Assembly: GCA_963782525.1 (NCBI GenBank) | Contig: CAWAKC010000001.1 | Coordinates: 1-64,000, forward strand | DNA: 64,000 nucleotides | Origin: Candidatus Bathyarchaeota archaeon | Lineage (GTDB): Archaea; Thermoproteota; Bathyarchaeia; Bathyarchaeales; Bathycorpusculaceae | Direction: 5' to 3' | Made by a program: the position numbers and the translations under genes | The notes under the pieces: model-generated | What the model saw: only the letters and a program-made list of their open reading frames with translations | Databases searched by the model: none | Told to the model about the DNA's origin: nothing | In this document: positions 1 to 64,000 of the stretch, one piece after another | Layout of the letters: each line of letters opens with the position of its first letter | Numbering within the stretch: the stretch's first letter is position 1

Positions 1-614
1 ATTCTCGATAGGCTCGATGACATAGAAGAGCCATCTATAATCAGAATGTACTGTAACATAATTTACACGAAATACAAGAGAAGAGATCCATATGGTTATC
101 CGAAGCATTGGTGCCTGTAAGCGCCAGGTACAATGAGTTGATTGTGGATTTTTTGCGCAGACCCTTGGAACAGAAGATCTGCATATTCGGTAAAACGATG
201 TATTTAGCACTTACCCAGCAACATAGCGGAGTAACCAAAAATAAAAAAAGAAAGCCAACAGGAAAAAGGCTTAGCAGGCCCGCCGCATATTGAAAACTTG
301 AAACCAAAACATATTTTGGGTGTTGGGCAAAAAATTTCTTGCTAAAGAAAACACCCCCAAAAAACACATAACATTTCTCTAGTAAAGACGTTGTTAACCC
401 ATATTTTTGCTGTAAAATCAGCAATTTTTAACAAGTTAGCACTGTAGGAAAATTTTACCCCAGGCATTTCTCTAGAAAGAAAGATTTTGCCTCGGACGTA
501 GCGACCGAATTGTGTTAGGCTAATGTGATATGCAGTCACCCTCCATTTTGGGCTTCTGAGTGAGGGAGGAGGGTTATGCACAGGTGGCGAACAAGAAATG
601 CACAGGTACACAGC

Positions 615-930
615 TTAAGGTGTTTAGTGGCAAAGAGGCAAAACTAAACTGCGCATTATCCTGCCTCTGGTGGAAAAGAAGGCTCTGGCAAAAGAAGATG
701 TTTTCCATATACTAAGAATAACCAAAGGCTTCAGACGTAAAGACCTCTAAAACAGTATGACCGACGAATGAATGCACTAAAACAGAATGGCTGAATCGGC
801 AAAAAGAGGGGACCTGGCGCCGTCAAAGGAGACTGCGTACTCTTATCAAATCACCCCCAAAGGACAAGCGGCTCTTAAAATGGATCGGAAAAGCGGAGAT
901 CGATTCTTGACCACGGCTACCATGAAGAAA
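615..930 (+). pseudogene. Decayed winged-helix-like ORF
   Basis: Fragments LKVFSGKEAKLN..., RRMNALKQNG and YQITPKGQAALKMD (the last resembles a wHTH wing, Y-x-[LI]-T-x-x-G) lie in different frames with stops. Coordinates approximate. Confidence 0.3.
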
Positions 931-1123
931 TAAACACTTTCAACAAATTACCGAAATTTTGAAGACTTCAGAAAAAGTTCGTAAAGACTGTTGCTCAGAA
1001 TAGCCAGCGATCTTTTACTTGAGGGAGGATATGTCCATTTTCGGAGAGGTGTCTTTGCGAGAGGTCTACAAAGACGTGCCGTCTTTGCAGCGATAGATGA
1101 TTTTTATTCTCAGCCTGCAAGAG

Positions 1124-1385
1124 ATGGAAGGTGACAACAAAGTGGTAAATATTATTGAGGACTGGGATGTCCTTGCTGAATATGCTGGAGAAAAACTTGG
1201 GTTTCTACCAACTCCTTAGCAACGATGGAATCATCGAAATTAGGGTCCAAACTGGCAGGATTGGCTTCAAGAAAGAGTTTGATAAAGGCGACGACCCGCT
1301 CTTAATAAAAATCTTGGATTTCTGCAAAAAACGCCGCTATATCCAAATCAGCGAAAACATGCGTGACGACCAATTTTTCAAGTAA
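1124..1385 (+). CDS. Small hypothetical protein (86 aa after removing one base near 1199-1201)
   Basis: ATG at 1124 reads MEGDNKVVNIIEDWDVLAEYAGEKLG and joins FYQLLSNDGIIEIRVQTG... of ORF 1155-1385 if one G of GGG is removed. The span is 262 nt (3n+1). Confidence 0.6.
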
Positions 1386-1396
1386 GGTGGCAGAGA

Positions 1397-1702
1397 CTTG
1401 AGGAAACGGCTCGATCGTACGCGTGCGTAGTCTGCGGAAACCCTCCTGCAGGGCACACAGGCTATGTTTACTACCAAAGCGGCAAAACAAGACTGTACGC
1501 TCCATTCTGCAAAGAGCACTTAGACAAAGCACCGCAGTATGCCAACCCTATCTTTGAAAATCCAGAAGCTGTTGAACTCTTCAGGCAAATGTTTCCAGTA
1601 ACCTACCTGCAAGACGTCAAAGGCAAACCAATCCTCTTTTTTGACTCACACAAAACCCAAAGGAAAACTAAACAGGAGCATGAGGTGGGAGGGAATGGCT
1701 GA
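1397..1702 (+). CDS. Small Zn-finger-like protein (CxxC...CxxH), start codon unclear
   Basis: Open frame LEETARSYACVVCGNPPAGHTGYVYYQSGKTRLYAPFCKEHLDK...GGNG-stop, not in the ORF track. An AGGTGG SD-like site sits just upstream, but the nearby TTG (1398) is one base out of frame. Confidence 0.5.
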   Translation, partial: LEETARSYACVVCGNPPAGHTGYVYYQSGKTRLYAPFCKEHLDKAPQYANPIFENPEAVELFRQMFPVTYLQDVKGKPILFFDSHKTQRKTKQEHEVGGNG

Positions 1703-1801
1703 GCTTACATCGAAACCTTCTCCAGACTGCATATTTGGCACTAAAGTCGGTTTTAATTCTTGTAAGTTGGAGTCTGCCCAAGGCTCCACCGGCACAGCCC
1801 C

Positions 1802-2183
1802 TTAAACTCACTTCAGAAGTTAATTTATGTTAGATATCGAGACCACGTTATATACAATCGCAGTATTGCTGGCATGATGCAGCCTCAAATCAGAGAAGCC
1901 GTCGGTTGGTTGGTCTACGAATGTGAACTTTACATTATCGTGTCATGGGATAGAGATGCTGGACCGCCTACACTTCATGGTGGCGACCCCAAAGCATCAG
2001 GTTTGGTACTTGCTAAAAAGCGATATTTTGGAGTTACAGAAACTAAAAATCTGCCCGCTGCTATTACAAAAAAATTCAAACTGGTCTTTAAATCGCAAAC
2101 ATGCTATACAAGATAGTGAGTTCGCGTTCCGACCATCGGAGCGAAAAACTCACAGAGCAAAAAGCTCCAAAGGAGAAAACTAG
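1802..2183 (+). CDS. Hypothetical protein, apparent +1 frameshift near 2010
   Basis: Frame LIYVRYRDHVIYNRSIAGMMQPQIREAVGWLVYECE...KASGLV continues as LLKSDILELQKLK in the next frame. Start codon uncertain. Confidence 0.5.
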
Positions 2184-3618
2184 ATTGATACAGCGCACAG
2201 CACCTTTAGCCTCCGCTATAACCCGCAACCGTAATCTCTCAGTTGAAGAACTAAAAAGCCTCAACCTACCGCTAATATTCCAAGGCGATATCGTCAGAAT
2301 CGAAAAAAGCATAGACGGCTGGAAACTCAGAAAACCCATCACTATACAACTCAGCAAAATCTTAGCTGCCCAAGAAAAAGGACTCGTAGACTACATCATA
2401 CGCTCATGCTTAAACGATCGCTCAAGCATAATCCCATACATCTTTGAATACCAAAGCATGCTAAAGATGGCACGACACTTCCTACGACACTGCTCAGCAT
2501 CACAAGACAGTTGCCTAATGTATGCTACCAAAGTCAGAAAATACGCCGAATGGTTAGGTCACAACCCTGATGTAATCATCCAAGATGTCAAACCCGTCGG
2601 CGCAATCCCCGACCCCATAAAAGTACAGAGCCACTGCGAATTCCTAAGCGACTACTTAGCCTACCTCCAAGACTCCGATCTAAGTTCAGGTGCAGTCAGT
2701 AACTACATCAAAGCAGTAAAAACCTTCTACCGCACTAACGGCGTTAAAAAAGTTGAACTCGACGAACCGCTAAGCCGCAAGGTAACATACAAAGACCGAG
2801 CGCCAAAACCTGAAGAAATCTCTAAGATGCTAGACAAAGCCGCTATACGGGAAGCCTTCATCGTTGCAGCTATCGCTTCAGGCGCCTTCCGAGAAGGAAC
2901 ATTTGCAAAACTCAAATACCGACACGTAAAAGAAGATTTAGAAGCCGGAAGAGTACCCATCCATATCCACGTCGAAGCCGCCATAACCAAGGGCAAATAT
3001 CACGATTACGATACCTTCATAAACACAGAAGCATGCCAGCTCCTAAAGCTATACATCCAAGACAGACGACAAGGCGGAAGATCAATGCCGCCAGAAGAAC
3101 TAACAGACGAATCCCCACTAATCCGAAACAGCCAAGTCACAGACAGAGCATTAGGCGTTAGCGAGAAAACCATCAGAAAAATCGTTCATGACCTAGCCGT
3201 AGGCACAAAAATCTCTGAGAAACTACCCAACAGCTGGATGTACAGCGTAAGAACACACAGCCTAAGAAAATTCTTCCGAAGCCAACTCAGCACAGCAAAA
3301 ATCGACACAGAAATCATCGAATACATGATGGGACATACAATCAACACCTATGAAGACGTCCAGAGCTTAGGCATAGAAACCCTAAGAAATCTCTACGCAT
3401 CAGCTGGGCTTGCGATCAGACCCAAAACACAGATAAACCGCATTGAACAACTCAAAGAAATCATACGAGCATGGGGAGCAAACCCAGAAGAAATCCTATC
3501 TAAAGACGCACTACTTAGAGGCAACATCACAGAGGCACAGGACCAGACGCAAAACCATCAACTCTCGATTCTTGCTGAACAACTCAAGCAGATTATCCGT
3601 AAGGAGGCTACGGAATAA
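2101..3618 (+). CDS. Tyrosine recombinase / phage-type integrase
   Basis: Catalytic residues visible: R (GAFREGT), K (ITKGK), HxxR (THSLRKFF), H (MMGH), Y (NTYE). The preceding core-binding-like region includes VSNYIKAVKTFY. The true start may be downstream of 2101. Confidence 0.9.
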   Translation: MLYKIVSSRSDHRSEKLTEQKAPKEKTRLIQRTAPLASAITRNRNLSVEELKSLNLPLIFQGDIVRIEKSIDGWKLRKPITIQLSKILAAQEKGLVDYIIRSCLNDRSSIIPYIFEYQSMLKMARHFLRHCSASQDSCLMYATKVRKYAEWLGHNPDVIIQDVKPVGAIPDPIKVQSHCEFLSDYLAYLQDSDLSSGAVSNYIKAVKTFYRTNGVKKVELDEPLSRKVTYKDRAPKPEEISKMLDKAAIREAFIVAAIASGAFREGTFAKLKYRHVKEDLEAGRVPIHIHVEAAITKGKYHDYDTFINTEACQLLKLYIQDRRQGGRSMPPEELTDESPLIRNSQVTDRALGVSEKTIRKIVHDLAVGTKISEKLPNSWMYSVRTHSLRKFFRSQLSTAKIDTEIIEYMMGHTINTYEDVQSLGIETLRNLYASAGLAIRPKTQINRIEQLKEIIRAWGANPEEILSKDALLRGNITEAQDQTQNHQLSILAEQLKQIIRKEATE

Positions 3619-3750
3619 CCCAAAAATCTACAGTACCTTTTCTCACATATGTCGGACCCGCCAAAATTCTCTGTTGTTACGAATTCCCGTTTCCCGGGTA
3701 ACTTCTTGTTTTCCGCAAGGTAGAAAAAGAGCATCCACCGACATACAATT

Positions 3751-4500
3751 ATGCCAAAACCCAAAAAGCAATACCTCTGGCTCGATGAATTAAGTACAAA
3801 AGAAGCAGCGCAAGCCGCCAAAGATGGCACGGTTGTGATTTTTCCTATAGGTAGCGTCGAGGAACATGGCGAGCATTTGCCACTGTGCACTGACAGCACT
3901 CAACCGGAGTATATTGCCCTAGAAGTCGCCAAGAAAACCGGTTGGATAGTTGCGCCACCATTCAGGTATGGAATCTGCAATGCCACCCGCAACTTTCCAG
4001 GAACAATAACAATACAGTTCGATACACTATACAAGATAGTGCATGATGTCTTATCAGAGTTAATTCGCAATGGCTTCAACCGAATTATCATATTAAGCGG
4101 TCATGCGGGAAATTCACATATGGTTGCGCTTAGGCTTGCAGCACAAGACATTGTAATAAAGAGCGACGAGACGGGGAAAGAGGGGAAAGTTCGGATCATG
4201 GTTTTGTCAGACTTTGACTTTGCAGAAGAATTAACTCCCAAATATGCCGACAAAAACGATGGGCATGCTGGCACACTCGAAACATCTAGAATGATGGCAA
4301 TTAAGCCAGAACTGATTAAAGCAAAAGGAGAAGCCAGCGTTTGGCAGATGCCACGCTTTGAGATTGTTGCACATCCAGAAAACTATTTTCCCAGCGGAGT
4401 TAACGGCGACCCCACAGCAGCTTCCGCAGAAAAAGGTCAAAAAATTAACAAGTACATAATTGAACAAATGGAGAAAATGGTAAAAAACCTTAAAGTATAA
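3751..4500 (+). CDS. Creatininase / creatinine amidohydrolase family protein
   Basis: Motifs PIGSVEEHGEHLPLCTD, FPGT, SGHAGN, DGHAGTLETS and GVNGDP. Confidence 0.9.
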   Translation: MPKPKKQYLWLDELSTKEAAQAAKDGTVVIFPIGSVEEHGEHLPLCTDSTQPEYIALEVAKKTGWIVAPPFRYGICNATRNFPGTITIQFDTLYKIVHDVLSELIRNGFNRIIILSGHAGNSHMVALRLAAQDIVIKSDETGKEGKVRIMVLSDFDFAEELTPKYADKNDGHAGTLETSRMMAIKPELIKAKGEASVWQMPRFEIVAHPENYFPSGVNGDPTAASAEKGQKINKYIIEQMEKMVKNLKV

Positions 4501-4556
4501 AAAATATTCCTAGCAGACGAAGAAAAAAGAAATATTAAAAAAACTCTCAAACGCGA

Positions 4557-4748
4557 TTATTTCTTCGTTTTTTGAGGAGTCTTTACTGGAGCTTTGGGTG
4601 CAACCTTTTTCGCTGGAGCTTTAACAGGCTTCATTGGCTCTTCACAACAAATCAGTTCGCATGTTTCATCGCATTCGCAAGGATTCTCAATTAAAACAAC
4701 AAGACCGCACTCATCACACTTATATTGTTCACCTTTCTTTTTTGCCAA
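4557..4748 (-). CDS. Small Cys-rich desulforedoxin-like metal-binding protein
   Basis: YKCDECG...LICCEEPM matches the desulforedoxin / desulfoferrodoxin N-domain pattern. TTG start after a GAAGGTGA SD; Lys/Pro/Ala-rich tail. Confidence 0.7.
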   Translation of the reverse strand: MAKKKGEQYKCDECGLVVLIENPCECDETCELICCEEPMKPVKAPAKKVAPKAPVKTPQKTKK

Positions 4749-5076
4749 AAAATCACCTTCTAAAAAGCCGCTATATAATGAACTGTTTTCTTAAAATATA
4801 AGAATTTCTAATTAAACCATTTTTCAGGGCAATTAGTGAAATTTATTGACAGATTCAAAACGGCTTATATTTTATTTTAGTGACATGAAGCAGCCGCAAA
4901 GACAAAAACCGCTGCATGTAACTGTCAACGACAACAACACATAATCAACGCCATCACACCAATAATTGAACGACACGCCAAGCCAAAATCCGCTCTAATT
5001 TTTTCGCTTAACCTCTATAGTAAGCTCTACAGAAAAGGTTTAAAGGCTAAAGAAAAGATAACTAGTTAGTGATTTT

Positions 5077-5505
5077 ATGCAGTTTTTTACGGTAACGGAC
5101 CAATCTAGTATAAAACATAAAGTTCTCGTAATCCCCCTAACCCAAAAAGAAATGACCCAATTAGTTGGGGAATGCGAGAAATGTATGCCCTCAATCTCAA
5201 TTTCATCTTTGATTCAACTTGGACATCCCTACTTGGTTGTGAGTTTTGGTGGCGACGCCTGGAAAACCGCCATAGCCCTTGACAAGGAATCTGATGATGG
5301 ACACAGAGTTGGGGATGAACTTGAAGTCGGCGATGTATTAAACGTGATTTTAACCTCTGAACCCAAAGCCCTAAGTGTTTCCAAAGAGAGGGTCTACATG
5401 AATGTACCTTTAGAAGCCGTTTTAGCGTTAAGTATCCTATACACTGCGGAGATCGCAGAAAACTATGCATTGTTCAAGATGATTAAGCAGCCCAAAGGCG
5501 AATAA
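5077..5505 (+). CDS. Hypothetical protein
   Basis: 142-aa ORF with ATG start, protein-like composition and an AT-rich promoter-like region upstream. Confidence 0.65.
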   Translation: MQFFTVTDQSSIKHKVLVIPLTQKEMTQLVGECEKCMPSISISSLIQLGHPYLVVSFGGDAWKTAIALDKESDDGHRVGDELEVGDVLNVILTSEPKALSVSKERVYMNVPLEAVLALSILYTAEIAENYALFKMIKQPKGE

Positions 5506-5513
5506 CTCAAGGT

Positions 5514-6164
5514 CTAACGCAGGTAACGTAGGAACCAATCTTTTGAGAATTTGGCGACTTGTTCAAGTGTGCCAAGTTCCTCAAAAAGATGCGTTGCACC
5601 AGGAATGATTGTCAGTTTTTTTTCAGCGATCATCTGATCCATGGCCTCTTGGTTTAACTCGATAACTTCGGTATCTAATCCGCCTACTAATAACAAAGTT
5701 GGCGCCACCACATTCGGGAGGTATTCTCCTGCTAAGTCAGGGCGTCCGCCTCGAGAAACTACCGCCGCAATCTCGTTTGGAAGCTTAGCAGCCGCAATCA
5801 ACGCCGCAGCAGCCCCCGTGCTTGCCCCAAAATATCCGAACGCTAACTTTTTGGTTTGGGGGTCGTTCCTTAGCCATTCTGTTGCGCTGATGAGACGTTG
5901 TGCCAGCAATGGAGTGTTAAAACGGTATTCTGCAGTTACCATATCTGTTTCTTCCTCTTCTTGGGTAAGCAAATCAAACAGCAAGGTTCCGATTGTGGCT
6001 TTGTTGAATTCCTTGGCGACGTATTGGTTTCGGGGGCTAAATCGGCTGCTACCGCTTCCATGCGCAAATAACACAACCCCTTTTGCGCCAGGCGGCAAAG
6101 TCAAAGTGCCCTCGACAACTACGTTGCCTACGGGAATTTTAATTTCTGTTTGATTATGAATCAT
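5514..6164 (-). CDS. Dienelactone hydrolase-like alpha/beta hydrolase
   Basis: FAHGSGSSRFSPRN, nucleophile elbow GASTG, SRGGRPDLA and GATHLFEE. Confidence 0.9.
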   Translation of the reverse strand: MIHNQTEIKIPVGNVVVEGTLTLPPGAKGVVLFAHGSGSSRFSPRNQYVAKEFNKATIGTLLFDLLTQEEEETDMVTAEYRFNTPLLAQRLISATEWLRNDPQTKKLAFGYFGASTGAAAALIAAAKLPNEIAAVVSRGGRPDLAGEYLPNVVAPTLLLVGGLDTEVIELNQEAMDQMIAEKKLTIIPGATHLFEELGTLEQVAKFSKDWFLRYLR

Positions 6165-6835
6165 AGAGTAACCATCCCTGCGGAGTTACGCGGTGTTTTT
6201 TCCTTGCTTTTTTTCAGCAGCATAATTACCTCTTCATCAGGGGTTTGGGAAAAATCCGAGTAGAATTCGCCTATTGCTTGGAAATATTCGGGTGTATAAA
6301 GGCAGACAACTCGATCAGCTATTTTTTCTAGTTCTTCGATGGTTGAGGGCGGACCAACGGGAACAGCGACGGTTACACTTGATGCTCGTCTATTTTTGAC
6401 TGAAGCCAATGCAGCTTTCATGGTTGACCCTGTCGCTATTCCATCGTCAACAACGATAACATCTAGCCCCTTAAGGTTTGGGTAGGAGGAGTCCTGCCGG
6501 TACAGCTTTAGCCTGCGCCCGATTTCATGTTTCTGACGCTTAGTTTCTATCTCAATGTATTCTTTGCTGACGCCCAAGTACTTGATTAGTCGATTATCCA
6601 AAATCGCGGTGCCATCCTCTGCGACAGCGCCGATTGCCAACTCGGGGTTTTCGGGCGCACCAATCTTTCGGGGAATGATAACGTCTAGCGGCAGGTTAAG
6701 CGCTCTGGCAATCTCAAAACCCACTACAACGCCGCCCCTTGGAATCGCCAGAACAATTCCATTTTTTCCAGAAAAATCCTTCAACGCAGAAGCTAAACGC
6801 TTACCAGCATCAACACGGTCAGTAAAAAAAGTCAT
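6161..6835 (-). CDS. Phosphoribosyltransferase family protein
   Basis: FTDRVDAG, LAIPRGG and PRPP loop VVDDGIATGST. Overlaps the hydrolase start (ATGA). Confidence 0.9.
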   Translation of the reverse strand: MTFFTDRVDAGKRLASALKDFSGKNGIVLAIPRGGVVVGFEIARALNLPLDVIIPRKIGAPENPELAIGAVAEDGTAILDNRLIKYLGVSKEYIEIETKRQKHEIGRRLKLYRQDSSYPNLKGLDVIVVDDGIATGSTMKAALASVKNRRASSVTVAVPVGPPSTIEELEKIADRVVCLYTPEYFQAIGEFYSDFSQTPDEEVIMLLKKSKEKTPRNSAGMVTL

Positions 6836-7041
6836 GTGTATACCTCAAAAGTATCTTGATAAAATAATAGTGAATTTAGGTATAAAAACTGGTTGACTCC
6901 CTTAAGCACAAAAACGTGTTCTACTGAAATTTTAAGTAAAAATAATCAAAGTAATTGGTGTTTAATGGCCGTCATTGCAGAAAATTTTGTTGGTAGACTG
7001 TAATGGACGGTTCAGACGTCAATACAATTTTATGAGCCAAA

Positions 7042-9447
7042 TTATGTTCTTTTGGTCAGCGCCATATTGTCTTTGTCGAAGGCGTATTCGCCGAACCTTG
7101 CTGAGTAGTATAGTCTTAGGTATTCTGCTGCGAAGCGTGGTTGGAATGGCAAGTCCTGGGGCTGTAGTTTTTCTTTGATTTTGAGTTGTTCTTCGATGGC
7201 TGCTTCAGCTAATGGATAGTTGAGCAGAAATTCTTTGCGTTCACTGTAAACAGCTAAAGTCTGCACTGCTTCTTCCACATATGAGAGGTATTTGGGCAGG
7301 TTTTCCATTATTTGGTTGATCTGGTAGTTGGATGGATTAGCGAGGATTTCAGTGGCTTTCTTTAAGCTGTCACGCAAGGTGCTGTTTTTCTCCCAAAGGT
7401 AGTCTTTTGTGGGTAGCAAACGGTCGATTGCTTCTTCATTGCTGATTAATCCAGAATATAGCATGGATAGGATATCGCTGGCAATTCCTATGAATCCTTG
7501 GACATCATCCTTCAATGCGACTACATCTAACATGTCAACCTTTTCTTTTTCCAACCTTTTCTCGGAGGTGGCTTTCATCAACTCAGCTTTCTTAGCGTAA
7601 CTAAGCACTTTGAAGGTGTTGTCACCGAAGACAGATGGCAAAGTTTCATTTTGAAGGCTTAGGTTAGCTATGGGATCAAGTGCGGTTCTTAGGTATCTCA
7701 TGGACGTTTGGATTTCAGCGCTATACTGGCGCTTCCAGTTGTTGAGGGAATTATAAAGAGCTTCCACACCTATCCAGGGAGCCTCTTTCTTCTGAAGTTT
7801 TTCGTTTGCAAATTCCACCGCTCTACTTTTCTCTGGCAACGAAGGATCATAGAGGGGTCTAATTATGCTGTAAATTGGTTCAACAATTGCTATCACTTCT
7901 CTTGCAAGGGCTCTTCCGCTTTCTAAGACTTGTTTTATAGCTTCAATTCGTTGTTCCAATGGCATTTCGTTTTGGTAATTAGTGTTCACTGAAGTTTTGA
8001 GGTCTAAGCCTTCAGTTTTGAATTTTCCAACCCAGTCAGAGAACTCGCAGGTAGCGAAGATTTGGTACTCAGAAAGTATCTTGGTAAGTTCGGCTTCAGC
8101 AGCATCTTTCTCCTTACTCAACTGGTTGAGTTCTGCGAATTTCTTGTCTAAATCTGACTGATCAAGATCGCGCAGTGCGATTTTTTTGAGCATCTCGTCA
8201 AGCGAATCTTTTATGATTAAGCCTTTACCTTCTGGCCCTGAGACAATCACTGGAATATTTTCTTTGACGTTGTCTATTTGAGCTTGGAATATTCCTAATT
8301 GGTCTTTTAGCGACTCTGCTTTTTCTTTAAGTTCCGAAAGCGATGTCGTTTGCTTGGGCGTAGTATCTATAAACATAACGGGCAACGTTAGGAGCAACGT
8401 AGCAAATATTCCCAGCACCATCGTAATGGGGCTAACATCAGCTGTAAATGCTAAAGGCCCTTGGAGGGAACTTAACAGGATAAAGAATATTGCCGCGGCA
8501 AGAGTTGCAGTGAAAATCTGGAAGAATTTGTCGCCGGAACCGATAATTCCTTCTTTTACAATGAACCGTGTAAAGAACATGAGCGTTAAAGCCAAACCAA
8601 CCACTATAACAGCGAACATTAAAATGCCAGGGATAGAATCTCGGTATTGAGTAACTGCATCACCGATGGTGCGACCTGGCCAGTCAGGTACCCATGTGGT
8701 TTGTCCAGCAATAACGTTGAGAGCATTAGACAGGTCATATAAACGGAACTGGGTCATAGAGGCAGTCAGGTCCTTAGCGATTGAAGTTAAAGGAACAAGC
8801 AGTGGTGGAGCAGACCCAGGCTCAAGCCACCAATCCGACCTGACAATTGGTAAAACAGTATATTGATAATACTGCATAATCTGTAAAGGCACAGAAAGCA
8901 ACACGTAATAGATGACTGTTAAGCTAACATATTTTTTGAAGAAAACCGCTGAAGCCAAAATCAAGGGGATAGCCAAAAAATAGATTGACCCCACAAAGAG
9001 GCATGCAACCGCCAATATGCCGAAGTCAATGGCGAGAGCACTCTTGTAACGGTTGAAAATTGCTGGTGCAGCAACAAACAGCGCCATCCAGATAACAATG
9101 AATGCTACTCGTATTTGGAAATCTCCGAGAAAAGAAATAAAGTACAATGTAGCTAAATGATACATTAAGCCTAAACCGATAATGACGCCGCCAATGGGCA
9201 TGCCAACTCTGGGAATTTTAAAAGTGATGAAAGCCACTAAAACCGCAAGGAAAAGGGGCAGTGGCTGAGGAAAAAGCGGCAGAACCGACATTCCAACCGC
9301 CATTGCGACAAGAGTTATCGCAAAAGTAAGCATTTTTAGCGAAGAAGGTTCAAAGTTACGTTCTTGTTCTTCTTTTTCTTTCCGTTTTTGCTTTTGAGAT
9401 TTATACCAAGAGCTAACACCGGATACTTTGAGGGAGGGCTTCTTCAC
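7042..9447 (-). CDS. Polytopic membrane protein with a long C-terminal coiled-coil/helical region
   Basis: Roughly 8-10 hydrophobic segments in the N-terminal 360 aa, then about 440 aa of charged helical sequence (LSELKEKAESLKDQL..., FAELNQLSKEKDAAEAEL). Confidence 0.85.
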   Translation of the reverse strand: MKKPSLKVSGVSSWYKSQKQKRKEKEEQERNFEPSSLKMLTFAITLVAMAVGMSVLPLFPQPLPLFLAVLVAFITFKIPRVGMPIGGVIIGLGLMYHLATLYFISFLGDFQIRVAFIVIWMALFVAAPAIFNRYKSALAIDFGILAVACLFVGSIYFLAIPLILASAVFFKKYVSLTVIYYVLLSVPLQIMQYYQYTVLPIVRSDWWLEPGSAPPLLVPLTSIAKDLTASMTQFRLYDLSNALNVIAGQTTWVPDWPGRTIGDAVTQYRDSIPGILMFAVIVVGLALTLMFFTRFIVKEGIIGSGDKFFQIFTATLAAAIFFILLSSLQGPLAFTADVSPITMVLGIFATLLLTLPVMFIDTTPKQTTSLSELKEKAESLKDQLGIFQAQIDNVKENIPVIVSGPEGKGLIIKDSLDEMLKKIALRDLDQSDLDKKFAELNQLSKEKDAAEAELTKILSEYQIFATCEFSDWVGKFKTEGLDLKTSVNTNYQNEMPLEQRIEAIKQVLESGRALAREVIAIVEPIYSIIRPLYDPSLPEKSRAVEFANEKLQKKEAPWIGVEALYNSLNNWKRQYSAEIQTSMRYLRTALDPIANLSLQNETLPSVFGDNTFKVLSYAKKAELMKATSEKRLEKEKVDMLDVVALKDDVQGFIGIASDILSMLYSGLISNEEAIDRLLPTKDYLWEKNSTLRDSLKKATEILANPSNYQINQIMENLPKYLSYVEEAVQTLAVYSERKEFLLNYPLAEAAIEEQLKIKEKLQPQDLPFQPRFAAEYLRLYYSARFGEYAFDKDNMALTKRT

Positions 9448-9469
9448 TGCATCGACCTAAAACCTTATT

Positions 9470-10903
9470 TTGCTTAAACTCCTCTTAAAGCTTATGCAGG
9501 TACCTCGGATGAAGGATGTCGAAGATACTTTTGATGTACTAGCAAGTGTTGAAAAACACATAGAAGCGCTAAAGCCATTGTTGCCCAAGCAAGCGTTAGT
9601 TTGCATCGGCGAATACCCGATAAAAACGCTTCTAAAAGAAACAGGCATCAGAAAACAAGGCGCTTTGCCAATTTTAATTGAAAAATCAAACGACGAAATC
9701 TACAAATGGCTTCCAAAAGGTTACCCAGCCCACTTCATTTTGGGATTCGAAGACCTCAACATCGATACCCATTTTTGGTACAATGTCTACCCCACAATTT
9801 CGAAAGATAACTCGATAATTGAAAGTTTAAAGAAAAAAAATGTCGAAAAACTCCGTAGCTCTATAATTTTCGCATCGATTTGGGATGGAATTGGCAGCGC
9901 TGCCATGCCCAATTTGATAAGCAAATTTAAGGACGAAAACATCGATTCCCTATCCATAGCGATTTTGCCCTCAAAAATACAGCCCACAGATGCCCACTTC
10001 AACGCCTACGCTTCTATACAGCTGTGTTTAGGTATTGATGGAGCAACAGTTCTGCTCATGGACAGGGACCAAATTGAAGCTTACGAAGGGGTAGATCGAA
10101 AAGGCGAATTAATCAAGGGCAATATGCTTGCCAATTACCTCTTAAACCTGGTCTTAGAAAAAGATACGGCGGTTTTAGAGATCTCAGAGTTATCGAGAAC
10201 TTTTAACATTAAACTGTTTACTCCCGTGATAGTTACGGGTGCAAGCTACAAGATTTATGGTTCATTCGAGAACATGCTAAACGCTGCTTTGCTGAAGCCT
10301 TTCTTGACGTTTGATATTTCAAGCGTCTCTTTATTGTATGTGCTTTTGCGTATGCCTTCAAGCATGAAAGATTCGTTACCCAGAGGAAGAATAGAGCTAT
10401 CGATTACAAACTGGTTTAAAGAAAAAACAAACCTCCAGTCAATTTACATATCAGAACCCATCTACACAGAAGATATGACAGATAGAATAGATGCTGTATT
10501 GTTCTTAGGTGGTTTTGACGTAAGCAAAATGATGAATAATTTAGAGCAAAAAGTTAAGTCGCTTAAGACGCTTGCAGTCGAGAGGGGTTTCATAACAGAA
10601 AATTGGAGAGTCATCACAAAAATTGAAGCTGAACCCCAAAAAGAAGCCACCACCAAGCAAAACGTCGAAACATTAAAAGAAACTGAAGAACCTAAAAAAA
10701 TCGAGGAGCCGACAATTCATATTGACTCAGTTGAGATGGAAAAACCTGCCGAAAGTACAATAAATATAGAGGAACCCAAAGTTGTCGAAACAGCTCTATT
10801 TGTAGAAGCACCCCAAAAAGCGGAAGAACCTGTAGCTACAGTTAAACCAAAAAGAACACTCAGAAATAGAAAAGTAAATACAAAGAAAAATTCAACAAAA
10901 TAA
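9470..10903 (+). CDS. Divergent FtsZ/tubulin-fold protein with degenerate GTP-binding loops (probable start ATG 9509)
   Basis: Superfamily motifs in the correct order: T1-like LVCIGEYP, T4-like ASIWDGIGSAA, SIAILPS, FNAYASI, LLMDRD, T7-like VLEISEL, and a C-domain LLKPFLTFDISS...IDAVLFLGG. Acidic then basic tail. Confidence 0.7.
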   Translation: MLKLLLKLMQVPRMKDVEDTFDVLASVEKHIEALKPLLPKQALVCIGEYPIKTLLKETGIRKQGALPILIEKSNDEIYKWLPKGYPAHFILGFEDLNIDTHFWYNVYPTISKDNSIIESLKKKNVEKLRSSIIFASIWDGIGSAAMPNLISKFKDENIDSLSIAILPSKIQPTDAHFNAYASIQLCLGIDGATVLLMDRDQIEAYEGVDRKGELIKGNMLANYLLNLVLEKDTAVLEISELSRTFNIKLFTPVIVTGASYKIYGSFENMLNAALLKPFLTFDISSVSLLYVLLRMPSSMKDSLPRGRIELSITNWFKEKTNLQSIYISEPIYTEDMTDRIDAVLFLGGFDVSKMMNNLEQKVKSLKTLAVERGFITENWRVITKIEAEPQKEATTKQNVETLKETEEPKKIEEPTIHIDSVEMEKPAESTINIEEPKVVETALFVEAPQKAEEPVATVKPKRTLRNRKVNTKKNSTK

Positions 10904-10940
10904 AAATAGATAAAAATAAGGAGCAAAAAACTCCTTTTAT

Positions 10941-13613
10941 TTAATTTACTTTTTGTCTTCTTGGTCGCCGTTGTTTATTGCTTTGATAATTTTGCTTGCG
11001 TAGACGCCGTGTTCTAGGCAGGAATGAGCGAGACAGGAATCTTTCGAAGTCGCTGGATTTGCTGTAAAGTAATTGCATTTCGTCGAAGGCTTCCATATCA
11101 GAGGGTTTGCCTCTTCCGCCAACCACCATTACTCGGGTTGTCCATGCGTCTCTTGACTCGACTACTCGCACTGTGATTGTTCTTGAGACTTCGCTGGTCA
11201 CATAGCCTGCGAGTGCAGTGTAGATTTCTTGTGAGAGGTCTTCTGACCACATACGCGGCGGAGTTGAGATTGTTACCCAGATATAGTCAGTCTTATAGGT
11301 TGGTTTGAATCCCATGACACTTGGAGTTTTGAATGCTCGGATAACGCTTTTCATATAGTCTTTGAAGTGGTCCATGTCGAGGATTTGCTTGAAGATAACG
11401 TCACGGGTGAGGGTGTCTTCTTGTTCGGTTAGGATTTTGAATACGATTTTTAGTTGTTCGTTTTCTGTTAAGTCAGCGGTTTTTTCGAAGTATGGTTTTT
11501 GAGAAGTTATTTCGGCAATTTTAGCATTGTATTCATGGTGTAAATCGACAATCTTGTTGAGTCGCTTGCGGTATTCGGATACAAGCTCGAAGCGTTTTGA
11601 CAATTTCTCGTAGAGTTTAATTGTGCTGTCAACTTTGTCGAGGTTTTCGATTGCAAAAGCCTCTTCTTGTTCTACTCTCTTGAGTTCGCGGTCAATATCC
11701 AATAGTTGCTCTCGGGCGTAACGTTTTCCGCTGAGGAACTTGCGGACTTGGCGTTCCATCTTGGTTTTATCGAATTCTTTGCGTTTCTTGATTTCTTGTA
11801 CTCTCATGACTTCGTTGTCAAAGTTACCTCTCTTCTGCATACGTTGGGATAAGATTTCGTTGACATAGGTTAAGTGTTCGTCAATCATTCTGGATTCGTC
11901 AGCGGGTGTCCTAAGCATGAGTTGGATTATGAGATACACGGTTCCGAGTTCGGTTTGGATAGCTCTCAGATCTTCGAGTTCAGTTTGGCATTCAGGCAAA
12001 ACCTCGTAGTACCGCATTAATGCGTCTGTTATGTATCGGGTTTCATCGTAAAATTTGAGTATAACCAGTGATCTTTCTGCGAGTTCAGCGATGTTAACGA
12101 GGTCTTCGAGAACTTTCTTTTGTCTTAGAGTGAAGATTTGTGAGCTTGGAATTAGCTGGTTTAATCGTTCAACTATGTTGGCTTTCTTGGCAGGGAACTC
12201 TAAGTAGGTTTTTGTTAGGTTAGTGAGTAATATTTCGAGGTTATCGAGTTTTCTGTTGCCTTCTTTTTTCAATGTCAAAGCGATGATGGATTCTTCGATT
12301 GGGCCTATTTTACCCATGAGCTTTATTGTGGATAAGAACCTCGTTATGTCTTCTAGCCAGTTTTTAACCTGTATCTCGGTGCCTTTAACGTGGAGAATTG
12401 TATCGTCTTCGAGCCTTGGGTTGCTGTTAATGGTAGTTTTTAGCTTTTCTTCGAACTGTTCTTCGTTAAAGGTGCCTGTTTTTATTAGGTAGTTCTTGAA
12501 GAGTTCGCGGGTAATGTCACTGTCCACTTTGATAACGTTGTTAATTTCTTCTAGGATGTCGAGTTTTTCTTTTCTTGATTCCTGAAGCAGCTGCATGCCT
12601 TCAAATTTCAATTTGTAAGCCATAATGTAGTCTTCAACTGGATACGAAACTTTAGTCATGCCCAATGTATGCGCTGAGTTGTCGGTAAGTCCCACTTCGG
12701 TGCCTATGCCTCCTAATAGGTCGGCTAAGTCAAAGTCCATCAAAACGTATAGCAAGTCAACGACCATTTGGTCCATTTCTTGTCTTGCGCTTACGATGTT
12801 GCCGACTTTTGAGAAGGCGGGTAACAGTGGTAAGTAGATTAATGCGTTGAGTGGGTTTCGGTAGATTTCGCCGAATTCTTTGATGACGTACTCGTTATAG
12901 TCTTTGTTTAGTAGCAGGGAAAGCTCGTTTATGGCTGTGAATGATGAGCATCCTTTAGCTGGGGGGTCATCTCCACCACATGGAGTAATAACGAAGGCGA
13001 TTATCGCTACTCCGGACCCTAACACTTTTCGTAGGTGCTTAACGAAGTCAAAGAAGATTCCGCTTCCAGTTCCACCGCCAAGTCCATAGACCACAACTAC
13101 TGTCGGGGTAACTATGGAGGATAGAGCTTGTTCTTTGAAGGCGTTTATGCAGTTGCGGATGATGCCGAGTTGATAGTAGTTTAATGCATAGATGGCTTTT
13201 GCGAGGGCTCTTCTTCTGCCTGCACCACCGGCCATAGGTGGAATAGCCATGGTGGTTTGGAGCCAAGGAACAAAGGTTTCCAGTTTTGAACCTTCACCTA
13301 TGAGGTATTCGCCATATTTTTGGTTGATGAAGTCGAACATTGCTTCGGCAGTTGGGAACTTGACGGATTGAGCAATTAGCCGCATTCGCTCCTGCGGGAT
13401 ACCTGCTTTAATCATGGATTTTACAATTTGATCGTTGGTTTCTTGTAGGCTTCGGATTTCAGGGTCAGCAATGTCGATGGCTAATAGAGAAAGACGGGTT
13501 AGGTCATTCTCCATCAGCTCTCTGGTTTTTCTATTGGTTAGGAAGGTTTCGACGATGTTGGTGCCCGCTGAACCGAGCCCTATTAACTGAACGCTATTCT
13601 GGTAGATTCTCGT
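10941..13613 (-). CDS. Large FtsZ/tubulin-superfamily GTPase with an internal coiled coil (FtsZ-like / Tubulin_2-type)
   Basis: Signature YGLGGGTGSG, GAGRRRALAK and T7-like MDFDLADL. The T1 loop VQLIGLGSAGTNIVE lies in frame upstream of ATG 13514, so the start is near 13613. Likely +1 error near 11017, giving a corrected end ...FLLEHGVYASKIIKAINNGDQEDKK with the stop at 10946. Confidence 0.85.
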   Translation of the reverse strand, partial: TRIYQNSVQLIGLGSAGTNIVETFLTNRKTRELMENDLTRLSLLAIDIADPEIRSLQETNDQIVKSMIKAGIPQERMRLIAQSVKFPTAEAMFDFINQKYGEYLIGEGSKLETFVPWLQTTMAIPPMAGGAGRRRALAKAIYALNYYQLGIIRNCINAFKEQALSSIVTPTVVVVYGLGGGTGSGIFFDFVKHLRKVLGSGVAIIAFVITPCGGDDPPAKGCSSFTAINELSLLLNKDYNEYVIKEFGEIYRNPLNALIYLPLLPAFSKVGNIVSARQEMDQMVVDLLYVLMDFDLADLLGGIGTEVGLTDNSAHTLGMTKVSYPVEDYIMAYKLKFEGMQLLQESRKEKLDILEEINNVIKVDSDITRELFKNYLIKTGTFNEEQFEEKLKTTINSNPRLEDDTILHVKGTEIQVKNWLEDITRFLSTIKLMGKIGPIEESIIALTLKKEGNRKLDNLEILLTNLTKTYLEFPAKKANIVERLNQLIPSSQIFTLRQKKVLEDLVNIAELAERSLVILKFYDETRYITDALMRYYEVLPECQTELEDLRAIQTELGTVYLIIQLMLRTPADESRMIDEHLTYVNEILSQRMQKRGNFDNEVMRVQEIKKRKEFDKTKMERQVRKFLSGKRYAREQLLDIDRELKRVEQEEAFAIENLDKVDSTIKLYEKLSKRFELVSEYRKRLNKIVDLHHEYNAKIAEITSQKPYFEKTADLTENEQLKIVFKILTEQEDTLTRDVIFKQILDMDHFKDYMKSVIRAFKTPSVMGFKPTYKTDYIWVTISTPPRMWSEDLSQEIYTALAGYVTSEVSRTITVRVVESRDAWTTRVMVVGGRGKPSDMEAFDEMQLLYSKSSDFERFLSRSFLPRTRRLRKQNYQSNKQRRPRRQKVN

Positions 13614-13619
13614 GTGCTA

Positions 13620-14579
13620 TCACATCCCGACTAATCTTTTCAATCTGTCTTTAACTGACTCTAAGCTTGAGGAGGAAGCTCGATCAATTTTGGATATTCG
13701 AAGCGTTAAGCCTTCCAAGTCTTTAATCTGGTCTTCCACTACGAGCTGGAAGTAGCTGACTTTTCCACGTATTCGCATAAACAGAACCACAAATATGACT
13801 GCTACAACCGCCAGAACAACCATGACCGGTATGAAGAGGGTTTCAGTGGCAGAGGTTACTGGTGCGTTGGAAGCGTTGAGGCTGTTTAAGAGAGTTGTTG
13901 CATCGTTGACGTCACCTGCGTTGGCTATTGATCTGGAGGCGTTGAGGACGTTAGTGAAAATATCGATGTATCCTTGAGCCACGCCGCTTGAAATGAGTCC
14001 CTTTAGTTTTGTTTCTTGCTGGGCGTAAAGAACATTAAAGTTAGCTAAGTTTGCACTTGTGGCTTGAACGGTTATTTGGTCAAGGGGAGAACCACCTGCC
14101 CCGGCCGATAGGATGACAACGTTAACGGTTTGTGCTACGTTTGAAGCACTGTTGGGTACTTTTCCATAAAGAACCATGTCGAAGGTTCCAACGGTCCATT
14201 TGAACGTTGTAGATTGTGCCGCTGGGTTGTATGTTGAGCCCATATCATAAGTTGAAGTTTGAAGGCTCCAGTATCCGCTAGGGTTTGAGGTTGATTTTTG
14301 TAGATTAGTTGTAAGTTTTAGCGTATCGGAGCCTGGTACGATAACGTTGACGGTGAATGTAACTTTAACATCGGTTCCCGGCAACACTGGCGCTAAAATA
14401 TTAGTTGTGTTTGTTGTCGGATCGTATTGCACCAAAAGTTGCCCTGTTGAATCTTCGATTTTGTATGTGGTTATCCATGACCCTGTACCTACAGCTTGGA
14501 CTGTCGGTGAAATGGAAATTATCATCATGGTTGTTAATATTAGTATCAAACTTAAAGCTAGAATTTTGTTGTTTTTCAA
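13620..14579 (-). CDS. Secreted single-pass membrane protein with a short cytoplasmic coiled-coil tail
   Basis: Signal peptide (..PTVQA), Ser/Thr-rich beta-type ectodomain, TM (FIPVMVVLAVVAVIFVVLF) and tail VEDQIKDLEGLTLRISKID. Its stop lies 6 nt before the proposed start of the tubulin-like gene. Confidence 0.85.
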   Translation of the reverse strand: MKNNKILALSLILILTTMMIISISPTVQAVGTGSWITTYKIEDSTGQLLVQYDPTTNTTNILAPVLPGTDVKVTFTVNVIVPGSDTLKLTTNLQKSTSNPSGYWSLQTSTYDMGSTYNPAAQSTTFKWTVGTFDMVLYGKVPNSASNVAQTVNVVILSAGAGGSPLDQITVQATSANLANFNVLYAQQETKLKGLISSGVAQGYIDIFTNVLNASRSIANAGDVNDATTLLNSLNASNAPVTSATETLFIPVMVVLAVVAVIFVVLFMRIRGKVSYFQLVVEDQIKDLEGLTLRISKIDRASSSSLESVKDRLKRLVGM

Positions 14580-14757
14580 TTTGAACCCTCCCGAATTTTT
14601 CTATAAGATGATACATATAACACTTGTGCTTATCCGCTCGCCATGATGGTCAAAAATAATTTTTCTAGGGGTTTACACCGCTTAATCGGTTGAATAGGCT
14701 CGTTATTGAGTAAAGGATAAGTGGTTTTCATCTCTTAATACAAAGTAGCAGTGACCA

Positions 14758-15690
14758 ATGATGGAAATCATTAACGTTCGTTTACCTGAAAAAATCATCT
14801 CAGACTTCGATAAACTCGCAAGAAAACATAGCCTCACACGTTCAGAAGTTATGCGTCAAGCGTTAACCATTTATCTTCATTTGACTGAAAATGTCGGCAC
14901 CATGCTACGACCCATAGTTTTCCAGGTTAAACCTGCCCAAATAACCTACACCCGAAGAGGCGACGTTTCAATCCTAAAAGTCCCAACTGGACACGCCATT
15001 GTTGCAGGCTCTACGTCTTCTGGCGCAGTTGGACCCAAAGAGATGGATAAAGTCAAGGTCGACGGACAGGTTTTGGGGAAGTTTTTGGCAAGGGTTGCCT
15101 TGATGGATGTTACAGCGACGGGAGCGTTCCCAGTCCTTTTATCGGTTACGCTAGGTGTGGAGAAGGACCCCACAGGCAACGCAATACTTGAGGGTATAAG
15201 ACGAGAAGCCCGAAGCATAGGTCTTGACCCAAACCAAGTCCTGATGGAGAATACGGAAGATAACTTTGCCACCGTACAGACTGGTGCAGGATTAACTGTG
15301 GTTGGTTTTGCAAATGAGGACGAGCTTAGACTTGGAAAAACCTGCCCAGGCGACTTAATAGTAGCAATCGGAAAACCTAAAGTTGGAGATGAAGTGATTG
15401 CGGCGGAGGCGCGTGGGGAAATTGCTGACCTCAAAAACGTTACTCAGCTTTCACAGAGAAAATACGTTCATGACATTTCGCCTGTCGGCGGGTTTGGGAT
15501 TGCCAGTGAAGCCAGAATGATGGCATACGGAGTAGGAAGACAACTAAAACTTCTCGAGACACCAGGGTTAGACGTGAACAAATCAGCAGGTCCCGCTACA
15601 GTTATTTTAGCCACAATCGATAGGGAAAAACTTGAGGACTTAACTTCGCTCATTCCTAAACCGATCAATGTTGTAGGAGAAATATTTTAA
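14758..15690 (+). CDS. Ribbon-helix-helix (CopG) domain fused to an alpha-ribazole kinase (CblS)/PurM-like domain
   Basis: N-terminal INVRLPEKIISDFDKLARKHSLTRSEVMRQAL is RHH-like. The rest (GKFLARVALMD, TGNAILEGI, NTEDNF, GKPKVGDEV, KSAGPAT) resembles CblS. Confidence 0.75.
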   Translation: MMEIINVRLPEKIISDFDKLARKHSLTRSEVMRQALTIYLHLTENVGTMLRPIVFQVKPAQITYTRRGDVSILKVPTGHAIVAGSTSSGAVGPKEMDKVKVDGQVLGKFLARVALMDVTATGAFPVLLSVTLGVEKDPTGNAILEGIRREARSIGLDPNQVLMENTEDNFATVQTGAGLTVVGFANEDELRLGKTCPGDLIVAIGKPKVGDEVIAAEARGEIADLKNVTQLSQRKYVHDISPVGGFGIASEARMMAYGVGRQLKLLETPGLDVNKSAGPATVILATIDREKLEDLTSLIPKPINVVGEIF

Positions 15691-15702
15691 CACACAAGAA
15701 AA

Positions 15703-16185
15703 TTACTTTTGAGCAGTCTTTAGCATGTGCCCGTTGCGGTCGATTTCTCCGCTGCGAATTCGAGTTGTGGAAATTGGAGTATTGTTTTCTGCGGGCACCA
15801 TGTTTACAATGACTATCTCAAGCGGTTCAAGCCCGGCCATTCTACGTCTTTGGTTTATCGCTTGGGCTGTTTTCTCGGTTTCTTTGCTCACAACCAAGGC
15901 CTCTAAGCCTTTGCCCGAAATAGTTAAGCCAAACGGGTCATCTAACGGCACAATTTCAATTTTTCCATCTAACCCAGATGCTTCTATAAAAGCAGCTAGT
16001 TCCCTGCGTCGTTCATCGTATATGGCGGTTCTGTGGGGTTTGCCCATTTTTGAAACAAAAGCGTCAGACGATAATCCGATAACTACTTTGTCTCCAACTT
16101 CAAAAGCCATGTCAAGCAATGCTTTGTGACCTCTATGGAGCTCGTCAAAAGTTCCTCCGACTGCAACTTTCTTGAATTTTTTCAT
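15703..16185 (-). CDS. coaD: Archaeal phosphopantetheine adenylyltransferase
   Basis: VAVGGTFDELHRGH, LVVSKET and ISTTRIRSGEID; adjacent to pantoate kinase. Confidence 0.9.
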   Translation of the reverse strand: MKKFKKVAVGGTFDELHRGHKALLDMAFEVGDKVVIGLSSDAFVSKMGKPHRTAIYDERRRELAAFIEASGLDGKIEIVPLDDPFGLTISGKGLEALVVSKETEKTAQAINQRRRMAGLEPLEIVIVNMVPAENNTPISTTRIRSGEIDRNGHMLKTAQK

Positions 16186-17114
16186 TTTATCAGCCTGGCG
16201 CCCTGAAAATCAATCTTGCTAACTATCACTTGTTGTTGGGGCAAGGTTTGTTTAAAAGCTTCTGCTACTGAGTTTACGTTTTTTTCATGTACTATAGCGT
16301 GGACGGCTTCACCAATCATGTTTTGGGCTGCACCAACTGCACCGGCCTTCCTCGTTGACTCTACGAGATGACGGATTTTTTCAGTTGCGAATCCAGCATT
16401 CTGTGAGAAATCCCAGCAGCATTCTAGGAAATTCTCTAAGGTTGGCTCGGCCAAAATGGCTTCTAAGGTTTTTTTTCCGTAATTGTTAATTTCCTTCTTT
16501 TTCTGCTGCGAGGATAATACCGAATCTTTTGAGATTTTAGATTTGAAAAAACCTGCAACCACCATGTACTCGGGGCGTATGGGAATTCGGTCAATTTGGC
16601 AAACCCCCGGCGCTCCGGGTTCAACCACAAGCACGCAGCCGCCGCTAAAAGTTAACGAACTCACCGTTCCCAAGCCAGTTGAGCACTGAATCTCGGCAAC
16701 ATGTGCGATTTTGCCAATCTGATTGTACGTTAAAGGCAACCCAATAGCTTCCCTGAGCGCTAAGCCAGCGGTTAATGCTCCTCCAGCGCTGGTGCCAAAC
16801 CCCGTTCCGATGGGCACCTCAATTTGGTGTTCAACGGTAACTGTGTATTTCGTATCTGTTTTTTCCAGAAGCGTTTTCACCACTTGCTTACTTGTTTTTG
16901 CTTCCAGGGCAGGTTTGGAATTAATAAAAACGTTAATGACGTTTTTTTCCGCCTCTTTAGCAGTCACAGTGGTTGTGACGCCTTTTTCAAGCCCAAACCC
17001 TCCACCTATGGCACCAACTTTCTCCAGATCAGTAATCGGTTTGCCGTCTTGGGTGTCGTGGATTTCAAAAAAGCTGGATATTGCTGCTGGTGCGAAGGCT
17101 TTAGCTTTTTTCAA
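16182..17114 (-). CDS. Pantoate kinase (GHMP family)
   Basis: AFAPAAISSFF, PIGTGFGTSAG, AHVAEI..TGLGTV and AQNMIGEAV. Confidence 0.88.
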   Translation of the reverse strand: MKKAKAFAPAAISSFFEIHDTQDGKPITDLEKVGAIGGGFGLEKGVTTTVTAKEAEKNVINVFINSKPALEAKTSKQVVKTLLEKTDTKYTVTVEHQIEVPIGTGFGTSAGGALTAGLALREAIGLPLTYNQIGKIAHVAEIQCSTGLGTVSSLTFSGGCVLVVEPGAPGVCQIDRIPIRPEYMVVAGFFKSKISKDSVLSSQQKKKEINNYGKKTLEAILAEPTLENFLECCWDFSQNAGFATEKIRHLVESTRKAGAVGAAQNMIGEAVHAIVHEKNVNSVAEAFKQTLPQQQVIVSKIDFQGARLIK

Positions 17115-17862
17115 GGTTTGTCCCTTGGTTTCCTTTTAGTCTCAAACTTGGGAATGCTCTGTAGCATGCTTTGATGACAGGTGGTCCAACAAGCAAAATG
17201 AAGGGGAGTTCCGTTGCGAATGTCCATACAAAGATTGGAAGAACAAAGGTTGCGGAAACTGGACCGCTGACAAAATACGATAGGAAGTAAGGACTGACTG
17301 CCCACACTGTAACAGATAGCAAACCAGCACCTGCAGCTTGACCAATCACTGCGGCTATCGCGTAACTTCGCCATTCTTTCCAACGAACGGCCGCCACAGT
17401 GATAATCGATAGACTAAGTATAACTGTTAAAACAAAAGCGAGGAGGAACCATTCGGCTGACAAACCCGTAAGTAAGGATAAGTCTGGAAGTAATATTACC
17501 GCTGGTATTAGCAGAGCAACAGCTGATATTATTATGCCCGCCATGGCTTGTTTTAGGCTTATTTTTCTATGAACTAAGTATCCGATTAAAAAGAATAGTA
17601 TAAAGTTTGGCGGAACTCCTGCTGAGAGACTTAAAAGAGGGATACCATGGACAAACATGTCTCTAATGAAGATTCCAAGTGCTCCGCTAATTCCGCCAAC
17701 CCATGGACCATACAATACAGCGAAAATTGCAGGTATAACAACAGCAGGCAAAAATCCGATACCTAAGAAAGAGAAATTGGCGGTTAAGATTCCAAATGCA
17801 GCATAAAGCGCTGCACAGATGCCTATGACAACGATATCTTGTGTTCTAAATCGGGTATTCAA
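17101..17862 (-). CDS. ECF transporter S component
   Basis: AALYA motif, PAVVIPAIFAVLYGPWVG and multiple TM segments. First gene of the CoA operon, overlapping pantoate kinase. Confidence 0.8.
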   Translation of the reverse strand: MNTRFRTQDIVVIGICAALYAAFGILTANFSFLGIGFLPAVVIPAIFAVLYGPWVGGISGALGIFIRDMFVHGIPLLSLSAGVPPNFILFFLIGYLVHRKISLKQAMAGIIISAVALLIPAVILLPDLSLLTGLSAEWFLLAFVLTVILSLSIITVAAVRWKEWRSYAIAAVIGQAAGAGLLSVTVWAVSPYFLSYFVSGPVSATFVLPIFVWTFATELPFILLVGPPVIKACYRAFPSLRLKGNQGTNLEKS

Positions 17863-18008
17863 TACTTATCCCTTTGAACTTTAAGCTTAACTTTCAGATA
17901 ACGAGTGCCAATTAAGGATTCCGTTTATAATGTTTAAACATGAATAAACGGTAAAATCAACTTAATGTTATACCGAAAAATTAAGTGGGAAAATTAAGAA
18001 GTGAGAAA

Positions 18009-18356
18009 CTATTTTTTGTGCCGTTTGATTCTCTCTTGACGCTGAGTCTTCTTGCGCCAATCCTTCTTACGCTGCGTCTGCATAGAGAACCTTTCTTGAC
18101 GGGGAACATCGAGCTTCCTAAAACGAGACACGTTTCCATAGAAATTTTCTGCCGATATTTTGTTATCTTTCAAATCTTGAATGTTCTGGTTTAATTCCTC
18201 TTTAGATTCGGCATCACTTGCCTTGTCGAATGCCTCTTCATAAACAAGGTAAGCGGCATGAAACTGAAAATTCGAGAAGTCATCGATTAAAAGTTTATCA
18301 ATTTTTGAGGGCGATGATTCATTATTGTTGTTTTGCTCGTTGGGTTGTTGAGTCAT
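18009..18356 (-). CDS. Hypothetical protein with a basic C-terminus
   Basis: 115-aa ORF with ATG start, acidic core and Lys/Arg-rich tail. Confidence 0.75.
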   Translation of the reverse strand: MTQQPNEQNNNNESSPSKIDKLLIDDFSNFQFHAAYLVYEEAFDKASDAESKEELNQNIQDLKDNKISAENFYGNVSRFRKLDVPRQERFSMQTQRKKDWRKKTQRQERIKRHKK

Positions 18357-18469
18357 GTTTATCCGTCTTTTGAATAGAGCAATGATTGTTTTTCACCCTT
18401 TTATAGGTGTGCCTATTTTTCTGGCAGAAGAACCCTTGCTTTCTCTGGCGAACCTGTCGATGTGCGTTA

Positions 18470-18895
18470 CTAAAGATGCTGCCTTATCCTTTCAGCGTCC
18501 TTCTCCAATTCTTCTGAACCGCGAGGATTTGTGTGATCGTGGAAAGCCTTGCCATGAATAAAACCCTCAGTTGACATCATTGGTATAACATGCACGTGCA
18601 AGTGCGACACAACCTGACCAGCCGCCCACCCATTATTCTGCACAAGCCGTATCCCATCCGCAGAAACTGCATCCCTAACAGCTTGAGCAACCCGCTTCGC
18701 GACTTTAAACATATAAGCGGTTTCTTCCTCAGGAATCTCGTAGATGTTCTCGTAGTGTCTTTTGGGAACCACCAATGTATGCCCCTCGTTGACTGGGCGA
18801 TTAGTTAAAAAAGCCACGACGTTTGCGTCTTCGTAAACTATGCTTGCAGGTGTTTCTTTTCGGATTATCTGGCAGAAAATACAGTCTTCGGACAT
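18470..18895 (-). CDS. HIT family nucleotide hydrolase
   Basis: DCIFCQI, GHTLVVPKRH and histidine triad HLHVHVIP. Confidence 0.95.
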   Translation of the reverse strand: MSEDCIFCQIIRKETPASIVYEDANVVAFLTNRPVNEGHTLVVPKRHYENIYEIPEEETAYMFKVAKRVAQAVRDAVSADGIRLVQNNGWAAGQVVSHLHVHVIPMMSTEGFIHGKAFHDHTNPRGSEELEKDAERIRQHL

Positions 18896-18965
18896 GGAGT
18901 CATACCTTTCAGGGTTTGTTCGTTGGATATAGCTTTAATAGATTTTCGCCAGTCAATAATACTTT

Positions 18966-19997
18966 ATGGACACTTTAGTTGACGATATCGGCAGTTTTCC
19001 GTTGCCTGCAAACGTTAAAAGAGAAACCTATAGCAGGGCGTATGAACTTGCAAGGGAAGCCATAATCAACGGTAAAGACCCATCGAAAGATGAGTTCACC
19101 TTGAAAAACTTCTGTGAGGTAGTTGTAGATTCGTTTAGAGTCAAGATACGTTCAGGTTTAGATGTGGTGAATTTTCCGCAGCATTATAGCGGAATCAAAC
19201 AAGTTGGCGACGCAATCCACGCCGCCATGGAGAAAGGCTCCTTCGTCGTCGACCAAGAAAGAGCTTTTCTACCCGAAATCTACGTCCTAAACCAAGAAGC
19301 CAAAGGCCTCAGCGAAGAGTTCGGAAAAAAAATTGAGTTGCGAGTTTCAATTTTTGGCCCAATCGAGCAGTACTTAAGCGAAGTCGGCGCAACAGCTTAC
19401 CCCGATGTGCTAGATGGGTTTGCCCAAACCATTAACCGTTTCGCAAAAAACAGTATACTGAACACCAAGTACATTGAAACTAAGGCAGTATCCATCGATG
19501 AACCAAGCCTTGGACACAGCAGTTTCACAGGCACCCCAGAATTAATCCGCGAAGCACTGGAGAAAGCCTATGATTTTCAAGGACCAATCAAGCAGATTCA
19601 TCTGCATTTCTCTTCAGGAATCCACGATTTACTCACCGTGAAAGGACTCGATGTGTTATCTTTCGAATATGCGGCTTCCCCAAAGAACATTGAAGATGTC
19701 CCAAAGAGCATTCTGGAAAAAGCCGATAAGCAAATACGTGTAGGAATCGCCAGAACAGACATCGACTCCATATGGGCTGAACTCTACGAAAAAGGCATAA
19801 CGCAGCCCTCAACCGAACAAATTGTTGAATCCACACAAACTATGAAGAAACGGTATGAATTTGCCAAAGAGAAGTATGGCGAACGAATGACGTTTACGGG
19901 TCCTGATTGTGGTTTAGGAAGCTGGCCAAGTCAGGAGTCAGCCACGTTGGTTCTGGAACGGTCTGTGAGAGCGGTAAAAGAGAACTCTAAATTCTAA
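18966..19997 (+). CDS. Cobalamin-independent methionine synthase catalytic-domain (core-MetE) family protein
   Basis: DIGSFP, SIDEP, QIHLH, SFEY and GPDCGL; single-barrel length (343 aa). Confidence 0.8.
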   Translation: MDTLVDDIGSFPLPANVKRETYSRAYELAREAIINGKDPSKDEFTLKNFCEVVVDSFRVKIRSGLDVVNFPQHYSGIKQVGDAIHAAMEKGSFVVDQERAFLPEIYVLNQEAKGLSEEFGKKIELRVSIFGPIEQYLSEVGATAYPDVLDGFAQTINRFAKNSILNTKYIETKAVSIDEPSLGHSSFTGTPELIREALEKAYDFQGPIKQIHLHFSSGIHDLLTVKGLDVLSFEYAASPKNIEDVPKSILEKADKQIRVGIARTDIDSIWAELYEKGITQPSTEQIVESTQTMKKRYEFAKEKYGERMTFTGPDCGLGSWPSQESATLVLERSVRAVKENSKF

Positions 19998-20038
19998 TTT
20001 TATTTAGGTAAAAATAAGAGTAAGAAGAAAAAATCTTC

Positions 20039-20908
20039 TTATTCGGGGGTTTGTTCGGATGGCGTAGGTGGCAAGGGTTCCTGGCTTGGCAGTGGTTTCT
20101 TCTTTGCTTGATTCTGTTGGGCCATAGTTAGGTCTTTGAAGCCGTAGGTTCCAATTGGAGGCCAACCTGCTTCAGGCATGGATGCTGGTATTAACATGAT
20201 TGTGTTTGTTTGTGACTGCTGACCTAACTCATAGAGTATGTTCATCCACCTAAGTCTAAGACCCTCTGGGCTTGATTCATACGCTTTTGCAGCTTCAATC
20301 ATTTTTGCTGAAGCTTCGAACTCGGCGGTGGCTAAAGTTACTCTTGCTATACGTTCCCGTTCAGCTTGTGCTTGGCGGCTCATAGCGTCTTGTAGGTTGG
20401 CTGGGATGATGACGTCCCGGACTTCGACGGCGGTGACTTTGATTCCCCATGACTCAGTTTTTTCGTCGATGATTTCTCGCAGGCGTGCTCCGACTTTTTC
20501 TCGTTCTGCAAGCAACTCGTTTAGGCTAACTTTACCTATGACTTCTCTGAGGGTTGTTTGCGATGCCAATTGTGTAGCTTGGTAGTAATTCTCAACTGCC
20601 AATACTGCCTTCTCCAAATCTACGGGTTTCATGTACAGGACTGAGTCAACGTTTACAGGAACGTTGTCTTTGGTGAGTGTGGATTCTGTGCGGAATTGTA
20701 TGGTGTCTAGTCTTGTTGAGATTTTTAGGGGTGCCCTGTCGATTAAGGGAACCAGGTAGATGATTCCAGGTCCCTTCAAACCCATGTAACGACCAAGTCT
20801 TAAAACTGGCATGCGTTCCCATTCTTTGAGCACGCGGATGCCACTTAACAGGAAAAGTGCAACAACAATAGCTATAAAACCAATAATAGGAGTTAAAACG
20901 TCAACCAA
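20039..20908 (-). CDS. SPFH / stomatin (slipin) family protein
   Basis: N-terminal TM, RLGRY..KGPG, LTKDNVPV, QTTLREVIG and MSRQAQAERER. Confidence 0.95.
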   Translation of the reverse strand: MVDVLTPIIGFIAIVVALFLLSGIRVLKEWERMPVLRLGRYMGLKGPGIIYLVPLIDRAPLKISTRLDTIQFRTESTLTKDNVPVNVDSVLYMKPVDLEKAVLAVENYYQATQLASQTTLREVIGKVSLNELLAEREKVGARLREIIDEKTESWGIKVTAVEVRDVIIPANLQDAMSRQAQAERERIARVTLATAEFEASAKMIEAAKAYESSPEGLRLRWMNILYELGQQSQTNTIMLIPASMPEAGWPPIGTYGFKDLTMAQQNQAKKKPLPSQEPLPPTPSEQTPE

Positions 20909-20947
20909 TTTTTATTCCTCGACTAGTGGTATGCTATGATTGGAGAA

Positions 20948-21343
20948 TTAAGCTTTTTGCTCGGCTGGTTTAACCACCAAAGACATGCCTGCCAGCCCAA
21001 CGACTTCAACGGCTTGACCCGTTGCTATCTCGCCGTTTTTGGCGGTGGCTTCCCAGAACTCTCCCATCACTCGGACTTCGCCATTAGGTTTAAGGTCGGA
21101 TGTTGCTATGCCTTTGGCGCCGATTAAGGCTTCTTTGCCTGTTTTTACCCTTCTAAACTGAGCTTTAACCCCCACATAGAAAATGATTCCCACAATTATA
21201 GCAACGATTATGAGGGTTATTCCAAGGGTTAACTCAACCGAAATGGCTAATCCATAGAAGTTTGTTCCCGAAATTGCAGCAAAAAACAGAAACGCCGCTA
21301 TAGTGACTAAGATGCCTATTGCGAAAGCTAATCCCGCATGCAT
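20948..21343 (-). CDS. NfeD-like protein (short form, TM segments + OB fold)
   Basis: TGKEALIG..G, GEVRVMGEFWEA; upstream of stomatin. ATG 21343 preferred as start. Confidence 0.85.
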   Translation of the reverse strand: MHAGLAFAIGILVTIAAFLFFAAISGTNFYGLAISVELTLGITLIIVAIIVGIIFYVGVKAQFRRVKTGKEALIGAKGIATSDLKPNGEVRVMGEFWEATAKNGEIATGQAVEVVGLAGMSLVVKPAEQKA

Positions 21344-21466
21344 GCTAATTCCTTGAACTATTGATAGGTTGAATCTGCTTATAAGGTATTTCAGAGAAGA
21401 AAAAAGCAAAAAGTAATCCACTTATTTTAAGTATTACTTTGATACTAGGTAATACTGTGAAAAAAA

Positions 21467-21741
21467 TGGATGAAGTTGTCGTTAGTGTCACCAAAAAAGG
21501 ACAGGCAACTATACCAAAAAAACTTAGGGAAAAATACTGCATCAAAGACAAAGCGCTGGTTGTAGAAGAAGATGGGAAAGGAATACTACTAAAACCTCTT
21601 CCTTCCCCATATGACGAATTCGGTTCTTTGAAATATCTTTTTCCAGGAAAAACTGCAAGAGAAGTAATTGAAGAGGGTAGAAAAGAAAACTACGAAAGGG
21701 AAAAAAGGTTGAATAGAATTGCTGGACGCCCTGACGTTTGA
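21467..21741 (+). CDS. AbrB/MazE-type antitoxin (VapB)
   Basis: VSVTKKGQATIPKKLREKY; overlaps the downstream PIN gene. Confidence 0.88.
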
Positions 21742-22120
21742 TACTGAGCCTATTGTGGCTTTCTTTTTTGGAGAACCTGGGGCTAAACCGGTTATCGACC
21801 TCTTAGAGAAAATGCAGAACCATGACGTTATAGGCTACATTAATATCCTGAATTTGACCGAAGTCTATTACACAATTGCTCGCCGAGACCCAAAAGTCGC
21901 TGATGAAAAGCTGAAGTTGCTACGTATTTTTGGAGTGAATGTTGTTCCAGTAACAGATAATGGTTTATGGCGTGAAGCTGCCCTCATAAAAAACAAATAC
22001 CAGCTTTCCCTGGGAGACTCTTTCGCTGTTGCAACCGCTCAAGCCTTAAAAACAAAACTTGTAGTTGGAAGCGACAAAGAACTTGAGAACGTGGACATTC
22101 CGCTTATAAAAATAAGATAA
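21719..22120 (+). CDS. PIN-domain toxin (VapC)
   Basis: Conserved acidic residues in FDTE, LTEVYY, LSLGDSFA and GSDKE. Confidence 0.88.
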   Translation: MLDALTFDTEPIVAFFFGEPGAKPVIDLLEKMQNHDVIGYINILNLTEVYYTIARRDPKVADEKLKLLRIFGVNVVPVTDNGLWREAALIKNKYQLSLGDSFAVATAQALKTKLVVGSDKELENVDIPLIKIR

Positions 22121-22132
22121 AAAAAGAAAAAA

Positions 22133-22282
22133 TTAGTTCCAGCGCTCGTTGATAAATAATCGGAGCGATGGGTCTTCGCGTGGGGCGATGCTTATTTGGG
22201 GCATTGGGGAGGGTCGTCTGCGTAGTGGCGGGGTTGGCATTGGAGATGGCGGTTCAATCTCTAATGGTGCACGATTTATCAG
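22133..22282 (-). CDS. Putative 49-aa Pro-rich peptide coupled to htrA
   Basis: Open frame (L)INRAPLEIEPPSPMPTPPLRRRPSPMPQISIAPREDPSLRLFINERWN-stop. CTG overlaps the htrA TGA and follows a GGAGG SD. Confidence 0.5.
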   Translation of the reverse strand: MINRAPLEIEPPSPMPTPPLRRRPSPMPQISIAPREDPSLRLFINERWN

Positions 22283-23211
22283 TCTTCTTCGCCTCCGTGA
22301 ACGGTTGGAACTATAGTTGTTTCGATGAGGCTTTCTCTGCGGATGATTGTTACTTTGGTTTCTTTGTTGATGACGTCTTCGCTTAGGAGTCGTGGTAGGT
22401 CGTAGAATTCGGTGACGGGTTTGCCGTTGAATTTAACGAGTACGTCGCCCATGGCTAAGCCTGCTTTGCGTGCTGGGGATCCTGCTTCAACGCTGAAGAT
22501 CATTACGCCTGTTTCCTGTTCGAGCCTTGCTTGCTCAGAGATTTCTTCTGGAATGGCTACTGTGTTGGCGACTATGCCTAGGTATCCTCTTTGCGCTACT
22601 TTTCCAGTCATTAAGCGGTCTGTTATGGCTTTGACTTTGTTTACAGGGATTGCGATGCCTCGTTGCCAAACATAAGCGGTGTTTATGCCGATTAGGTTGC
22701 CGTGAACATCGACGAGTGGTCCGCCGCTGAAACCGGGGTTTAGTTGGGCGTCGGTTGCGATGACGTTCTCCATTGCGGTTGATCCTCGCCAGCCTCTGAT
22801 GGTGCTGTTTACGCTGGTTACCATACCGCTGGTTGCGGTTGGTTGATTTCGGTTGAATGGGTTAGCCAGAGCCAGAACGTATTGTCCGACGTTTAGTTTT
22901 TCTGAATCTGCCAATTCGATGGGTGTAAAGTCGCCTTTGTCTGCCTTTAGTACAGCGACGTCGTTATAGGGGTCTGTGCCGACGATTTTTGCGTTGAAGG
23001 TTTTTTCTCCTTGCCCAATTTTGATGGTGTTGCAGCCTTGAAGGACGTGGTTGCAGGTTACTATGTAACCGTCTTTGGTTAAGACGACGCCTGTGCCCCT
23101 TGACATCTGCGCTTTAACGCTCACCACCGACTCCGAGGTTTTTTTGATTAGTGCGCTAGTTGCTTCTGAGAGCGATTTTAGGACTTCTAATGGGTTAACT
23201 AATTGAGTCAT
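22279..23211 (-). CDS. HtrA/DegP-family serine protease with one PDZ domain, no signal peptide
   Basis: Triad motifs TCNHV, DVAVL and NPGFSGGPL; PDZ motifs GYLGI and GSPARKAGL. Confidence 0.92.
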   Translation of the reverse strand: MTQLVNPLEVLKSLSEATSALIKKTSESVVSVKAQMSRGTGVVLTKDGYIVTCNHVLQGCNTIKIGQGEKTFNAKIVGTDPYNDVAVLKADKGDFTPIELADSEKLNVGQYVLALANPFNRNQPTATSGMVTSVNSTIRGWRGSTAMENVIATDAQLNPGFSGGPLVDVHGNLIGINTAYVWQRGIAIPVNKVKAITDRLMTGKVAQRGYLGIVANTVAIPEEISEQARLEQETGVMIFSVEAGSPARKAGLAMGDVLVKFNGKPVTEFYDLPRLLSEDVINKETKVTIIRRESLIETTIVPTVHGGEED

Positions 23212-23284
23212 TTTGTTTCCCTGAAGCACTAATAGTCAAAAAGGTATTTGTTGACTAAGGAACACAAAGACTTGGTCACAAAAG

Positions 23285-23917
23285 TTAGGCTGGCATCATG
23301 GAGCCGCCAAAGTAACCTACATTTCTTGCCATGACTTGCCGGGAAGACTGCGAGGTTATGCAGAGCTTGCCGATAAGCGACATCAACTGGTAGGATGCCT
23401 TGAGGGCCACGTTTACGTTGTTGCTGGTTAAGAATTTGGCTTCGATGTTTAGGGCAGTACCTTGGATGTTGGCGGCTATTTGGATGGCGCCGTCCTCGGT
23501 GATCCATTTGAGGGTTACGCCTTGATTGTTTTCGGATATGCCGAGCCAGCGGAGCATGCCGAACCATCTGCCTTTGAGCGAGTGGATGAGTTGCGGGGTC
23601 ATGAGGTCTGAAGGCAGAAAAGTCTGTATGAGAGGTGTGGTTGGGGTTTCTTTGTGTGGTGCGTTAAGTTTAAGTTCAGTTATTTTTGGGGTTACACGAT
23701 AGCCTTCAGGTTCTTTTTTCACGATGCCTTCTTCTTCGAGGTGGCTTAGGATGCGTGAGAGCGTTTCAGAATGCAAGCCTGTTCTGCGCTTTAACCCGTC
23801 GAAGGTGAAGGTGGCTAATTCCTCGGTTTCAATTAGCGCCAATACGTCAGCATCGCGTTCGCTGAGGCTGTAGTCGGCGTCGGGGCTTTGCCAATTAACA
23901 TTCAGAACAGGTATCAT
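23285..23917 (-). CDS. Winged-helix transcriptional regulator
   Basis: FTFDGLKRRTGLHSETLSRILSHLEEEGIV..GYRVT; directly upstream of htrA. Confidence 0.8.
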   Translation of the reverse strand: MIPVLNVNWQSPDADYSLSERDADVLALIETEELATFTFDGLKRRTGLHSETLSRILSHLEEEGIVKKEPEGYRVTPKITELKLNAPHKETPTTPLIQTFLPSDLMTPQLIHSLKGRWFGMLRWLGISENNQGVTLKWITEDGAIQIAANIQGTALNIEAKFLTSNNVNVALKASYQLMSLIGKLCITSQSSRQVMARNVGYFGGSMMPA

Positions 23918-24059
23918 TAATCAATGGAGTGTTGAAATGTTGCTTTTGAAGGTTACTCATCAATATTGCTAAAATGATGTAGGTTAGTTGAAGGTGATTT
24001 GGAGCAACTTTAATGGGAAAACTTACTTATTTTCTGTTCAACCTTGTTTTTGCTCTAAT

Positions 24060-24350
24060 CTTGTTTTTCTCGTTTTGTGTGGGTGTGGTGGGCTAAAAAC
24101 GCCACACTACACTTGAAGCTTTAGAATTGTTTGGTTTTTTGGTTTGGGTTTGTTTTTCTCTTGGGTTTGTGTGTGGGAAGCGGGTTTGGTTCACACATGT
24201 ATCATGGATTGTATGTTGGGTAGTGTGGGTGTAGTGTGGGAGTATGTTGGGTTTGGGTTGGTTGTGGTTGGGGGGATGTGGCGTTGTAATGGTTGTGGGT
24301 GTTGAAGAGTTGAGGGCATAATTGTTTTACGTTTGTACGGTGTTTTTTGG
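24060..24350 (+). repeat. G/T-rich low-complexity intergenic tract
   Basis: Strong G+T skew with repeated GTATGTTGGG and TAGTGTGGG; six runs of 3 or more G between 24218 and 24275. Confidence 0.7.
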
Positions 24351-24870
24351 TAGAGGTAGAAGAATTAGACCGCGGCAAAGATAGTTAGGGCTATTTCGGT
24401 CGTCAGGATGAGGGGTTTGCTTCGACGGCTTTGAAGTATCCTTGTTCTAAGATGCGTGAGAAGACCAGAATTTGTAGAAGATGGCGCCGTCCGTGTCCTT
24501 TGTGTGGAAAAGGTTCATAACCGTGAAAAAAGGACGAACCATTCTGCTTGAATCATTTGAAGTTAACGTAAACGAAAACTCTGTGGCACAAGCTACAATG
24601 AGATGAAATTGTGAAAGTAAAGTGTAGTGATGCGAAAAGAAATTCAATGTTTTTCCAGAAATCTTTGGAAACTACGAAATAATATTCTGCCAGGTCTGCG
24701 TGTTACACCATCAAGTTATCAAAAAACAAACAACGCAACAGTGAAAGCAATCCAATATGCGTAATTCAAATACAAAACCGCTCATTTAATTGAAGATTAA
24801 ACCGAAGATAAGAACAATATTAGTCCTATTACAGAAAAAGTCTTAACTATCGAGGGGTTAAGCTTGAATT

Positions 24871-25416
24871 ATGGAAGAAATAGAAGTCAAGATTCTAGAA
24901 GTAAACAGAACAACTCTTGAGAGAAAACTAGCTGAACTGGGTGCCAAAAAAGTTTTTGATGGAAACATTCAAACTTTCTTCTTTGACTTCAAAGAGGGCA
25001 CAATAATTAACAAAAAAAACGTATTACGTTTAAGGAAAGAACAGGACAAAATCGAATTAACTTATAAAAAAGTTCAAGTGACCCCAACAGCAAAAACTGC
25101 CCAAGAATATTCCGTCGAAGTTTCAAGCTTTGAAACGATGAGGGAAATCTTGGAAAATTTGGGTTTATCAGTTATTGATAGCATGCAAAAGTACCGAGTT
25201 AGCTACACTCTTGAGAGCGCACGTTTTGACTTTGATCGTTATTTGGGAAACTTTGTATATATTCCTGAGTTTTTGGAAATAGAAGCGAAAAGTACCGATT
25301 TGATCTACAAATATGCTGAAATTTTGGGTTTTAATGCGAAAGATTGCTTACCTTGGTCTACTGAAGATCTAATCCACCACTACTTCAAACTAAAAAAAAA
25401 TAATAAAATAAAGTAG
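24871..25416 (+). CDS. CYTH-domain protein (CyaB / class IV adenylate cyclase-like)
   Basis: N-terminal EIEVK motif, LRLRK, LTYKK, KYRVSY and FLEIEA. Confidence 0.9.
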   Translation: MEEIEVKILEVNRTTLERKLAELGAKKVFDGNIQTFFFDFKEGTIINKKNVLRLRKEQDKIELTYKKVQVTPTAKTAQEYSVEVSSFETMREILENLGLSVIDSMQKYRVSYTLESARFDFDRYLGNFVYIPEFLEIEAKSTDLIYKYAEILGFNAKDCLPWSTEDLIHHYFKLKKNNKIK

Positions 25417-26435
25417 ACGTGTGCGCAATTCATTTTTTATAGTTCCGATAGGTAAGTTATCTTTGAGCAAGTCTGGGATCGTACCCGTAAATACCATTGA
25501 TTTGGTGTCTTTGAGGGCTCCATGATCATTTGTTGTTGGGTCAAGCCCAGTACTTGCTTACCGTTTTTAGACTTTGCTCGCCAACAATAAGCGATCGTAT
25601 TGCTTCAGCATCATAACTAATCAAGCCAGCCATCACCATAGCCGCCTTCTTCACCAAACCCTTAGGCCTCACCCAGCAATTCCTCAAAACGTTAGCTTTA
25701 AGATGCCCATTAAACTGCTCAACCACATAACGCTTAGTCTCCAAGAGTCTAGCATGTTTGATTCTTTTGCGTTTTCCCCTTTCTAGGATTAGGAGCAATA
25801 ACAGGCTCAGCTTCAATGCCCTTGGCTGCTCTTTTGTTTGTTTTCGAGTCATAACCCGCATCGGCCAAAACGTATTCTGCTTCCAAATCCTCAATGAGAC
25901 CGGGAAGAAAAGGCGAGTCATAACGATTACCAGGCGTAACAACTGCTCTCAACGGCAACCCCAGCTGATTTACCGCTGCATGAAGCTTGAAACCTCTGAA
26001 TTTTCCACGGCTCGTGTGACCCCAGCCCGCTTCCATATCGTAGAGATCCACTAACGGCGTTGAGTCAACAATTAGAATAGTGGTCGGTGTCACTAGTTGA
26101 AGCATAGCCGATATCTTCTTAAAAGTTTCTTCAAGAACGTCAAGATAGCGTCTCCACCATCTTCCAACAGTGGTTCTATTGGGTACTTTGAATAAACCAA
26201 GTGTTCTAGCAACGTCCGTATGCTTCTTTAGATGTTCAATTACACGTGTGTCGTTCTCTAATCCTTTCAGTCTGGCATAAACGAGAACTCTTAGTGCTCT
26301 TAGGCGTCCGTAGCCTGGATTTCCGCGTCTTTTGGGTTCTACAGAAACGATTGCTTTGTTGACGAAAAGCCTGACAACTTCACAGGCTTCCATACTAGAA
26401 CATAATTGGGAAGCAGCTTAAATTCTGCACACCCC
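25416..26435 (-). mobile_element. Insertion sequence of about 1020 bp, IS5-like DDE type
   Basis: Imperfect terminal inverted repeats GACGTGTGCGCAATT / GGGGTGTGCAGAATT (reverse complement), TA on both flanks, single transposase inside. Confidence 0.75.
25541..26393 (-). CDS. DDE transposase with an apparent +1 frameshift near 25781
   Basis: IVDSTP, GFKLHAAV, TPGNRYDS and LADAGYDS in one frame; RYVVEQFNGHLK in the next. Span 853 nt (3n+1). Confidence 0.85.
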
Positions 26436-26446
26436 TAAATAAAGTT

Positions 26447-26914
26447 TTAAACCGCTTTTTTAGCAGGCTTACTTTTAGATTTAGAAGTTGCTACAGCTTT
26501 AACAGTTTTAGGTGATATTGGAGATTTTTGGACGGTTTTCTTGGTTACGTTCCAAGATGGGTATTGGCCGTGTTCTTTCTTGAAACTTTCCAGCAGTTCT
26601 TGTTGTGCAACCTTCGGGTTATCGCTTACTATCCAGCTAATAGCTACTTTTTCAAGGTACCCGTCATTTAGGAGCATAGAGTTGATTTTTCGGGTTGTTT
26701 TACCGCCATAGCCGGATAGGTACCCTCCAAAAACTCTCTTTGAAGGTTTCTTTGATTTGCCGATATACAAAATATCAGAAGCCGGTTTTCCAGTGATTGT
26801 AGAGTCAGCCAAAACTAAAACACTGCCTTTATCAATTGGTAAAGCTGAAAAAGATAGAACTTTTATAGGAACAAATTCGGCAAAGCCGCTTTCTTTAAGG
26901 GACAAAGAATTCAT
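26447..26914 (-). CDS. Hypothetical protein, weak GIY-YIG-like motif
   Basis: GSVLVL...ILYIGKSKK..KR, YPSWN and a Lys-rich tail. Confidence 0.6.
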   Translation of the reverse strand: MNSLSLKESGFAEFVPIKVLSFSALPIDKGSVLVLADSTITGKPASDILYIGKSKKPSKRVFGGYLSGYGGKTTRKINSMLLNDGYLEKVAISWIVSDNPKVAQQELLESFKKEHGQYPSWNVTKKTVQKSPISPKTVKAVATSKSKSKPAKKAV

Positions 26915-27244
26915 AATCTTTAGTAAAGAAAAAGCGGGATTTAACCTTTCCTACATAGACTATTTATTGCTATATATTCTATTTTCAGAGTCCTTAATGA
27001 CAACCTTACTCAAATAGAAAGCAGGTGTGTTGGAATGAACAAAAAAGTTCCGCTTTTCGAATTTGAGATATTCGCTGTTCGCAAGCCAAAATGTGTCGAA
27101 ATCCACGAGTTATCTAGGAAGCGCGACCGCTAACAAAAACCAAAAGAAGCAAAGATTTTTTTAAAATGTTTCCTTTATAAAATACCAGCGTTTATTATTT
27201 CCATCATTAAAATGAAACGATAAAATAACACATGGTAGAGGTTC

Positions 27245-29389
27245 TTGTTAGCTACAAACAATCTTGATTCAGAGACAAACAACGCTCAACCCCAGAAAAA
27301 ACTGCTAGATAACCCTAGCTATTTTCTAAATAGGGAACTTAGTTGGATAAGATTTAACGGACGAGTCCTCGAGGAAGCACTTGACTTTTGGCATCCATTG
27401 CTGGAGAGGGTTAAATTCATCGCCATCTGCGGCAGCAACCTTGACGAGTTTTTTATGACAAGGGTTGCCCGGTTGATCAAAAAAGTCAAAGCCGGATCTG
27501 ACGAAAAATCCATGGATGGAATGAGCTTCTTCGAACAGATAAACGCCACGCGTAAGGAAATCATTCCATTAATTGAGAACCATTCAAAATGCTGGAGAGA
27601 TGAGCTTCTTCCTGCTTTAGCAAAAGAGGAAATCCACATTAAAGACTTTAAGGATTTTTCGGAAAAAAATCGTGAAAAATTGCGCGAGTTCCTCAAGTCA
27701 TCAATTATTCCATCGATTAAAATTCCAAAAGTGGGTTTTGAGAGCGTATCAATCGAGAATTTACACATAAATCTCTACATTTCAGGCTTCCAAAATCAAC
27801 CAAACTTTTGCATCTTGCTGGATATACCGACAGAAAAATTCAGTCGATTGATAAGTCTTCCAAGAAAAGAATACAGTGATAATGCAATCGGTGAAACAGA
27901 AAATAGGGAACATTACTTTGTGTTTTTGGAAGATTTAATTCTAAATAACTTAGATTTAATTTTTCCAACAGAAAAAAACCTAACGGCTTATCCATTCAGA
28001 TTGACGCGCAATGGAGAAATAGACATTCTGATGGATGAATCCGCAGACTTTCTTAACACTGTACAGAAAAGCCTCTCGATCCGTAAAATAGGATTTCCCA
28101 CGAGACTCGAATTTGACAAAAAGATGCCCAAGGCAATAAGAGAAACCATATCCAAAAGGTTGGGGTTACCAGATTACTTAACTTACGAGTTTGACGGACC
28201 ACTGGGGCTTGTTGACCTCTGGCAACTGCTCAAAATTAATCGACCAGACCTAAAAGACAAAAGCTTTTTCCCATGCCTTTCGCCTCTGATGCTCTCGGAA
28301 AACAACATTTTTGAGACCATTGCTAAACAAGACTTCGTTCTCTACCACCCCTATGACGGCTTTGATGTTATAATTGACCTCTTAAGGGAAGCATGCATAG
28401 ATAATGATGTTTCAGAAATCCGTATAACTATGTATAGGATGGACCATAAATCCCCGATCGTCGACGCGCTGATTGAAGCTGCAAGGAATGGCAAAAAAGT
28501 CACTGCCATAGTTGAGTTAAAAGCCAAATTTGACGAAGAAAATAACATCCTTCTAGTTACGAAATTGCGAAATGGCGGAATTAACACAGTTTACAATTTT
28601 CCGAAATTCAAAGTCCATGCAAAATTATGCCTAATCAATAGAAAAGAAAACAACGGCATTGTCAGGTACTCTCATATTGGTTCCGGAAACTACAACGCTG
28701 TCACAGCTAAAATCTACGGCGATATTGGCTACCTGACAGCAAACCCCGAGGTAGGGTTGGAACTTGAAGACTTATTCAATGCGATAATAAATGGTGTTCA
28801 AGAAAAAGAAACCAAGCACCTTCTCGTAGCTCCAAAAACTTTGAAGAGGGAAATTCTTAGGAGAATAGATAGGGAAATAAGCTTTCACCAGAAAACCGGG
28901 AAAGGCTACCTAGCTTTTAAACTTAACAACCTAGAAGAAAAAGAAATCATTCAAGCCCTCTATAAAGCATCCATGGCAGGAATCAAGATTGACCTCGATG
29001 TCCGAGGTTTATGCTGCTTGCGACCGGGAATCAAAGGAGTAAGCGATAACATTTCAGTAATATCCATAGTTGGACGTTTCCTCGAACACGCCCGAATATA
29101 CTATTTTAAAGATGGCACTGAAGATGAAGTCCTCATCGGCAGCTCGGACATGATGTTTAGAAACCTAAACGAGAGAATCGAAGTCCTCTTATCAGTACCT
29201 GACCCCTTCCTGCGCCAAGCTATTCTTGAAGACATTCTCAAAATCCATCTTCGGGATAACGTTAAAGCAAGACGATTACTCCCCGACGGAACGTACGAAA
29301 GAGTCCAAGTTAAAGAAGGCGAAAAAATCATCAATTCCCAGGCATGGCTCATCGAGAACAGGGGCATTTGGAATGAACGAGATCAATAA
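27245..29389 (+). CDS. ppk1: Polyphosphate kinase 1
   Basis: NRELSW, SNLDEFFMTRV, HPYD, ELKAKFDEENN, KVHAK, SIVGRFLEHARI and GSSDMMFRNL. Confidence 0.97.
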   Translation: MLATNNLDSETNNAQPQKKLLDNPSYFLNRELSWIRFNGRVLEEALDFWHPLLERVKFIAICGSNLDEFFMTRVARLIKKVKAGSDEKSMDGMSFFEQINATRKEIIPLIENHSKCWRDELLPALAKEEIHIKDFKDFSEKNREKLREFLKSSIIPSIKIPKVGFESVSIENLHINLYISGFQNQPNFCILLDIPTEKFSRLISLPRKEYSDNAIGETENREHYFVFLEDLILNNLDLIFPTEKNLTAYPFRLTRNGEIDILMDESADFLNTVQKSLSIRKIGFPTRLEFDKKMPKAIRETISKRLGLPDYLTYEFDGPLGLVDLWQLLKINRPDLKDKSFFPCLSPLMLSENNIFETIAKQDFVLYHPYDGFDVIIDLLREACIDNDVSEIRITMYRMDHKSPIVDALIEAARNGKKVTAIVELKAKFDEENNILLVTKLRNGGINTVYNFPKFKVHAKLCLINRKENNGIVRYSHIGSGNYNAVTAKIYGDIGYLTANPEVGLELEDLFNAIINGVQEKETKHLLVAPKTLKREILRRIDREISFHQKTGKGYLAFKLNNLEEKEIIQALYKASMAGIKIDLDVRGLCCLRPGIKGVSDNISVISIVGRFLEHARIYYFKDGTEDEVLIGSSDMMFRNLNERIEVLLSVPDPFLRQAILEDILKIHLRDNVKARRLLPDGTYERVQVKEGEKIINSQAWLIENRGIWNERDQ

Positions 29390-31736
29390 CGTTCAATCAT
29401 GCCAAATAGATATGAATTACTGCAAATATGGTTCTGAAGCTATCCTAAAACTACTCGAAGTTTTCGAAAAACAGATCGATGGAGTAATTACAAACAACGA
29501 CATCGAATATGTCCATAAAACCCGTGTTACATCTCGTAGATTAAGAGCCACCATGCCTCTTTTTAGAATATGCTTTCGTAGAAAAGAATTCAAGGAATGG
29601 CTTTGCGAAATTAAGAAGGTGACGCGTCTTCTTGGTGATGCAAGAGATTTAGATGTACAGATAGTCTTCGTTGAGCAATACATGGGAAAACTGGTTTCAG
29701 CAGCTGAAAAAGCTTATGTAAGCATTCTGCTTGAAAACCATAAAGAACTTAGAAAAAAGGTTCAACCCTCAGTCAATGCCGGATTGGAGGAGCTAAAGAC
29801 AACTGAGGTTTTAGGTGAACTTCGCCATTTTTGTGAAAAAACCATTAAGGAGCAATCAAAGGAGGCTTTTGACGCTCAAAAGGTTCTGGAGAAAGCCCGT
29901 TGGCACATTTTTTTCAGAATAGACGATGTCTTAGCAATGGAAAACTATGTTCACTTACAAAATGAAGCTCTAAAGCACCATGAAATGAGAATACGAGCAA
30001 AAAAACTCCGATATACTATGGAGTCCTTTTCACCGTTATACCAGAACAAACTTGCCCAAGAAATAGAAAAAATCAAAAAATTACAAGATGTTCTAGGCGA
30101 AATGCATGACTGCGACGTCTGGACTGAATACATCCCCAAATTCATAGAGGAAACAAACGTCAAGATAGGATCCAAAGGAAAGAAAACGACAGAAAATAAA
30201 AAATTCGAAAAAGCGTTATTAAATTTCTTAATTTTTGTAAAAGAAAAAAGAAACCAAAATTATTCAGAATTTGTTAAATTCTGGGAAGAAAACAAAAGAA
30301 CAGGTTTTTTTGCTCAACTTAGACAGACAATCAACACAGAAGGCGCATCAAAAAATGAAGAAAAAATAAAACAAGTCCTCATGAATTCCAACGTCAAAAT
30401 CGCCGTTTTATCGGATATTCATGCTAACCTGCAGGCGTTGGAAAAAGTTTTTGCGGATGCAGAATCACGGGGGATTGACGTCTTTCTCAATGCAGGCGAC
30501 TCGATAGGTTTTGGCCCTTGCCCAAATGAAGTCGTAGAATTGCTTTGCGAGAAAAATGTTTTGAGCATCGTAGGAAATTTTGACCTAGACGTTATCGAAG
30601 GCAAAGCCAAGGCTAAAGGTATGAAAAATCTTGCTTTAAAATTTGCTAGAAAAGAACTGGCTAAATCCTGCGAATTTTACCTGTTTTCTTTACCTCATGA
30701 ACTTAGGCTTGAAGTTGCAGGTAAAAAACTGCTTGTAACGCATGGAAGTCCCGCGTCTATTGAAGAGCATATTTATCAGGATACCCCTATTGAACGGCTG
30801 AAGTCTCTTGCTGACGAAGCAAAAGCTGATGTAATTATCGTGGGGCATTCTCATGAACAGTTTTACAAAGAAGCAAACGACGCTTGCTTTGTGAATCCTG
30901 AAAGCGTAGGAAGACCAGGCGACGGAAAGCCGCAGACTGCTTATGCAGTCTTGAGTTTTAACCCTTTCAAAGTTGAGTTAATTCGGCTGGATTACGATGT
31001 TGACGATGCGGCGGATTCTCTTAGAAAAAAAGGGTTGCCTGAAAGTTTCGCTCAAATGTTGCTTCAAGGTGTATCTCTCGATGTAATCATCAAAGAAGAT
31101 CAAGCTAAAGAAGACATGATGGTTGAAGATTGCAAGAAAACCTTGCAAGTTTCAGCCGAAATTTCAAAAAAGTATTGGTCAGACATCAACCATTACAGTC
31201 AGGTCAGTAAACTTGTTTTAGAGTTATTCGATGGATTAATCAAGTGGCATCATTTTGGGATGCGTGAACGTTGCATGCTTGAATGCACCGCAATCTTACA
31301 CGATATCGGATTGTCAAAATCGCGGCGCGGTCACCAAAAGAAATCTGCCAAACTCATCTTAAATGACCCTCTTCTGCCATTTAGTTCCCAGGAAAGACGA
31401 ATAATTGCCAGCATCTCCCGGTACCATCGGGGAGGCCTGCCTAACTCAAGTCATTATATCCTTGCATCTCTGGATCATGAAACTCTCAATAAAGTAAAGA
31501 TTCTGGCAAGTTTATTACGCTTAGCCGACAGCTTAGATTACACTCATCAATCAATCGTTGAAGCCATTAACGTAAAGATGGGCACTAAAAGAATCACAGT
31601 TGAATGTGTTTGCGAAACGAAATCTATCTTAGAAGAGCAGGCTTTTAATAAGAAGAAGGATTTGTTTGAAAAGGTCTTCGCTAAGAAAGTGGTGCTGATA
31701 TGGAAGAAAAAACCGTCAAAGCCGCTGGTCATGTAG
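29373..31736 (+). CDS. Fusion of CHAD, metallophosphoesterase (YfcE-like) and Ppx-type HD domains
   Basis: CHAD: VHKTRVTSRRLR, ARDLDV, HEMRIRAKKLRY, QDVLGEMHD. Metallophosphoesterase: SDIHAN, GDSIG, GNFD, HGSP, GHSH. HD: LHDIG, RYHR, LRLADSLD. ATG 29373 overlaps the ppk1 end. Confidence 0.9.
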   Translation: MNEINNVQSCQIDMNYCKYGSEAILKLLEVFEKQIDGVITNNDIEYVHKTRVTSRRLRATMPLFRICFRRKEFKEWLCEIKKVTRLLGDARDLDVQIVFVEQYMGKLVSAAEKAYVSILLENHKELRKKVQPSVNAGLEELKTTEVLGELRHFCEKTIKEQSKEAFDAQKVLEKARWHIFFRIDDVLAMENYVHLQNEALKHHEMRIRAKKLRYTMESFSPLYQNKLAQEIEKIKKLQDVLGEMHDCDVWTEYIPKFIEETNVKIGSKGKKTTENKKFEKALLNFLIFVKEKRNQNYSEFVKFWEENKRTGFFAQLRQTINTEGASKNEEKIKQVLMNSNVKIAVLSDIHANLQALEKVFADAESRGIDVFLNAGDSIGFGPCPNEVVELLCEKNVLSIVGNFDLDVIEGKAKAKGMKNLALKFARKELAKSCEFYLFSLPHELRLEVAGKKLLVTHGSPASIEEHIYQDTPIERLKSLADEAKADVIIVGHSHEQFYKEANDACFVNPESVGRPGDGKPQTAYAVLSFNPFKVELIRLDYDVDDAADSLRKKGLPESFAQMLLQGVSLDVIIKEDQAKEDMMVEDCKKTLQVSAEISKKYWSDINHYSQVSKLVLELFDGLIKWHHFGMRERCMLECTAILHDIGLSKSRRGHQKKSAKLILNDPLLPFSSQERRIIASISRYHRGGLPNSSHYILASLDHETLNKVKILASLLRLADSLDYTHQSIVEAINVKMGTKRITVECVCETKSILEEQAFNKKKDLFEKVFAKKVVLIWKKKPSKPLVM

Positions 31737-33283
31737 TTGGGTTTGTGGACATAGGAACAAATGCTGTGCGCCTTTTAGTTGTGAGGATAAATCCTAACTT
31801 CTCATATACCATTATCAGCCAAGAAAAAGAGGTCGTTAGGCTTGGTGAAGAAGAGTTCAAAGATAACATTTTAAAACCTAAAGCGATGGAACGAGCTATC
31901 TTTGTCTGTGGAAAATTTGCAAGTTTAGCCAAAACCTATGGCGCTTCTGAAATAATAGCTGTTGGAACCTCAGCCATTCGAGAAGCCCAAAATCAATGCG
32001 AGTTCCTCGAGAAACTTCATAATGAAACAGGTCTCAACGTGAATGTTATTTCGGGACAGGAAGAAGCCCGCTTGATTTGCGTAGGCGTGTCAAGCGGAGT
32101 TGATATTGGCGAAGAGAAAGCTATTTTCATCGATTTAGGTGGAGGCAGCACGGAAATTGCCATCGGCAATCAGCACGAATGTTTCTCCGTTGACAGTCTT
32201 AGGCTGGGGGCAATCAGATTAACAGCCAAGTTTATCGGCGAAGGTTGGACTGGTCCAATTGATAATAGTGTTTACAAGCGGATAAAACAATACGCCGAAG
32301 ACAAAGTTCGTCCATTAAAACCGAAAATTCAAGAGTACGGTGCCCGACGAGCATGGGGATCATCAGGCACAATAATTAACCTAGCGGAAGTTGCGAACAA
32401 ACTTTTCAAGAAAAATGGGAATGGCGGTGCTCTTACGCTGACAAGGAGGAATCTGAAAAAGCTGGCACCGATTCTCTATTCGCTTCCACTTGAAGAAAGA
32501 AAAAAGCTTCCTGCCTTAAACCCCGATCGAGCTGACATTATAATTGCGGGTGCAGCCACGATTGAGGTAATTATGGAAGAGTTCGGCCTCGAGGAAATCC
32601 GTGTTAGCCATAGAGAGCTTCGAGATGGATTACTTGTCGAGTACTTGTCGAATTTTGAGGGTTTCCGAGAACTACAAAAGACACCCATGAGAAACAGGAG
32701 CATTTTGCATTTGGGCAGGTCATGCAATTTTGATGAGAAACATTCAGAAACCGTAGCAACTTTGGCTTTGATGCTATTTGACAGCGCAAAACAAATTGGG
32801 CTACATAACCTCGGCGAGACAGAGAAAGAACTCTTGAAATACGCAGCAACCTTGCATGATGTCGGTGATTTTCTCTCATTTAATGATCACCAACTTCACT
32901 CACACTATATCATCTGCAATGCTGAACTTCTCGGTTTTGACAAAAAAGAAATTCAAATAATGGCAAATATAGCGCGTTTTCATAGGAAAAAATTGCCTTC
33001 TAAAAAAGCTCTGAAGAATACAGGATTAGACGAAAAAACTAATCAGGCCATCGCAGTTCTTTCCACGTTTCTTCGGTTCGCAGAAAAGCTTGATCGAAGT
33101 CACTGTTTCCTAGTAAAGAAGGCGGAATTTATTAAAAGCAGCAAAGAACAGGTACTGCTCTCATTTTATTCTGACTCAGATTGCAGCTTAGAAGAATGGA
33201 GCATCATTCAGAATCGGCAAGCATTCTATGAAGCCTTCGGAAAAGAGCTAAATGCCCATTGCACAGTGACACCTATCGCATAA
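31700..33283 (+). CDS. ppx: Exopolyphosphatase Ppx/GppA with HD domain
   Basis: DIGTNAVR, TSAIREA, ISGQEEA, DLGGGSTE, RADII and LHDVG. Confidence 0.95.
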   Translation: MEEKTVKAAGHVVGFVDIGTNAVRLLVVRINPNFSYTIISQEKEVVRLGEEEFKDNILKPKAMERAIFVCGKFASLAKTYGASEIIAVGTSAIREAQNQCEFLEKLHNETGLNVNVISGQEEARLICVGVSSGVDIGEEKAIFIDLGGGSTEIAIGNQHECFSVDSLRLGAIRLTAKFIGEGWTGPIDNSVYKRIKQYAEDKVRPLKPKIQEYGARRAWGSSGTIINLAEVANKLFKKNGNGGALTLTRRNLKKLAPILYSLPLEERKKLPALNPDRADIIIAGAATIEVIMEEFGLEEIRVSHRELRDGLLVEYLSNFEGFRELQKTPMRNRSILHLGRSCNFDEKHSETVATLALMLFDSAKQIGLHNLGETEKELLKYAATLHDVGDFLSFNDHQLHSHYIICNAELLGFDKKEIQIMANIARFHRKKLPSKKALKNTGLDEKTNQAIAVLSTFLRFAEKLDRSHCFLVKKAEFIKSSKEQVLLSFYSDSDCSLEEWSIIQNRQAFYEAFGKELNAHCTVTPIA

Positions 33284-33300
33284 TCAGAATTTGGAAGCGC

Positions 33301-34203
33301 TTATTCCTTTTCAAGTTCAGTCTTTGCTTTTTCCAAAGCTTCACATTGCTCTTTACTCAAAACAGGATATTTTAAATCCAACTTTTTAATTTGCGAAAGG
33401 ATAATGTCAGAAATCGATGCATGTGTAACCCATTTCTTGTCTGCAGGTATAATATACCAAGGTGCCCATTCGGTGCTTGTTTTGTTAAGCATATCCTCGT
33501 ACGCCGCCATGTAATCAGCCCATTTTGAACGTTCTGAAAGGTCTGTGAGCGAAAATTTCCATTCTTTATCTGGATTTTCAAGGCGTTTAAGCAAACGCTG
33601 TTTTTGCCTCTCCTTTGAAACATTAAGGAAGAATTTCAGCACTACCGTGCCGTTCCGAACCAGATGACGTTCAAAGAGATTTATGTCCTCGTACCGCTGA
33701 TTCCAGAAAAGTTTCCCTCCCTCGTCAGAAGGCAACTTCTGTTTTTCAAGAACTTCAGGTCGAACTTTAACTATCAACACATCCTCGTAGTAGGAACGAT
33801 TAAAAATTCCTATGCGCCCCCGTTCTGGAAGAGCTTTTTCGTGCCGCCACAGGAAATCGTGGTTTAGTTCCTCTTCGGTTGGAGTTTTGAAGCCTGTAAC
33901 TTGGCAGCCTTGCGGGTTAATGCCGGACATTACATGTCTGATTGTGCTATCTTTGCCTGCAGCATCCATCCCTTGAAGAATAATTAACATTGAATAGGTG
34001 CCGCTTGCCCAAAAAAGCTCCTGCATCTGAACCAATTGTTTTCTGTTTGTGTCAAGAATAGCTTGAGCTTGTTCTTTGACGCTTTTTTTGCCTTCTTTTT
34101 CTTCTTGTTTCTTAGCCCATTTTGGAACCCAACCTGAATCAAAAGAGTCCAAACTGACCGTTTTTCCGGCAGGCACTTTGAAGTTTACCGCATCAATCGA
34201 CAT
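33301..34203 (-). CDS. ppk2: Polyphosphate kinase 2 (class III-like)
   Basis: LQGMDAAGKDSTIRHV, FNRSYYEDVL, WKFS and APWYIIPADKKW. ATG 34203 preferred as start. Confidence 0.93.
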   Translation of the reverse strand: MSIDAVNFKVPAGKTVSLDSFDSGWVPKWAKKQEEKEGKKSVKEQAQAILDTNRKQLVQMQELFWASGTYSMLIILQGMDAAGKDSTIRHVMSGINPQGCQVTGFKTPTEEELNHDFLWRHEKALPERGRIGIFNRSYYEDVLIVKVRPEVLEKQKLPSDEGGKLFWNQRYEDINLFERHLVRNGTVVLKFFLNVSKERQKQRLLKRLENPDKEWKFSLTDLSERSKWADYMAAYEDMLNKTSTEWAPWYIIPADKKWVTHASISDIILSQIKKLDLKYPVLSKEQCEALEKAKTELEKE

Positions 34204-34309
34204 ACAAAACCGTCTCAAAGAGATTAAGTTATGGCGCCTAATATTAGCTGTGGCATAGGCAAAATGAGACTAAGTCTCTAAAGTTCGGAAATTGCTTTGA
34301 GTTGTTGGG

Positions 34310-34954
34310 TTAGCCTAAGTTTACTTTTTCACCTGTCACTATGTACACGATTGATTCGCAAATGTAGACTGCGTGGTCAGCAATACGCTCTAAATACCTA
34401 GTCATTAAAGCGCTCGATAAAACGCATTTACTATTGGCTTGCTCTCCTTTGATTAGCTTGTGAAGGTAATCAAAGTACATTTTGTCGACCTCGCGTTCAG
34501 TTTCTGAAACCGTTTTGGCAAGGATAATGTCCTGTTTTTTTAGGGCGTCTATGCTTATTTTAACCATTGAGAGGACTTTTTCGCTCATCTCGTCAATGTA
34601 GTCGCTTGTCCAAGTTTCACATTCTTTTAACCCATTCAATTGGTCGCTGATGAATGATATGTCAAGGGCATATCTGCCGTATCTTGCAAAGTCGTTGCCT
34701 ATTTTCATATAGGATTTGATAATTCTGAGGTCTGTGGCGACGGGTTGGAAGCGGGCAATTAACTGGAAAGTTTGGTCTTCAACTTTATCAGCCATTGAAA
34801 GGAGCATGTCTGAAAGTTCTCTGACTTGTTCTTGAACACTTTTGCCTTCGAGGTAGCCATGTATTGAAAAGGCAAGGGTTTCGTAGGTTAACTCGCCCAT
34901 CCTAACAATTAGCACTGATTGTTCTTCTAACCCGCGGTCAATTATTCTGCTCAT
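34310..34954 (-). CDS. phoU: Phosphate transport regulator PhoU
   Basis: QPVATDLR, EREVD and RYLERIADHA; follows pstB. Confidence 0.92.
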   Translation of the reverse strand: MSRIIDRGLEEQSVLIVRMGELTYETLAFSIHGYLEGKSVQEQVRELSDMLLSMADKVEDQTFQLIARFQPVATDLRIIKSYMKIGNDFARYGRYALDISFISDQLNGLKECETWTSDYIDEMSEKVLSMVKISIDALKKQDIILAKTVSETEREVDKMYFDYLHKLIKGEQANSKCVLSSALMTRYLERIADHAVYICESIVYIVTGEKVNLG

Positions 34955-34965
34955 TCTAAGCTCTC

Positions 34966-35763
34966 CTATCCGAATTCTCCTGTTATGTATTTTTCCGTTA
35001 ATGGATTTTTGGGAGATTCAAAAATGTCTCTGGTTGGTCCAAACTCAATCAGTGAGCCAAGGTACATAAAAGCTGTAAAATCGGATACACGCGATGCCTG
35101 CTGCATGTTATGGGTTACGATGACAACTGTATAATTGCGTTTAAGCTCAACTACCAACCGCTCAATCTTAGCAGTAGCAATCGGGTCCAAAGCTGAACAA
35201 GGTTCATCCATCAAGATGACCTCAGGCTGCAACGCGATAGCTCTTGCAATGCATAGACGCTGTTGCTGTCCCCCAGAAATGCTGGTCCCTGGCTTTTTCA
35301 ACTCATCTTTGACCTCATCCCAAAGGGTTGCTTGCTCTAAACTTCGCTTGACTACTTCGTCGAGATTTTTGCCCTTCTTTGTTCCCGTTAACTTTAAACC
35401 AGCAGCTACATTGTCATAGATGGACATTGTTGGGAATGGATTGGGTTTCTGGAAAACCATGCCAACTCTTCGGCGAACCTGTACGGAGTCAACCTGTTTG
35501 TCGTAGATGTTTTGTCCATCCAAAAGAATTTGCCCAGTCATTTTGGCGTTTGGAGTGAGCTCGTGCATTCGGTTTAGACAACGGATGAAAGTGGATTTGC
35601 CGCATCCTGAAGGGCCTATTATGGCGGTTACCGAGTTAGCTTTTATGTTTATGTTTACGTCTTTTAATGCTTGCTTGGGACCGAACCAAGCGTTCAAGTC
35701 TATACTCTGCATTTTCATTTTTGTGTCAACGACTTTTTCTTGAGAATTAATTGTGCTTGTCAT
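34966..35763 (-). CDS. pstB: Phosphate ABC transporter ATPase
   Basis: [37 protein letters not shown] and YITGEFG. Confidence 0.97.
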
Positions 35764-36590
35764 CTTTTGTTTCTACCTCTAGTTGCTAATCTAACGATTA
35801 TGTTAAGGCTTAACACCATCAAAATTAAGATAAGCGCTGCGCCCCAACCCTGTGCCTGCAAGTTGGCTTGTGGCTGTAGGGAATCGCGCCAGATTTCAAG
35901 GGGCAGGGCAGCCATGGGTTGGTTTAAGCCTTGGAAAAAGTACCTGTTACCCAAAATAGTCATTATTAATGGTGCGGTTTCTCCGGCAATTCGGGCAACA
36001 GCAAGAAGTGTACCCGTCAACAGTCCTGCTTTGGCTGTGGGTAACACGACGCTTAGGGTTGTTCGCCATTTGTGTGCGCCCAGCGCTAATGAGGCTTCTC
36101 GGACACTGTTTGGAACGAGTTTTAGGGATTCTTCAGTTGTTCGGGCCACGATTGGGATGAGGATGAAAGATAATGCGATGGCGCCGGCAATGGCCGAGTA
36201 ATGACCGATTAACCCAATTACGATTACACCATAGGCGGTTATGCCGACGACGATGGAGGGAAACTCGGTTAAGACGTCGTTGATTGAGCGCATAGCGGTT
36301 GCATACTTGTTGTTCCCGAACTCTGCAAGGTAAACGCCAGAGAGTATGCCCACGGGGATACCGATGACGCTAGTTAATCCAATCAAGATAAGGGTACCCT
36401 GTATTGCTGGTCCGATGCCTCCTGCGGAATTGTTGTTTAGCAGAAAGCCAAGGCTCAGTACAGGTGCGCCCCTTACAATGACTTCCCAAAGGATGCTAAT
36501 CAGAGGCGTAACCGCTATTATTACGCAAGCTGCACAGAGAATGAAGAAAAGGCGGTTCTTAAATTTCCTAAAAGCGTAATTGGAGATTAT
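35760..36590 (-). CDS. pstA: Phosphate ABC transporter permease
   Basis: [16 protein letters not shown] and RIAGETAPL. The frame stays open upstream of TTG 36386 to the pstC stop and encodes the first TM helix; only ATA/ATC are available as starts there. Confidence 0.92.
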
Positions 36591-37576
36591 TCGATTGCGC
36601 CTCCTTTAACCTTCAAAACTCGATGAACCATAATGCCTGCGCCAATGTTGATAAGTAAACTGATTATGAGCAAAATTAAGCCGACGCCAATGTAAGCCGA
36701 AACCTGCAAAGAACCTGTGGCTTCCAAAAACCCGTTAGCGATTAGTGAAGCCATGGTTTGACCCGGACGAAAAAGCGATGTCGGCATAGCCGCTGGTCCC
36801 GTGGCGTTGCCAATAAGCATAGAAACCGCCATCGTTTCACCGACAGATCTACCTAAGCCTAAGATGACAGCACCAAAGATGCCAGAACGACCGTAACTGA
36901 TAACCCAATGACGTATGGTCTCCCATTTGGTGGCTCCGATGCTGTAAGCGCCTTCACGGATGCTGTTGGGAACTGCGCTTATGACTTCTTTTGAGATAGA
37001 TGCAACTGTTGGAATTATCATGATTGCCAAGATTATTCCTGCAGTAAAAATATCCAAGCCAAAGGGTGTTCCACTGAAAATTGGAATCCAACCAAGGTAT
37101 GTAGAAATTGGTTTTTCTATATAGTCAAGAATCCAATAGCGGAAGATAAACAAGCCCCAGAGCCCATAAATTACGCTTGGGACAGCAGCCAATAGCTCAA
37201 CTAAGTATCCGATTGGCACTCTTAGCGTTCTAGGAGACATTTCAACAAGAAATATCGCTATACCTAAACTCAAGGGTACACCTATTAAGAGTGCAATGCC
37301 TGAGGTAACAAGTGTACCCATCACGTATGGGAGTGCACCATAGATTTCTCTGCCTTCAACTGGGTTCCAAGCGCTGCCAAAGAAAAAGTTTGCTCCAAAC
37401 TTTTGCACCACCGGCACGGATCCAGTTACAAGAACGTAACCTGTTACCATTAAGATAACAACTGCTGAAGCCGCTATGATTGCGGCTAAATTCTGGAAAA
37501 TGAAGTCGCCTGTTAATTTTGATTTAATTTTAGTAAAAAACTTTTGGGGGTGGGGCTGATTCAGAGCGTTATCCAC
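36587..37576 (-). CDS. pstC: Phosphate ABC transporter permease
   Basis: ELLAAVPSVIYGLWG, GATKWE and GRSVGETMAV. Confidence 0.95.
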   Translation of the reverse strand: MDNALNQPHPQKFFTKIKSKLTGDFIFQNLAAIIAASAVVILMVTGYVLVTGSVPVVQKFGANFFFGSAWNPVEGREIYGALPYVMGTLVTSGIALLIGVPLSLGIAIFLVEMSPRTLRVPIGYLVELLAAVPSVIYGLWGLFIFRYWILDYIEKPISTYLGWIPIFSGTPFGLDIFTAGIILAIMIIPTVASISKEVISAVPNSIREGAYSIGATKWETIRHWVISYGRSGIFGAVILGLGRSVGETMAVSMLIGNATGPAAMPTSLFRPGQTMASLIANGFLEATGSLQVSAYIGVGLILLIISLLINIGAGIMVHRVLKVKGGAIE

Positions 37577-37577
37577 C

Positions 37578-38696
37578 TTATGTTGTTGGGAGGTGTTGTC
37601 CGTTGAATGTTATGGATTGTATGGTTGTTTCGTCGATTTGCACTACGTTTGAGGGTAACTTTGCATAGGAAAGTCCTGGTGCCAAGTTTTGACCATCGTG
37701 GACGACGTACCAGAGGAATTGGACGAGTGCTGTGGCTTTTTCATTTGTCATGTCAGAAAGCACGTTGAGTTCCTTGTATACAATAAGGTAAGTAAAGCTG
37801 ACGATGGGGTATGCGTTTGCGTCTGGAGCGTTAAGGAGACTTACGCTTGTCCAACTTGCGTTGCCTGCGTGGCAAGCCGTTGATGCGCCTGACTGCACGG
37901 CTAATTGCGTTGAATCAAGACTGGGCAAAACCCAGTTTCCAGAGGGATTTTGGACCGCAGCTACAGTCATGTTGTTCTCGAGTGTATAAGCTAATTCGAC
38001 ATAGCCGATAGAATATTGATTCCCCTGCACTGATGAAGCAACACCGGTATTGCCGCTTGAACCTATTCCAACTGGCCATGACACTGATTTACCCTGTCCA
38101 ACCGAGCTGTTCCAAGACGTGCTTGATGCACTAAGGTAGCTGGTAAAGATAAAAGTCGTTCCTGAACCATCAGAACGGTGAACAGAGTTAATTCCCTGTG
38201 CTGGAAGAGTAGTATTTGGATTTAGGTTTTGGATTGCGGGGTCATTCCACATTGTTATTTTGCCTTGGAAAATGTCTGCGATTATTGGACCAGTTAAATG
38301 GAGACCAGAAGATACGCCTGGCAAATTATAAGCAATTGTAACTGCACCGATAGTTTCAGGAATATGCAACGCATTGGGCACATTAGCTGCATCAGCGGAT
38401 GTAAGAGGAGCATCGGAGGCTGCAAAATCCACAGTCGCTTGCGACAACTTGTAAGCAGATATTCCACCACCGCTACCGATTGGTTGATAATTTACTTGAA
38501 CGTTGGGCTTCACGTTTGCTGTGTAGTTCGTTATCATCGAGTTAAGGAGAGGGTAGGGAAATGTTGCCCCCGCGCCCTGCAAAGTTATCGATGAAGATGA
38601 AGACGAGGGTCCTGAGAGGGAAATGTACGCCACAACTGACCCGAGAATAATTGCGATTGCCACTATTGCTATCACTACGGCATATTTAGTGTTCAT
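37578..38696 (-). CDS. pstS: Phosphate-binding protein, N-terminally anchored
   Basis: GAGATFPYP, GSGGG, RSDGSGTT and IGYVE. ATG 38696 preferred over 38804. Confidence 0.95.
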   Translation of the reverse strand: MNTKYAVVIAIVAIAIILGSVVAYISLSGPSSSSSSITLQGAGATFPYPLLNSMITNYTANVKPNVQVNYQPIGSGGGISAYKLSQATVDFAASDAPLTSADAANVPNALHIPETIGAVTIAYNLPGVSSGLHLTGPIIADIFQGKITMWNDPAIQNLNPNTTLPAQGINSVHRSDGSGTTFIFTSYLSASSTSWNSSVGQGKSVSWPVGIGSSGNTGVASSVQGNQYSIGYVELAYTLENNMTVAAVQNPSGNWVLPSLDSTQLAVQSGASTACHAGNASWTSVSLLNAPDANAYPIVSFTYLIVYKELNVLSDMTNEKATALVQFLWYVVHDGQNLAPGLSYAKLPSNVVQIDETTIQSITFNGQHLPTT

Positions 38697-38792
38697 ATTT
38701 TTTATCCTCGTTTTTGTATAACTAACTAATGTACAGTGGTTATATAGTAAATCTCCATAAAATTTATAGACTATATAGAGATACCTAATATA

Positions 38793-39878
38793 ATGACAAC
38801 CCATAAAAAGAGTTACTTGGAGTCAAGCGTGTCAAAAGAACCAGAAAAAGTAAGCGAAGAGCAACGTAAACTTCAGGTAACCGGCGGCTCAACATTCATA
38901 CTTTCCTTACCTAAAGATTGGGCAACCAAAAATGAACTCAAACGCGGAAGTGCAATGATTGTCCGCGAAGAAGAGAACGGCTCACTATCGATCGCCCCGT
39001 CAAGTTTTCCCAAACAAGAAAAACAAGACGAAGCATTCATCAAAGCATCAATAAACGATAATCCTGATGCAGTCATGAGAACAGCAATATCCGCCTATTT
39101 GAGCGGCTTCAACGTTCTCCACATCAGAGCACAAGGACAAAAAGTGCTTTCCTCAAAACTTAGAAACCACCTCAAAAGCTTTGCCAGAAACTACTTAGTC
39201 GGAACAGAAATCGTAATCGACACTCCAGCCGAATTAACCCTACAGGTCTTACTAAACTATCCTGAACTTACCGTTCAAAACGCATTAAGCAGGATGGGAA
39301 TAATCGCTTCATCCATGCATAAAGAAGCCATCGCAGCACTAAAAAAACTCGATTATCCCAGTGCTAAAGCTGTAATAGAAACTGACCGTGAAGTAAACCG
39401 CTTCAGCCTCTACATTGTAAGGCTTCTGAAATTGGCTGTTTCAAACCAGAGAGTCGTCAAAGAAATCGGTTTAACTAACCAAAAAGAATGCCTAGGCTAC
39501 CGACTCATAACAAAAGCCGTTGAAAGAACCGCTGATCACGCAACAAAAATGGCAGAAAATACCCTGCAACTAAAAGAACCCGTAAATGAAGACCTTTTAG
39601 AAAAGATAAGCGAGCTGAGCGGTTTAGCTATTTCAATGTTTGAAAGTTCCATGGAAGCGTTATTTAAGCACGATTTTAACTTGGCTGAAAGCGTGATCGA
39701 AAAACTAAGCCAAATTCATAAGGTTGAGAAGGAAGCTGTTTTGTGTTCGCAGACGGCTAAGGTTGAAGAAATCGTTAACTTGAGACTGCTGATTGAGAGC
39801 GTTAGACGAACCGCAGAATATGCCAGCGACATTTCAGAAGTTGTTTTAAACTTGAATGTCGAATCGGTCCTGAGTTAA
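38793..39878 (+). CDS. Archaeal phosphate-uptake regulator (AbrB N-domain + PhoU repeats)
   Basis: RKLQVTGGSTFILSLPKDW, DREVNRF, ERTADHA and RRTAEYASDI; divergent from pstS. The true start may be TTG 38817 or GTG 38829. Confidence 0.9.
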   Translation: MTTHKKSYLESSVSKEPEKVSEEQRKLQVTGGSTFILSLPKDWATKNELKRGSAMIVREEENGSLSIAPSSFPKQEKQDEAFIKASINDNPDAVMRTAISAYLSGFNVLHIRAQGQKVLSSKLRNHLKSFARNYLVGTEIVIDTPAELTLQVLLNYPELTVQNALSRMGIIASSMHKEAIAALKKLDYPSAKAVIETDREVNRFSLYIVRLLKLAVSNQRVVKEIGLTNQKECLGYRLITKAVERTADHATKMAENTLQLKEPVNEDLLEKISELSGLAISMFESSMEALFKHDFNLAESVIEKLSQIHKVEKEAVLCSQTAKVEEIVNLRLLIESVRRTAEYASDISEVVLNLNVESVLS

Positions 39879-40063
39879 CCTAAGATTTTTTTCTTTTGTC
39901 AACTTTTTGCTTTTGAATTCAAAAAAATGCTCGTACGGACCTCCCTCGATAGCGGTACGGCAATAATTGGAAATATGTCCTAAAGAAACTTGATTCAAGG
40001 AACTTAATGATGAAAAACGCAAAATTTTTTTGTTGCAGAAAAATAAAAAGTGGGGTAGATTGT

Positions 40064-41332
40064 TTAGGTTGTTGGCAATGTTTGCCCGTTGAAGGTTATT
40101 GATTGAATGGTTGCTTCATCGATTGTTACGACGTTTGCTGGTAGCTGTGCGTATGCTTGTGCTGGTGCTTGGTCTTGGCCGCCGTGTACCATGTACCATA
40201 GGAATTGTACTAGTCCTGTAGCGTCACTTTGAGTCATGCCTGGAATCACATTGAGTTCTTTGTAAACAATTGTGTAGCTGAAGCTAACTATTGGGTAAGC
40301 GGTTGCTTCTGGTGCGTTGAGTATGTTTACGTTTGACCAGCTTGCGCTTCCTGCTGGTAACCCTGCTGAAGCGACTGATTGACCGGCAACTGTTGTTGAT
40401 TGTAGGGAGGGCAAGATGAAGTTTCCTGAGGGGTTCTGTACTGCTGCAACTGTCATGCTGTTTTGCAATGCATATGCCAATTCAACGTAGCCTATTGCAT
40501 ATGGTTGTCCGTGAACTAATGACGCAACGCCTGTGTTACCGTTGGAACCAAGCCCTGTTGGCCATGAAACTGCTTTGCCTTGACCAACTGAGGTGTTCCA
40601 GGCTGAACTTGAGAGGCTAAGGTATCCAGTGAAAACAAATGATGTTCCTGAGCTGTCTGAGCGGTGAACTACCACTATGGATTTTGCTGGAAGAGTCACG
40701 TTAGAATTTAAGGCTGCAATTGCTGGGTCATTCCATACTGTTATGGTGCCTTGGTATATGTCTGCGATGATTTTGCCTGTTAAGTGAAGGCCTGAAGCGA
40801 TTCCTGGTAGGTTGTATGCGATGGTTACTGAGCCGATGGTTTCTGGAATATGCAGTGCGTTGGGTATGTTTGCCGCGTCAGTTGCGCTTAAGGGTGCATC
40901 TGAGCATCCGAAGTCAACTGTTTTTTGGGTTAGCGCTGAGATTCCGCCGCCGCTGCCGATGGATTGGTAGTTTACTTGTACGTTCGGTTTTGCATGTGTG
41001 TAATTGATTATCATGGCGTTAAGTAATGGGTATGGGAATGTTGCTCCTGCACCAGTCAAAGATACTGGCGCTGGGGTTGGGGTTGGACTGGGCGATGCTG
41101 TTGGTCCCGCTGGGGGAGTTGGGGAAGCTGTCGGGTGAGTGGTTGGGCTTGTGGTAGGTGCTAGTGTTGGTACAGAAGTTGGGCTAGCCGTTGGCGCGGT
41201 AGTGGGTGCTGGGGTTGGCGTTGGTGTGGGCTGTGTGCCTGTATTTGAACCTAAATAAGTGTAAGCTGCTACTGAGCCAATTATTATGGCGATTACAACT
41301 ATTGCTATTGCGATTGAATATGTTGCTTTCAT
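40064..41332 (-). CDS. pstS: Second phosphate-binding protein with a Pro/Thr-rich linker
   Basis: Same motifs as the first pstS (GAGATFPYP, RSDSSGTS) plus a PT-rich stalk of about 55 aa. Confidence 0.95.
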   Translation of the reverse strand: MKATYSIAIAIVVIAIIIGSVAAYTYLGSNTGTQPTPTPTPAPTTAPTASPTSVPTLAPTTSPTTHPTASPTPPAGPTASPSPTPTPAPVSLTGAGATFPYPLLNAMIINYTHAKPNVQVNYQSIGSGGGISALTQKTVDFGCSDAPLSATDAANIPNALHIPETIGSVTIAYNLPGIASGLHLTGKIIADIYQGTITVWNDPAIAALNSNVTLPAKSIVVVHRSDSSGTSFVFTGYLSLSSSAWNTSVGQGKAVSWPTGLGSNGNTGVASLVHGQPYAIGYVELAYALQNSMTVAAVQNPSGNFILPSLQSTTVAGQSVASAGLPAGSASWSNVNILNAPEATAYPIVSFSYTIVYKELNVIPGMTQSDATGLVQFLWYMVHGGQDQAPAQAYAQLPANVVTIDEATIQSITFNGQTLPTT

Positions 41333-41546
41333 ATTTTTTCCCGTTTGTACTTATAGAAAACTGGGTAATATGGTCGCCCAACATAGATTACAAAAGCAAT
41401 ATAGTGCACAATAGTTTAATATAGAATAAATAGAAAAGTGGAATTGATGAATCAAAACAAACACAAATTATAAATTTATAATAAATATAAAAAAAAAACA
41501 AAAAAGCTCTTTCAGTTTTAGGGACCAAGCAGTTTATGCTGCCAAA

Positions 41547-41732
41547 TCATTGAAACGCTGGAATAAAACAAACAACTTCAGGACTCTGATTTATACTGGC
41601 ATTGTCAATTAAGTGTGCTGTACCATCTGGACAGTAGACTTTGTCGCCTTTTTGGGCTTTTTGGTAGCGTTTGTTGCATTCTTTAAGTTTAGAGCAGCCA
41701 TCACAATCTCGCGATAACATTCTTCTATTCAC
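41547..41732 (-). CDS. Small Cys-containing hypothetical protein
   Basis: CDGC....C...YCPDG..H; GTG start directly after GGAGAA. Confidence 0.6.
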   Translation of the reverse strand: MNRRMLSRDCDGCSKLKECNKRYQKAQKGDKVYCPDGTAHLIDNASINQSPEVVCFIPAFQ

Positions 41733-41882
41733 TTCTCCACTTATTCAACATTAACGTAGGCAATCGTACCTATAGAGATGTCCGCTATAATCTATATAGA
41801 AAAAATAGGTTAGGTACTGAAAAACAGCTAAAATGCACGGGAACCTTTAAGAAACCAGCAAAACACTCAACAAAAGACACAA

Positions 41883-42539
41883 ATGAACCAGAAAAGGTGG
41901 AAAGCAAAGGGCATTTTCCTAGATTTAGACGGTACAATCGTAGACTCCACAGGTGCCTACCTCGAAGCCGCCAGAATCGCTTTCCAAGTCATCGAAAAAA
42001 ACCCACCTGAGAAAGAAAGCCTACTTGAAATTCCCAGAAGAATCGAGCAGCGCCTTACAATCGACGACTTAACTGGAGGAAACTCAAAAGAGTTTATGTC
42101 GGTCTATTTGAAGGCGTACTATTCTGTTACTGAAGCACAAACAAAGCTTATACCTAACGTTTCCGAAGCACTGCAAACATTGTCAACAAGGGCTAAGCTG
42201 GCGTTGATAACCATGCGGCATTGCCCAAATCAAGTCATTCAAAAAGAACTTGACTACTTGGGCATTGCCAAATACTTCACCCACATCGTAACCGCAATGG
42301 ACACCACTAAACCTAAGCCATCACCTGAGGCTTTAATCAGATGCATTGAAGCTTTGGATCTTGAAATGTGCGATTGCATCATCGCGGGTGACTCAGTTAA
42401 TGATGTGCGTGCGGGAAAAGCTGCTGGTGCAAGGACAGTTGCAGTGCTTTCGGGACTGTATAAACGTGATGAACTTGCCAGAGAATGCCCAGATTTGATA
42501 TTGCCCGATGTTACTTTGCTTCCAGAGTTCATGGAGTAA
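41883..42539 (+). CDS. HAD-superfamily hydrolase (phosphoglycolate phosphatase-like)
   Basis: DLDGTIVDS, KPKPSPE and GDSVNDVRAGKAAG. Confidence 0.92.
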   Translation: MNQKRWKAKGIFLDLDGTIVDSTGAYLEAARIAFQVIEKNPPEKESLLEIPRRIEQRLTIDDLTGGNSKEFMSVYLKAYYSVTEAQTKLIPNVSEALQTLSTRAKLALITMRHCPNQVIQKELDYLGIAKYFTHIVTAMDTTKPKPSPEALIRCIEALDLEMCDCIIAGDSVNDVRAGKAAGARTVAVLSGLYKRDELARECPDLILPDVTLLPEFME

Positions 42540-42640
42540 GCAGTTTTATTCTATATCCGAGTTCGACATATTGCTAGAACCTGCCTAAGCCAGTTATATG
42601 CCGCCGAAAAAATAAGGTTTAATTAAAACCTCAATCTTTA

Positions 42641-43336
42641 GTGAATATGGAGAGGGCTTCAGCGGGAGTAATCATGAACTTTGTAGAGATTATGTTAGGG
42701 GAGAAATTGAAGGATGCGGATCCAGCGCTCGACATAATGGGCTCGGACCGCAAGGTTTTGCAGGTTGCTTGTCAAGACTTCACTAATTACCTCAAATTTC
42801 ATTGGAACCTGATTGGAAAAGAGGCAAACCAATGCGAACTCGTAGAGCGGCTAGAGAAGCTGTTTAAAGAAGACTCCGATGAACTGGATGCTTTTCTAAC
42901 AGTTTGGACGGGCATCTGGTTTAAGAAATGGAAAGAACGAGTCAAACTACTCATTGGAAACCAGAATGCAAACAAATGGAACAAAATGTCCAAAACACTT
43001 GCCGACGTCGAACCCATATGGCAAAAAACCGAGCACAAACAGGAACTCCAAGAAATCGTCGTCTCCACCCTCATAAAGAACGGCGAAATTTGCGGCACGG
43101 AAATCTTGGCTGAGAACCTCTTAAAGATGGAGCTCGGAGAGAAAAACCTCGAAAACGTCAATGACAAAGAGAGAATCTTCATAACAATAAACAATTCATT
43201 GCGTAAAGCTCGAGAAATGGCGCAGAGTCGGGGTCCACTTATTTTTGTCAAAATCGACAAAGGCTACTATAACGCGTATAGATCGACTATAAATTCCAAA
43301 TTTTTGCTTTTTAAGTTTTTTTGGAATCACTTTTAA
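42641..43336 (+). CDS. Hypothetical protein
   Basis: Long ORF with helical, charged composition; the C-terminal end may run on past the true stop. Confidence 0.75.
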   Translation: MNMERASAGVIMNFVEIMLGEKLKDADPALDIMGSDRKVLQVACQDFTNYLKFHWNLIGKEANQCELVERLEKLFKEDSDELDAFLTVWTGIWFKKWKERVKLLIGNQNANKWNKMSKTLADVEPIWQKTEHKQELQEIVVSTLIKNGEICGTEILAENLLKMELGEKNLENVNDKERIFITINNSLRKAREMAQSRGPLIFVKIDKGYYNAYRSTINSKFLLFKFFWNHF

Positions 43337-43416
43337 ACCCTAAATTCCATGTCAGTGTAATACATAAAATAATCAATTTTGAAAAAGTTAAAATTAGAAA
43401 ATAAAAGTTGGACGAT

Positions 43417-43605
43417 TTAGCAGACTCTTACTCTTTGCAGAGACTTAGTCATCCATTTGTAATGACGCATGGTTTTTTGTTCGCCAAAGCCGCATGCCGC
43501 GCAACGTTTATGTCGCACGTGGTATGCGCGTCTTCCGCAGCGCCTACACATAATGTGGACAGTTTTGCCCTGGCGCTTACCCATTGATGGAGTGCCTTTA
43601 CCCAT
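43417..43605 (-). CDS. rpl37e: 50S ribosomal protein L37e
   Basis: [24 protein letters not shown]...CAACGFG. Confidence 0.97.
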
Positions 43606-43610
43606 TCAAC

Positions 43611-43838
43611 TCACCTGGGTGGAGGCGAAATAAGGACTACGTTGTCTCCGCGAACGATGATTAGTCCCAGTTTCTTTTGTTCTTCAACAACTGTGGTATC
43701 TTCTGTCTCTTCTAGAACAAGGTTTAAGTGTTGATCGAAACCCTTCAGCCTGCCTCTGAGGCTTTTGCCGCCTTTTAAGCGTACAAGCACGATTTTGCTG
43801 AGGTTTTGTTCAAGGATTTCGGTTGTCATTTCGCTCAT
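43611..43838 (-). CDS. Sm-like (Lsm/SmAP1) RNA-binding protein
   Basis: Sm1 GRLKGFDQHLNLVL and Sm2 IVRGDNVVLISP; canonical linkage to rpl37e. Confidence 0.95.
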   Translation of the reverse strand: MSEMTTEILEQNLSKIVLVRLKGGKSLRGRLKGFDQHLNLVLEETEDTTVVEEQKKLGLIIVRGDNVVLISPPPR

Positions 43839-43990
43839 ATTGGAATCCTCAAGTATCTTTATGTCTTCTATACTTTATCTCTCTCCATTTAAACCTATCT
43901 CAAGGACTCAGGAAAAGAATTGACTATGTGGAAATGTTTGATGATTTCTCTATCAGCACCTATTCTCGGTAACTCCAAAAGAAACTCAAA

Positions 43991-44036
43991 AGAAGTAGTA
44001 GTCGAAGCGTTTTTTTCCTCTTCGTCGACTACTTCT
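43991..44036. repeat. 17-bp imperfect inverted repeat (hairpin)
   Basis: AGAAGTAGTAGTCGAAG ... CTTCGTCGACTACTTCT, 15 of 17 bases paired, 12-nt loop. Confidence 0.7.
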
Positions 44037-44611
44037 AAACCTCAAAATTGAGGGCCCGAGTAACCTAATCTTAGTTTCTGTTCATTATCAAAAGAAAAGG
44101 GTTTTTCTTAGCCTTACAAGATCATTTCTTTAATCTTTTTTAAGTTTAAAAAAATAGATTACGGCAGCCCTTTCGGCCGTGCCAAAAACAAGTCAAAAAT
44201 CAAGACACGAAGACCTCCCAAGAAACTAAACCAGTGTTTCAAATGCGTCAGAGTGGGCGACGCAATGACTAAGCATTCACTCGCAGGCGAACATAAACCT
44301 CCATACATATAGCTGTGCATCCAACCCTGCCATGACGAAGCGCCCTTTTTTTGGTGCTCCCCAAACTGCGGCAAATGGAACTACATCAAAACCGAATAAA
44401 AGTACAAATAGCCTCAGAAAATCAAGAACCCAACGTTCAAGTTTTCATACCCACATATTGAAATATGAATCGTTACTCGTAGGATGCACCGCGTTTTATG
44501 TTAATGGGCTGGTACATGAAATTTATTGTTGCAAAAACAACAACCGCCAGTCTTCTCAAGATGCCAGGGGTATATTGTAAAACTATATAGCCTACTCTCG
44601 CCAAAATTTGC

Positions 44612-46136
44612 TTGGTTTCAAACATGCGAAGACTTTCACGAATGGTGAACATGCTCTGCGTGTTAGGTCTAATTTTTGGTTCAGTTGCAGGAATTCCACT
44701 GTCAAGCAGTGCTTTTGAGTCAACTGCTGTGGATGATGGCTTTACTGTTCCTCTGGAGCTTTGGAATTTTACGGTTCCTAATGCTACCGATTCAACAGTT
44801 GGAATCCAGTTGTCAAGACCGGTGGTTGCCGAGGGCGTTGTCTACATACGAGAACTTGACGTCCACACAATATCAGATCCTAATTACCACGATGAATTCG
44901 GATTTGGTCCGCCCCAAAGAACCATACTAACCCTCTATGCATTGAATGCCGCTACTGGGGCTAAACTGTGGAATTACACAACGACCTATTTGGATTACGG
45001 TTTAACAAACCCAATCGTTGCCAACGGCGTTGTCTACATGGCTACTTCAAATACTAATGGAAACGTGTATGCTCTAAGTGCTCTGACGGGCGCTTTACTT
45101 TGGAACCACACAACCCGTACACCGATGTATACTACCTTATCCGTTGTGAATAACAAAATATTTTTCTCCGGAATTGACGTGGGAATTGACCAAGGTTTCA
45201 ATATGTACGTTTGCCGCGCTGAACACATTAAATGGTGAAGAACTTTGGCGTTATTATGTTGGCTATGGAGACTCACCGTTCCCTGTTGCTGCCGATAGCG
45301 TGGTCTATTTTGGGGCAAACAAAGTCTTCTACGCCCTAAATGCGGATAACGGTGAGGTGCTCTGGAATCAATCAATTGGCCCCAATATAGTAGCATCGCC
45401 CACCGTTGCGAACGGTGTCATTTATGTATCCTCAAACAACTACGAGGGTAACAGCAACGTTTACGCGCTAAGCGTTGTGGATGGGCATAAAATTTGGATT
45501 AAACCTGTTTCCAACGAGTCGTTAACAGCCCCCACGGTTAACAACGGTGTGGTTTATTTTGGCTCTGGCAACTACTGTTATGCACTAAACGCTGCAAATG
45601 GCGTTAACCTGTGGAAATATCAAACAAATGATCTTTTGGTAGCCTATCCAAACATAGAATCACCCATCGTATCTGGCAAAGTGGTTTATTTTCGCTCAGG
45701 CGATACCATCTATGCCCTAGATGTTGCAAATGGTGAAAAATTTTGGAGCCATACCACCCCCCACACAGCACCACCAATCGTAACGAAAGATACATTGTAC
45801 TTTGCATCCAGCAACACAGTCTATGCCTTGCAGCTTCCAACAGATCCCATACCAGCAAACCCCACTGTCATGCCCACTCCAACTGCTACTCCAGAAACTT
45901 CGAGTAAAGAACCACCGCAAAATCAATGGCCTATCGTTTTGGCGATTATCGCTATAACTGTTGGAATGATTGTTCTCGTCGTTTTAAAGAAGATTCAGAT
46001 GAAGAAAAAGCCAGAACTACCGCTAAGGCAAAAAAATAACTGGCAAAAAAACGCTTACAATTCCAGCCCAATAAAGGCTTTTGGGCTTAACTATTTTATA
46101 TATTCTAGCTACAAGCAACATTTAATGATGCGTTAA
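44612..46136 (+). CDS. PQQ-like (BamB-type) beta-propeller surface protein, apparent +1 frameshift near 45211
   Basis: Repeats P.VANGVVY...YALNA..G..LW occur in both ORFs; signal peptide in the first, PT stalk and TM in the second. Span 1525 nt (3n+1). Confidence 0.85.
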
Positions 46137-46177
46137 ATAAACTACCATAGAAATAGTAACAGCGACGGTATTCAAAA

Positions 46178-47212
46178 ATGCGCAAGCTAACTACGTTGAT
46201 TCTAATTGCAGTTATTGTGTCGCTTGTACTCAGTAGCGTTTTGTTTTTGTTCATCAATTATCATCCTTCGAGCTACGACTCGGGGTCCCAGCCGTCTAAG
46301 GAGTATCCCCAAATTTACATACGCTCCAATGGTAACATCGAAACAAATGGTGCCAATTCCTCAGCTATACCAATCAGCCGCAACGGCAACGTTTACACCC
46401 TAAACGCAGCCATGGAATTAGAAAACATGACTATCGAAAAAAGCAACATAGTGCTCGACGGCAACTACGTCCCAATTCAAATAGTAGGACCAGGCGGTTA
46501 CAAACATGGACCGACATTAGCGTACATCAACGTTGTAGGCGCAGAAAATGTTACTCTTCGCAATCTAAACGTTCCCCTGTTCCAGTTGCTGTTTCAAGGC
46601 TGTTTGCACTGCCAGGCATTGAATAGTAACTTTGTTTCAATCATAATGAATAACAGCAGAGCCATCTCAGTTTCTGAAAACAACGTTTGGTATGGCGCAA
46701 CAGTAGACTTGACGAATTCAAGTGATTGCACTGTATCCAACAGCACGGTACAGGGCTTTGGTCTAAAGAACGCTTATAATAACAGTTTGCTCAACAACAA
46801 CATGAGCGTAGTAAAACAGCTTGCAATAAGTATGGTTGATTCAAGCAGTAACCTGTTTTTCGGCAACAGGATCGAGAGGTCAATAAAACTGGTGGAGCTC
46901 ACAGGCAACTCGGGCAACAATCTATTTGTTGGGAACTTTGTACAGGGCTCTTTCAACTTGGACCCCACCATCAACTGCTCAGGAACAAACACGTTCTACC
47001 ACAACAACTTTGTTTACGTCTACTGGAACCAAACTTTACCTTCAACGCATAACAATTGGGACGGTAATTACTGGAATATCTACCAAGGCAAAGACAATAA
47101 TGGCGATGGAATAGGCGATTCTCCGCATCTTATTGACGCCAACAATCGAGATAACCATCCATTGATGACCCCAATTGACCTAAAATCAGAACCCCAACCA
47201 ACAATACCTTAA
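46178..47212 (+). CDS. Membrane-anchored right-handed beta-helix (NosD/CASH-like) protein
   Basis: N-terminal TM, IYIRSNG, IVLDGN, Asn-rich repeats and GNYW...DGIGDSP...DNHPLM. Confidence 0.85.
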   Translation: MRKLTTLILIAVIVSLVLSSVLFLFINYHPSSYDSGSQPSKEYPQIYIRSNGNIETNGANSSAIPISRNGNVYTLNAAMELENMTIEKSNIVLDGNYVPIQIVGPGGYKHGPTLAYINVVGAENVTLRNLNVPLFQLLFQGCLHCQALNSNFVSIIMNNSRAISVSENNVWYGATVDLTNSSDCTVSNSTVQGFGLKNAYNNSLLNNNMSVVKQLAISMVDSSSNLFFGNRIERSIKLVELTGNSGNNLFVGNFVQGSFNLDPTINCSGTNTFYHNNFVYVYWNQTLPSTHNNWDGNYWNIYQGKDNNGDGIGDSPHLIDANNRDNHPLMTPIDLKSEPQPTIP

Positions 47213-47632
47213 CTAATCTTTCAAGAATGTGGTAGGGCTGAGTGCTTGAATAGAAAATTACAATCATGCAACCTTGCAGAACACTTTATGCCGCCTTCCA
47301 TTTAGGTATCAACGCCTTACCACATACAAAAACGGCTTTTCTTCTTGGGAAAGCATCAGTTGTTAGGGGCGAAGATAGGGAGGGGAAATATGATGAGCCT
47401 TCAAGAGGGTCCTCGATGAATTTAGGGGATTTACCTTCTTTGGCTCTGATGATCGTTGGCTCTACCTTAAATCTGGCAATCCGAACCTTTGCGAGAACTG
47501 TTTTGGTCCACTCATTGGCAGTTCAGTTGCTCCAGGCTTGGTTTTCGGTGAAGGCCCAACGTAAGTGGCAAGAGCCCAAAGTCGTCATACAAGACGCTAT
47601 CACAAAAATCTGCACTTAACCCTTCTTTTCTT

Positions 47633-48943
47633 TCATACAATATCTGATCGGTTAAGCTTAGCGCTTTTTCGATACCTAATTATCAAAGCAGCAGAGAAAA
47701 CTGATAAAAGCAAGGGCAGGATCGCTAACCAAGATAACTCTGGGACAGAAGGAGTAGGATTTGTTGGTGAGTTTGATGGTTGTGGTGTCGAATTTGGATT
47801 GGAAACGTCTATTTTTGTCAACCAAGGTGCAATAGCAGTTGTGTTTATGCTTGAGTAGCCTGAGAGTGCGTAGCCGCCATCACTTGTTTGAATCACGCAA
47901 CTGGGTTGCCCAGTAAGATTCATAGCCCATTGTTCCTTACCAGCAGTATCTACTTTAACCAGCCGTAGGCCAGCCAACGCAAAACCCTCGTCACTTGTTT
48001 TAGTCATTGCAAAGGTTGGTCCCGCACCATAATAGTTCGTCCACTGTTCATTGCCCAAAGCATCTGTTTTTGTAATAGCCATGTTTTGGCCTCCTCCGTT
48101 GGAGCGGAGCCATATCCATCCACCTAAAGCGTAACCGTTGTCACTGGTTTGCGCAACAGTGCAAAGAAAGTTCATGTCTTGGTGAACAAAGGTTTTGTTC
48201 CAGTCTTGATTTCCGCTTGAATCAGCCTTAATAAGAAGGTAAAAGGAATTAGGTTGCTGGGTCTGCCCGCCAATAGCATAGCCCCCATCGCTAGTTTGGA
48301 TCAACGAGTTTGCATCCCCTAAACCGTAAGTTTTACTCCATTGCAGACCACCAGACGAATTAGTTTTTACAAGCCAAACTGTGTGGGTATAAGACGGAGG
48401 AGGAAAGACATGTCCTGTATAGTAATTTGAAACGGAAAGCACTGCAAAGCCTCCATCGCTGGTTCGGATTATGGCGCTTGGAATACTGGTTCCTGATCCA
48501 GCGTAAGATTGTCGCCATTGTTCTTTGCCGTATGCGTCTATTTTTATTAATGCTATCTTGTTTTGGTATTCAGCTATTGCTGCAAAGCCGCGGTCTGATG
48601 TTTGAATCAAATATTGTCCGCTGTCAACATCAAAAATAGAGCCAGTATAGCTGCCATTCCATTGCTGGTTACCGTTCGAATCAACTTTAACGATGTAAAA
48701 CACACCGCTAGCGTAGTTCGGGTCGTTGGAATTGTAATTAGTGGACAATAGTGCATACCCGCCGTCTGCAGTCTGAATAATGGTTTTCGATAGTTCGCCA
48801 AAACCAGGGTAAGTTTTGCTCCAAGCAGTCGATTGATTAACCTGAGCGTTAACCCCGGTATTTGTGAATAGACAAATGGCAAACGACGCAATCACGATAA
48901 CTGTTGTAACTTTGATTAGAGATTTAGCCCCATCTGAAATCAT
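47633..48943 (-). CDS. Secreted beta-propeller-like repeat protein with a C-terminal anchor
   Basis: Repeats QTSDGGYA...L.K.D..G..QW.K.Y; signal peptide; VPEL + TM + basic tail. Confidence 0.85.
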   Translation of the reverse strand: MISDGAKSLIKVTTVIVIASFAICLFTNTGVNAQVNQSTAWSKTYPGFGELSKTIIQTADGGYALLSTNYNSNDPNYASGVFYIVKVDSNGNQQWNGSYTGSIFDVDSGQYLIQTSDRGFAAIAEYQNKIALIKIDAYGKEQWRQSYAGSGTSIPSAIIRTSDGGFAVLSVSNYYTGHVFPPPSYTHTVWLVKTNSSGGLQWSKTYGLGDANSLIQTSDGGYAIGGQTQQPNSFYLLIKADSSGNQDWNKTFVHQDMNFLCTVAQTSDNGYALGGWIWLRSNGGGQNMAITKTDALGNEQWTNYYGAGPTFAMTKTSDEGFALAGLRLVKVDTAGKEQWAMNLTGQPSCVIQTSDGGYALSGYSSINTTAIAPWLTKIDVSNPNSTPQPSNSPTNPTPSVPELSWLAILPLLLSVFSAALIIRYRKSAKLNRSDIV

Positions 48944-49414
48944 TTTTTTCTACTTTCTCTCACCTAAAGCATCTGTGGCGTTATGTTATAAATCTTGACT
49001 AATCCCGGTTCTTAAAATAATTCGAGTCGTTTTTGCAGGAGTAATTGGTTTGTCTAATAGATATGGTTCTTTGGTTAATGTTCTGGTTATGGCAGGCGTG
49101 ACTGTCAATGATGGTGTGATCTCTGCCGATGAAACTGTGGGTGCGGTGGAAGAGCAGTCGCGAATCCTTTACCTGATCCCAAAGAGTGCCCGCTACAGCC
49201 AAAGGAAGACTCAAGCAAGAGAAAGGTTGCAGACAAAAAGCACTAATAGTTTATTAGCCTAAACACGTCAACAAAACTCGAGACGAACACAAGTGTCTCA
49301 AAATAACCCGCGCGCAATTTTTAGACCAAGAGGGCATAGGAAATTATCAGATTTGAGTTTAACAAAAAATTGGCTAAAGGTTGAGCCTAATCATTTTTCC
49401 GAAGTATCTCGCTT

Positions 49415-49555
49415 ACTTGCATTAGCACCCATAGGGCTAAGAATGAAATGACCAAGCATTAGCGCGCACGGAGCGAGGAGAAGTAAACGCTTGCTTGCAA
49501 GAGGTTAGCCCGATAAATTACACTAATAAGCGCTTGCTCGTAAGCAATTGCACGG
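49415..49555 (+). repeat. Non-coding repeat family A, copy 1
   Basis: CTTGCATTAGCACC...AAGAATGAA...AGCGAGGAGAA.TAAACGCTTGCTTGCAAGAGGT...CTAATAA.CGCTTGC...TAAGCAATTGCAC is shared with 56025-56163. Confidence 0.85.
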
Positions 49556-49598
49556 AAGAATATTGGCTAAATTGTTTTCAAAGAATTCTTTGCAAGGA

Positions 49599-49636
49599 TA
49601 ATTAAGAATTATGCTGGTAATTCCCATGATAATTAT
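49599..49636 (+). repeat. Symmetric 63-bp element, copy A (core + right half)
   Basis: TAA-TTAAGAA-TTA-TGCTGGTAATTCCCAT-GATAATTAT. Confidence 0.75.
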
Positions 49637-49876
49637 ACTCAAAAAGCCCAAAGCTATAGTCAGCGTAGAAAGCGGTAATCTCAAGGGGGTTATTAAAAAT
49701 TATACTGTAAAAATAGCGGATAATTATGGGTTTTTAGTTGTCTTACAAGCTAAAAGTTGATAGTTAAAAATATCATCCGATAAGTCTTTTATAGAAACAG
49801 CAGACAATAATCTGTTCGCATCTCATAATTTTACTTCTTCAGTTTTGAAGCGAATCTTCCAAGTCTTTTTGCAACT

Positions 49877-50479
49877 TCAGGAGCATTTCTTGTTAATCTT
49901 TTCAAACAACTCCACAAATGTTTCCTCTGATTGTGCGCCTGTTATTCTGTATTTGCCATTTACAATGAATGTTGGTACACCGCTAATATCGAGCTTTTTA
50001 GCTTCAGCACAGTTATCAGCAAAACTGTTTTGATACAATGGATTCTTTAAACAGTCTTCAATTTCTTTTCTATTTAGACCAATTTTCTCGCAAATTTCAA
50101 AAAGCACAGATTCTTTTCCAATATCAAGACAACGTTCAAAATAGGCTTTGAAGACCTCATGGGTGAATTCTTGATTTTTGCCGACTTTTCTAGCGTATTC
50201 ACCAACTATCAATGCCTTTTTTGAATTCGAAAGGAGTTTAGCATCACAGAAGTTAAGACCATACTCTTTTCCTCTGAACCTGAGATTTTCATACATCTCT
50301 TCTATTCCATAGATTCTTCCGCTTAGGTCTACTCCTTCTTCGGGTGTTTCAGGGTGGATTTCTATGCCGATGTGTTCTATTTCTATGTCGAATTTGTTTT
50401 TGAGTTTCTGAATGATTGCTTCACCCAGATAACAGAAAGGACAAATATAGTCTGAATACATCTTGATTTCAATCTTCAT
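49877..50479 (-). CDS. DsbA/FrnE-family thioredoxin-fold oxidoreductase
   Basis: SDYICPFCY, ISGVPTF and GAQS. Confidence 0.92.
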   Translation of the reverse strand: MKIEIKMYSDYICPFCYLGEAIIQKLKNKFDIEIEHIGIEIHPETPEEGVDLSGRIYGIEEMYENLRFRGKEYGLNFCDAKLLSNSKKALIVGEYARKVGKNQEFTHEVFKAYFERCLDIGKESVLFEICEKIGLNRKEIEDCLKNPLYQNSFADNCAEAKKLDISGVPTFIVNGKYRITGAQSEETFVELFEKINKKCS

Positions 50480-50503
50480 CTAATCACTTTTAATCTGTTA
50501 GCT

Positions 50504-51268
50504 TTATTTTTGAAGGTTAAGCATCTCCTTGACGAGAGCTAAACCTTTTTGAGTTATGATGTAATCTCCCTTCGATGATTCTTGAGCTATCAACTTTGCA
50601 TTAACCAGTTTCTTTAAGTGGAATGCGAGATGACCAGCTTTGAGGTCTACGATTTTTGACAACTCAGAGAAACTCTTCTTTCCATTGTACACACTAGCTA
50701 GTAATTTGAGCCGTGAATCATTTCCTAAAGGTTCAAACAAGTTCTGCAAAAGAAATGGAATATCTAAAGACTGATTGTTAACCATCTTATCATTGCTAAC
50801 ATCTTTAACCAAGACTATTTCTTGGTACGCTCTTTTTTCACGCTTTAACTTCTTATCAAAGTTAGAAAAACAGTTTCCGCATTGCTGACCTTTGGTCTTT
50901 TCAACCATCAACTCGGTCTTAGCTATTCTGTCATCTAAATCTGCGAGAGCGACTTTTATTCCAGATTGTTTGATAACTTGTGTGTTTTCTTCTATTGTGT
51001 TTTTGTAATGCTCAAGACATTTGTTTCTGTTTTGGCAATCTTCTTTGACTAACAGAGCAATGTCTTGATTTAGAGATTGAGACCTCTGACCAGCATAGAC
51101 CAATAGGTGATTTTGCGAAAGAGTATCTTCAATTGCACGAAGACGTTCCTTTAAAACAGTTTCTTCTACCCTGTTCATGTCTGCTCTTAAACCTTTTATC
51201 TCCATCTTCAACTCAGCTATTGCACCAATTAAGTAATCGGATGATGAATCCTTGCCTGTGTTAGCCAA
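50504..51268 (-). CDS. ArsR-like winged-helix regulator with a Cys-containing N-terminal domain
   Basis: C-terminal EPLGNDSRLKLL..FSELS..GHLAFHLKKL..YIITQKG; four Cys in the N-domain. Confidence 0.85.
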   Translation of the reverse strand: MANTGKDSSSDYLIGAIAELKMEIKGLRADMNRVEETVLKERLRAIEDTLSQNHLLVYAGQRSQSLNQDIALLVKEDCQNRNKCLEHYKNTIEENTQVIKQSGIKVALADLDDRIAKTELMVEKTKGQQCGNCFSNFDKKLKREKRAYQEIVLVKDVSNDKMVNNQSLDIPFLLQNLFEPLGNDSRLKLLASVYNGKKSFSELSKIVDLKAGHLAFHLKKLVNAKLIAQESSKGDYIITQKGLALVKEMLNLQK

Positions 51269-51364
51269 ATACTGTACTTCCCTTTCATTTGCTGAGTATA
51301 TTCTAATTCCCTAAAAGTATATTAGAGTTTTGCAGCTATGCTTACATTATAGGATGTGTAAATT

Positions 51365-51763
51365 TTGGTAAGTATACCTAAAGAAGTAATGGATGTTTTA
51401 AGTGCAAGTGATTCAGCGAAAATGATAGCAACTATAGACGATAAAGGCATTCCAAACGTAGTTCCATTATGGTTTGTAGTAGTAGACTCCGAAACTATTG
51501 CGTTCGCAGAAGTTTTCATCAAGAAAACAAAAGAAAATCTTGAAAAAAACAAGCAAGTTGCTCTTGCAGTGTTCAAAGGACCAATGACAGGCTACCAACT
51601 AAAGGGAACATTCAGTGGTTTCCAAACAAGTGGACCAATTTTCGATAACTTCGCAAAGAAGAGTATGGAAACCATGAAAATGAAAATAAAAAGTGTTGGC
51701 ATAATAAAAGTCACAGAAGTCTTCTCTGCTTCGCCAGGACAAGGTAGCAAAAAACTAGCATAG
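51365..51763 (+). CDS. Pyridoxamine 5'-phosphate oxidase-like FMN-binding protein
   Basis: ATIDDKGIPNVVP, KTKENLEKNKQVA and GYQLKG. Confidence 0.88.
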   Translation: MVSIPKEVMDVLSASDSAKMIATIDDKGIPNVVPLWFVVVDSETIAFAEVFIKKTKENLEKNKQVALAVFKGPMTGYQLKGTFSGFQTSGPIFDNFAKKSMETMKMKIKSVGIIKVTEVFSASPGQGSKKLA

Positions 51764-51842
51764 ATGCAAACGTTTTACAAAACTCTCAAACACTTTTTTC
51801 TTTTTGTTGTCTATTTTAGGTTCAATATTTAGGTGATTTGAG

Positions 51843-52019
51843 ATGTCAGGTGAGATAGAAAAACAAGTCGAAGAAATCGTTAATGAAAAAGCCACTGCCG
51901 AAAGAATATCAAGTGTTATAGACGTTGCTGGTAAGGAATTTCCCTGCTTAACATGCGCTTCGAGAGATGAATGTGGAAGCTTTAAATGGTTTAATAAGTG
52001 GTTTGGAACAAAAATTTAA
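51843..52019 (+). CDS. 58-aa small protein with a CxxC...C motif (below the ORF-track cut-off)
   Basis: AGGTGA SD, ATG 51843, MSGEIEKQVEEIVNEKATAERISSVIDVAGKEFPCLTCASRDECGSFKWFNKWFGTKI-stop. Confidence 0.75.
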   Translation: MSGEIEKQVEEIVNEKATAERISSVIDVAGKEFPCLTCASRDECGSFKWFNKWFGTKI

Positions 52020-52106
52020 CTCTGGACAAGAGTAGTTATTTCGTAACTTATTGCGGTTTATCCTCTCAGCTTCATAACAAACTCTTGAAACAACGGCACC
52101 TAAGTA

Positions 52107-52169
52107 ATAATTATCCCATCTTTATCCAGTCTAATTAAGGATTATGTTGGTAGTTACCCTTGTTAGCGC
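52107..52169 (+). repeat. Symmetric 63-bp element, copy B (right outer arm decayed)
   Basis: ATAATTATC-N16-TAA-TTAAGGA-TTA-TGTTGGTAGTTACCC. Confidence 0.75.
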
Positions 52170-52194
52170 AACCGTTAGCATAAGCTCGGAAAAC

Positions 52195-52488
52195 TTAAGG
52201 AACGCTATCGAGGATTTCAAATATTTCCAGAGTTGGCTGAACTCCGTTCCTTTGGAATAGTTCAATTGCTTTGGGGGTCTTTGTGCTACTTCTCATTTTA
52301 TCTAGAGCGTCTCTGTTTTCCCAAATTGTTTGAATCCTGTAACTTTCAGGGGTCTTGCTGTTCCTTAGAAGTAAGGATGATACTAAGCCTGGCGGAACTG
52401 GCTCTCTTTTAGCTGACGCAAAATTCGCTTCAAATTCCTTGGCTCTTAAATTTGGCACCTTTCCCTCGACTATTGTAATTACTTGCAT
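52195..52488 (-). CDS. ABM-like (dimeric alpha/beta barrel) small protein
   Basis: EFEANF, PPGLVSS.LL, YRIQTIWENRDAL pattern. ATG 52488. Confidence 0.7.
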   Translation of the reverse strand: MQVITIVEGKVPNLRAKEFEANFASAKREPVPPGLVSSLLLRNSKTPESYRIQTIWENRDALDKMRSSTKTPKAIELFQRNGVQPTLEIFEILDSVP

Positions 52489-52545
52489 GAAGAATCCCAA
52501 TTAAAGAATGAATGTCTTCACTTCATAAGTATTACTTTTGGGCTA

Positions 52546-52608
52546 ATAATTATCAAGGGATTTTCGTCACTAATTAAGAATTATGGTGGTAACTCCCAAG
52601 ATAATTAA
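52546..52608 (+). repeat. Symmetric 63-bp element, copy C
   Basis: ATAATTATC-AAGGGATTTTCGTCAC-TAA-TTAAGAA-TTA-TGGTGGTAACTCCCAA-GATAATTAA. Confidence 0.85.
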
Positions 52609-52704
52609 GCCATTAATTGTTAACTGTTGACCAGGATGGCAAATCTTTGCGCTCGCAGCAAATAAGATAAACTATTTACGTCGTTACCAAATAAGTAGAA
52701 GGCA

Positions 52705-53211
52705 ATGAGAAAGATAACACTCATATCAATACTCATAGGCGTCTTACTAGTCGCATCGGGTTTTGTGTACTTCCAGAGCCTACAAAAACCCTCAGTTCCC
52801 TTGCTTACCCCAACACCGACCCAAGCAACACAAAACCCTTCTCTTATTAAGATCGCGAACTTTTCATTTACTGGCTATTACAACCCAGTGAATCAAGAAT
52901 GGAATTATCAATTCCAAGTCCAAGTCCAAAATGAACAAACAAGTGTCAATAACGGTGCAACTCTGACTTTTGATATTTTGAACAATTATACTATGCATAG
53001 GCAAATTGTAATCGGTGAACCCACAGTCCGCTATTTACCGCCAGGTGAACAATACCTTTTAGGCACAATTAAACCTGGGGAAAAAATAACAGTGAACGGT
53101 TTTATTGAAAACAACTTGGGTGACGATGCCAAACTAAGAGGCAGTACTTTTGTCGCTTACCTTAAGGTCAACAATACTCTTTTCGATGAGAAAAGCATAC
53201 TCTTAGACTAA
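52705..53211 (+). CDS. Membrane-anchored hypothetical protein (beta-sandwich-like)
   Basis: N-terminal TM, PT linker and beta-rich domain. Confidence 0.8.
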   Translation: MRKITLISILIGVLLVASGFVYFQSLQKPSVPLLTPTPTQATQNPSLIKIANFSFTGYYNPVNQEWNYQFQVQVQNEQTSVNNGATLTFDILNNYTMHRQIVIGEPTVRYLPPGEQYLLGTIKPGEKITVNGFIENNLGDDAKLRGSTFVAYLKVNNTLFDEKSILLD

Positions 53212-53268
53212 TTTGAATTTCTAGCTAGCGCTGCTGATTCTTGCGCAAAGTTAGCGTAGGTTGGGTAG

Positions 53269-53331
53269 ATAATTATCAGGGGATTTTCAGTGCCAATTAA
53301 GAATTATGTTGACATTTCCTGTGATAATTAT
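53269..53331 (+). repeat. Symmetric 63-bp element, copy D
   Basis: ATAATTATC-AGGGGATTTTCAGTGC-CAA-TTAAGAA-TTA-TGTTGACATTTCCTGT-GATAATTAT. Confidence 0.85.
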
Positions 53332-53638
53332 GCCATCAAACTGTGAGCAATCTAAGCAGTCCTTCGAGCGAGAAACCACCATTTATCTATTCAACAGTCA
53401 AGAAAGTTTGACCAAATCTGGTAACTGTCAGCTCTATCTTAATCAAGGTTTGAGACTGTGTGATAACTCAATTGCTTTTCAAAAAATTGCTGATTTGCTC
53501 GCAAAAAGCAATGGCTGATAAAACGGCTTTTAACAACAATGAAGCAATTTTCAAAATCCAAACTGACTTTTTACACAGTCTCGTTTCTTGACAAAAATAC
53601 CTATAAGGCGATAACTTCATGACTATTTCTGATAAGAA

Positions 53639-54601
53639 ATGAAAGCCTCTATTGCTTTGGTTACTGTGTGCCTCATTGTTTCTCTTTCAATCCTCGCCTT
53701 ACCAGTTAAAGCGCAAGAGCAAGAACCACTAAACCTAACAATCAAGCCAGATGGGAGCATTGAACCAGACACTGATATTGTTTGGCTTCAAAGAAATGGC
53801 ACCACCTACACCTTTATTGTAGATATTTTTGGCACCATAACAGTTCAAAGAGCAGGAATTACAATCGACGGAGCAGGACATACCCTTCAAGGGAACCCCC
53901 GAGAATCGAACTTTCGAGGGATAAATTTGGTTGGACATGATGAGGCTTTCAATGCATATGGCAACGTCTTAGTGAAGAATTTGCGAATTTACAATTTCGC
54001 GGAAGGCATATACACTCCCTCAAACAACAACAGTTTCATCGGCAACTACTTTGACAATGCACGCCTCCACATTATAGGAGGAAGCGATGAAGGAAATATC
54101 GTAAAACATAACATTTTCAATAGCACCGAAATATTCGTTGACTACAATAATGGCGGAAATGATGTCATAACCGAAAACAACTTCATTGACAGTTGGATTT
54201 TTGTTGATTTGGCTAAACCGCCAATTGTTGACAAGAATTACTGGAGCAATTATACAGCAGAATACCCCAACGCAAAGGAATTAGATAATTCTGGAATATG
54301 GGATACGCCAAATGTCTATGACAAATTTGTAGGCGGTAGCCACGGCAACTATTCAGCCATTGATTATCACCCATTAGTTAACCCAATAACCGATTTTGAG
54401 ATTCCCAACTTTAATATCCCTCTTCCATTAGCATCGCCTACTTCACAGCTTACGATTAATACTGGTCCAGAACCACCACAAGCAGAACCCCTCACAACCG
54501 CGATTATTGCCGCTGTGACGCTCGTAGTCGTGTTAGCGGTGGCTGCTGGGTTGTTGGTTTACTTCAAAAAACGCCCACCGAAATCGGGAGGTAAAACATG
54601 A
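53639..54601 (+). CDS. Secreted beta-helix (NosD-like) protein with a C-terminal TM anchor
   Basis: Signal peptide, TIKPDGSIEP, IDGAGHTLQG, NYWSNY, GIWDTP, DYHPL, TM + KKR. Confidence 0.85.
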   Translation: MKASIALVTVCLIVSLSILALPVKAQEQEPLNLTIKPDGSIEPDTDIVWLQRNGTTYTFIVDIFGTITVQRAGITIDGAGHTLQGNPRESNFRGINLVGHDEAFNAYGNVLVKNLRIYNFAEGIYTPSNNNSFIGNYFDNARLHIIGGSDEGNIVKHNIFNSTEIFVDYNNGGNDVITENNFIDSWIFVDLAKPPIVDKNYWSNYTAEYPNAKELDNSGIWDTPNVYDKFVGGSHGNYSAIDYHPLVNPITDFEIPNFNIPLPLASPTSQLTINTGPEPPQAEPLTTAIIAAVTLVVVLAVAAGLLVYFKKRPPKSGGKT

Positions 54602-55704
54602 GGAAGAATGTTGCATTGCTGGTTGTTCTCGTTTTCTTGGCAACTGCATGTTTGACTGCGTATTTGCCCGTGAGGGCTGAATCTAAAACAATCACGGTAC
54701 CAGACGACTCCCCAACTATTCAAGAAGCCATCAACGCTGCAGACGTTGGAGACACAATATTCGTTAAAAGAGGCACTTATGTGGAAAATCCAGTAGTAAA
54801 CAAATCGGTTTCGCTAATTGGAGAAGATAGGGACAAAACTATAATTGACGTGACGGCAGGTTTAAAGGTGCAGAGCAACAACGTAACCATAGCAGGCTTT
54901 ACTATCTATGACGGGTATGACGGGATATCATTAGCTACAAACTACTGCAACATTTCAGGAAACAAGATAACTAATACGACTCATGGCATCGTGGTATTCG
55001 GTTACGAGAATTTGATATCAGGAAATATTTTTGAATCAATCGGGCTTTCATCAGCAATCCAACTGAACTTTGCAAACAGGAATTTTATAAGTAGAAACTA
55101 TATCGCCTCGTGTGTTGAGGGAATCCAGATTTGGCAAAACAGCAACAACAATACTATTAGAGAAAATACAATCACAAACTGTCAGTATACGGCTGTTAGT
55201 TTTCAATACTCAAACGATAACGTGATGATTGGAAATAACATATCCCTTTCAGGTCTTGGAACGTCCATTTATGCTTCTAATAATAACACTATATCCAACA
55301 ATGATTACTTGAAAAATGTCGTTCAATTTTCAGCTAATGAAGATTATTACCTTACATGGGGTGGCAATCGCTCAATTAACACAATTAACCGAAACTATTG
55401 GAGTAACTATAACGGGACAGACGCTAATAGAGATGGCATCGGTGACACTCCATTCATTATAGACTCCTACAATAAAGATAACAATCCTGTTATGTCCCCA
55501 ATTCCAGTTACTTTACCTAATTATGGTCCAACTTCCTCTCCAATCCCAACCATCAATACTGGTCCGCATATGCCAGAAACAGAGCCGTTCCCAACTTCAA
55601 CAGTTTTAGTTGCTGCTTTAATTCTTTTAGCGGTTGTTATCGCATCAGTTTTGCTTTTTAGAAGACATCGAAAAACCTCTAATTTGGGTAAGAAGAGCCC
55701 GTAG
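54598..55704 (+). CDS. Secreted beta-helix (NosD / pectin-lyase-like) protein with a C-terminal TM anchor
   Basis: ITVPDD.PTIQEAINAA..GDTIFVKRGTY, Asn-ladder repeats, DGIGDTP and EPFP + TM. Confidence 0.88.
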   Translation: MRKNVALLVVLVFLATACLTAYLPVRAESKTITVPDDSPTIQEAINAADVGDTIFVKRGTYVENPVVNKSVSLIGEDRDKTIIDVTAGLKVQSNNVTIAGFTIYDGYDGISLATNYCNISGNKITNTTHGIVVFGYENLISGNIFESIGLSSAIQLNFANRNFISRNYIASCVEGIQIWQNSNNNTIRENTITNCQYTAVSFQYSNDNVMIGNNISLSGLGTSIYASNNNTISNNDYLKNVVQFSANEDYYLTWGGNRSINTINRNYWSNYNGTDANRDGIGDTPFIIDSYNKDNNPVMSPIPVTLPNYGPTSSPIPTINTGPHMPETEPFPTSTVLVAALILLAVVIASVLLFRRHRKTSNLGKKSP

Positions 55705-55750
55705 CAAACCATAAATTCATTCTATTTTTATACTGCTTATTGGGGTAGCC

Positions 55751-55954
55751 TTGAACAATTTAAGTAGGAATCGTTTGGTCGGTGCGTTCGGAGCTATTGG
55801 TATAGGATCGATAGGTTATGCGATTGTAACATATTTTGTTATTGATTCCAGTAAATATTTACCGTTTGCATTAATCCTATCTACTATTGGTGTTATTTTT
55901 CTAATAACTTCCATAGCAATAAATTCAAAGAAACTGTACCCTGACAAGCAATGA
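55751..55954 (+). CDS. Small two-TM membrane protein
   Basis: Two hydrophobic helices; GGGGT SD-like site before TTG. Confidence 0.6.
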   Translation: MNNLSRNRLVGAFGAIGIGSIGYAIVTYFVIDSSKYLPFALILSTIGVIFLITSIAINSKKLYPDKQ

Positions 55955-56024
55955 CCATAAATGACCTTATCCCAAACAAGTTTAGGTTGAGTGCTAAATT
56001 ATTTTTGTTTTGGTGAATCTCTCC

Positions 56025-56163
56025 TGCTTGCATTAGCACCTTTGGGGCGAAGAATGAAGCTACAAAGCATAGCACGCACGAAGCGAGGAGAATTAAACGC
56101 TTGCTTGCAAGAGGTCTAACTCGAATAATTAACTAATAATCGCTTGCCTTTAAGCAATTGCAC
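56025..56163 (+). repeat. Non-coding repeat family A, copy 2
   Basis: Diverged direct copy of 49415-49555. Confidence 0.85.
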
Positions 56164-56239
56164 CAGAAATAGTGAGCAAATTACTCTCTGCAAAGTAACA
56201 AAAATTTGCACTAACCCTCTTTTTTCTATGGGCTCTTTA

Positions 56240-57041
56240 CTAACTTAGGTTACTAATGTAACGCGCCATTATTCTATAGGTTGGAGTGTCAGGGGCAACA
56301 TGGATATAGAGAGTGTTGCCGCTTGTGACTATGTTTTTAGACCCAGTATATTGCCAATTTGAGAACTGCCATTCACCATGGGGGATAAAAGAGGGGGCGC
56401 CCTCATTAGTCATTATTTTGGGTACTGTCACGGTGTGATTAGTTCCAAGATACCAATGGAAAACATAAGACATCTCTCTACTGTAATTGGCTCCATCAAC
56501 GGTCATCGAATAGCAGGGTAAGTCATCCCAAGGGGAAAACGTAAACACGAATCCGATTGGAGTAGTAAAGGGGTAAATTAAGCCAGTTGAATAGTACTCG
56601 GTCGTTTGCGCCAAGTTATAGACATCTATTCCAGCGTTAAATTTTCCTTCCTTCCAATTAAGCGGTATCATGGGAAGAAACGTTACCGTTTCAGAGGAAC
56701 CACCTGCTATTTCCAAAGTAGTGGTATTATCGGCGAGTTCCATCATATTGCCGTTTGGTTCTTGAATTTCCATAACAACGAGGACTTTTTCCTTTTGTTG
56801 CCCATTATTGCGAATCTCAGCTGTCACGTTAACTTGTCCTGGTGTGTCATTTGAGGGACTAACGGTTGCAGTAGTGACAACGAATTGCTTTGGCTTAGCT
56901 GAGGGATAAGAAGTGGGGGATTGAGTAGTTTGTTGTCCAGAGAGTGATTGAAGATTTATTTCTGTAACGATGCGGAGCTAGCCCAATAGCAATTACAAAA
57001 ACCAATATTACGGCAGCAACTATAACCCATTTTCTCTGTAT
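56240..57041 (-). CDS. Membrane-anchored Ig-like hypothetical protein; ATA start and apparent +1 frameshift near 56974
   Basis: GAGGT SD, then ATA-QRKWVIVAAVILVFVIAIGLA joins RIVTEINLQSLSGQQTTQSPT...NVTAEIRN if one base is removed. Span 802 nt (3n+1). Confidence 0.7.
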
Positions 57042-57491
57042 TGCTCTTACCTCTGAAGCCGCAAATGAACCATACTTACAGGCAGACCCATTTTCAATAA
57101 AAGCTTTCTGGGCAAATTTCCTTAACTAAACTTAGACAAGGTTTCTTGACAAAGCAGTTAAGACCTTGGTGAATCGAATGTATGGCAATTTTACTAATGT
57201 TCAGGTTATGGCAGCCGTGACTGACAGCGATTGTTTGAACCCTGCGATGCTGAGTTGATCACGTACTTGGTAAAGCCTGATTCAAATTAACCTCTCTAAA
57301 GGATAATCAGATTTCATCCAACGATGAGTTGAATCGAACTAAGCTCAGATAATTCTGCTGAGCTAAAGAAATAAACCTAATACGGAATCTACAGAAACCT
57401 TGACTAAGCCCAGGCAGAAAGTTTGACAAATAATCACTTAAGCAGCTTAACCTCATTATATTACAGGAATGTCAAATTCCAGGTGCCTAAA

Positions 57492-58238
57492 ATGAAGCGA
57501 ATGCCTCTGGTGATGGCGCTATTGATTCTATCCATTACTGTAATTATTTGCCAAGTAGGCGAGGCAACAGCAGAAACAAACGCAAACGCATCAGCTTTGA
57601 TAAGCCATTTTAACGCAAATATTATTTATGCCAATGCCTCAGCAAACTATGTTTTTGCAGAAGTTGACGTCAACTTGACTCGAATCCCAGATCAAATTAT
57701 ACCTGTCGAAGGTGTAACAGACTTCTACAAGATTGAACTAATCTCAAACGGTAAAGTTATAGGCTCAAACATAAGAGGATGCACAATTGGTGCAGGTCTA
57801 TCCATGGATAAGATGATGGGGCTAAGTATGAGTTATGGACACATAGGCACTTCTACTATTAATGGCAACCAAACCATAAGAAAATGGGATGTCTGGTATG
57901 ACCCAATGAATCCAACTTTCGTAGAACCCCTAGCTATTCGTTTGAGCAGAGTGGGATGGGCTATTGTAAATGGCAATGATACATCCATTAATCTCAATTT
58001 AAATCAAGGAGTCCAAGAGGTTTATCTAGCGAAGAGCGATAACTCATATACCTACGGCAAACCTACCCAAAATGACACCCTGACTTCAATTACTCCCGCC
58101 CCTACCACTTCTCCATCTCCGTCACCTATAGAAACTGAATCTTTTCCTGCTACAACTGTAGCAACTTTCTCCTTAGCAATTGTGCTCGCAATAATTGCGG
58201 GTGTGCTGGTTTACTTTAGGATAAGAAAGGGAAGCTAG
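57492..58238 (+). CDS. Secreted hypothetical protein with a C-terminal TM anchor
   Basis: AGGTG SD and ATG 57492, signal peptide, PT stalk, ESFP + TM + basic tail. Confidence 0.82.
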   Translation: MKRMPLVMALLILSITVIICQVGEATAETNANASALISHFNANIIYANASANYVFAEVDVNLTRIPDQIIPVEGVTDFYKIELISNGKVIGSNIRGCTIGAGLSMDKMMGLSMSYGHIGTSTINGNQTIRKWDVWYDPMNPTFVEPLAIRLSRVGWAIVNGNDTSINLNLNQGVQEVYLAKSDNSYTYGKPTQNDTLTSITPAPTTSPSPSPIETESFPATTVATFSLAIVLAIIAGVLVYFRIRKGS

Positions 58239-58331
58239 CAAGTAAGCCAAACCTAGTACGAGAACCCAAGTAAGCAAACCCTACTTCCTTCAGCGCACAA
58301 CATAAACGGCTCTACTTAATGCAAGAAATAT

Positions 58332-58359
58332 AAAACTTCATAAGGCAACAACAACCAAT
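58332..58359 (+). promoter_or_regulatory. Reused promoter module, copy 1
   Basis: AAAACTTCATAAGGCAACAACAACCAAT; the TATA-like box begins 39 nt before ATG 58376. Confidence 0.65.
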
Positions 58360-58375
58360 TGATTATTTGGTCTTG

Positions 58376-59248
58376 ATGGCAATAAAGGCAAGGACATTGA
58401 TTTTAGTTGTTGTTTTATCGGCATTTGGCGCCGCAGCCCACTATGTTACCCCCCAAGATTCAGCCCCTGGCAAAAAACTAGGTAAAGGCATGATTATGGC
58501 AATCTTTGTTATCATTATGCTTTCTGCTTTGGCAGCAGCTTTCATCTTAACCAGACCATTTGATAAAATAGCGCCTGAAGCTACTCCAGGACCGACTACG
58601 GCTTCTGTTCCATATGACTTCAAAATATCCATTGACCAGCCAAGTTTCACCATACGACAAGGTTACAGCTGGGTTGTTACCCTAAGCTTAGAAAGTATCA
58701 GCCGAAACACACAAAATATCGATATGTCCACTGTCAACTTTACTGCCGACTATGACGCAAGCAAAATAAAAGCTGACTTCGGAGTGACCGACTTTCTCTA
58801 TAATGAAAATTTGGGCTCTGAAAACGGAAATGGCACGACAATACCCGCTGGATTTTCAAAGCAGCTAACAATAACCGTTCCGAAATCAACGCCAACAAAC
58901 AACTATACGGTAACTGTATCGGCTTGGGTCGGTTCGGTTAACCATAATACTTCTATTTTGGTTGGGGTTGAAAGCGCTACAGTTTCAGTTCATGGAACAG
59001 TTAGCCCTGGAAAGACGGGTTTGTTTCCAACTACAATTCGATTCCATGACTTGGTATCTGGAGAAATGTTTTCGATAGCAATCCAAGGTAACGGTTACTC
59101 TATTGCAATTCCTAATCACCGAACTTATTCGGTGGCTGCTTGGGAATTTAGAGTCCAGTGGTGGACGTGCGATAGTAATTTCTGGTTAGAAGTAACCCCT
59201 GGAAGTTCTTCATTGAACAAAGATTTTACACTTGTTGAACGCAGTTAA
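58376..59248 (+). CDS. Membrane-anchored hypothetical protein (two N-terminal hydrophobic segments, Ig-like domains)
   Basis: DFKISID, LTITVPKSTPTNNYTVTVSA and YSIAIPN beta-rich motifs. Confidence 0.8.
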   Translation: MAIKARTLILVVVLSAFGAAAHYVTPQDSAPGKKLGKGMIMAIFVIIMLSALAAAFILTRPFDKIAPEATPGPTTASVPYDFKISIDQPSFTIRQGYSWVVTLSLESISRNTQNIDMSTVNFTADYDASKIKADFGVTDFLYNENLGSENGNGTTIPAGFSKQLTITVPKSTPTNNYTVTVSAWVGSVNHNTSILVGVESATVSVHGTVSPGKTGLFPTTIRFHDLVSGEMFSIAIQGNGYSIAIPNHRTYSVAAWEFRVQWWTCDSNFWLEVTPGSSSLNKDFTLVERS

Positions 59249-59373
59249 TCGTTTAGAACGGGTGCGTACACGCCGCTCCGCAAATAAATATGGACATGGC
59301 ACACGCAAGTGATTAGGAAAATTTATAGTCTAATGAGCGAAAAATGCTCTCATTAACGTAAGAACATTGGTGC

Positions 59374-59425
59374 AAAGCTTCATAAGGCAACAGCAACCAA
59401 TAGCCGATTGTTAGATATGAAATAG
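59374..59425 (+). promoter_or_regulatory. Reused promoter module, copy 2, followed by an ATG-AAA-TAG stub
   Basis: AAAGCTTCATAAGGCAACAGCAACCAATAGCCGATTG...ATGAAATAG. Confidence 0.65.
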
Positions 59426-59541
59426 TTTCTGCTTTTCCTTATGTTCTTCTGTTACCCTCTAACTTTTTGTCAGCCAGAAACCTTGACAAACCATAGACAA
59501 GAAAGCTTGACAACAAACCTTTTAGGCGCATCCCAGCACAC

Positions 59542-61389
59542 TTGGGGTGGGGTGAAACGGTGCGAAACAGGTTGAAGCATAGACCACTATGTGACGCCTC
59601 TTTGTACCTAAAAGGCGTAGCTGCAATGGCTTGTTTTATGATCGTTTTGGGGGCTTTCTATACTTTGCCTGTAAAGGCCGATGGGACTATGTTTCGTGGC
59701 GATCTCAACCGGACCGGTGTAGCTTCCGGTCCCGCGGTTTTTGCCGTTTCCTCTCTCTGGAATTTTTCGTCAGGTGATATTCGGGCCTCACCAGTCGTTG
59801 CAAACGGTATCGTATACGTTGTTTCTTTGGACAAAAACCTCTATGCTCTCAACGCAACAACCGGAGTTAAACTTTGGAATTTCAGCGACGCTTACGCGTT
59901 GTATTCAGCCCCTTCAATAGTAGAGGGAATTGTCTATTTTGGTGGGCTCAGTTGCGTCTGGGCTTTGAACGGTACAAGCGGAATGCTGATTTGGAGAGCG
60001 GCTACTATTTCGCCAAACAGTACTGTTCAATCGTCTCCCGCGGTTGTTGATGGAGTCGTTTATGTTGGTTGCTCTGATCAAAATCTTTACGCGTTGAGTG
60101 CAGATACAGGAAACAGAATTTGGGCTTTCCAATCCTCAGGTCAATTCTATTCGTCTCCAGCGGTAGTTGACGGAGTTGTCTATGCTGGTTCAAGCAAGGG
60201 GTACCTTTACGCAGTTGACGCTTATAGTGGCAGATTGCTTTGGGCCTTCCAAACTGGGGGACCTATTGATTCTTCCCCTGCAGTCGTCGATAGGATTGTT
60301 TATTTTGGCTCTTGGGATGGGAATGTGTACGCTGTCAACGTCGCTAACCATGCAAAACTGTGGAGCTACTCCACAGGCGACCAAGTCAGTTGTTCAGCAG
60401 CCGTGGCAAATGGTGTGGTCTACATTGGTTCTGAGGATAACAATTTCTATGCTTTGGATGCAATTAACGGCAGTAAACTGTGGAGTTACACTGTAGAAAA
60501 CGTAATTTACTCATCCCCAGTTGTAGTGGATGGTGTGGTGTATTTTGGCGATGGGAACGGAAACGTTCTTGCCTTGGATGCAGTCAATGGCACACAAATT
60601 TGGTGTTACACAACAGTTGGAGGCGTCTTAGCATCACCAGCCATCGTTAACGGTATTGTGTATATCGCCGCACTCCGAGGCCCGCAGCAGTACAGTACTA
60701 TCCCAACGTTATACGCTTTAGCGGCATCCTCAACTCCCGGACCGTTTAAGACCATGCATATTAGATTTCCACTACCCACTACGCAACCAACGCCAACCTG
60801 GAGCCCCAGCCCAACCGCTACGCCTCTGCAATCACCGATGCCCACCTCTCAGGCAACGTCGAAACCAACTGCTAAGCCCTCACCAACCCCAACTTCATCG
60901 ACTAATTTAACAGCAACAACAGAAAACGGAACTACGTTGTTCCTTGAACTCAGCGGAAATATAACTGAAAGTCAAGTAAGTAGAGCTACGTTGGCCGTAA
61001 ACCAATCTGCGGCAACCACAACACTCTCCTTCACTTTAAACGGGCAAAGTGGCACTGTCGGGTTTAGCAACATAACGATCCCAAAAGCGGTCGTCCTCAC
61101 AGGATCAACACCAATGATTTGGGTAGATACTCAACCTGCCCAAAATCAAGGCTTTACTCAGGATGCCCTTAATTACTACGTTTGGTACACGGCGCATTTC
61201 AGCAGCCACCAAATAGCGATAGTTTTCAGCGCAGATACTTTGCCAAGCCCAACGACGATAAATGGAAGTTTGGGGGGCCAAATTACTTGGACTCAAATAA
61301 TCTTCGGAGTCCTTGGTGCCTTGGTTATTGTATTAGTCACCGTTGGAGTGCTAATACTCGTCAACCGGGAGAGACGCAGAAACCCTTGA
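59542..61389 (+). CDS. PQQ-like (BamB-type) beta-propeller surface protein with a stalk, C-terminal domain and TM anchor
   Basis: MFRGDLNRTG, about eight SSPAVVDGVVY.GS.D..YAL.A..G..LW repeats, PT stalk, VWYTAHFSSH domain and TM. Start uncertain. Confidence 0.9.
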   Translation: MGWGETVRNRLKHRPLCDASLYLKGVAAMACFMIVLGAFYTLPVKADGTMFRGDLNRTGVASGPAVFAVSSLWNFSSGDIRASPVVANGIVYVVSLDKNLYALNATTGVKLWNFSDAYALYSAPSIVEGIVYFGGLSCVWALNGTSGMLIWRAATISPNSTVQSSPAVVDGVVYVGCSDQNLYALSADTGNRIWAFQSSGQFYSSPAVVDGVVYAGSSKGYLYAVDAYSGRLLWAFQTGGPIDSSPAVVDRIVYFGSWDGNVYAVNVANHAKLWSYSTGDQVSCSAAVANGVVYIGSEDNNFYALDAINGSKLWSYTVENVIYSSPVVVDGVVYFGDGNGNVLALDAVNGTQIWCYTTVGGVLASPAIVNGIVYIAALRGPQQYSTIPTLYALAASSTPGPFKTMHIRFPLPTTQPTPTWSPSPTATPLQSPMPTSQATSKPTAKPSPTPTSSTNLTATTENGTTLFLELSGNITESQVSRATLAVNQSAATTTLSFTLNGQSGTVGFSNITIPKAVVLTGSTPMIWVDTQPAQNQGFTQDALNYYVWYTAHFSSHQIAIVFSADTLPSPTTINGSLGGQITWTQIIFGVLGALVIVLVTVGVLILVNRERRRNP

Positions 61390-61450
61390 GAGTTCAAAAA
61401 TTGCTTATTAGATTGGCATACCATGGCTGATTTGTCTCGACCAATCAGGT

Positions 61451-61516
61451 AAAACTTCTTAAAGTAACAGCAACCAATAGCCGATTGTACATATGAAAGG
61501 TGTAGTGTTCTCTTAG
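61451..61516 (+). promoter_or_regulatory. Reused promoter module, copy 3, followed by a 7-codon stub
   Basis: AAAACTTCTTAAAGTAACAGCAACCAATAGCCGATTG...ATGAAAGGTGTAGTGTTCTCTTAG. Confidence 0.65.
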
Positions 61517-61570
61517 GGGAACGGGCTGTTCTTTGGGGAGAGCTAAAAGGTTCTTCAACATTAACTTGTT

Positions 61571-62284
61571 ATGATAGAAGTGTCAAGAACAAAGGTAACC
61601 CAAATTATGGCATTAGTTCTCTTACTATTCAGCAATAGTTTGGGTTATGCCAGCTGCAACATTGTGTTTACAGCGAAAGGGCCTGATTTGGTTGCTACAA
61701 CTTCCCCATACATCATCTCTCCAGCCAATCAGACCTACAATTCAGGATTACTCAATCTGAACGTCAGTTTCAAGGGGTTTATTTGGGGAAATATGTACTT
61801 CTCGATGAACTATAGCTTAGATGGAAAAGACAACCAAACAATTCCTTTAACACCACACTATTTTGGGAGCTTTTTGCAAGGAGACCCCGATAAGAACTAT
61901 TGGGATGGTTCGATAGAATTGCCAGCCCTCCCTAGTGGTTCGCATTGTTTAACGGTCTACTTGGAGGTGATCTGGGAGACCTTTGACTCTTCGGGGTCCC
62001 ACAACCAAACCGAGATTGATCGCCAAACTGTAGATTTCGCAGTCTCTTCGCCAATTCAGTTGCTAATGCCACAGCAACCCACAAACACTTCCTCAACTCT
62101 CCAGCGTCAAATATCCATAAGTCCAACCCCGCTTACAGCAACACAAACACCTCCAAACAATGAACCAACCGCATTAGTACTCTATCCACAAACCCAGATT
62201 GCAGTTGCTTCTGTAGTTTTGATTGTAGCAATTGCTTCTGTCACATGGGTTTACATCAAGAGGCGCAAGTCTAAAACATCTTAG
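61571..62284 (+). CDS. Secreted Ig-like protein with a C-terminal TM anchor
   Basis: IISPANQTY, YSLDGK, LPSGSHCLTVY, TM + KRRK. Confidence 0.82.
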   Translation: MIEVSRTKVTQIMALVLLLFSNSLGYASCNIVFTAKGPDLVATTSPYIISPANQTYNSGLLNLNVSFKGFIWGNMYFSMNYSLDGKDNQTIPLTPHYFGSFLQGDPDKNYWDGSIELPALPSGSHCLTVYLEVIWETFDSSGSHNQTEIDRQTVDFAVSSPIQLLMPQQPTNTSSTLQRQISISPTPLTATQTPPNNEPTALVLYPQTQIAVASVVLIVAIASVTWVYIKRRKSKTS

Positions 62285-62294
62285 CAAAAAACGT

Positions 62295-62330
62295 AAAACT
62301 TCATAAAGCAACAGCAACCAATAGCCATCG
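62295..62330 (+). promoter_or_regulatory. Reused promoter module, copy 4
   Basis: AAAACTTCATAAAGCAACAGCAACCAATAGCC; the TATA-like box begins 38 nt before ATG 62338. Confidence 0.65.
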
Positions 62331-62337
62331 TGTAACT

Positions 62338-63042
62338 ATGCAAAAAAGAGTCTTGCTCGCTGCTTCCATTCTCGTATTATCTCTGCTTGTTATGCTACAA
62401 GGCTTGCTAGTCTCGGATGCTAATCCTCTCCCTTGGTTTGCTGACCCTCAAATGAGTGTGTCTATCCAGTTTCCAACGAATGGAACCATTACTTCTCTTC
62501 CTGTTTGGGTGAATTTTACTTCTCTGGGTGATGGACAGTTTACTGTCTCTGATGACACTACAAAAGAGTGGGTTAGATCATTCTTCTACGTCATAGACGA
62601 GCAGAATATGAAGACGTCGGGTTTGAGGTTTGAAACAAAAAACACCACAATCACAGGTCCAAGCGCACCAAAATATTGCAGCAACTTTAGTGGGCAAGCG
62701 TGCATAACGAACTTGGAAGATGGCCCGCATACAATAACGGTCTATTATGGTGCAGTCAATAGAATTAGTTATGTTGGTACTCCACAAGAAAGCATATACT
62801 ATAGTCCATACTGGCAAGCTACTGCTCAATTCTATGTTGATAGTAACCTTGCCTCAGGTCTCACTATTACTCCAAGCCCAACCCCAACCCAAAGTATACC
62901 TACAATTAACACAGGTGACACATTGCCTGTTGAGTTGAATCCCTCAATAGTCTATATCACACTGGCCATTGTGACTGCAATAATAGCGGTTGCTTCAATC
63001 ACATTGGTTTACTTCAAGAAACACAAACGCAATGCAGTTTAG
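62338..63042 (+). CDS. Secreted Ig-like protein with a C-terminal TM anchor
   Basis: Signal peptide ending ..ANP, IQFPTNGT, LEDGPHTITVY, TINTG + TM + KKHKR. Confidence 0.82.
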   Translation: MQKRVLLAASILVLSLLVMLQGLLVSDANPLPWFADPQMSVSIQFPTNGTITSLPVWVNFTSLGDGQFTVSDDTTKEWVRSFFYVIDEQNMKTSGLRFETKNTTITGPSAPKYCSNFSGQACITNLEDGPHTITVYYGAVNRISYVGTPQESIYYSPYWQATAQFYVDSNLASGLTITPSPTPTQSIPTINTGDTLPVELNPSIVYITLAIVTAIIAVASITLVYFKKHKRNAV

Positions 63043-63145
63043 TCGCTGTTTTAGTGATTAAGCAAAGAACTACAAAGTAGACACTATGGGGAAATTGTAA
63101 TATATTTAGTTAATAATTGATATTAAATTAGCTAAGTGACTGCAA

Positions 63146-63373
63146 ATGGAAGACCCGATGGATAGGATACTAATAGACCCAGAAGTTCTCTCTGGCAAAC
63201 CAGTCATTAAAGGAACCCGCATTCCAGTCTATCTTATCCTCGACCTTTTTGCAAGTGGCATGACACAAAAAGAAATCCTAAATCAGTATCCCACACTGAA
63301 AAAAGAAGACATCAAAGCTGCACTTGTTTATGCTTCAAAATGCCTGGAGAATGAAGAAACAATAGTGATCTAA
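63146..63373 (+). CDS. DUF433-family antitoxin
   Basis: RILIDPEVLSGKPVIKGTRIPV and YPTLKKEDIKAALVYA. Confidence 0.92.
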   Translation: MEDPMDRILIDPEVLSGKPVIKGTRIPVYLILDLFASGMTQKEILNQYPTLKKEDIKAALVYASKCLENEETIVI

Positions 63374-63389
63374 TAAGAGCTGCGCATTC

Positions 63390-63749
63390 TTGGTTAAAAT
63401 GATAGTTGATGAAAATATCCCAAGGGATGTGCAGAAATGGTTATCCAAGAAAGGTTTCGAGACAGTAAACATTTCGAAAATTCTTCCTAGAAGTGCCAAA
63501 GACAAAATCATAGTGGATTACGCTATAAAAAACAAATTGCCAATCATCACCCTCGACAAAGGTTTTGCTCAAATCTACCGTACTTTTCAAAAAGGAACCT
63601 CGCTTACAATCTTGATAGTGAAGGCCAACCCTCCAACACCAATTAATATTATTGAAACTTTAAATTTAGCTCAAAACAAAATGAATCTGAAGGAAATACA
63701 AAACAAACTTGTCATTATTACAAAAAGGAAGATACGAATAATCTCTTGA
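63390..63749 (+). CDS. DUF5615 / Mut7-C-like PIN-domain toxin partner
   Basis: IVDENIP, KD..I..YA and IITLDKGF; directly after DUF433. Confidence 0.85.
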   Translation: MVKMIVDENIPRDVQKWLSKKGFETVNISKILPRSAKDKIIVDYAIKNKLPIITLDKGFAQIYRTFQKGTSLTILIVKANPPTPINIIETLNLAQNKMNLKEIQNKLVIITKRKIRIIS

Positions 63750-63900
63750 ATTGTTTCTATTAAATAACCAAACTTTTTTGTGCTGCAATTTTCGAATAGA
63801 GCTTACGGGGTTAGTCAAGAAACGGGCAAACCTTAGACAAGAAAGCTTGACAAAAAATCTCTTAAGCAAACTCGTTCGCATAATATATCAGGAATGGTAT

Positions 63901-64000
63901 ATGCCAAAGAAACTCTTGGCAACAACAATCATCCTAACAATAGCAATTACAACGTTATCAGCAATACCTACGTCAAAGGAAAATTTTATTCCAGTTCCAG
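63901..64000 (+). CDS. 5' end of a secreted or membrane-anchored protein (truncated by the window)
   Basis: MPKKLLATTIILTIAITTLSAIPTSKENFIPVP..., signal-peptide-like, preceded by the TTGAC-BRE-TATA arrangement. Confidence 0.6.
   Translation, partial: MPKKLLATTIILTIAITTLSAIPTSKENFIPVP

Follow-up and report, generated by a model that had tools for sequence, protein, structure and literature searches.

The window analysed here is the 64-kb stretch at positions 1-64,000 of contig CAWAKC010000001.1, assembly GCA_963782525.1, from Candidatus Bathyarchaeota archaeon. The genome that contains it (G000; 2.87 Mb, 95.8% complete) was compared with related genomes, which carry the other G numbers. Part of the window is occupied by an array of gene cassettes separated by copies of a 63-bp element, which consists of a left arm (L), a core (AATTAAGAATTAT) and a right arm (R). 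The array and the sequences around it are laid out as follows.

49406-49599 (+): Z box (49406-49460) and X box (49473-49599), conserved non-coding sequence forming the left flank of the first site (blastn and alignments)
49574-49636 (+): entry junction X-core-R, core at 49600-49612, R at 49613-49636, no left arm (profile E 1.4e-7)
49680-49727 (+): variant second site about 90 bp past the first, a core-like TATTAAAAATTAT and an R-like stretch ending in GATAATTAT (60% copy)
49637-52106 (both strands): cassette A, four genes (Pfam)
49877-50479 (-): DsbA-like gene of cassette A (Pfam)
50504-51268 (-): wHTH protein gene of cassette A (Pfam)
51365-51763 (+): PNPOx-like gene of cassette A (Pfam)
51843-52019 (+): 58-aa ORF of cassette A
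52107-52169 (+): junction with a variant L, core at 52133-52145 (one mismatch), inner R and decayed outer R
52170-52545: cassette B, an ABM-family monooxygenase-like gene at 52195-52500 (-) (Pfam)
52546-52608 (+): complete L-core-R site, core at 52572-52584 (E 5.4e-17; hairpin z -2.5)
52609-53268: cassette C, gene for a 168-aa protein with a hydrophobic N-terminus at 52705-53211 (+)
53269-53331 (+): complete L-core-R site, core at 53295-53307, the last recognisable site of the array (E 6.6e-17)
56017-56182 (+): a further copy of Z (56017-56070) and X (56080-56182), with neither core nor right arm

The 168-aa protein of cassette C had no family match in Pfam. The sequence-only reading of this DNA had placed four same-strand copies of the element in the window, at gene junctions of tail-tail, head-head and tail-head type, and both the copies and the junction types were confirmed; the variant at 49680-49727 is a fifth copy beyond those four. 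At the entry junction (49574-49636) the sequence to the left of the core is unrelated to the L arm. The double layout of a first site followed by the variant recurs in G055, G001, G002 and a phage-like metagenome contig. The Z and X boxes are homologous to sequences flanking the cargo gene in proviruses on contigs C4 and C3, and the Z-X copies at 49406-49599 and 56017-56182 form a direct repeat that encloses the array together with two NosD-like genes.

Architecture of the site

Searched as a 13-mer with up to two mismatches, the core alone gave 8 matches against 4.78 expected, a number reached in 10 of 100 shuffles and thus not beyond chance. The whole element was beyond chance: an nhmmer profile built from three full copies detected full copies at E = 5e-17 to 7e-17 and partial copies at 1e-7 to 0.04 against the 2.87-Mb genome, and loci with E < 0.05 were counted. 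In an alignment from 9 genomes the spacing of the arms was free of gaps in 17 of 17 full sites. These sites end in ATAATTATC and GATAATTAT, and the RYYYAAC/GTTRRRY ends are absent, as the sequence-only reading had noted. The same reading had proposed a 7-bp core. A shared centre does exist, but a 7-bp crossover within it was not resolved, and the part common to all copies and the empty target measures 13-14 bp, (T)AATTAAGAATTAT.

The sites showed dyad symmetry, with 76.5% of mirrored positions pairing as compared to 35-52% when the partner was slid. The symmetry spans the core itself (TAATT-AAG-AATTA) and continues into the arms, while that of the neighbouring bases is weak; R resembles the reverse complement of L, most closely in the outer 9 bases. 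Hairpin folding of the site DNA gave z values of -1.7 to -5.9 in 5 of 6 sites. Arrays were observed to run in the order flank-core-R, then L-core-R, then L-core-flank, so that their outermost junctions are hybrids of site and flank. Co-orientation, judged by the asymmetric core, held in all arrays examined apart from two loci whose sites lie on both strands, and many junctions had no recognisable L arm. The right inner arm had been compared to the XerD arm of dif; the likeness is there (TTATGTT, which we take to resemble the XerD side of bacterial dif), and nothing beyond likeness was supported.

Distribution of the sites

Scanning G000 with the profile detected only 9 loci at E < 0.05, and rescans with half-site profiles gave the same set. 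All nine copies in the 2.87 Mb lie at cassette borders, in 2 arrays or at 2 proviral sites, which refuted a MITE-like scatter and ruled out a dispersed MITE/REP repeat. Because the genes between copies point both ways, the copies are not at a constant distance from promoters, and an operator at fixed promoter distance was therefore also refuted. Three of the copies delimit a pair of single-gene cassettes that has ilvC on one side and a DUF3795 gene on the other; two further copies are found within proviruses with a terminase, where they adjoin variable cargo.

The ilvC locus recurred across the genus. In 28 of the 29 loci read, a core was found within 160 nt upstream of ilvC, and throughout the genus it lay 15-50 nt 5' of the ilvC start whether a cassette was present or not, suggesting that the core may also be part of the ilvC promoter. 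When the 28 loci were read beyond this core, it was followed by an R arm in 16, by a decayed R-like arm in 5, by CCCTSA in 4 (unoccupied) and by other sequence in 3. Unoccupied ilvC sites, with the arrangement flank-core-flank, were observed in four species, and CCYTSA also follows the terminal L-core in the occupied loci of G000, G041, G002, G044 and G035. In G016 about 106-130 bp separate ilvC from a DUF3795 remnant. In four single-contig genomes ilvC was not opposite the cdc6 genes: one paralogue lay at a distance of 9-250 kb and the second at 0.5-0.7 Mb.

With the sequence model, the element was detected in other species of the genus (29 of 60), and the 40 outside the genus yielded a single weak match. 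At least 126 metagenome contigs carried a core with R, and the site abutted the ilvC start in 16 of 88 metagenome loci.

Cassette gain, loss and recurrence among relatives

Gene content between copies varied among relatives with breakpoints in the core, in agreement with the recombination array that had been proposed. G000 and G010 are 99% identical in IlvC protein and 95-98% identical in the DNA of the window array. The difference between them is a 730-bp insert of exactly one cassette, and the two G000/G010 alignments overlap by 46 bp, corresponding to core plus R. Three cassettes were found again in other surroundings, and the homology stops at the core on either side. Cassette A (the DsbA module, window 49596-52148) is 92% identical core-to-core in G044 within other flanks, cassette B (ABM) has a counterpart in G001:C1 with 93% identity from core to core, and a DUF1801 cassette is found at ilvC in G010, G041 and G055 and also in a non-ilvC array of G012. 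No circular cassettes or excision junctions were seen among low-depth contigs, and none of 91 metagenome loci lay on a contig with terminal overlap.

Cassette contents and search for the enzyme

Cassettes measured about 0.45-4.5 kb and held one to four genes, which are diverse accessory genes on both strands relative to the sites. We scanned 48 array proteins, comprising the cassette genes and the flanking ilvC and DUF3795 genes, and detected a recombinase, integrase or transposase domain in none of them. No recombinase was found beside the arrays examined in G000, G001, G010 and G012, and a recombinase lay within 3 kb of a site in only 2 of 88 metagenome loci.

The G000 genome as a whole encodes at least 6 tyrosine recombinases of full length, and a serine recombinase was not found. 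The sequence-only reading had suggested host XerA or the integrase at 2101-3618 as the enzyme, and neither suggestion was supported. No XerA orthologue was found in G000 (95.8% complete), the best NF040815 score being 76.3 bits against a cut-off of 220, and the family of the 2101-3618 integrase occurs in 19 of 29 genomes with sites and 18 of 31 without. Two abundant integrase families showed no co-variation with the sites. IntI was likewise not found in G000, where 5 tyrosine recombinases scored at best 68.2 bits with TIGR02249 (NCBIfam) against a cut-off of 265. The sole Cas1 of G000 is a fragment with five stops, and neither PolB nor CRISPR adjoins it. Seven site-rich genomes (G002, G010, G012, G043, G044, G055 and G041) yielded no Cas1, which was present in 9 of 29 genomes with sites as compared to 17 of 31 without.

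A model for cassette exchange

The central proposal of the sequence-only reading, a cassette array built by site-specific recombination, was supported, as it survived the tests of fixed promoter distance, MITE-like scatter and invariant gene content. We consider it likely that the 63-bp elements serve a gene-cassette system as its recombination sites, and that this system is confined to a single genus of soil Bathyarchaeia. The cassette traffic is best read as conservative site-specific recombination, in which circular cassettes would be inserted and excised by an enzyme supplied in trans, probably a tyrosine recombinase.

In this model a cassette would carry one to four genes that bring their own promoters, would encode no recombinase, and would exist at least transiently as a circle bearing one complete site, L arm-core (T)AATTAAGAATTAT-R arm. 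A conservative recombinase acting in trans, most likely of the tyrosine type, would swap strands inside the core, and the target would require little beyond a core. Candidate targets are a site within the 100-bp spacer between ilvC and the DUF3795 gene, the X-core site of resident head-tail proviruses and any site already in an array. Insertion would produce flank-core-R, the cassette and then L-core-flank, and successive insertions would produce co-oriented tandem arrays with internal L-core-R junctions; excision would be the reverse. The arms may serve as binding sites for the recombinase or accessory proteins, like the P arms of lambda attP. Observations that weigh against the model are that no recombinase could be linked to the sites, that neither circles nor excision junctions were seen among the contigs examined, and that many junctions have no recognisable L arm.

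Comparison with known systems

Archaeal integrons and CALINs were described by Ghaly et al. 2022 (PMC9668308). The likenesses to integrons are tandem co-oriented arrays of small recombinase-free cassettes with imperfect palindromic sites of about 60 bp between them, diverse accessory cargo and, for CALINs, arrays that often have no adjacent integrase. The site described here is likewise an imperfect palindrome with a predicted hairpin fold (76.5% mirrored pairing). Phage integrons have reportedly been found in one study, and the present elements also occur on viruses. The ends of attC are R'' (RYYYAAC) and R' (GTTRRRY), with inner repeats L'' and L', whereas the sites here are unrelated in sequence and have no R''/R' motifs. 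Crossover here falls in the middle of the palindrome and leaves a half-site at each cassette end, while an integron cassette has a whole attC at one end. Genes occur in both orientations, which points to promoters of their own and no Pc logic, unlike the mostly promoterless integron cassettes expressed from Pc. No IntI was found in G000, and the targets are the core-only site by ilvC and the proviral site rather than an attI beside intI. The system is integron-like gene capture with sites unrelated to attC, and by these features it does not belong to the integrons.

Lambda-type attP x attB integration shares the 13-14-bp common core, the hybrid attL/attR-like junctions, the empty target in relatives and a minimal target with extended arms on the mobile partner. 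Tandem insertion at one locus is also noted for archaeal integrative elements (PMC8371274). The present units differ in being single genes or small modules without integrase, replication or virion genes, and in having two arms that are inverted copies of each other. IMEX and the pdif modules of Acinetobacter plasmids are small, have no recombinase of their own, are bounded by short sites and are moved by an enzyme encoded elsewhere; the cassettes resemble them in being small recombinase-free modules at short sites and in forming tandem arrays at one chromosomal site. A Xer/dif site has 28 bp, with 11-bp arms on either side of a 6-bp spacer, and occurs once per chromosome, near the replication terminus; pdif sites alternate in orientation. 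No Xer was found in G000, the site described here spans 63 bp around a 13-bp core and does not have the 11-6-11 layout, and the sites are co-oriented. Casposons, with target duplications of 14-15 bp, are alike in that their ends are inverted, a target sequence of about 14 bp is repeated, and insertions are target-specific and occur in tandem. They differ in that no Cas1 or PolB is associated with the units described here, which are gene cassettes of 0.45-4.5 kb. Casposons are among the classes of integrated elements in Thaumarchaeota (PMC6563490).

Alternative explanations

The pattern flank-core-R...L-core-flank is also the one left by a targeted transposon with a long target duplication. The cassettes could then be non-autonomous target-specific transposons, in which R and L are terminal inverted repeats of about 24 bp, the 13-14-bp core is the target duplication and arrays grow by re-insertion into the duplicated copy. 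The similarity of R to the reverse complement of L, chiefly in the outer 9 bases, and the lack of a site-specific recombinase that could be tied to the sites agree with this explanation, which we nevertheless regard as unlikely. The L and R arms of one cassette were no more alike than random pairs (6.72 of 15 positions complementary, p 0.2), the L end is missing in many cassettes, and a dyad that runs through the core into the arms is more in keeping with a crossover site bound by a dimer than with an arbitrary target. There was no transposase domain in or adjoining the cassettes, and the fragmentary Cas1 of G000 and its distribution among genomes, described above, also argue against it.

The palindromes might instead have a regulatory or structural role, for example as operators, REP-like terminators, bidirectional promoters or TATA modules, and gene turnover would then follow incidentally from homologous or microhomology-mediated recombination between the repeats. 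In favour are the AT-richness of the core and outer arms and their resemblance to an archaeal TATA box, the position of the core ahead of the ilvC start genus-wide even without a cassette, and the ability of the sites to fold as hairpins. We find this improbable, as the empty target shares just 13-14 bp, too little for ordinary homologous recombination, yet several cassettes occupy the exact position. Moreover, the mixed gene orientations at junctions leave no fixed distance to starts, the few genomic copies are all at cassette borders, and regulatory palindromes, being symmetric, would not be expected to keep strictly to one orientation within arrays. Very little probability attaches to a diverged known system, either a true integron (attC/IntI) or Xer-dif with IMEX- or pdif-like modules placed at the chromosomal dif by XerA. 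Imperfect palindromes separate the cassettes as in integrons, the inner right arm has its XerD likeness, and nearly the whole genus has the ilvC-side core; set against these are the failure to find XerA or IntI in G000, site ends other than RYYYAAC/GTTRRRY, a central exchange rather than one at the site edge, genes in both orientations, sites that are co-oriented where pdif sites alternate, and an ilvC that is not opposite the cdc6 genes. In overall size the site is similar to the dif of Thermococcales together with its flanking AT-rich inverted repeats of about 23 bp (PMC2958812).

Significance

Archaeal cassette-capture platforms in the literature searched were only canonical integrons with bacterial-type attC and IntI. 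The cassette system reported here reaches the same outcome through a different site and crossover geometry in a widespread uncultured soil lineage, and its comparative record is unusually clean, with empty sites, a single-cassette difference between near-identical genomes and one cassette in several places. We tentatively entertain a broader possibility, an archaeal integron analogue of independent origin in which chromosomes and head-tail viruses of one Bathyarchaeia genus form a cassette-exchange network served by a recombinase family not yet recognised as such. The proviruses bear the same entry site (X-core) beside a variable cargo gene, so that in this scenario the viruses would acquire host cassettes as morons and carry them from one species to another. 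The sites offer a handle on accessory-gene exchange in Bathyarchaeia (redox, transport, sensing and surface proteins) and on how their viruses acquire cargo, and the recombination system, with its 63-bp site, lends itself to reconstitution and possibly to use as a tool.

A further observation concerns the two arms that meet at one junction. L and R were complementary at 7.59 of 15 positions as compared to about 6.5 by chance (permutation p 0.002), an excess that a simple central-crossover model does not predict.

Sites in the source genome

Direct reading of 49.4-53.6 kb gave the complete copies of the 63-bp near-palindrome as ATAATTATC-N16-(T/C)AATTAAGAATTAT-N15-GATAATTAT, that is a left arm (L), a core of 13-14 bp and a right arm (R). 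Repeat finding in the window recovered a 79-nt repeat pair at 52538 and 53261 and a direct-repeat family of five members, all of which contain AATTAAGAATTAT and the R arm after it. The core alone, with up to 2 mismatches allowed, was not above chance in the window (8 matches vs 4.78 expected). A whole-element profile made from three full copies reached E ~6e-17 in the 2.87-Mb source genome (G000; 12 contigs, with the window being C1:1-64000) and only nine loci had E < 0.05, confirming the array of 63-bp elements described in the sequence-only reading. Half-site profiles (29 left halves, 40 right halves) found the identical nine loci.

Sites in the source genome (window coordinates are C1 coordinates)
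52546, complete L-core-R
53269, complete L-core-R
C1:178195-178256, minus strand, complete L-core-R
52107, L-core with half-decayed R
49574-49636, foreign left flank, core and R
C1:178971-179007, foreign left flank, core and R
C4:8527-8579, foreign left flank, core and R
C3:457155-457190, foreign left flank, core and R
C1:177466-177505, L, core and foreign right flank

The centre of the core is asymmetric (TAATT-AAG-AATTA). Rfam at gathering threshold and tRNA scans had no match in the window. Fold computation showed that full sites can form long imperfect hairpins, and the arms at one junction were slightly more complementary than random pairs while the arms of one cassette (a core-to-core unit of one to few genes) showed no excess. 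Arm covariation amounted to 10 pairs changed on both sides vs 6.3 in shuffles, with 4 of 500 shuffles reaching 10, and this compensatory signal is weak because controls with slid partners reached 7-8 pairs.

Arrays and their cargo

The source genome carries the sites in two arrays on C1, in the window and at ilvC. X, X' and Y denote flanks next to the core in place of an arm, with X' on the ilvC side and Y on the DUF3795 side of the ilvC locus.

Window array
X-core-R, with a variant second site 90 bp further
Four-gene module: DsbA-like, wHTH, PNPOx-like, 58-aa ORF; then L-core-R'
ABM-family gene; then L-core-R
168-aa membrane-anchored protein; then L-core-R

Second C1 array (in site orientation)
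ilvC start, X'-core-R
171-aa membrane protein; then L-core-R
DUF1801 protein; then L-core-Y
DUF3795 gene

Genes of the window array lie on both strands, and its sites stand at tail-tail, head-head and tail-head junctions. Element matches in relatives cluster, and in 20 fetched regions from relatives the order along the site orientation was R-half, full sites, L-half; the 439- and 723-bp site spacings of the window were repeated in one array of G010, another species of the genus. Cassette genes encoded DUF1801 proteins (six), the DsbA/wHTH/PNPOx module, cation-efflux and ABC transporters, histidine kinases, nitroreductase, GNAT, methyltransferase, beta-CASP, PAP2 and glycosyltransferase proteins, and NosD- and PQQ-type surface proteins. 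No recombinase or transposase domain was found in the 48 array proteins scanned, which comprised cassette genes and the flanking ilvC and DUF3795 genes. The 31 core-to-core segments, a tally that counts one duplicated region of G044 twice, ranged from 80 to 6661 bp (median 887), and the longest may hide decayed sites.

Distribution in relatives and metagenomes

A sequence-only covariance model built from four copies was run on 60 other species-level genomes of the genus and 40 genomes outside it. The element was present in 29 of the 60; outside the genus there was one weak match (E 0.005) in 40 genomes. In metagenomes, the pattern L + core + GTTRG had 0 matches and the pattern core + R matched at least 126 public contigs. 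Among the matches listed, a site lay 15-50 nt from an ilvC start in the expected orientation at 16 of 88 metagenome loci with sites, and 74 of 113 sites lacked the L arm, an excess that is partly ascertainment because the scan pattern demanded an intact R. An exact-pattern scan also returned six loci on viral contigs; these had the core only and no arms and were set aside as chance matches in unrelated viruses.

Occupied and empty targets at ilvC

A search for ilvC found the gene in the source genome and in 53 of the 60 relatives, 54 of 61 genomes in all. Of the 30 loci fetched, one lacked upstream sequence and another lacked the core; in the remaining 28 the core TAATTAAGAATTAT lay within 160 nt of the ilvC start, where it may double as the TATA box of the ilvC promoter. 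Read by eye, 16 of these loci have a recognisable R arm after the core and 5 a decayed arm resembling R; in 4 (G016, G022, G029 and G049) CCCTSA-type sequence comes next, and in 3 other sequence. CCYTSA also follows the terminal L-core at the occupied ilvC loci of G000, G041, G002, G044 and G035. As this sequence is common to the far end of occupied loci, the four CCCTSA loci are unoccupied targets of the form X'-core-Y. At the G016 locus, roughly 106-130 bp separate ilvC from the start of a DUF3795 remnant. Ten further genomes have the DUF3795 gene as far neighbour of ilvC, at a distance that increases with the insert. Some far junctions are visibly decayed, for example in G023 and G001. The layout of the second C1 array is as would be expected if two circles with one L-core-R each had inserted successively into X'-core-Y.

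Cassette turnover between genomes

G000 and G010 are close relatives at these loci, with IlvC proteins 99% identical and window-array DNA 95-98% identical. At ilvC, 730 bp are present in G000 only, and the flanking alignments of the two genomes overlap by 46 bp that correspond to core + R; therefore the difference is exactly one cassette. The four-gene module (49596-52148) matched a segment of G044 with 92% identity over 2561 nt, the match beginning 4 nt before one core and stopping 3 nt after the next, and both the left flank and the following R arm differed from those of the window. The G044 module is present as two copies inside a 4.5-kb duplicated region, which we counted as one context. 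The ABM cassette recurred core-to-core in G001 at 93% identity, and the DUF1801 cassette found at ilvC in G010, G041 and G055 was found again in a G012 array away from ilvC, where the match begins at the core. Gene content thus varied with breakpoints at the core, the check that the sequence-only reading had named, both through the empty ilvC targets and through the one-cassette difference. Together with the recurrence of the same cassettes in different flanks and matches ending at cores, this supports its site-specific recombination cassettes in the main point.

Four public DNA runs contained 40-62% of sampled words, as low-depth contigs only. No joint skipping a cassette and no circle junction was found in these contigs, which as assembled sequence carry no information on circles. 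The sole joint was a population indel of 135 bp directly after the last site (53448-53582), which is missing from G010 and from contigs of three of the four public soil/sediment runs. Loose contig ends at 49598 and 49636 in the public runs come from a G010-like strain, namely from its copy at the ilvC locus. Terminal overlap revealed no circular contigs among 91 metagenome loci.

Proposed mechanism and alternatives

The data require precise gain and loss of core-to-core units at the 13-14 bp common to the cassette sites and an otherwise unrelated target. The simplest mechanism would be conservative site-specific recombination between the L-core-R of a circular cassette and a core-only target. 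L and R would take the role of arms as in lambda attP x attB, the likeness lying in the proposed pairing of an armed mobile site with a core-only target, and the sites would be co-oriented because the core centre is asymmetric. The main rival, with which the sequence data are also compatible, is targeted transposition, in which the core would be a target duplication. Casposase, the obvious candidate for such a reaction, survives only as a pseudogene in G000, and a search of the seven genomes richest in sites did not find it, which argues against transposition. A purely regulatory role for the sites fails: it is contradicted by the empty-site comparison, the sites have no fixed relation to gene starts and their copy number is low.

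With recombination at the core as the preferred mechanism, the system resembles integrons and attP/attB systems in its operation but belongs to neither family. Printed archaeal integrons have bacterial-type attC and IntI (PMC9668308). The word 'cassette' does not occur in a 2021 review of archaeal tyrosine recombinases, which speaks of tandem integration for complete elements only (PMC8371274). A limited literature search, which is no proof of absence, found no comparable archaeal cassette system.

Search for the recombinase

The enzyme would probably be a tyrosine recombinase, as G000 has at least six full-length genes of this class and no serine recombinase. Full-length tyrosine recombinase genes stand at C6:36014-37291, C6:74060-74746, C1:2101-3618, C8:86016-87527, C3:145894-146982 and C3:121017-122390. 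The sequence-only reading had suggested service by host XerA or by the integrase at 2101-3618. Neither suggestion gained support: no tyrosine recombinase of G000 reached the XerA or IntI cut-offs, and the 505-aa family of the 2101-3618 integrase was found in 19 of 29 genomes with sites vs 18 of 31 without. A second family, with an N-terminal zinc ribbon, was likewise rejected (24 of 29 vs 28 of 31), both common integrase families being as frequent without sites as with them. The 456-aa recombinase of C3, also set aside, was found in 2 of 60 genomes. An all-against-all comparison of 19 tyrosine recombinases from five genomes gave no shared orthologue, and no tyrosine recombinase was linked to sites in the arrays, the loci next to them, the integrase loci or the metagenome loci looked at. 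The zinc-ribbon integrase of G000 (426 aa, C6:36014-37291; 8015-9295 of the fetched region L004) lies in an apparent small integrated element, with an L-core-like half site 750 bp upstream (C6:35261-35301; L004 7261-7301; E 0.02-0.4). No half site was found near its relatives (n=19) or other integrase loci (n=15).

The 505-aa integrase has two intact copies in G000, at 2101-3618 and C8:86016-87527, which are 95% identical; the former adjoins a creatininase-family gene and not obvious viral genes. Members of its family occur in 37 of the 60 genus genomes and often stand at contig ends. An isolated Cas1 fragment, interrupted by five in-frame stops, lies at C3:270900-271463 (9249-9560 of the fetched region L127) among sugar-metabolism and transporter genes, and no CRISPR array was found within 20 kb of it.

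Sites in proviruses and the X and Z boxes

C4 holds one of two related elements at about 1-39 kb, and C3 the other, which runs from 451.8 kb to the end of the contig. Both encode a large terminase (phrog_2, E 4e-30; PF03237) together with a phage-family ATPase/GNAT pair. They are related head-tail-type proviruses, 82-91% identical in blocks, whose cargo genes differ at two positions. The C4 element holds a copy of the 505-aa integrase family broken by two stops (TAG, TAA). A by-eye call of portal for a 369-aa proviral protein was dropped, as it had no PHROG or Pfam match. Internal to both proviruses, X-core-R has the leader of a small conserved gene on one side and variable cargo on the other, and a 55-bp Z box lies beyond the cargo after the GNAT gene. 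The identical layout recurs in a third relative, found on a metagenome contig, with genes for a wHTH and a 299-aa protein as its different cargo and a double site as at 49599 and 49690 of the window.

Proviral cargo and positions of the X/Z boxes
C4 provirus cargo, 1104-aa CheB-CheR-PAS-histidine kinase
C3 provirus cargo, 667-aa NosD-like surface protein
Window, 49406-49599 and 56017-56182, X/Z boxes
C4 (fetched region L002), 4529-4584 and 8585-8686, X/Z boxes
C3 (fetched region L003), X/Z boxes
G002:C5 (fetched region L040), 1943-1998 and 8585-8640, X/Z boxes

The first site of the window carries the same X box as the proviruses. X (127 bp) and Z (55 bp) are conserved and non-coding, and in the proviruses they stand in the order X...Z around the cargo. 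The window and G002:C5 have them directly adjoining as Z-X. A second Z, accompanied by X in the window, closes the array in both, and the boxes form direct repeats at the two ends of the entire array. This Z-X layer may be the sign of a larger mobile unit or of a further recombination step.

Pieces of 50-110 bp at 47346-47633, 49062-49131 and 57177-57279 of the window match, with 82-96% identity, stretches of the C4 provirus that are dispersed over 13.0-17.2 kb and do not adjoin one another. The pieces stand among surface-protein genes and resemble decayed-provirus debris or shared intergenic modules.

Other features of the window

A large polyphosphate/phosphate island occupies 27245-41332 and encodes PPK1, a CHAD-metallophosphoesterase-Ppx fusion (836 aa), Ppx/GppA, PPK2, two PstS-like binding proteins, a permease and a MazE-domain PhoU protein. 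At 10941-13514, on the minus strand, lies a gene for an 857-aa protein with a long unassigned C-terminal part; at the N-terminus the protein has a match to the tubulin/FtsZ-like GTPase domain Tubulin_2 (PF13809, E 4e-12).
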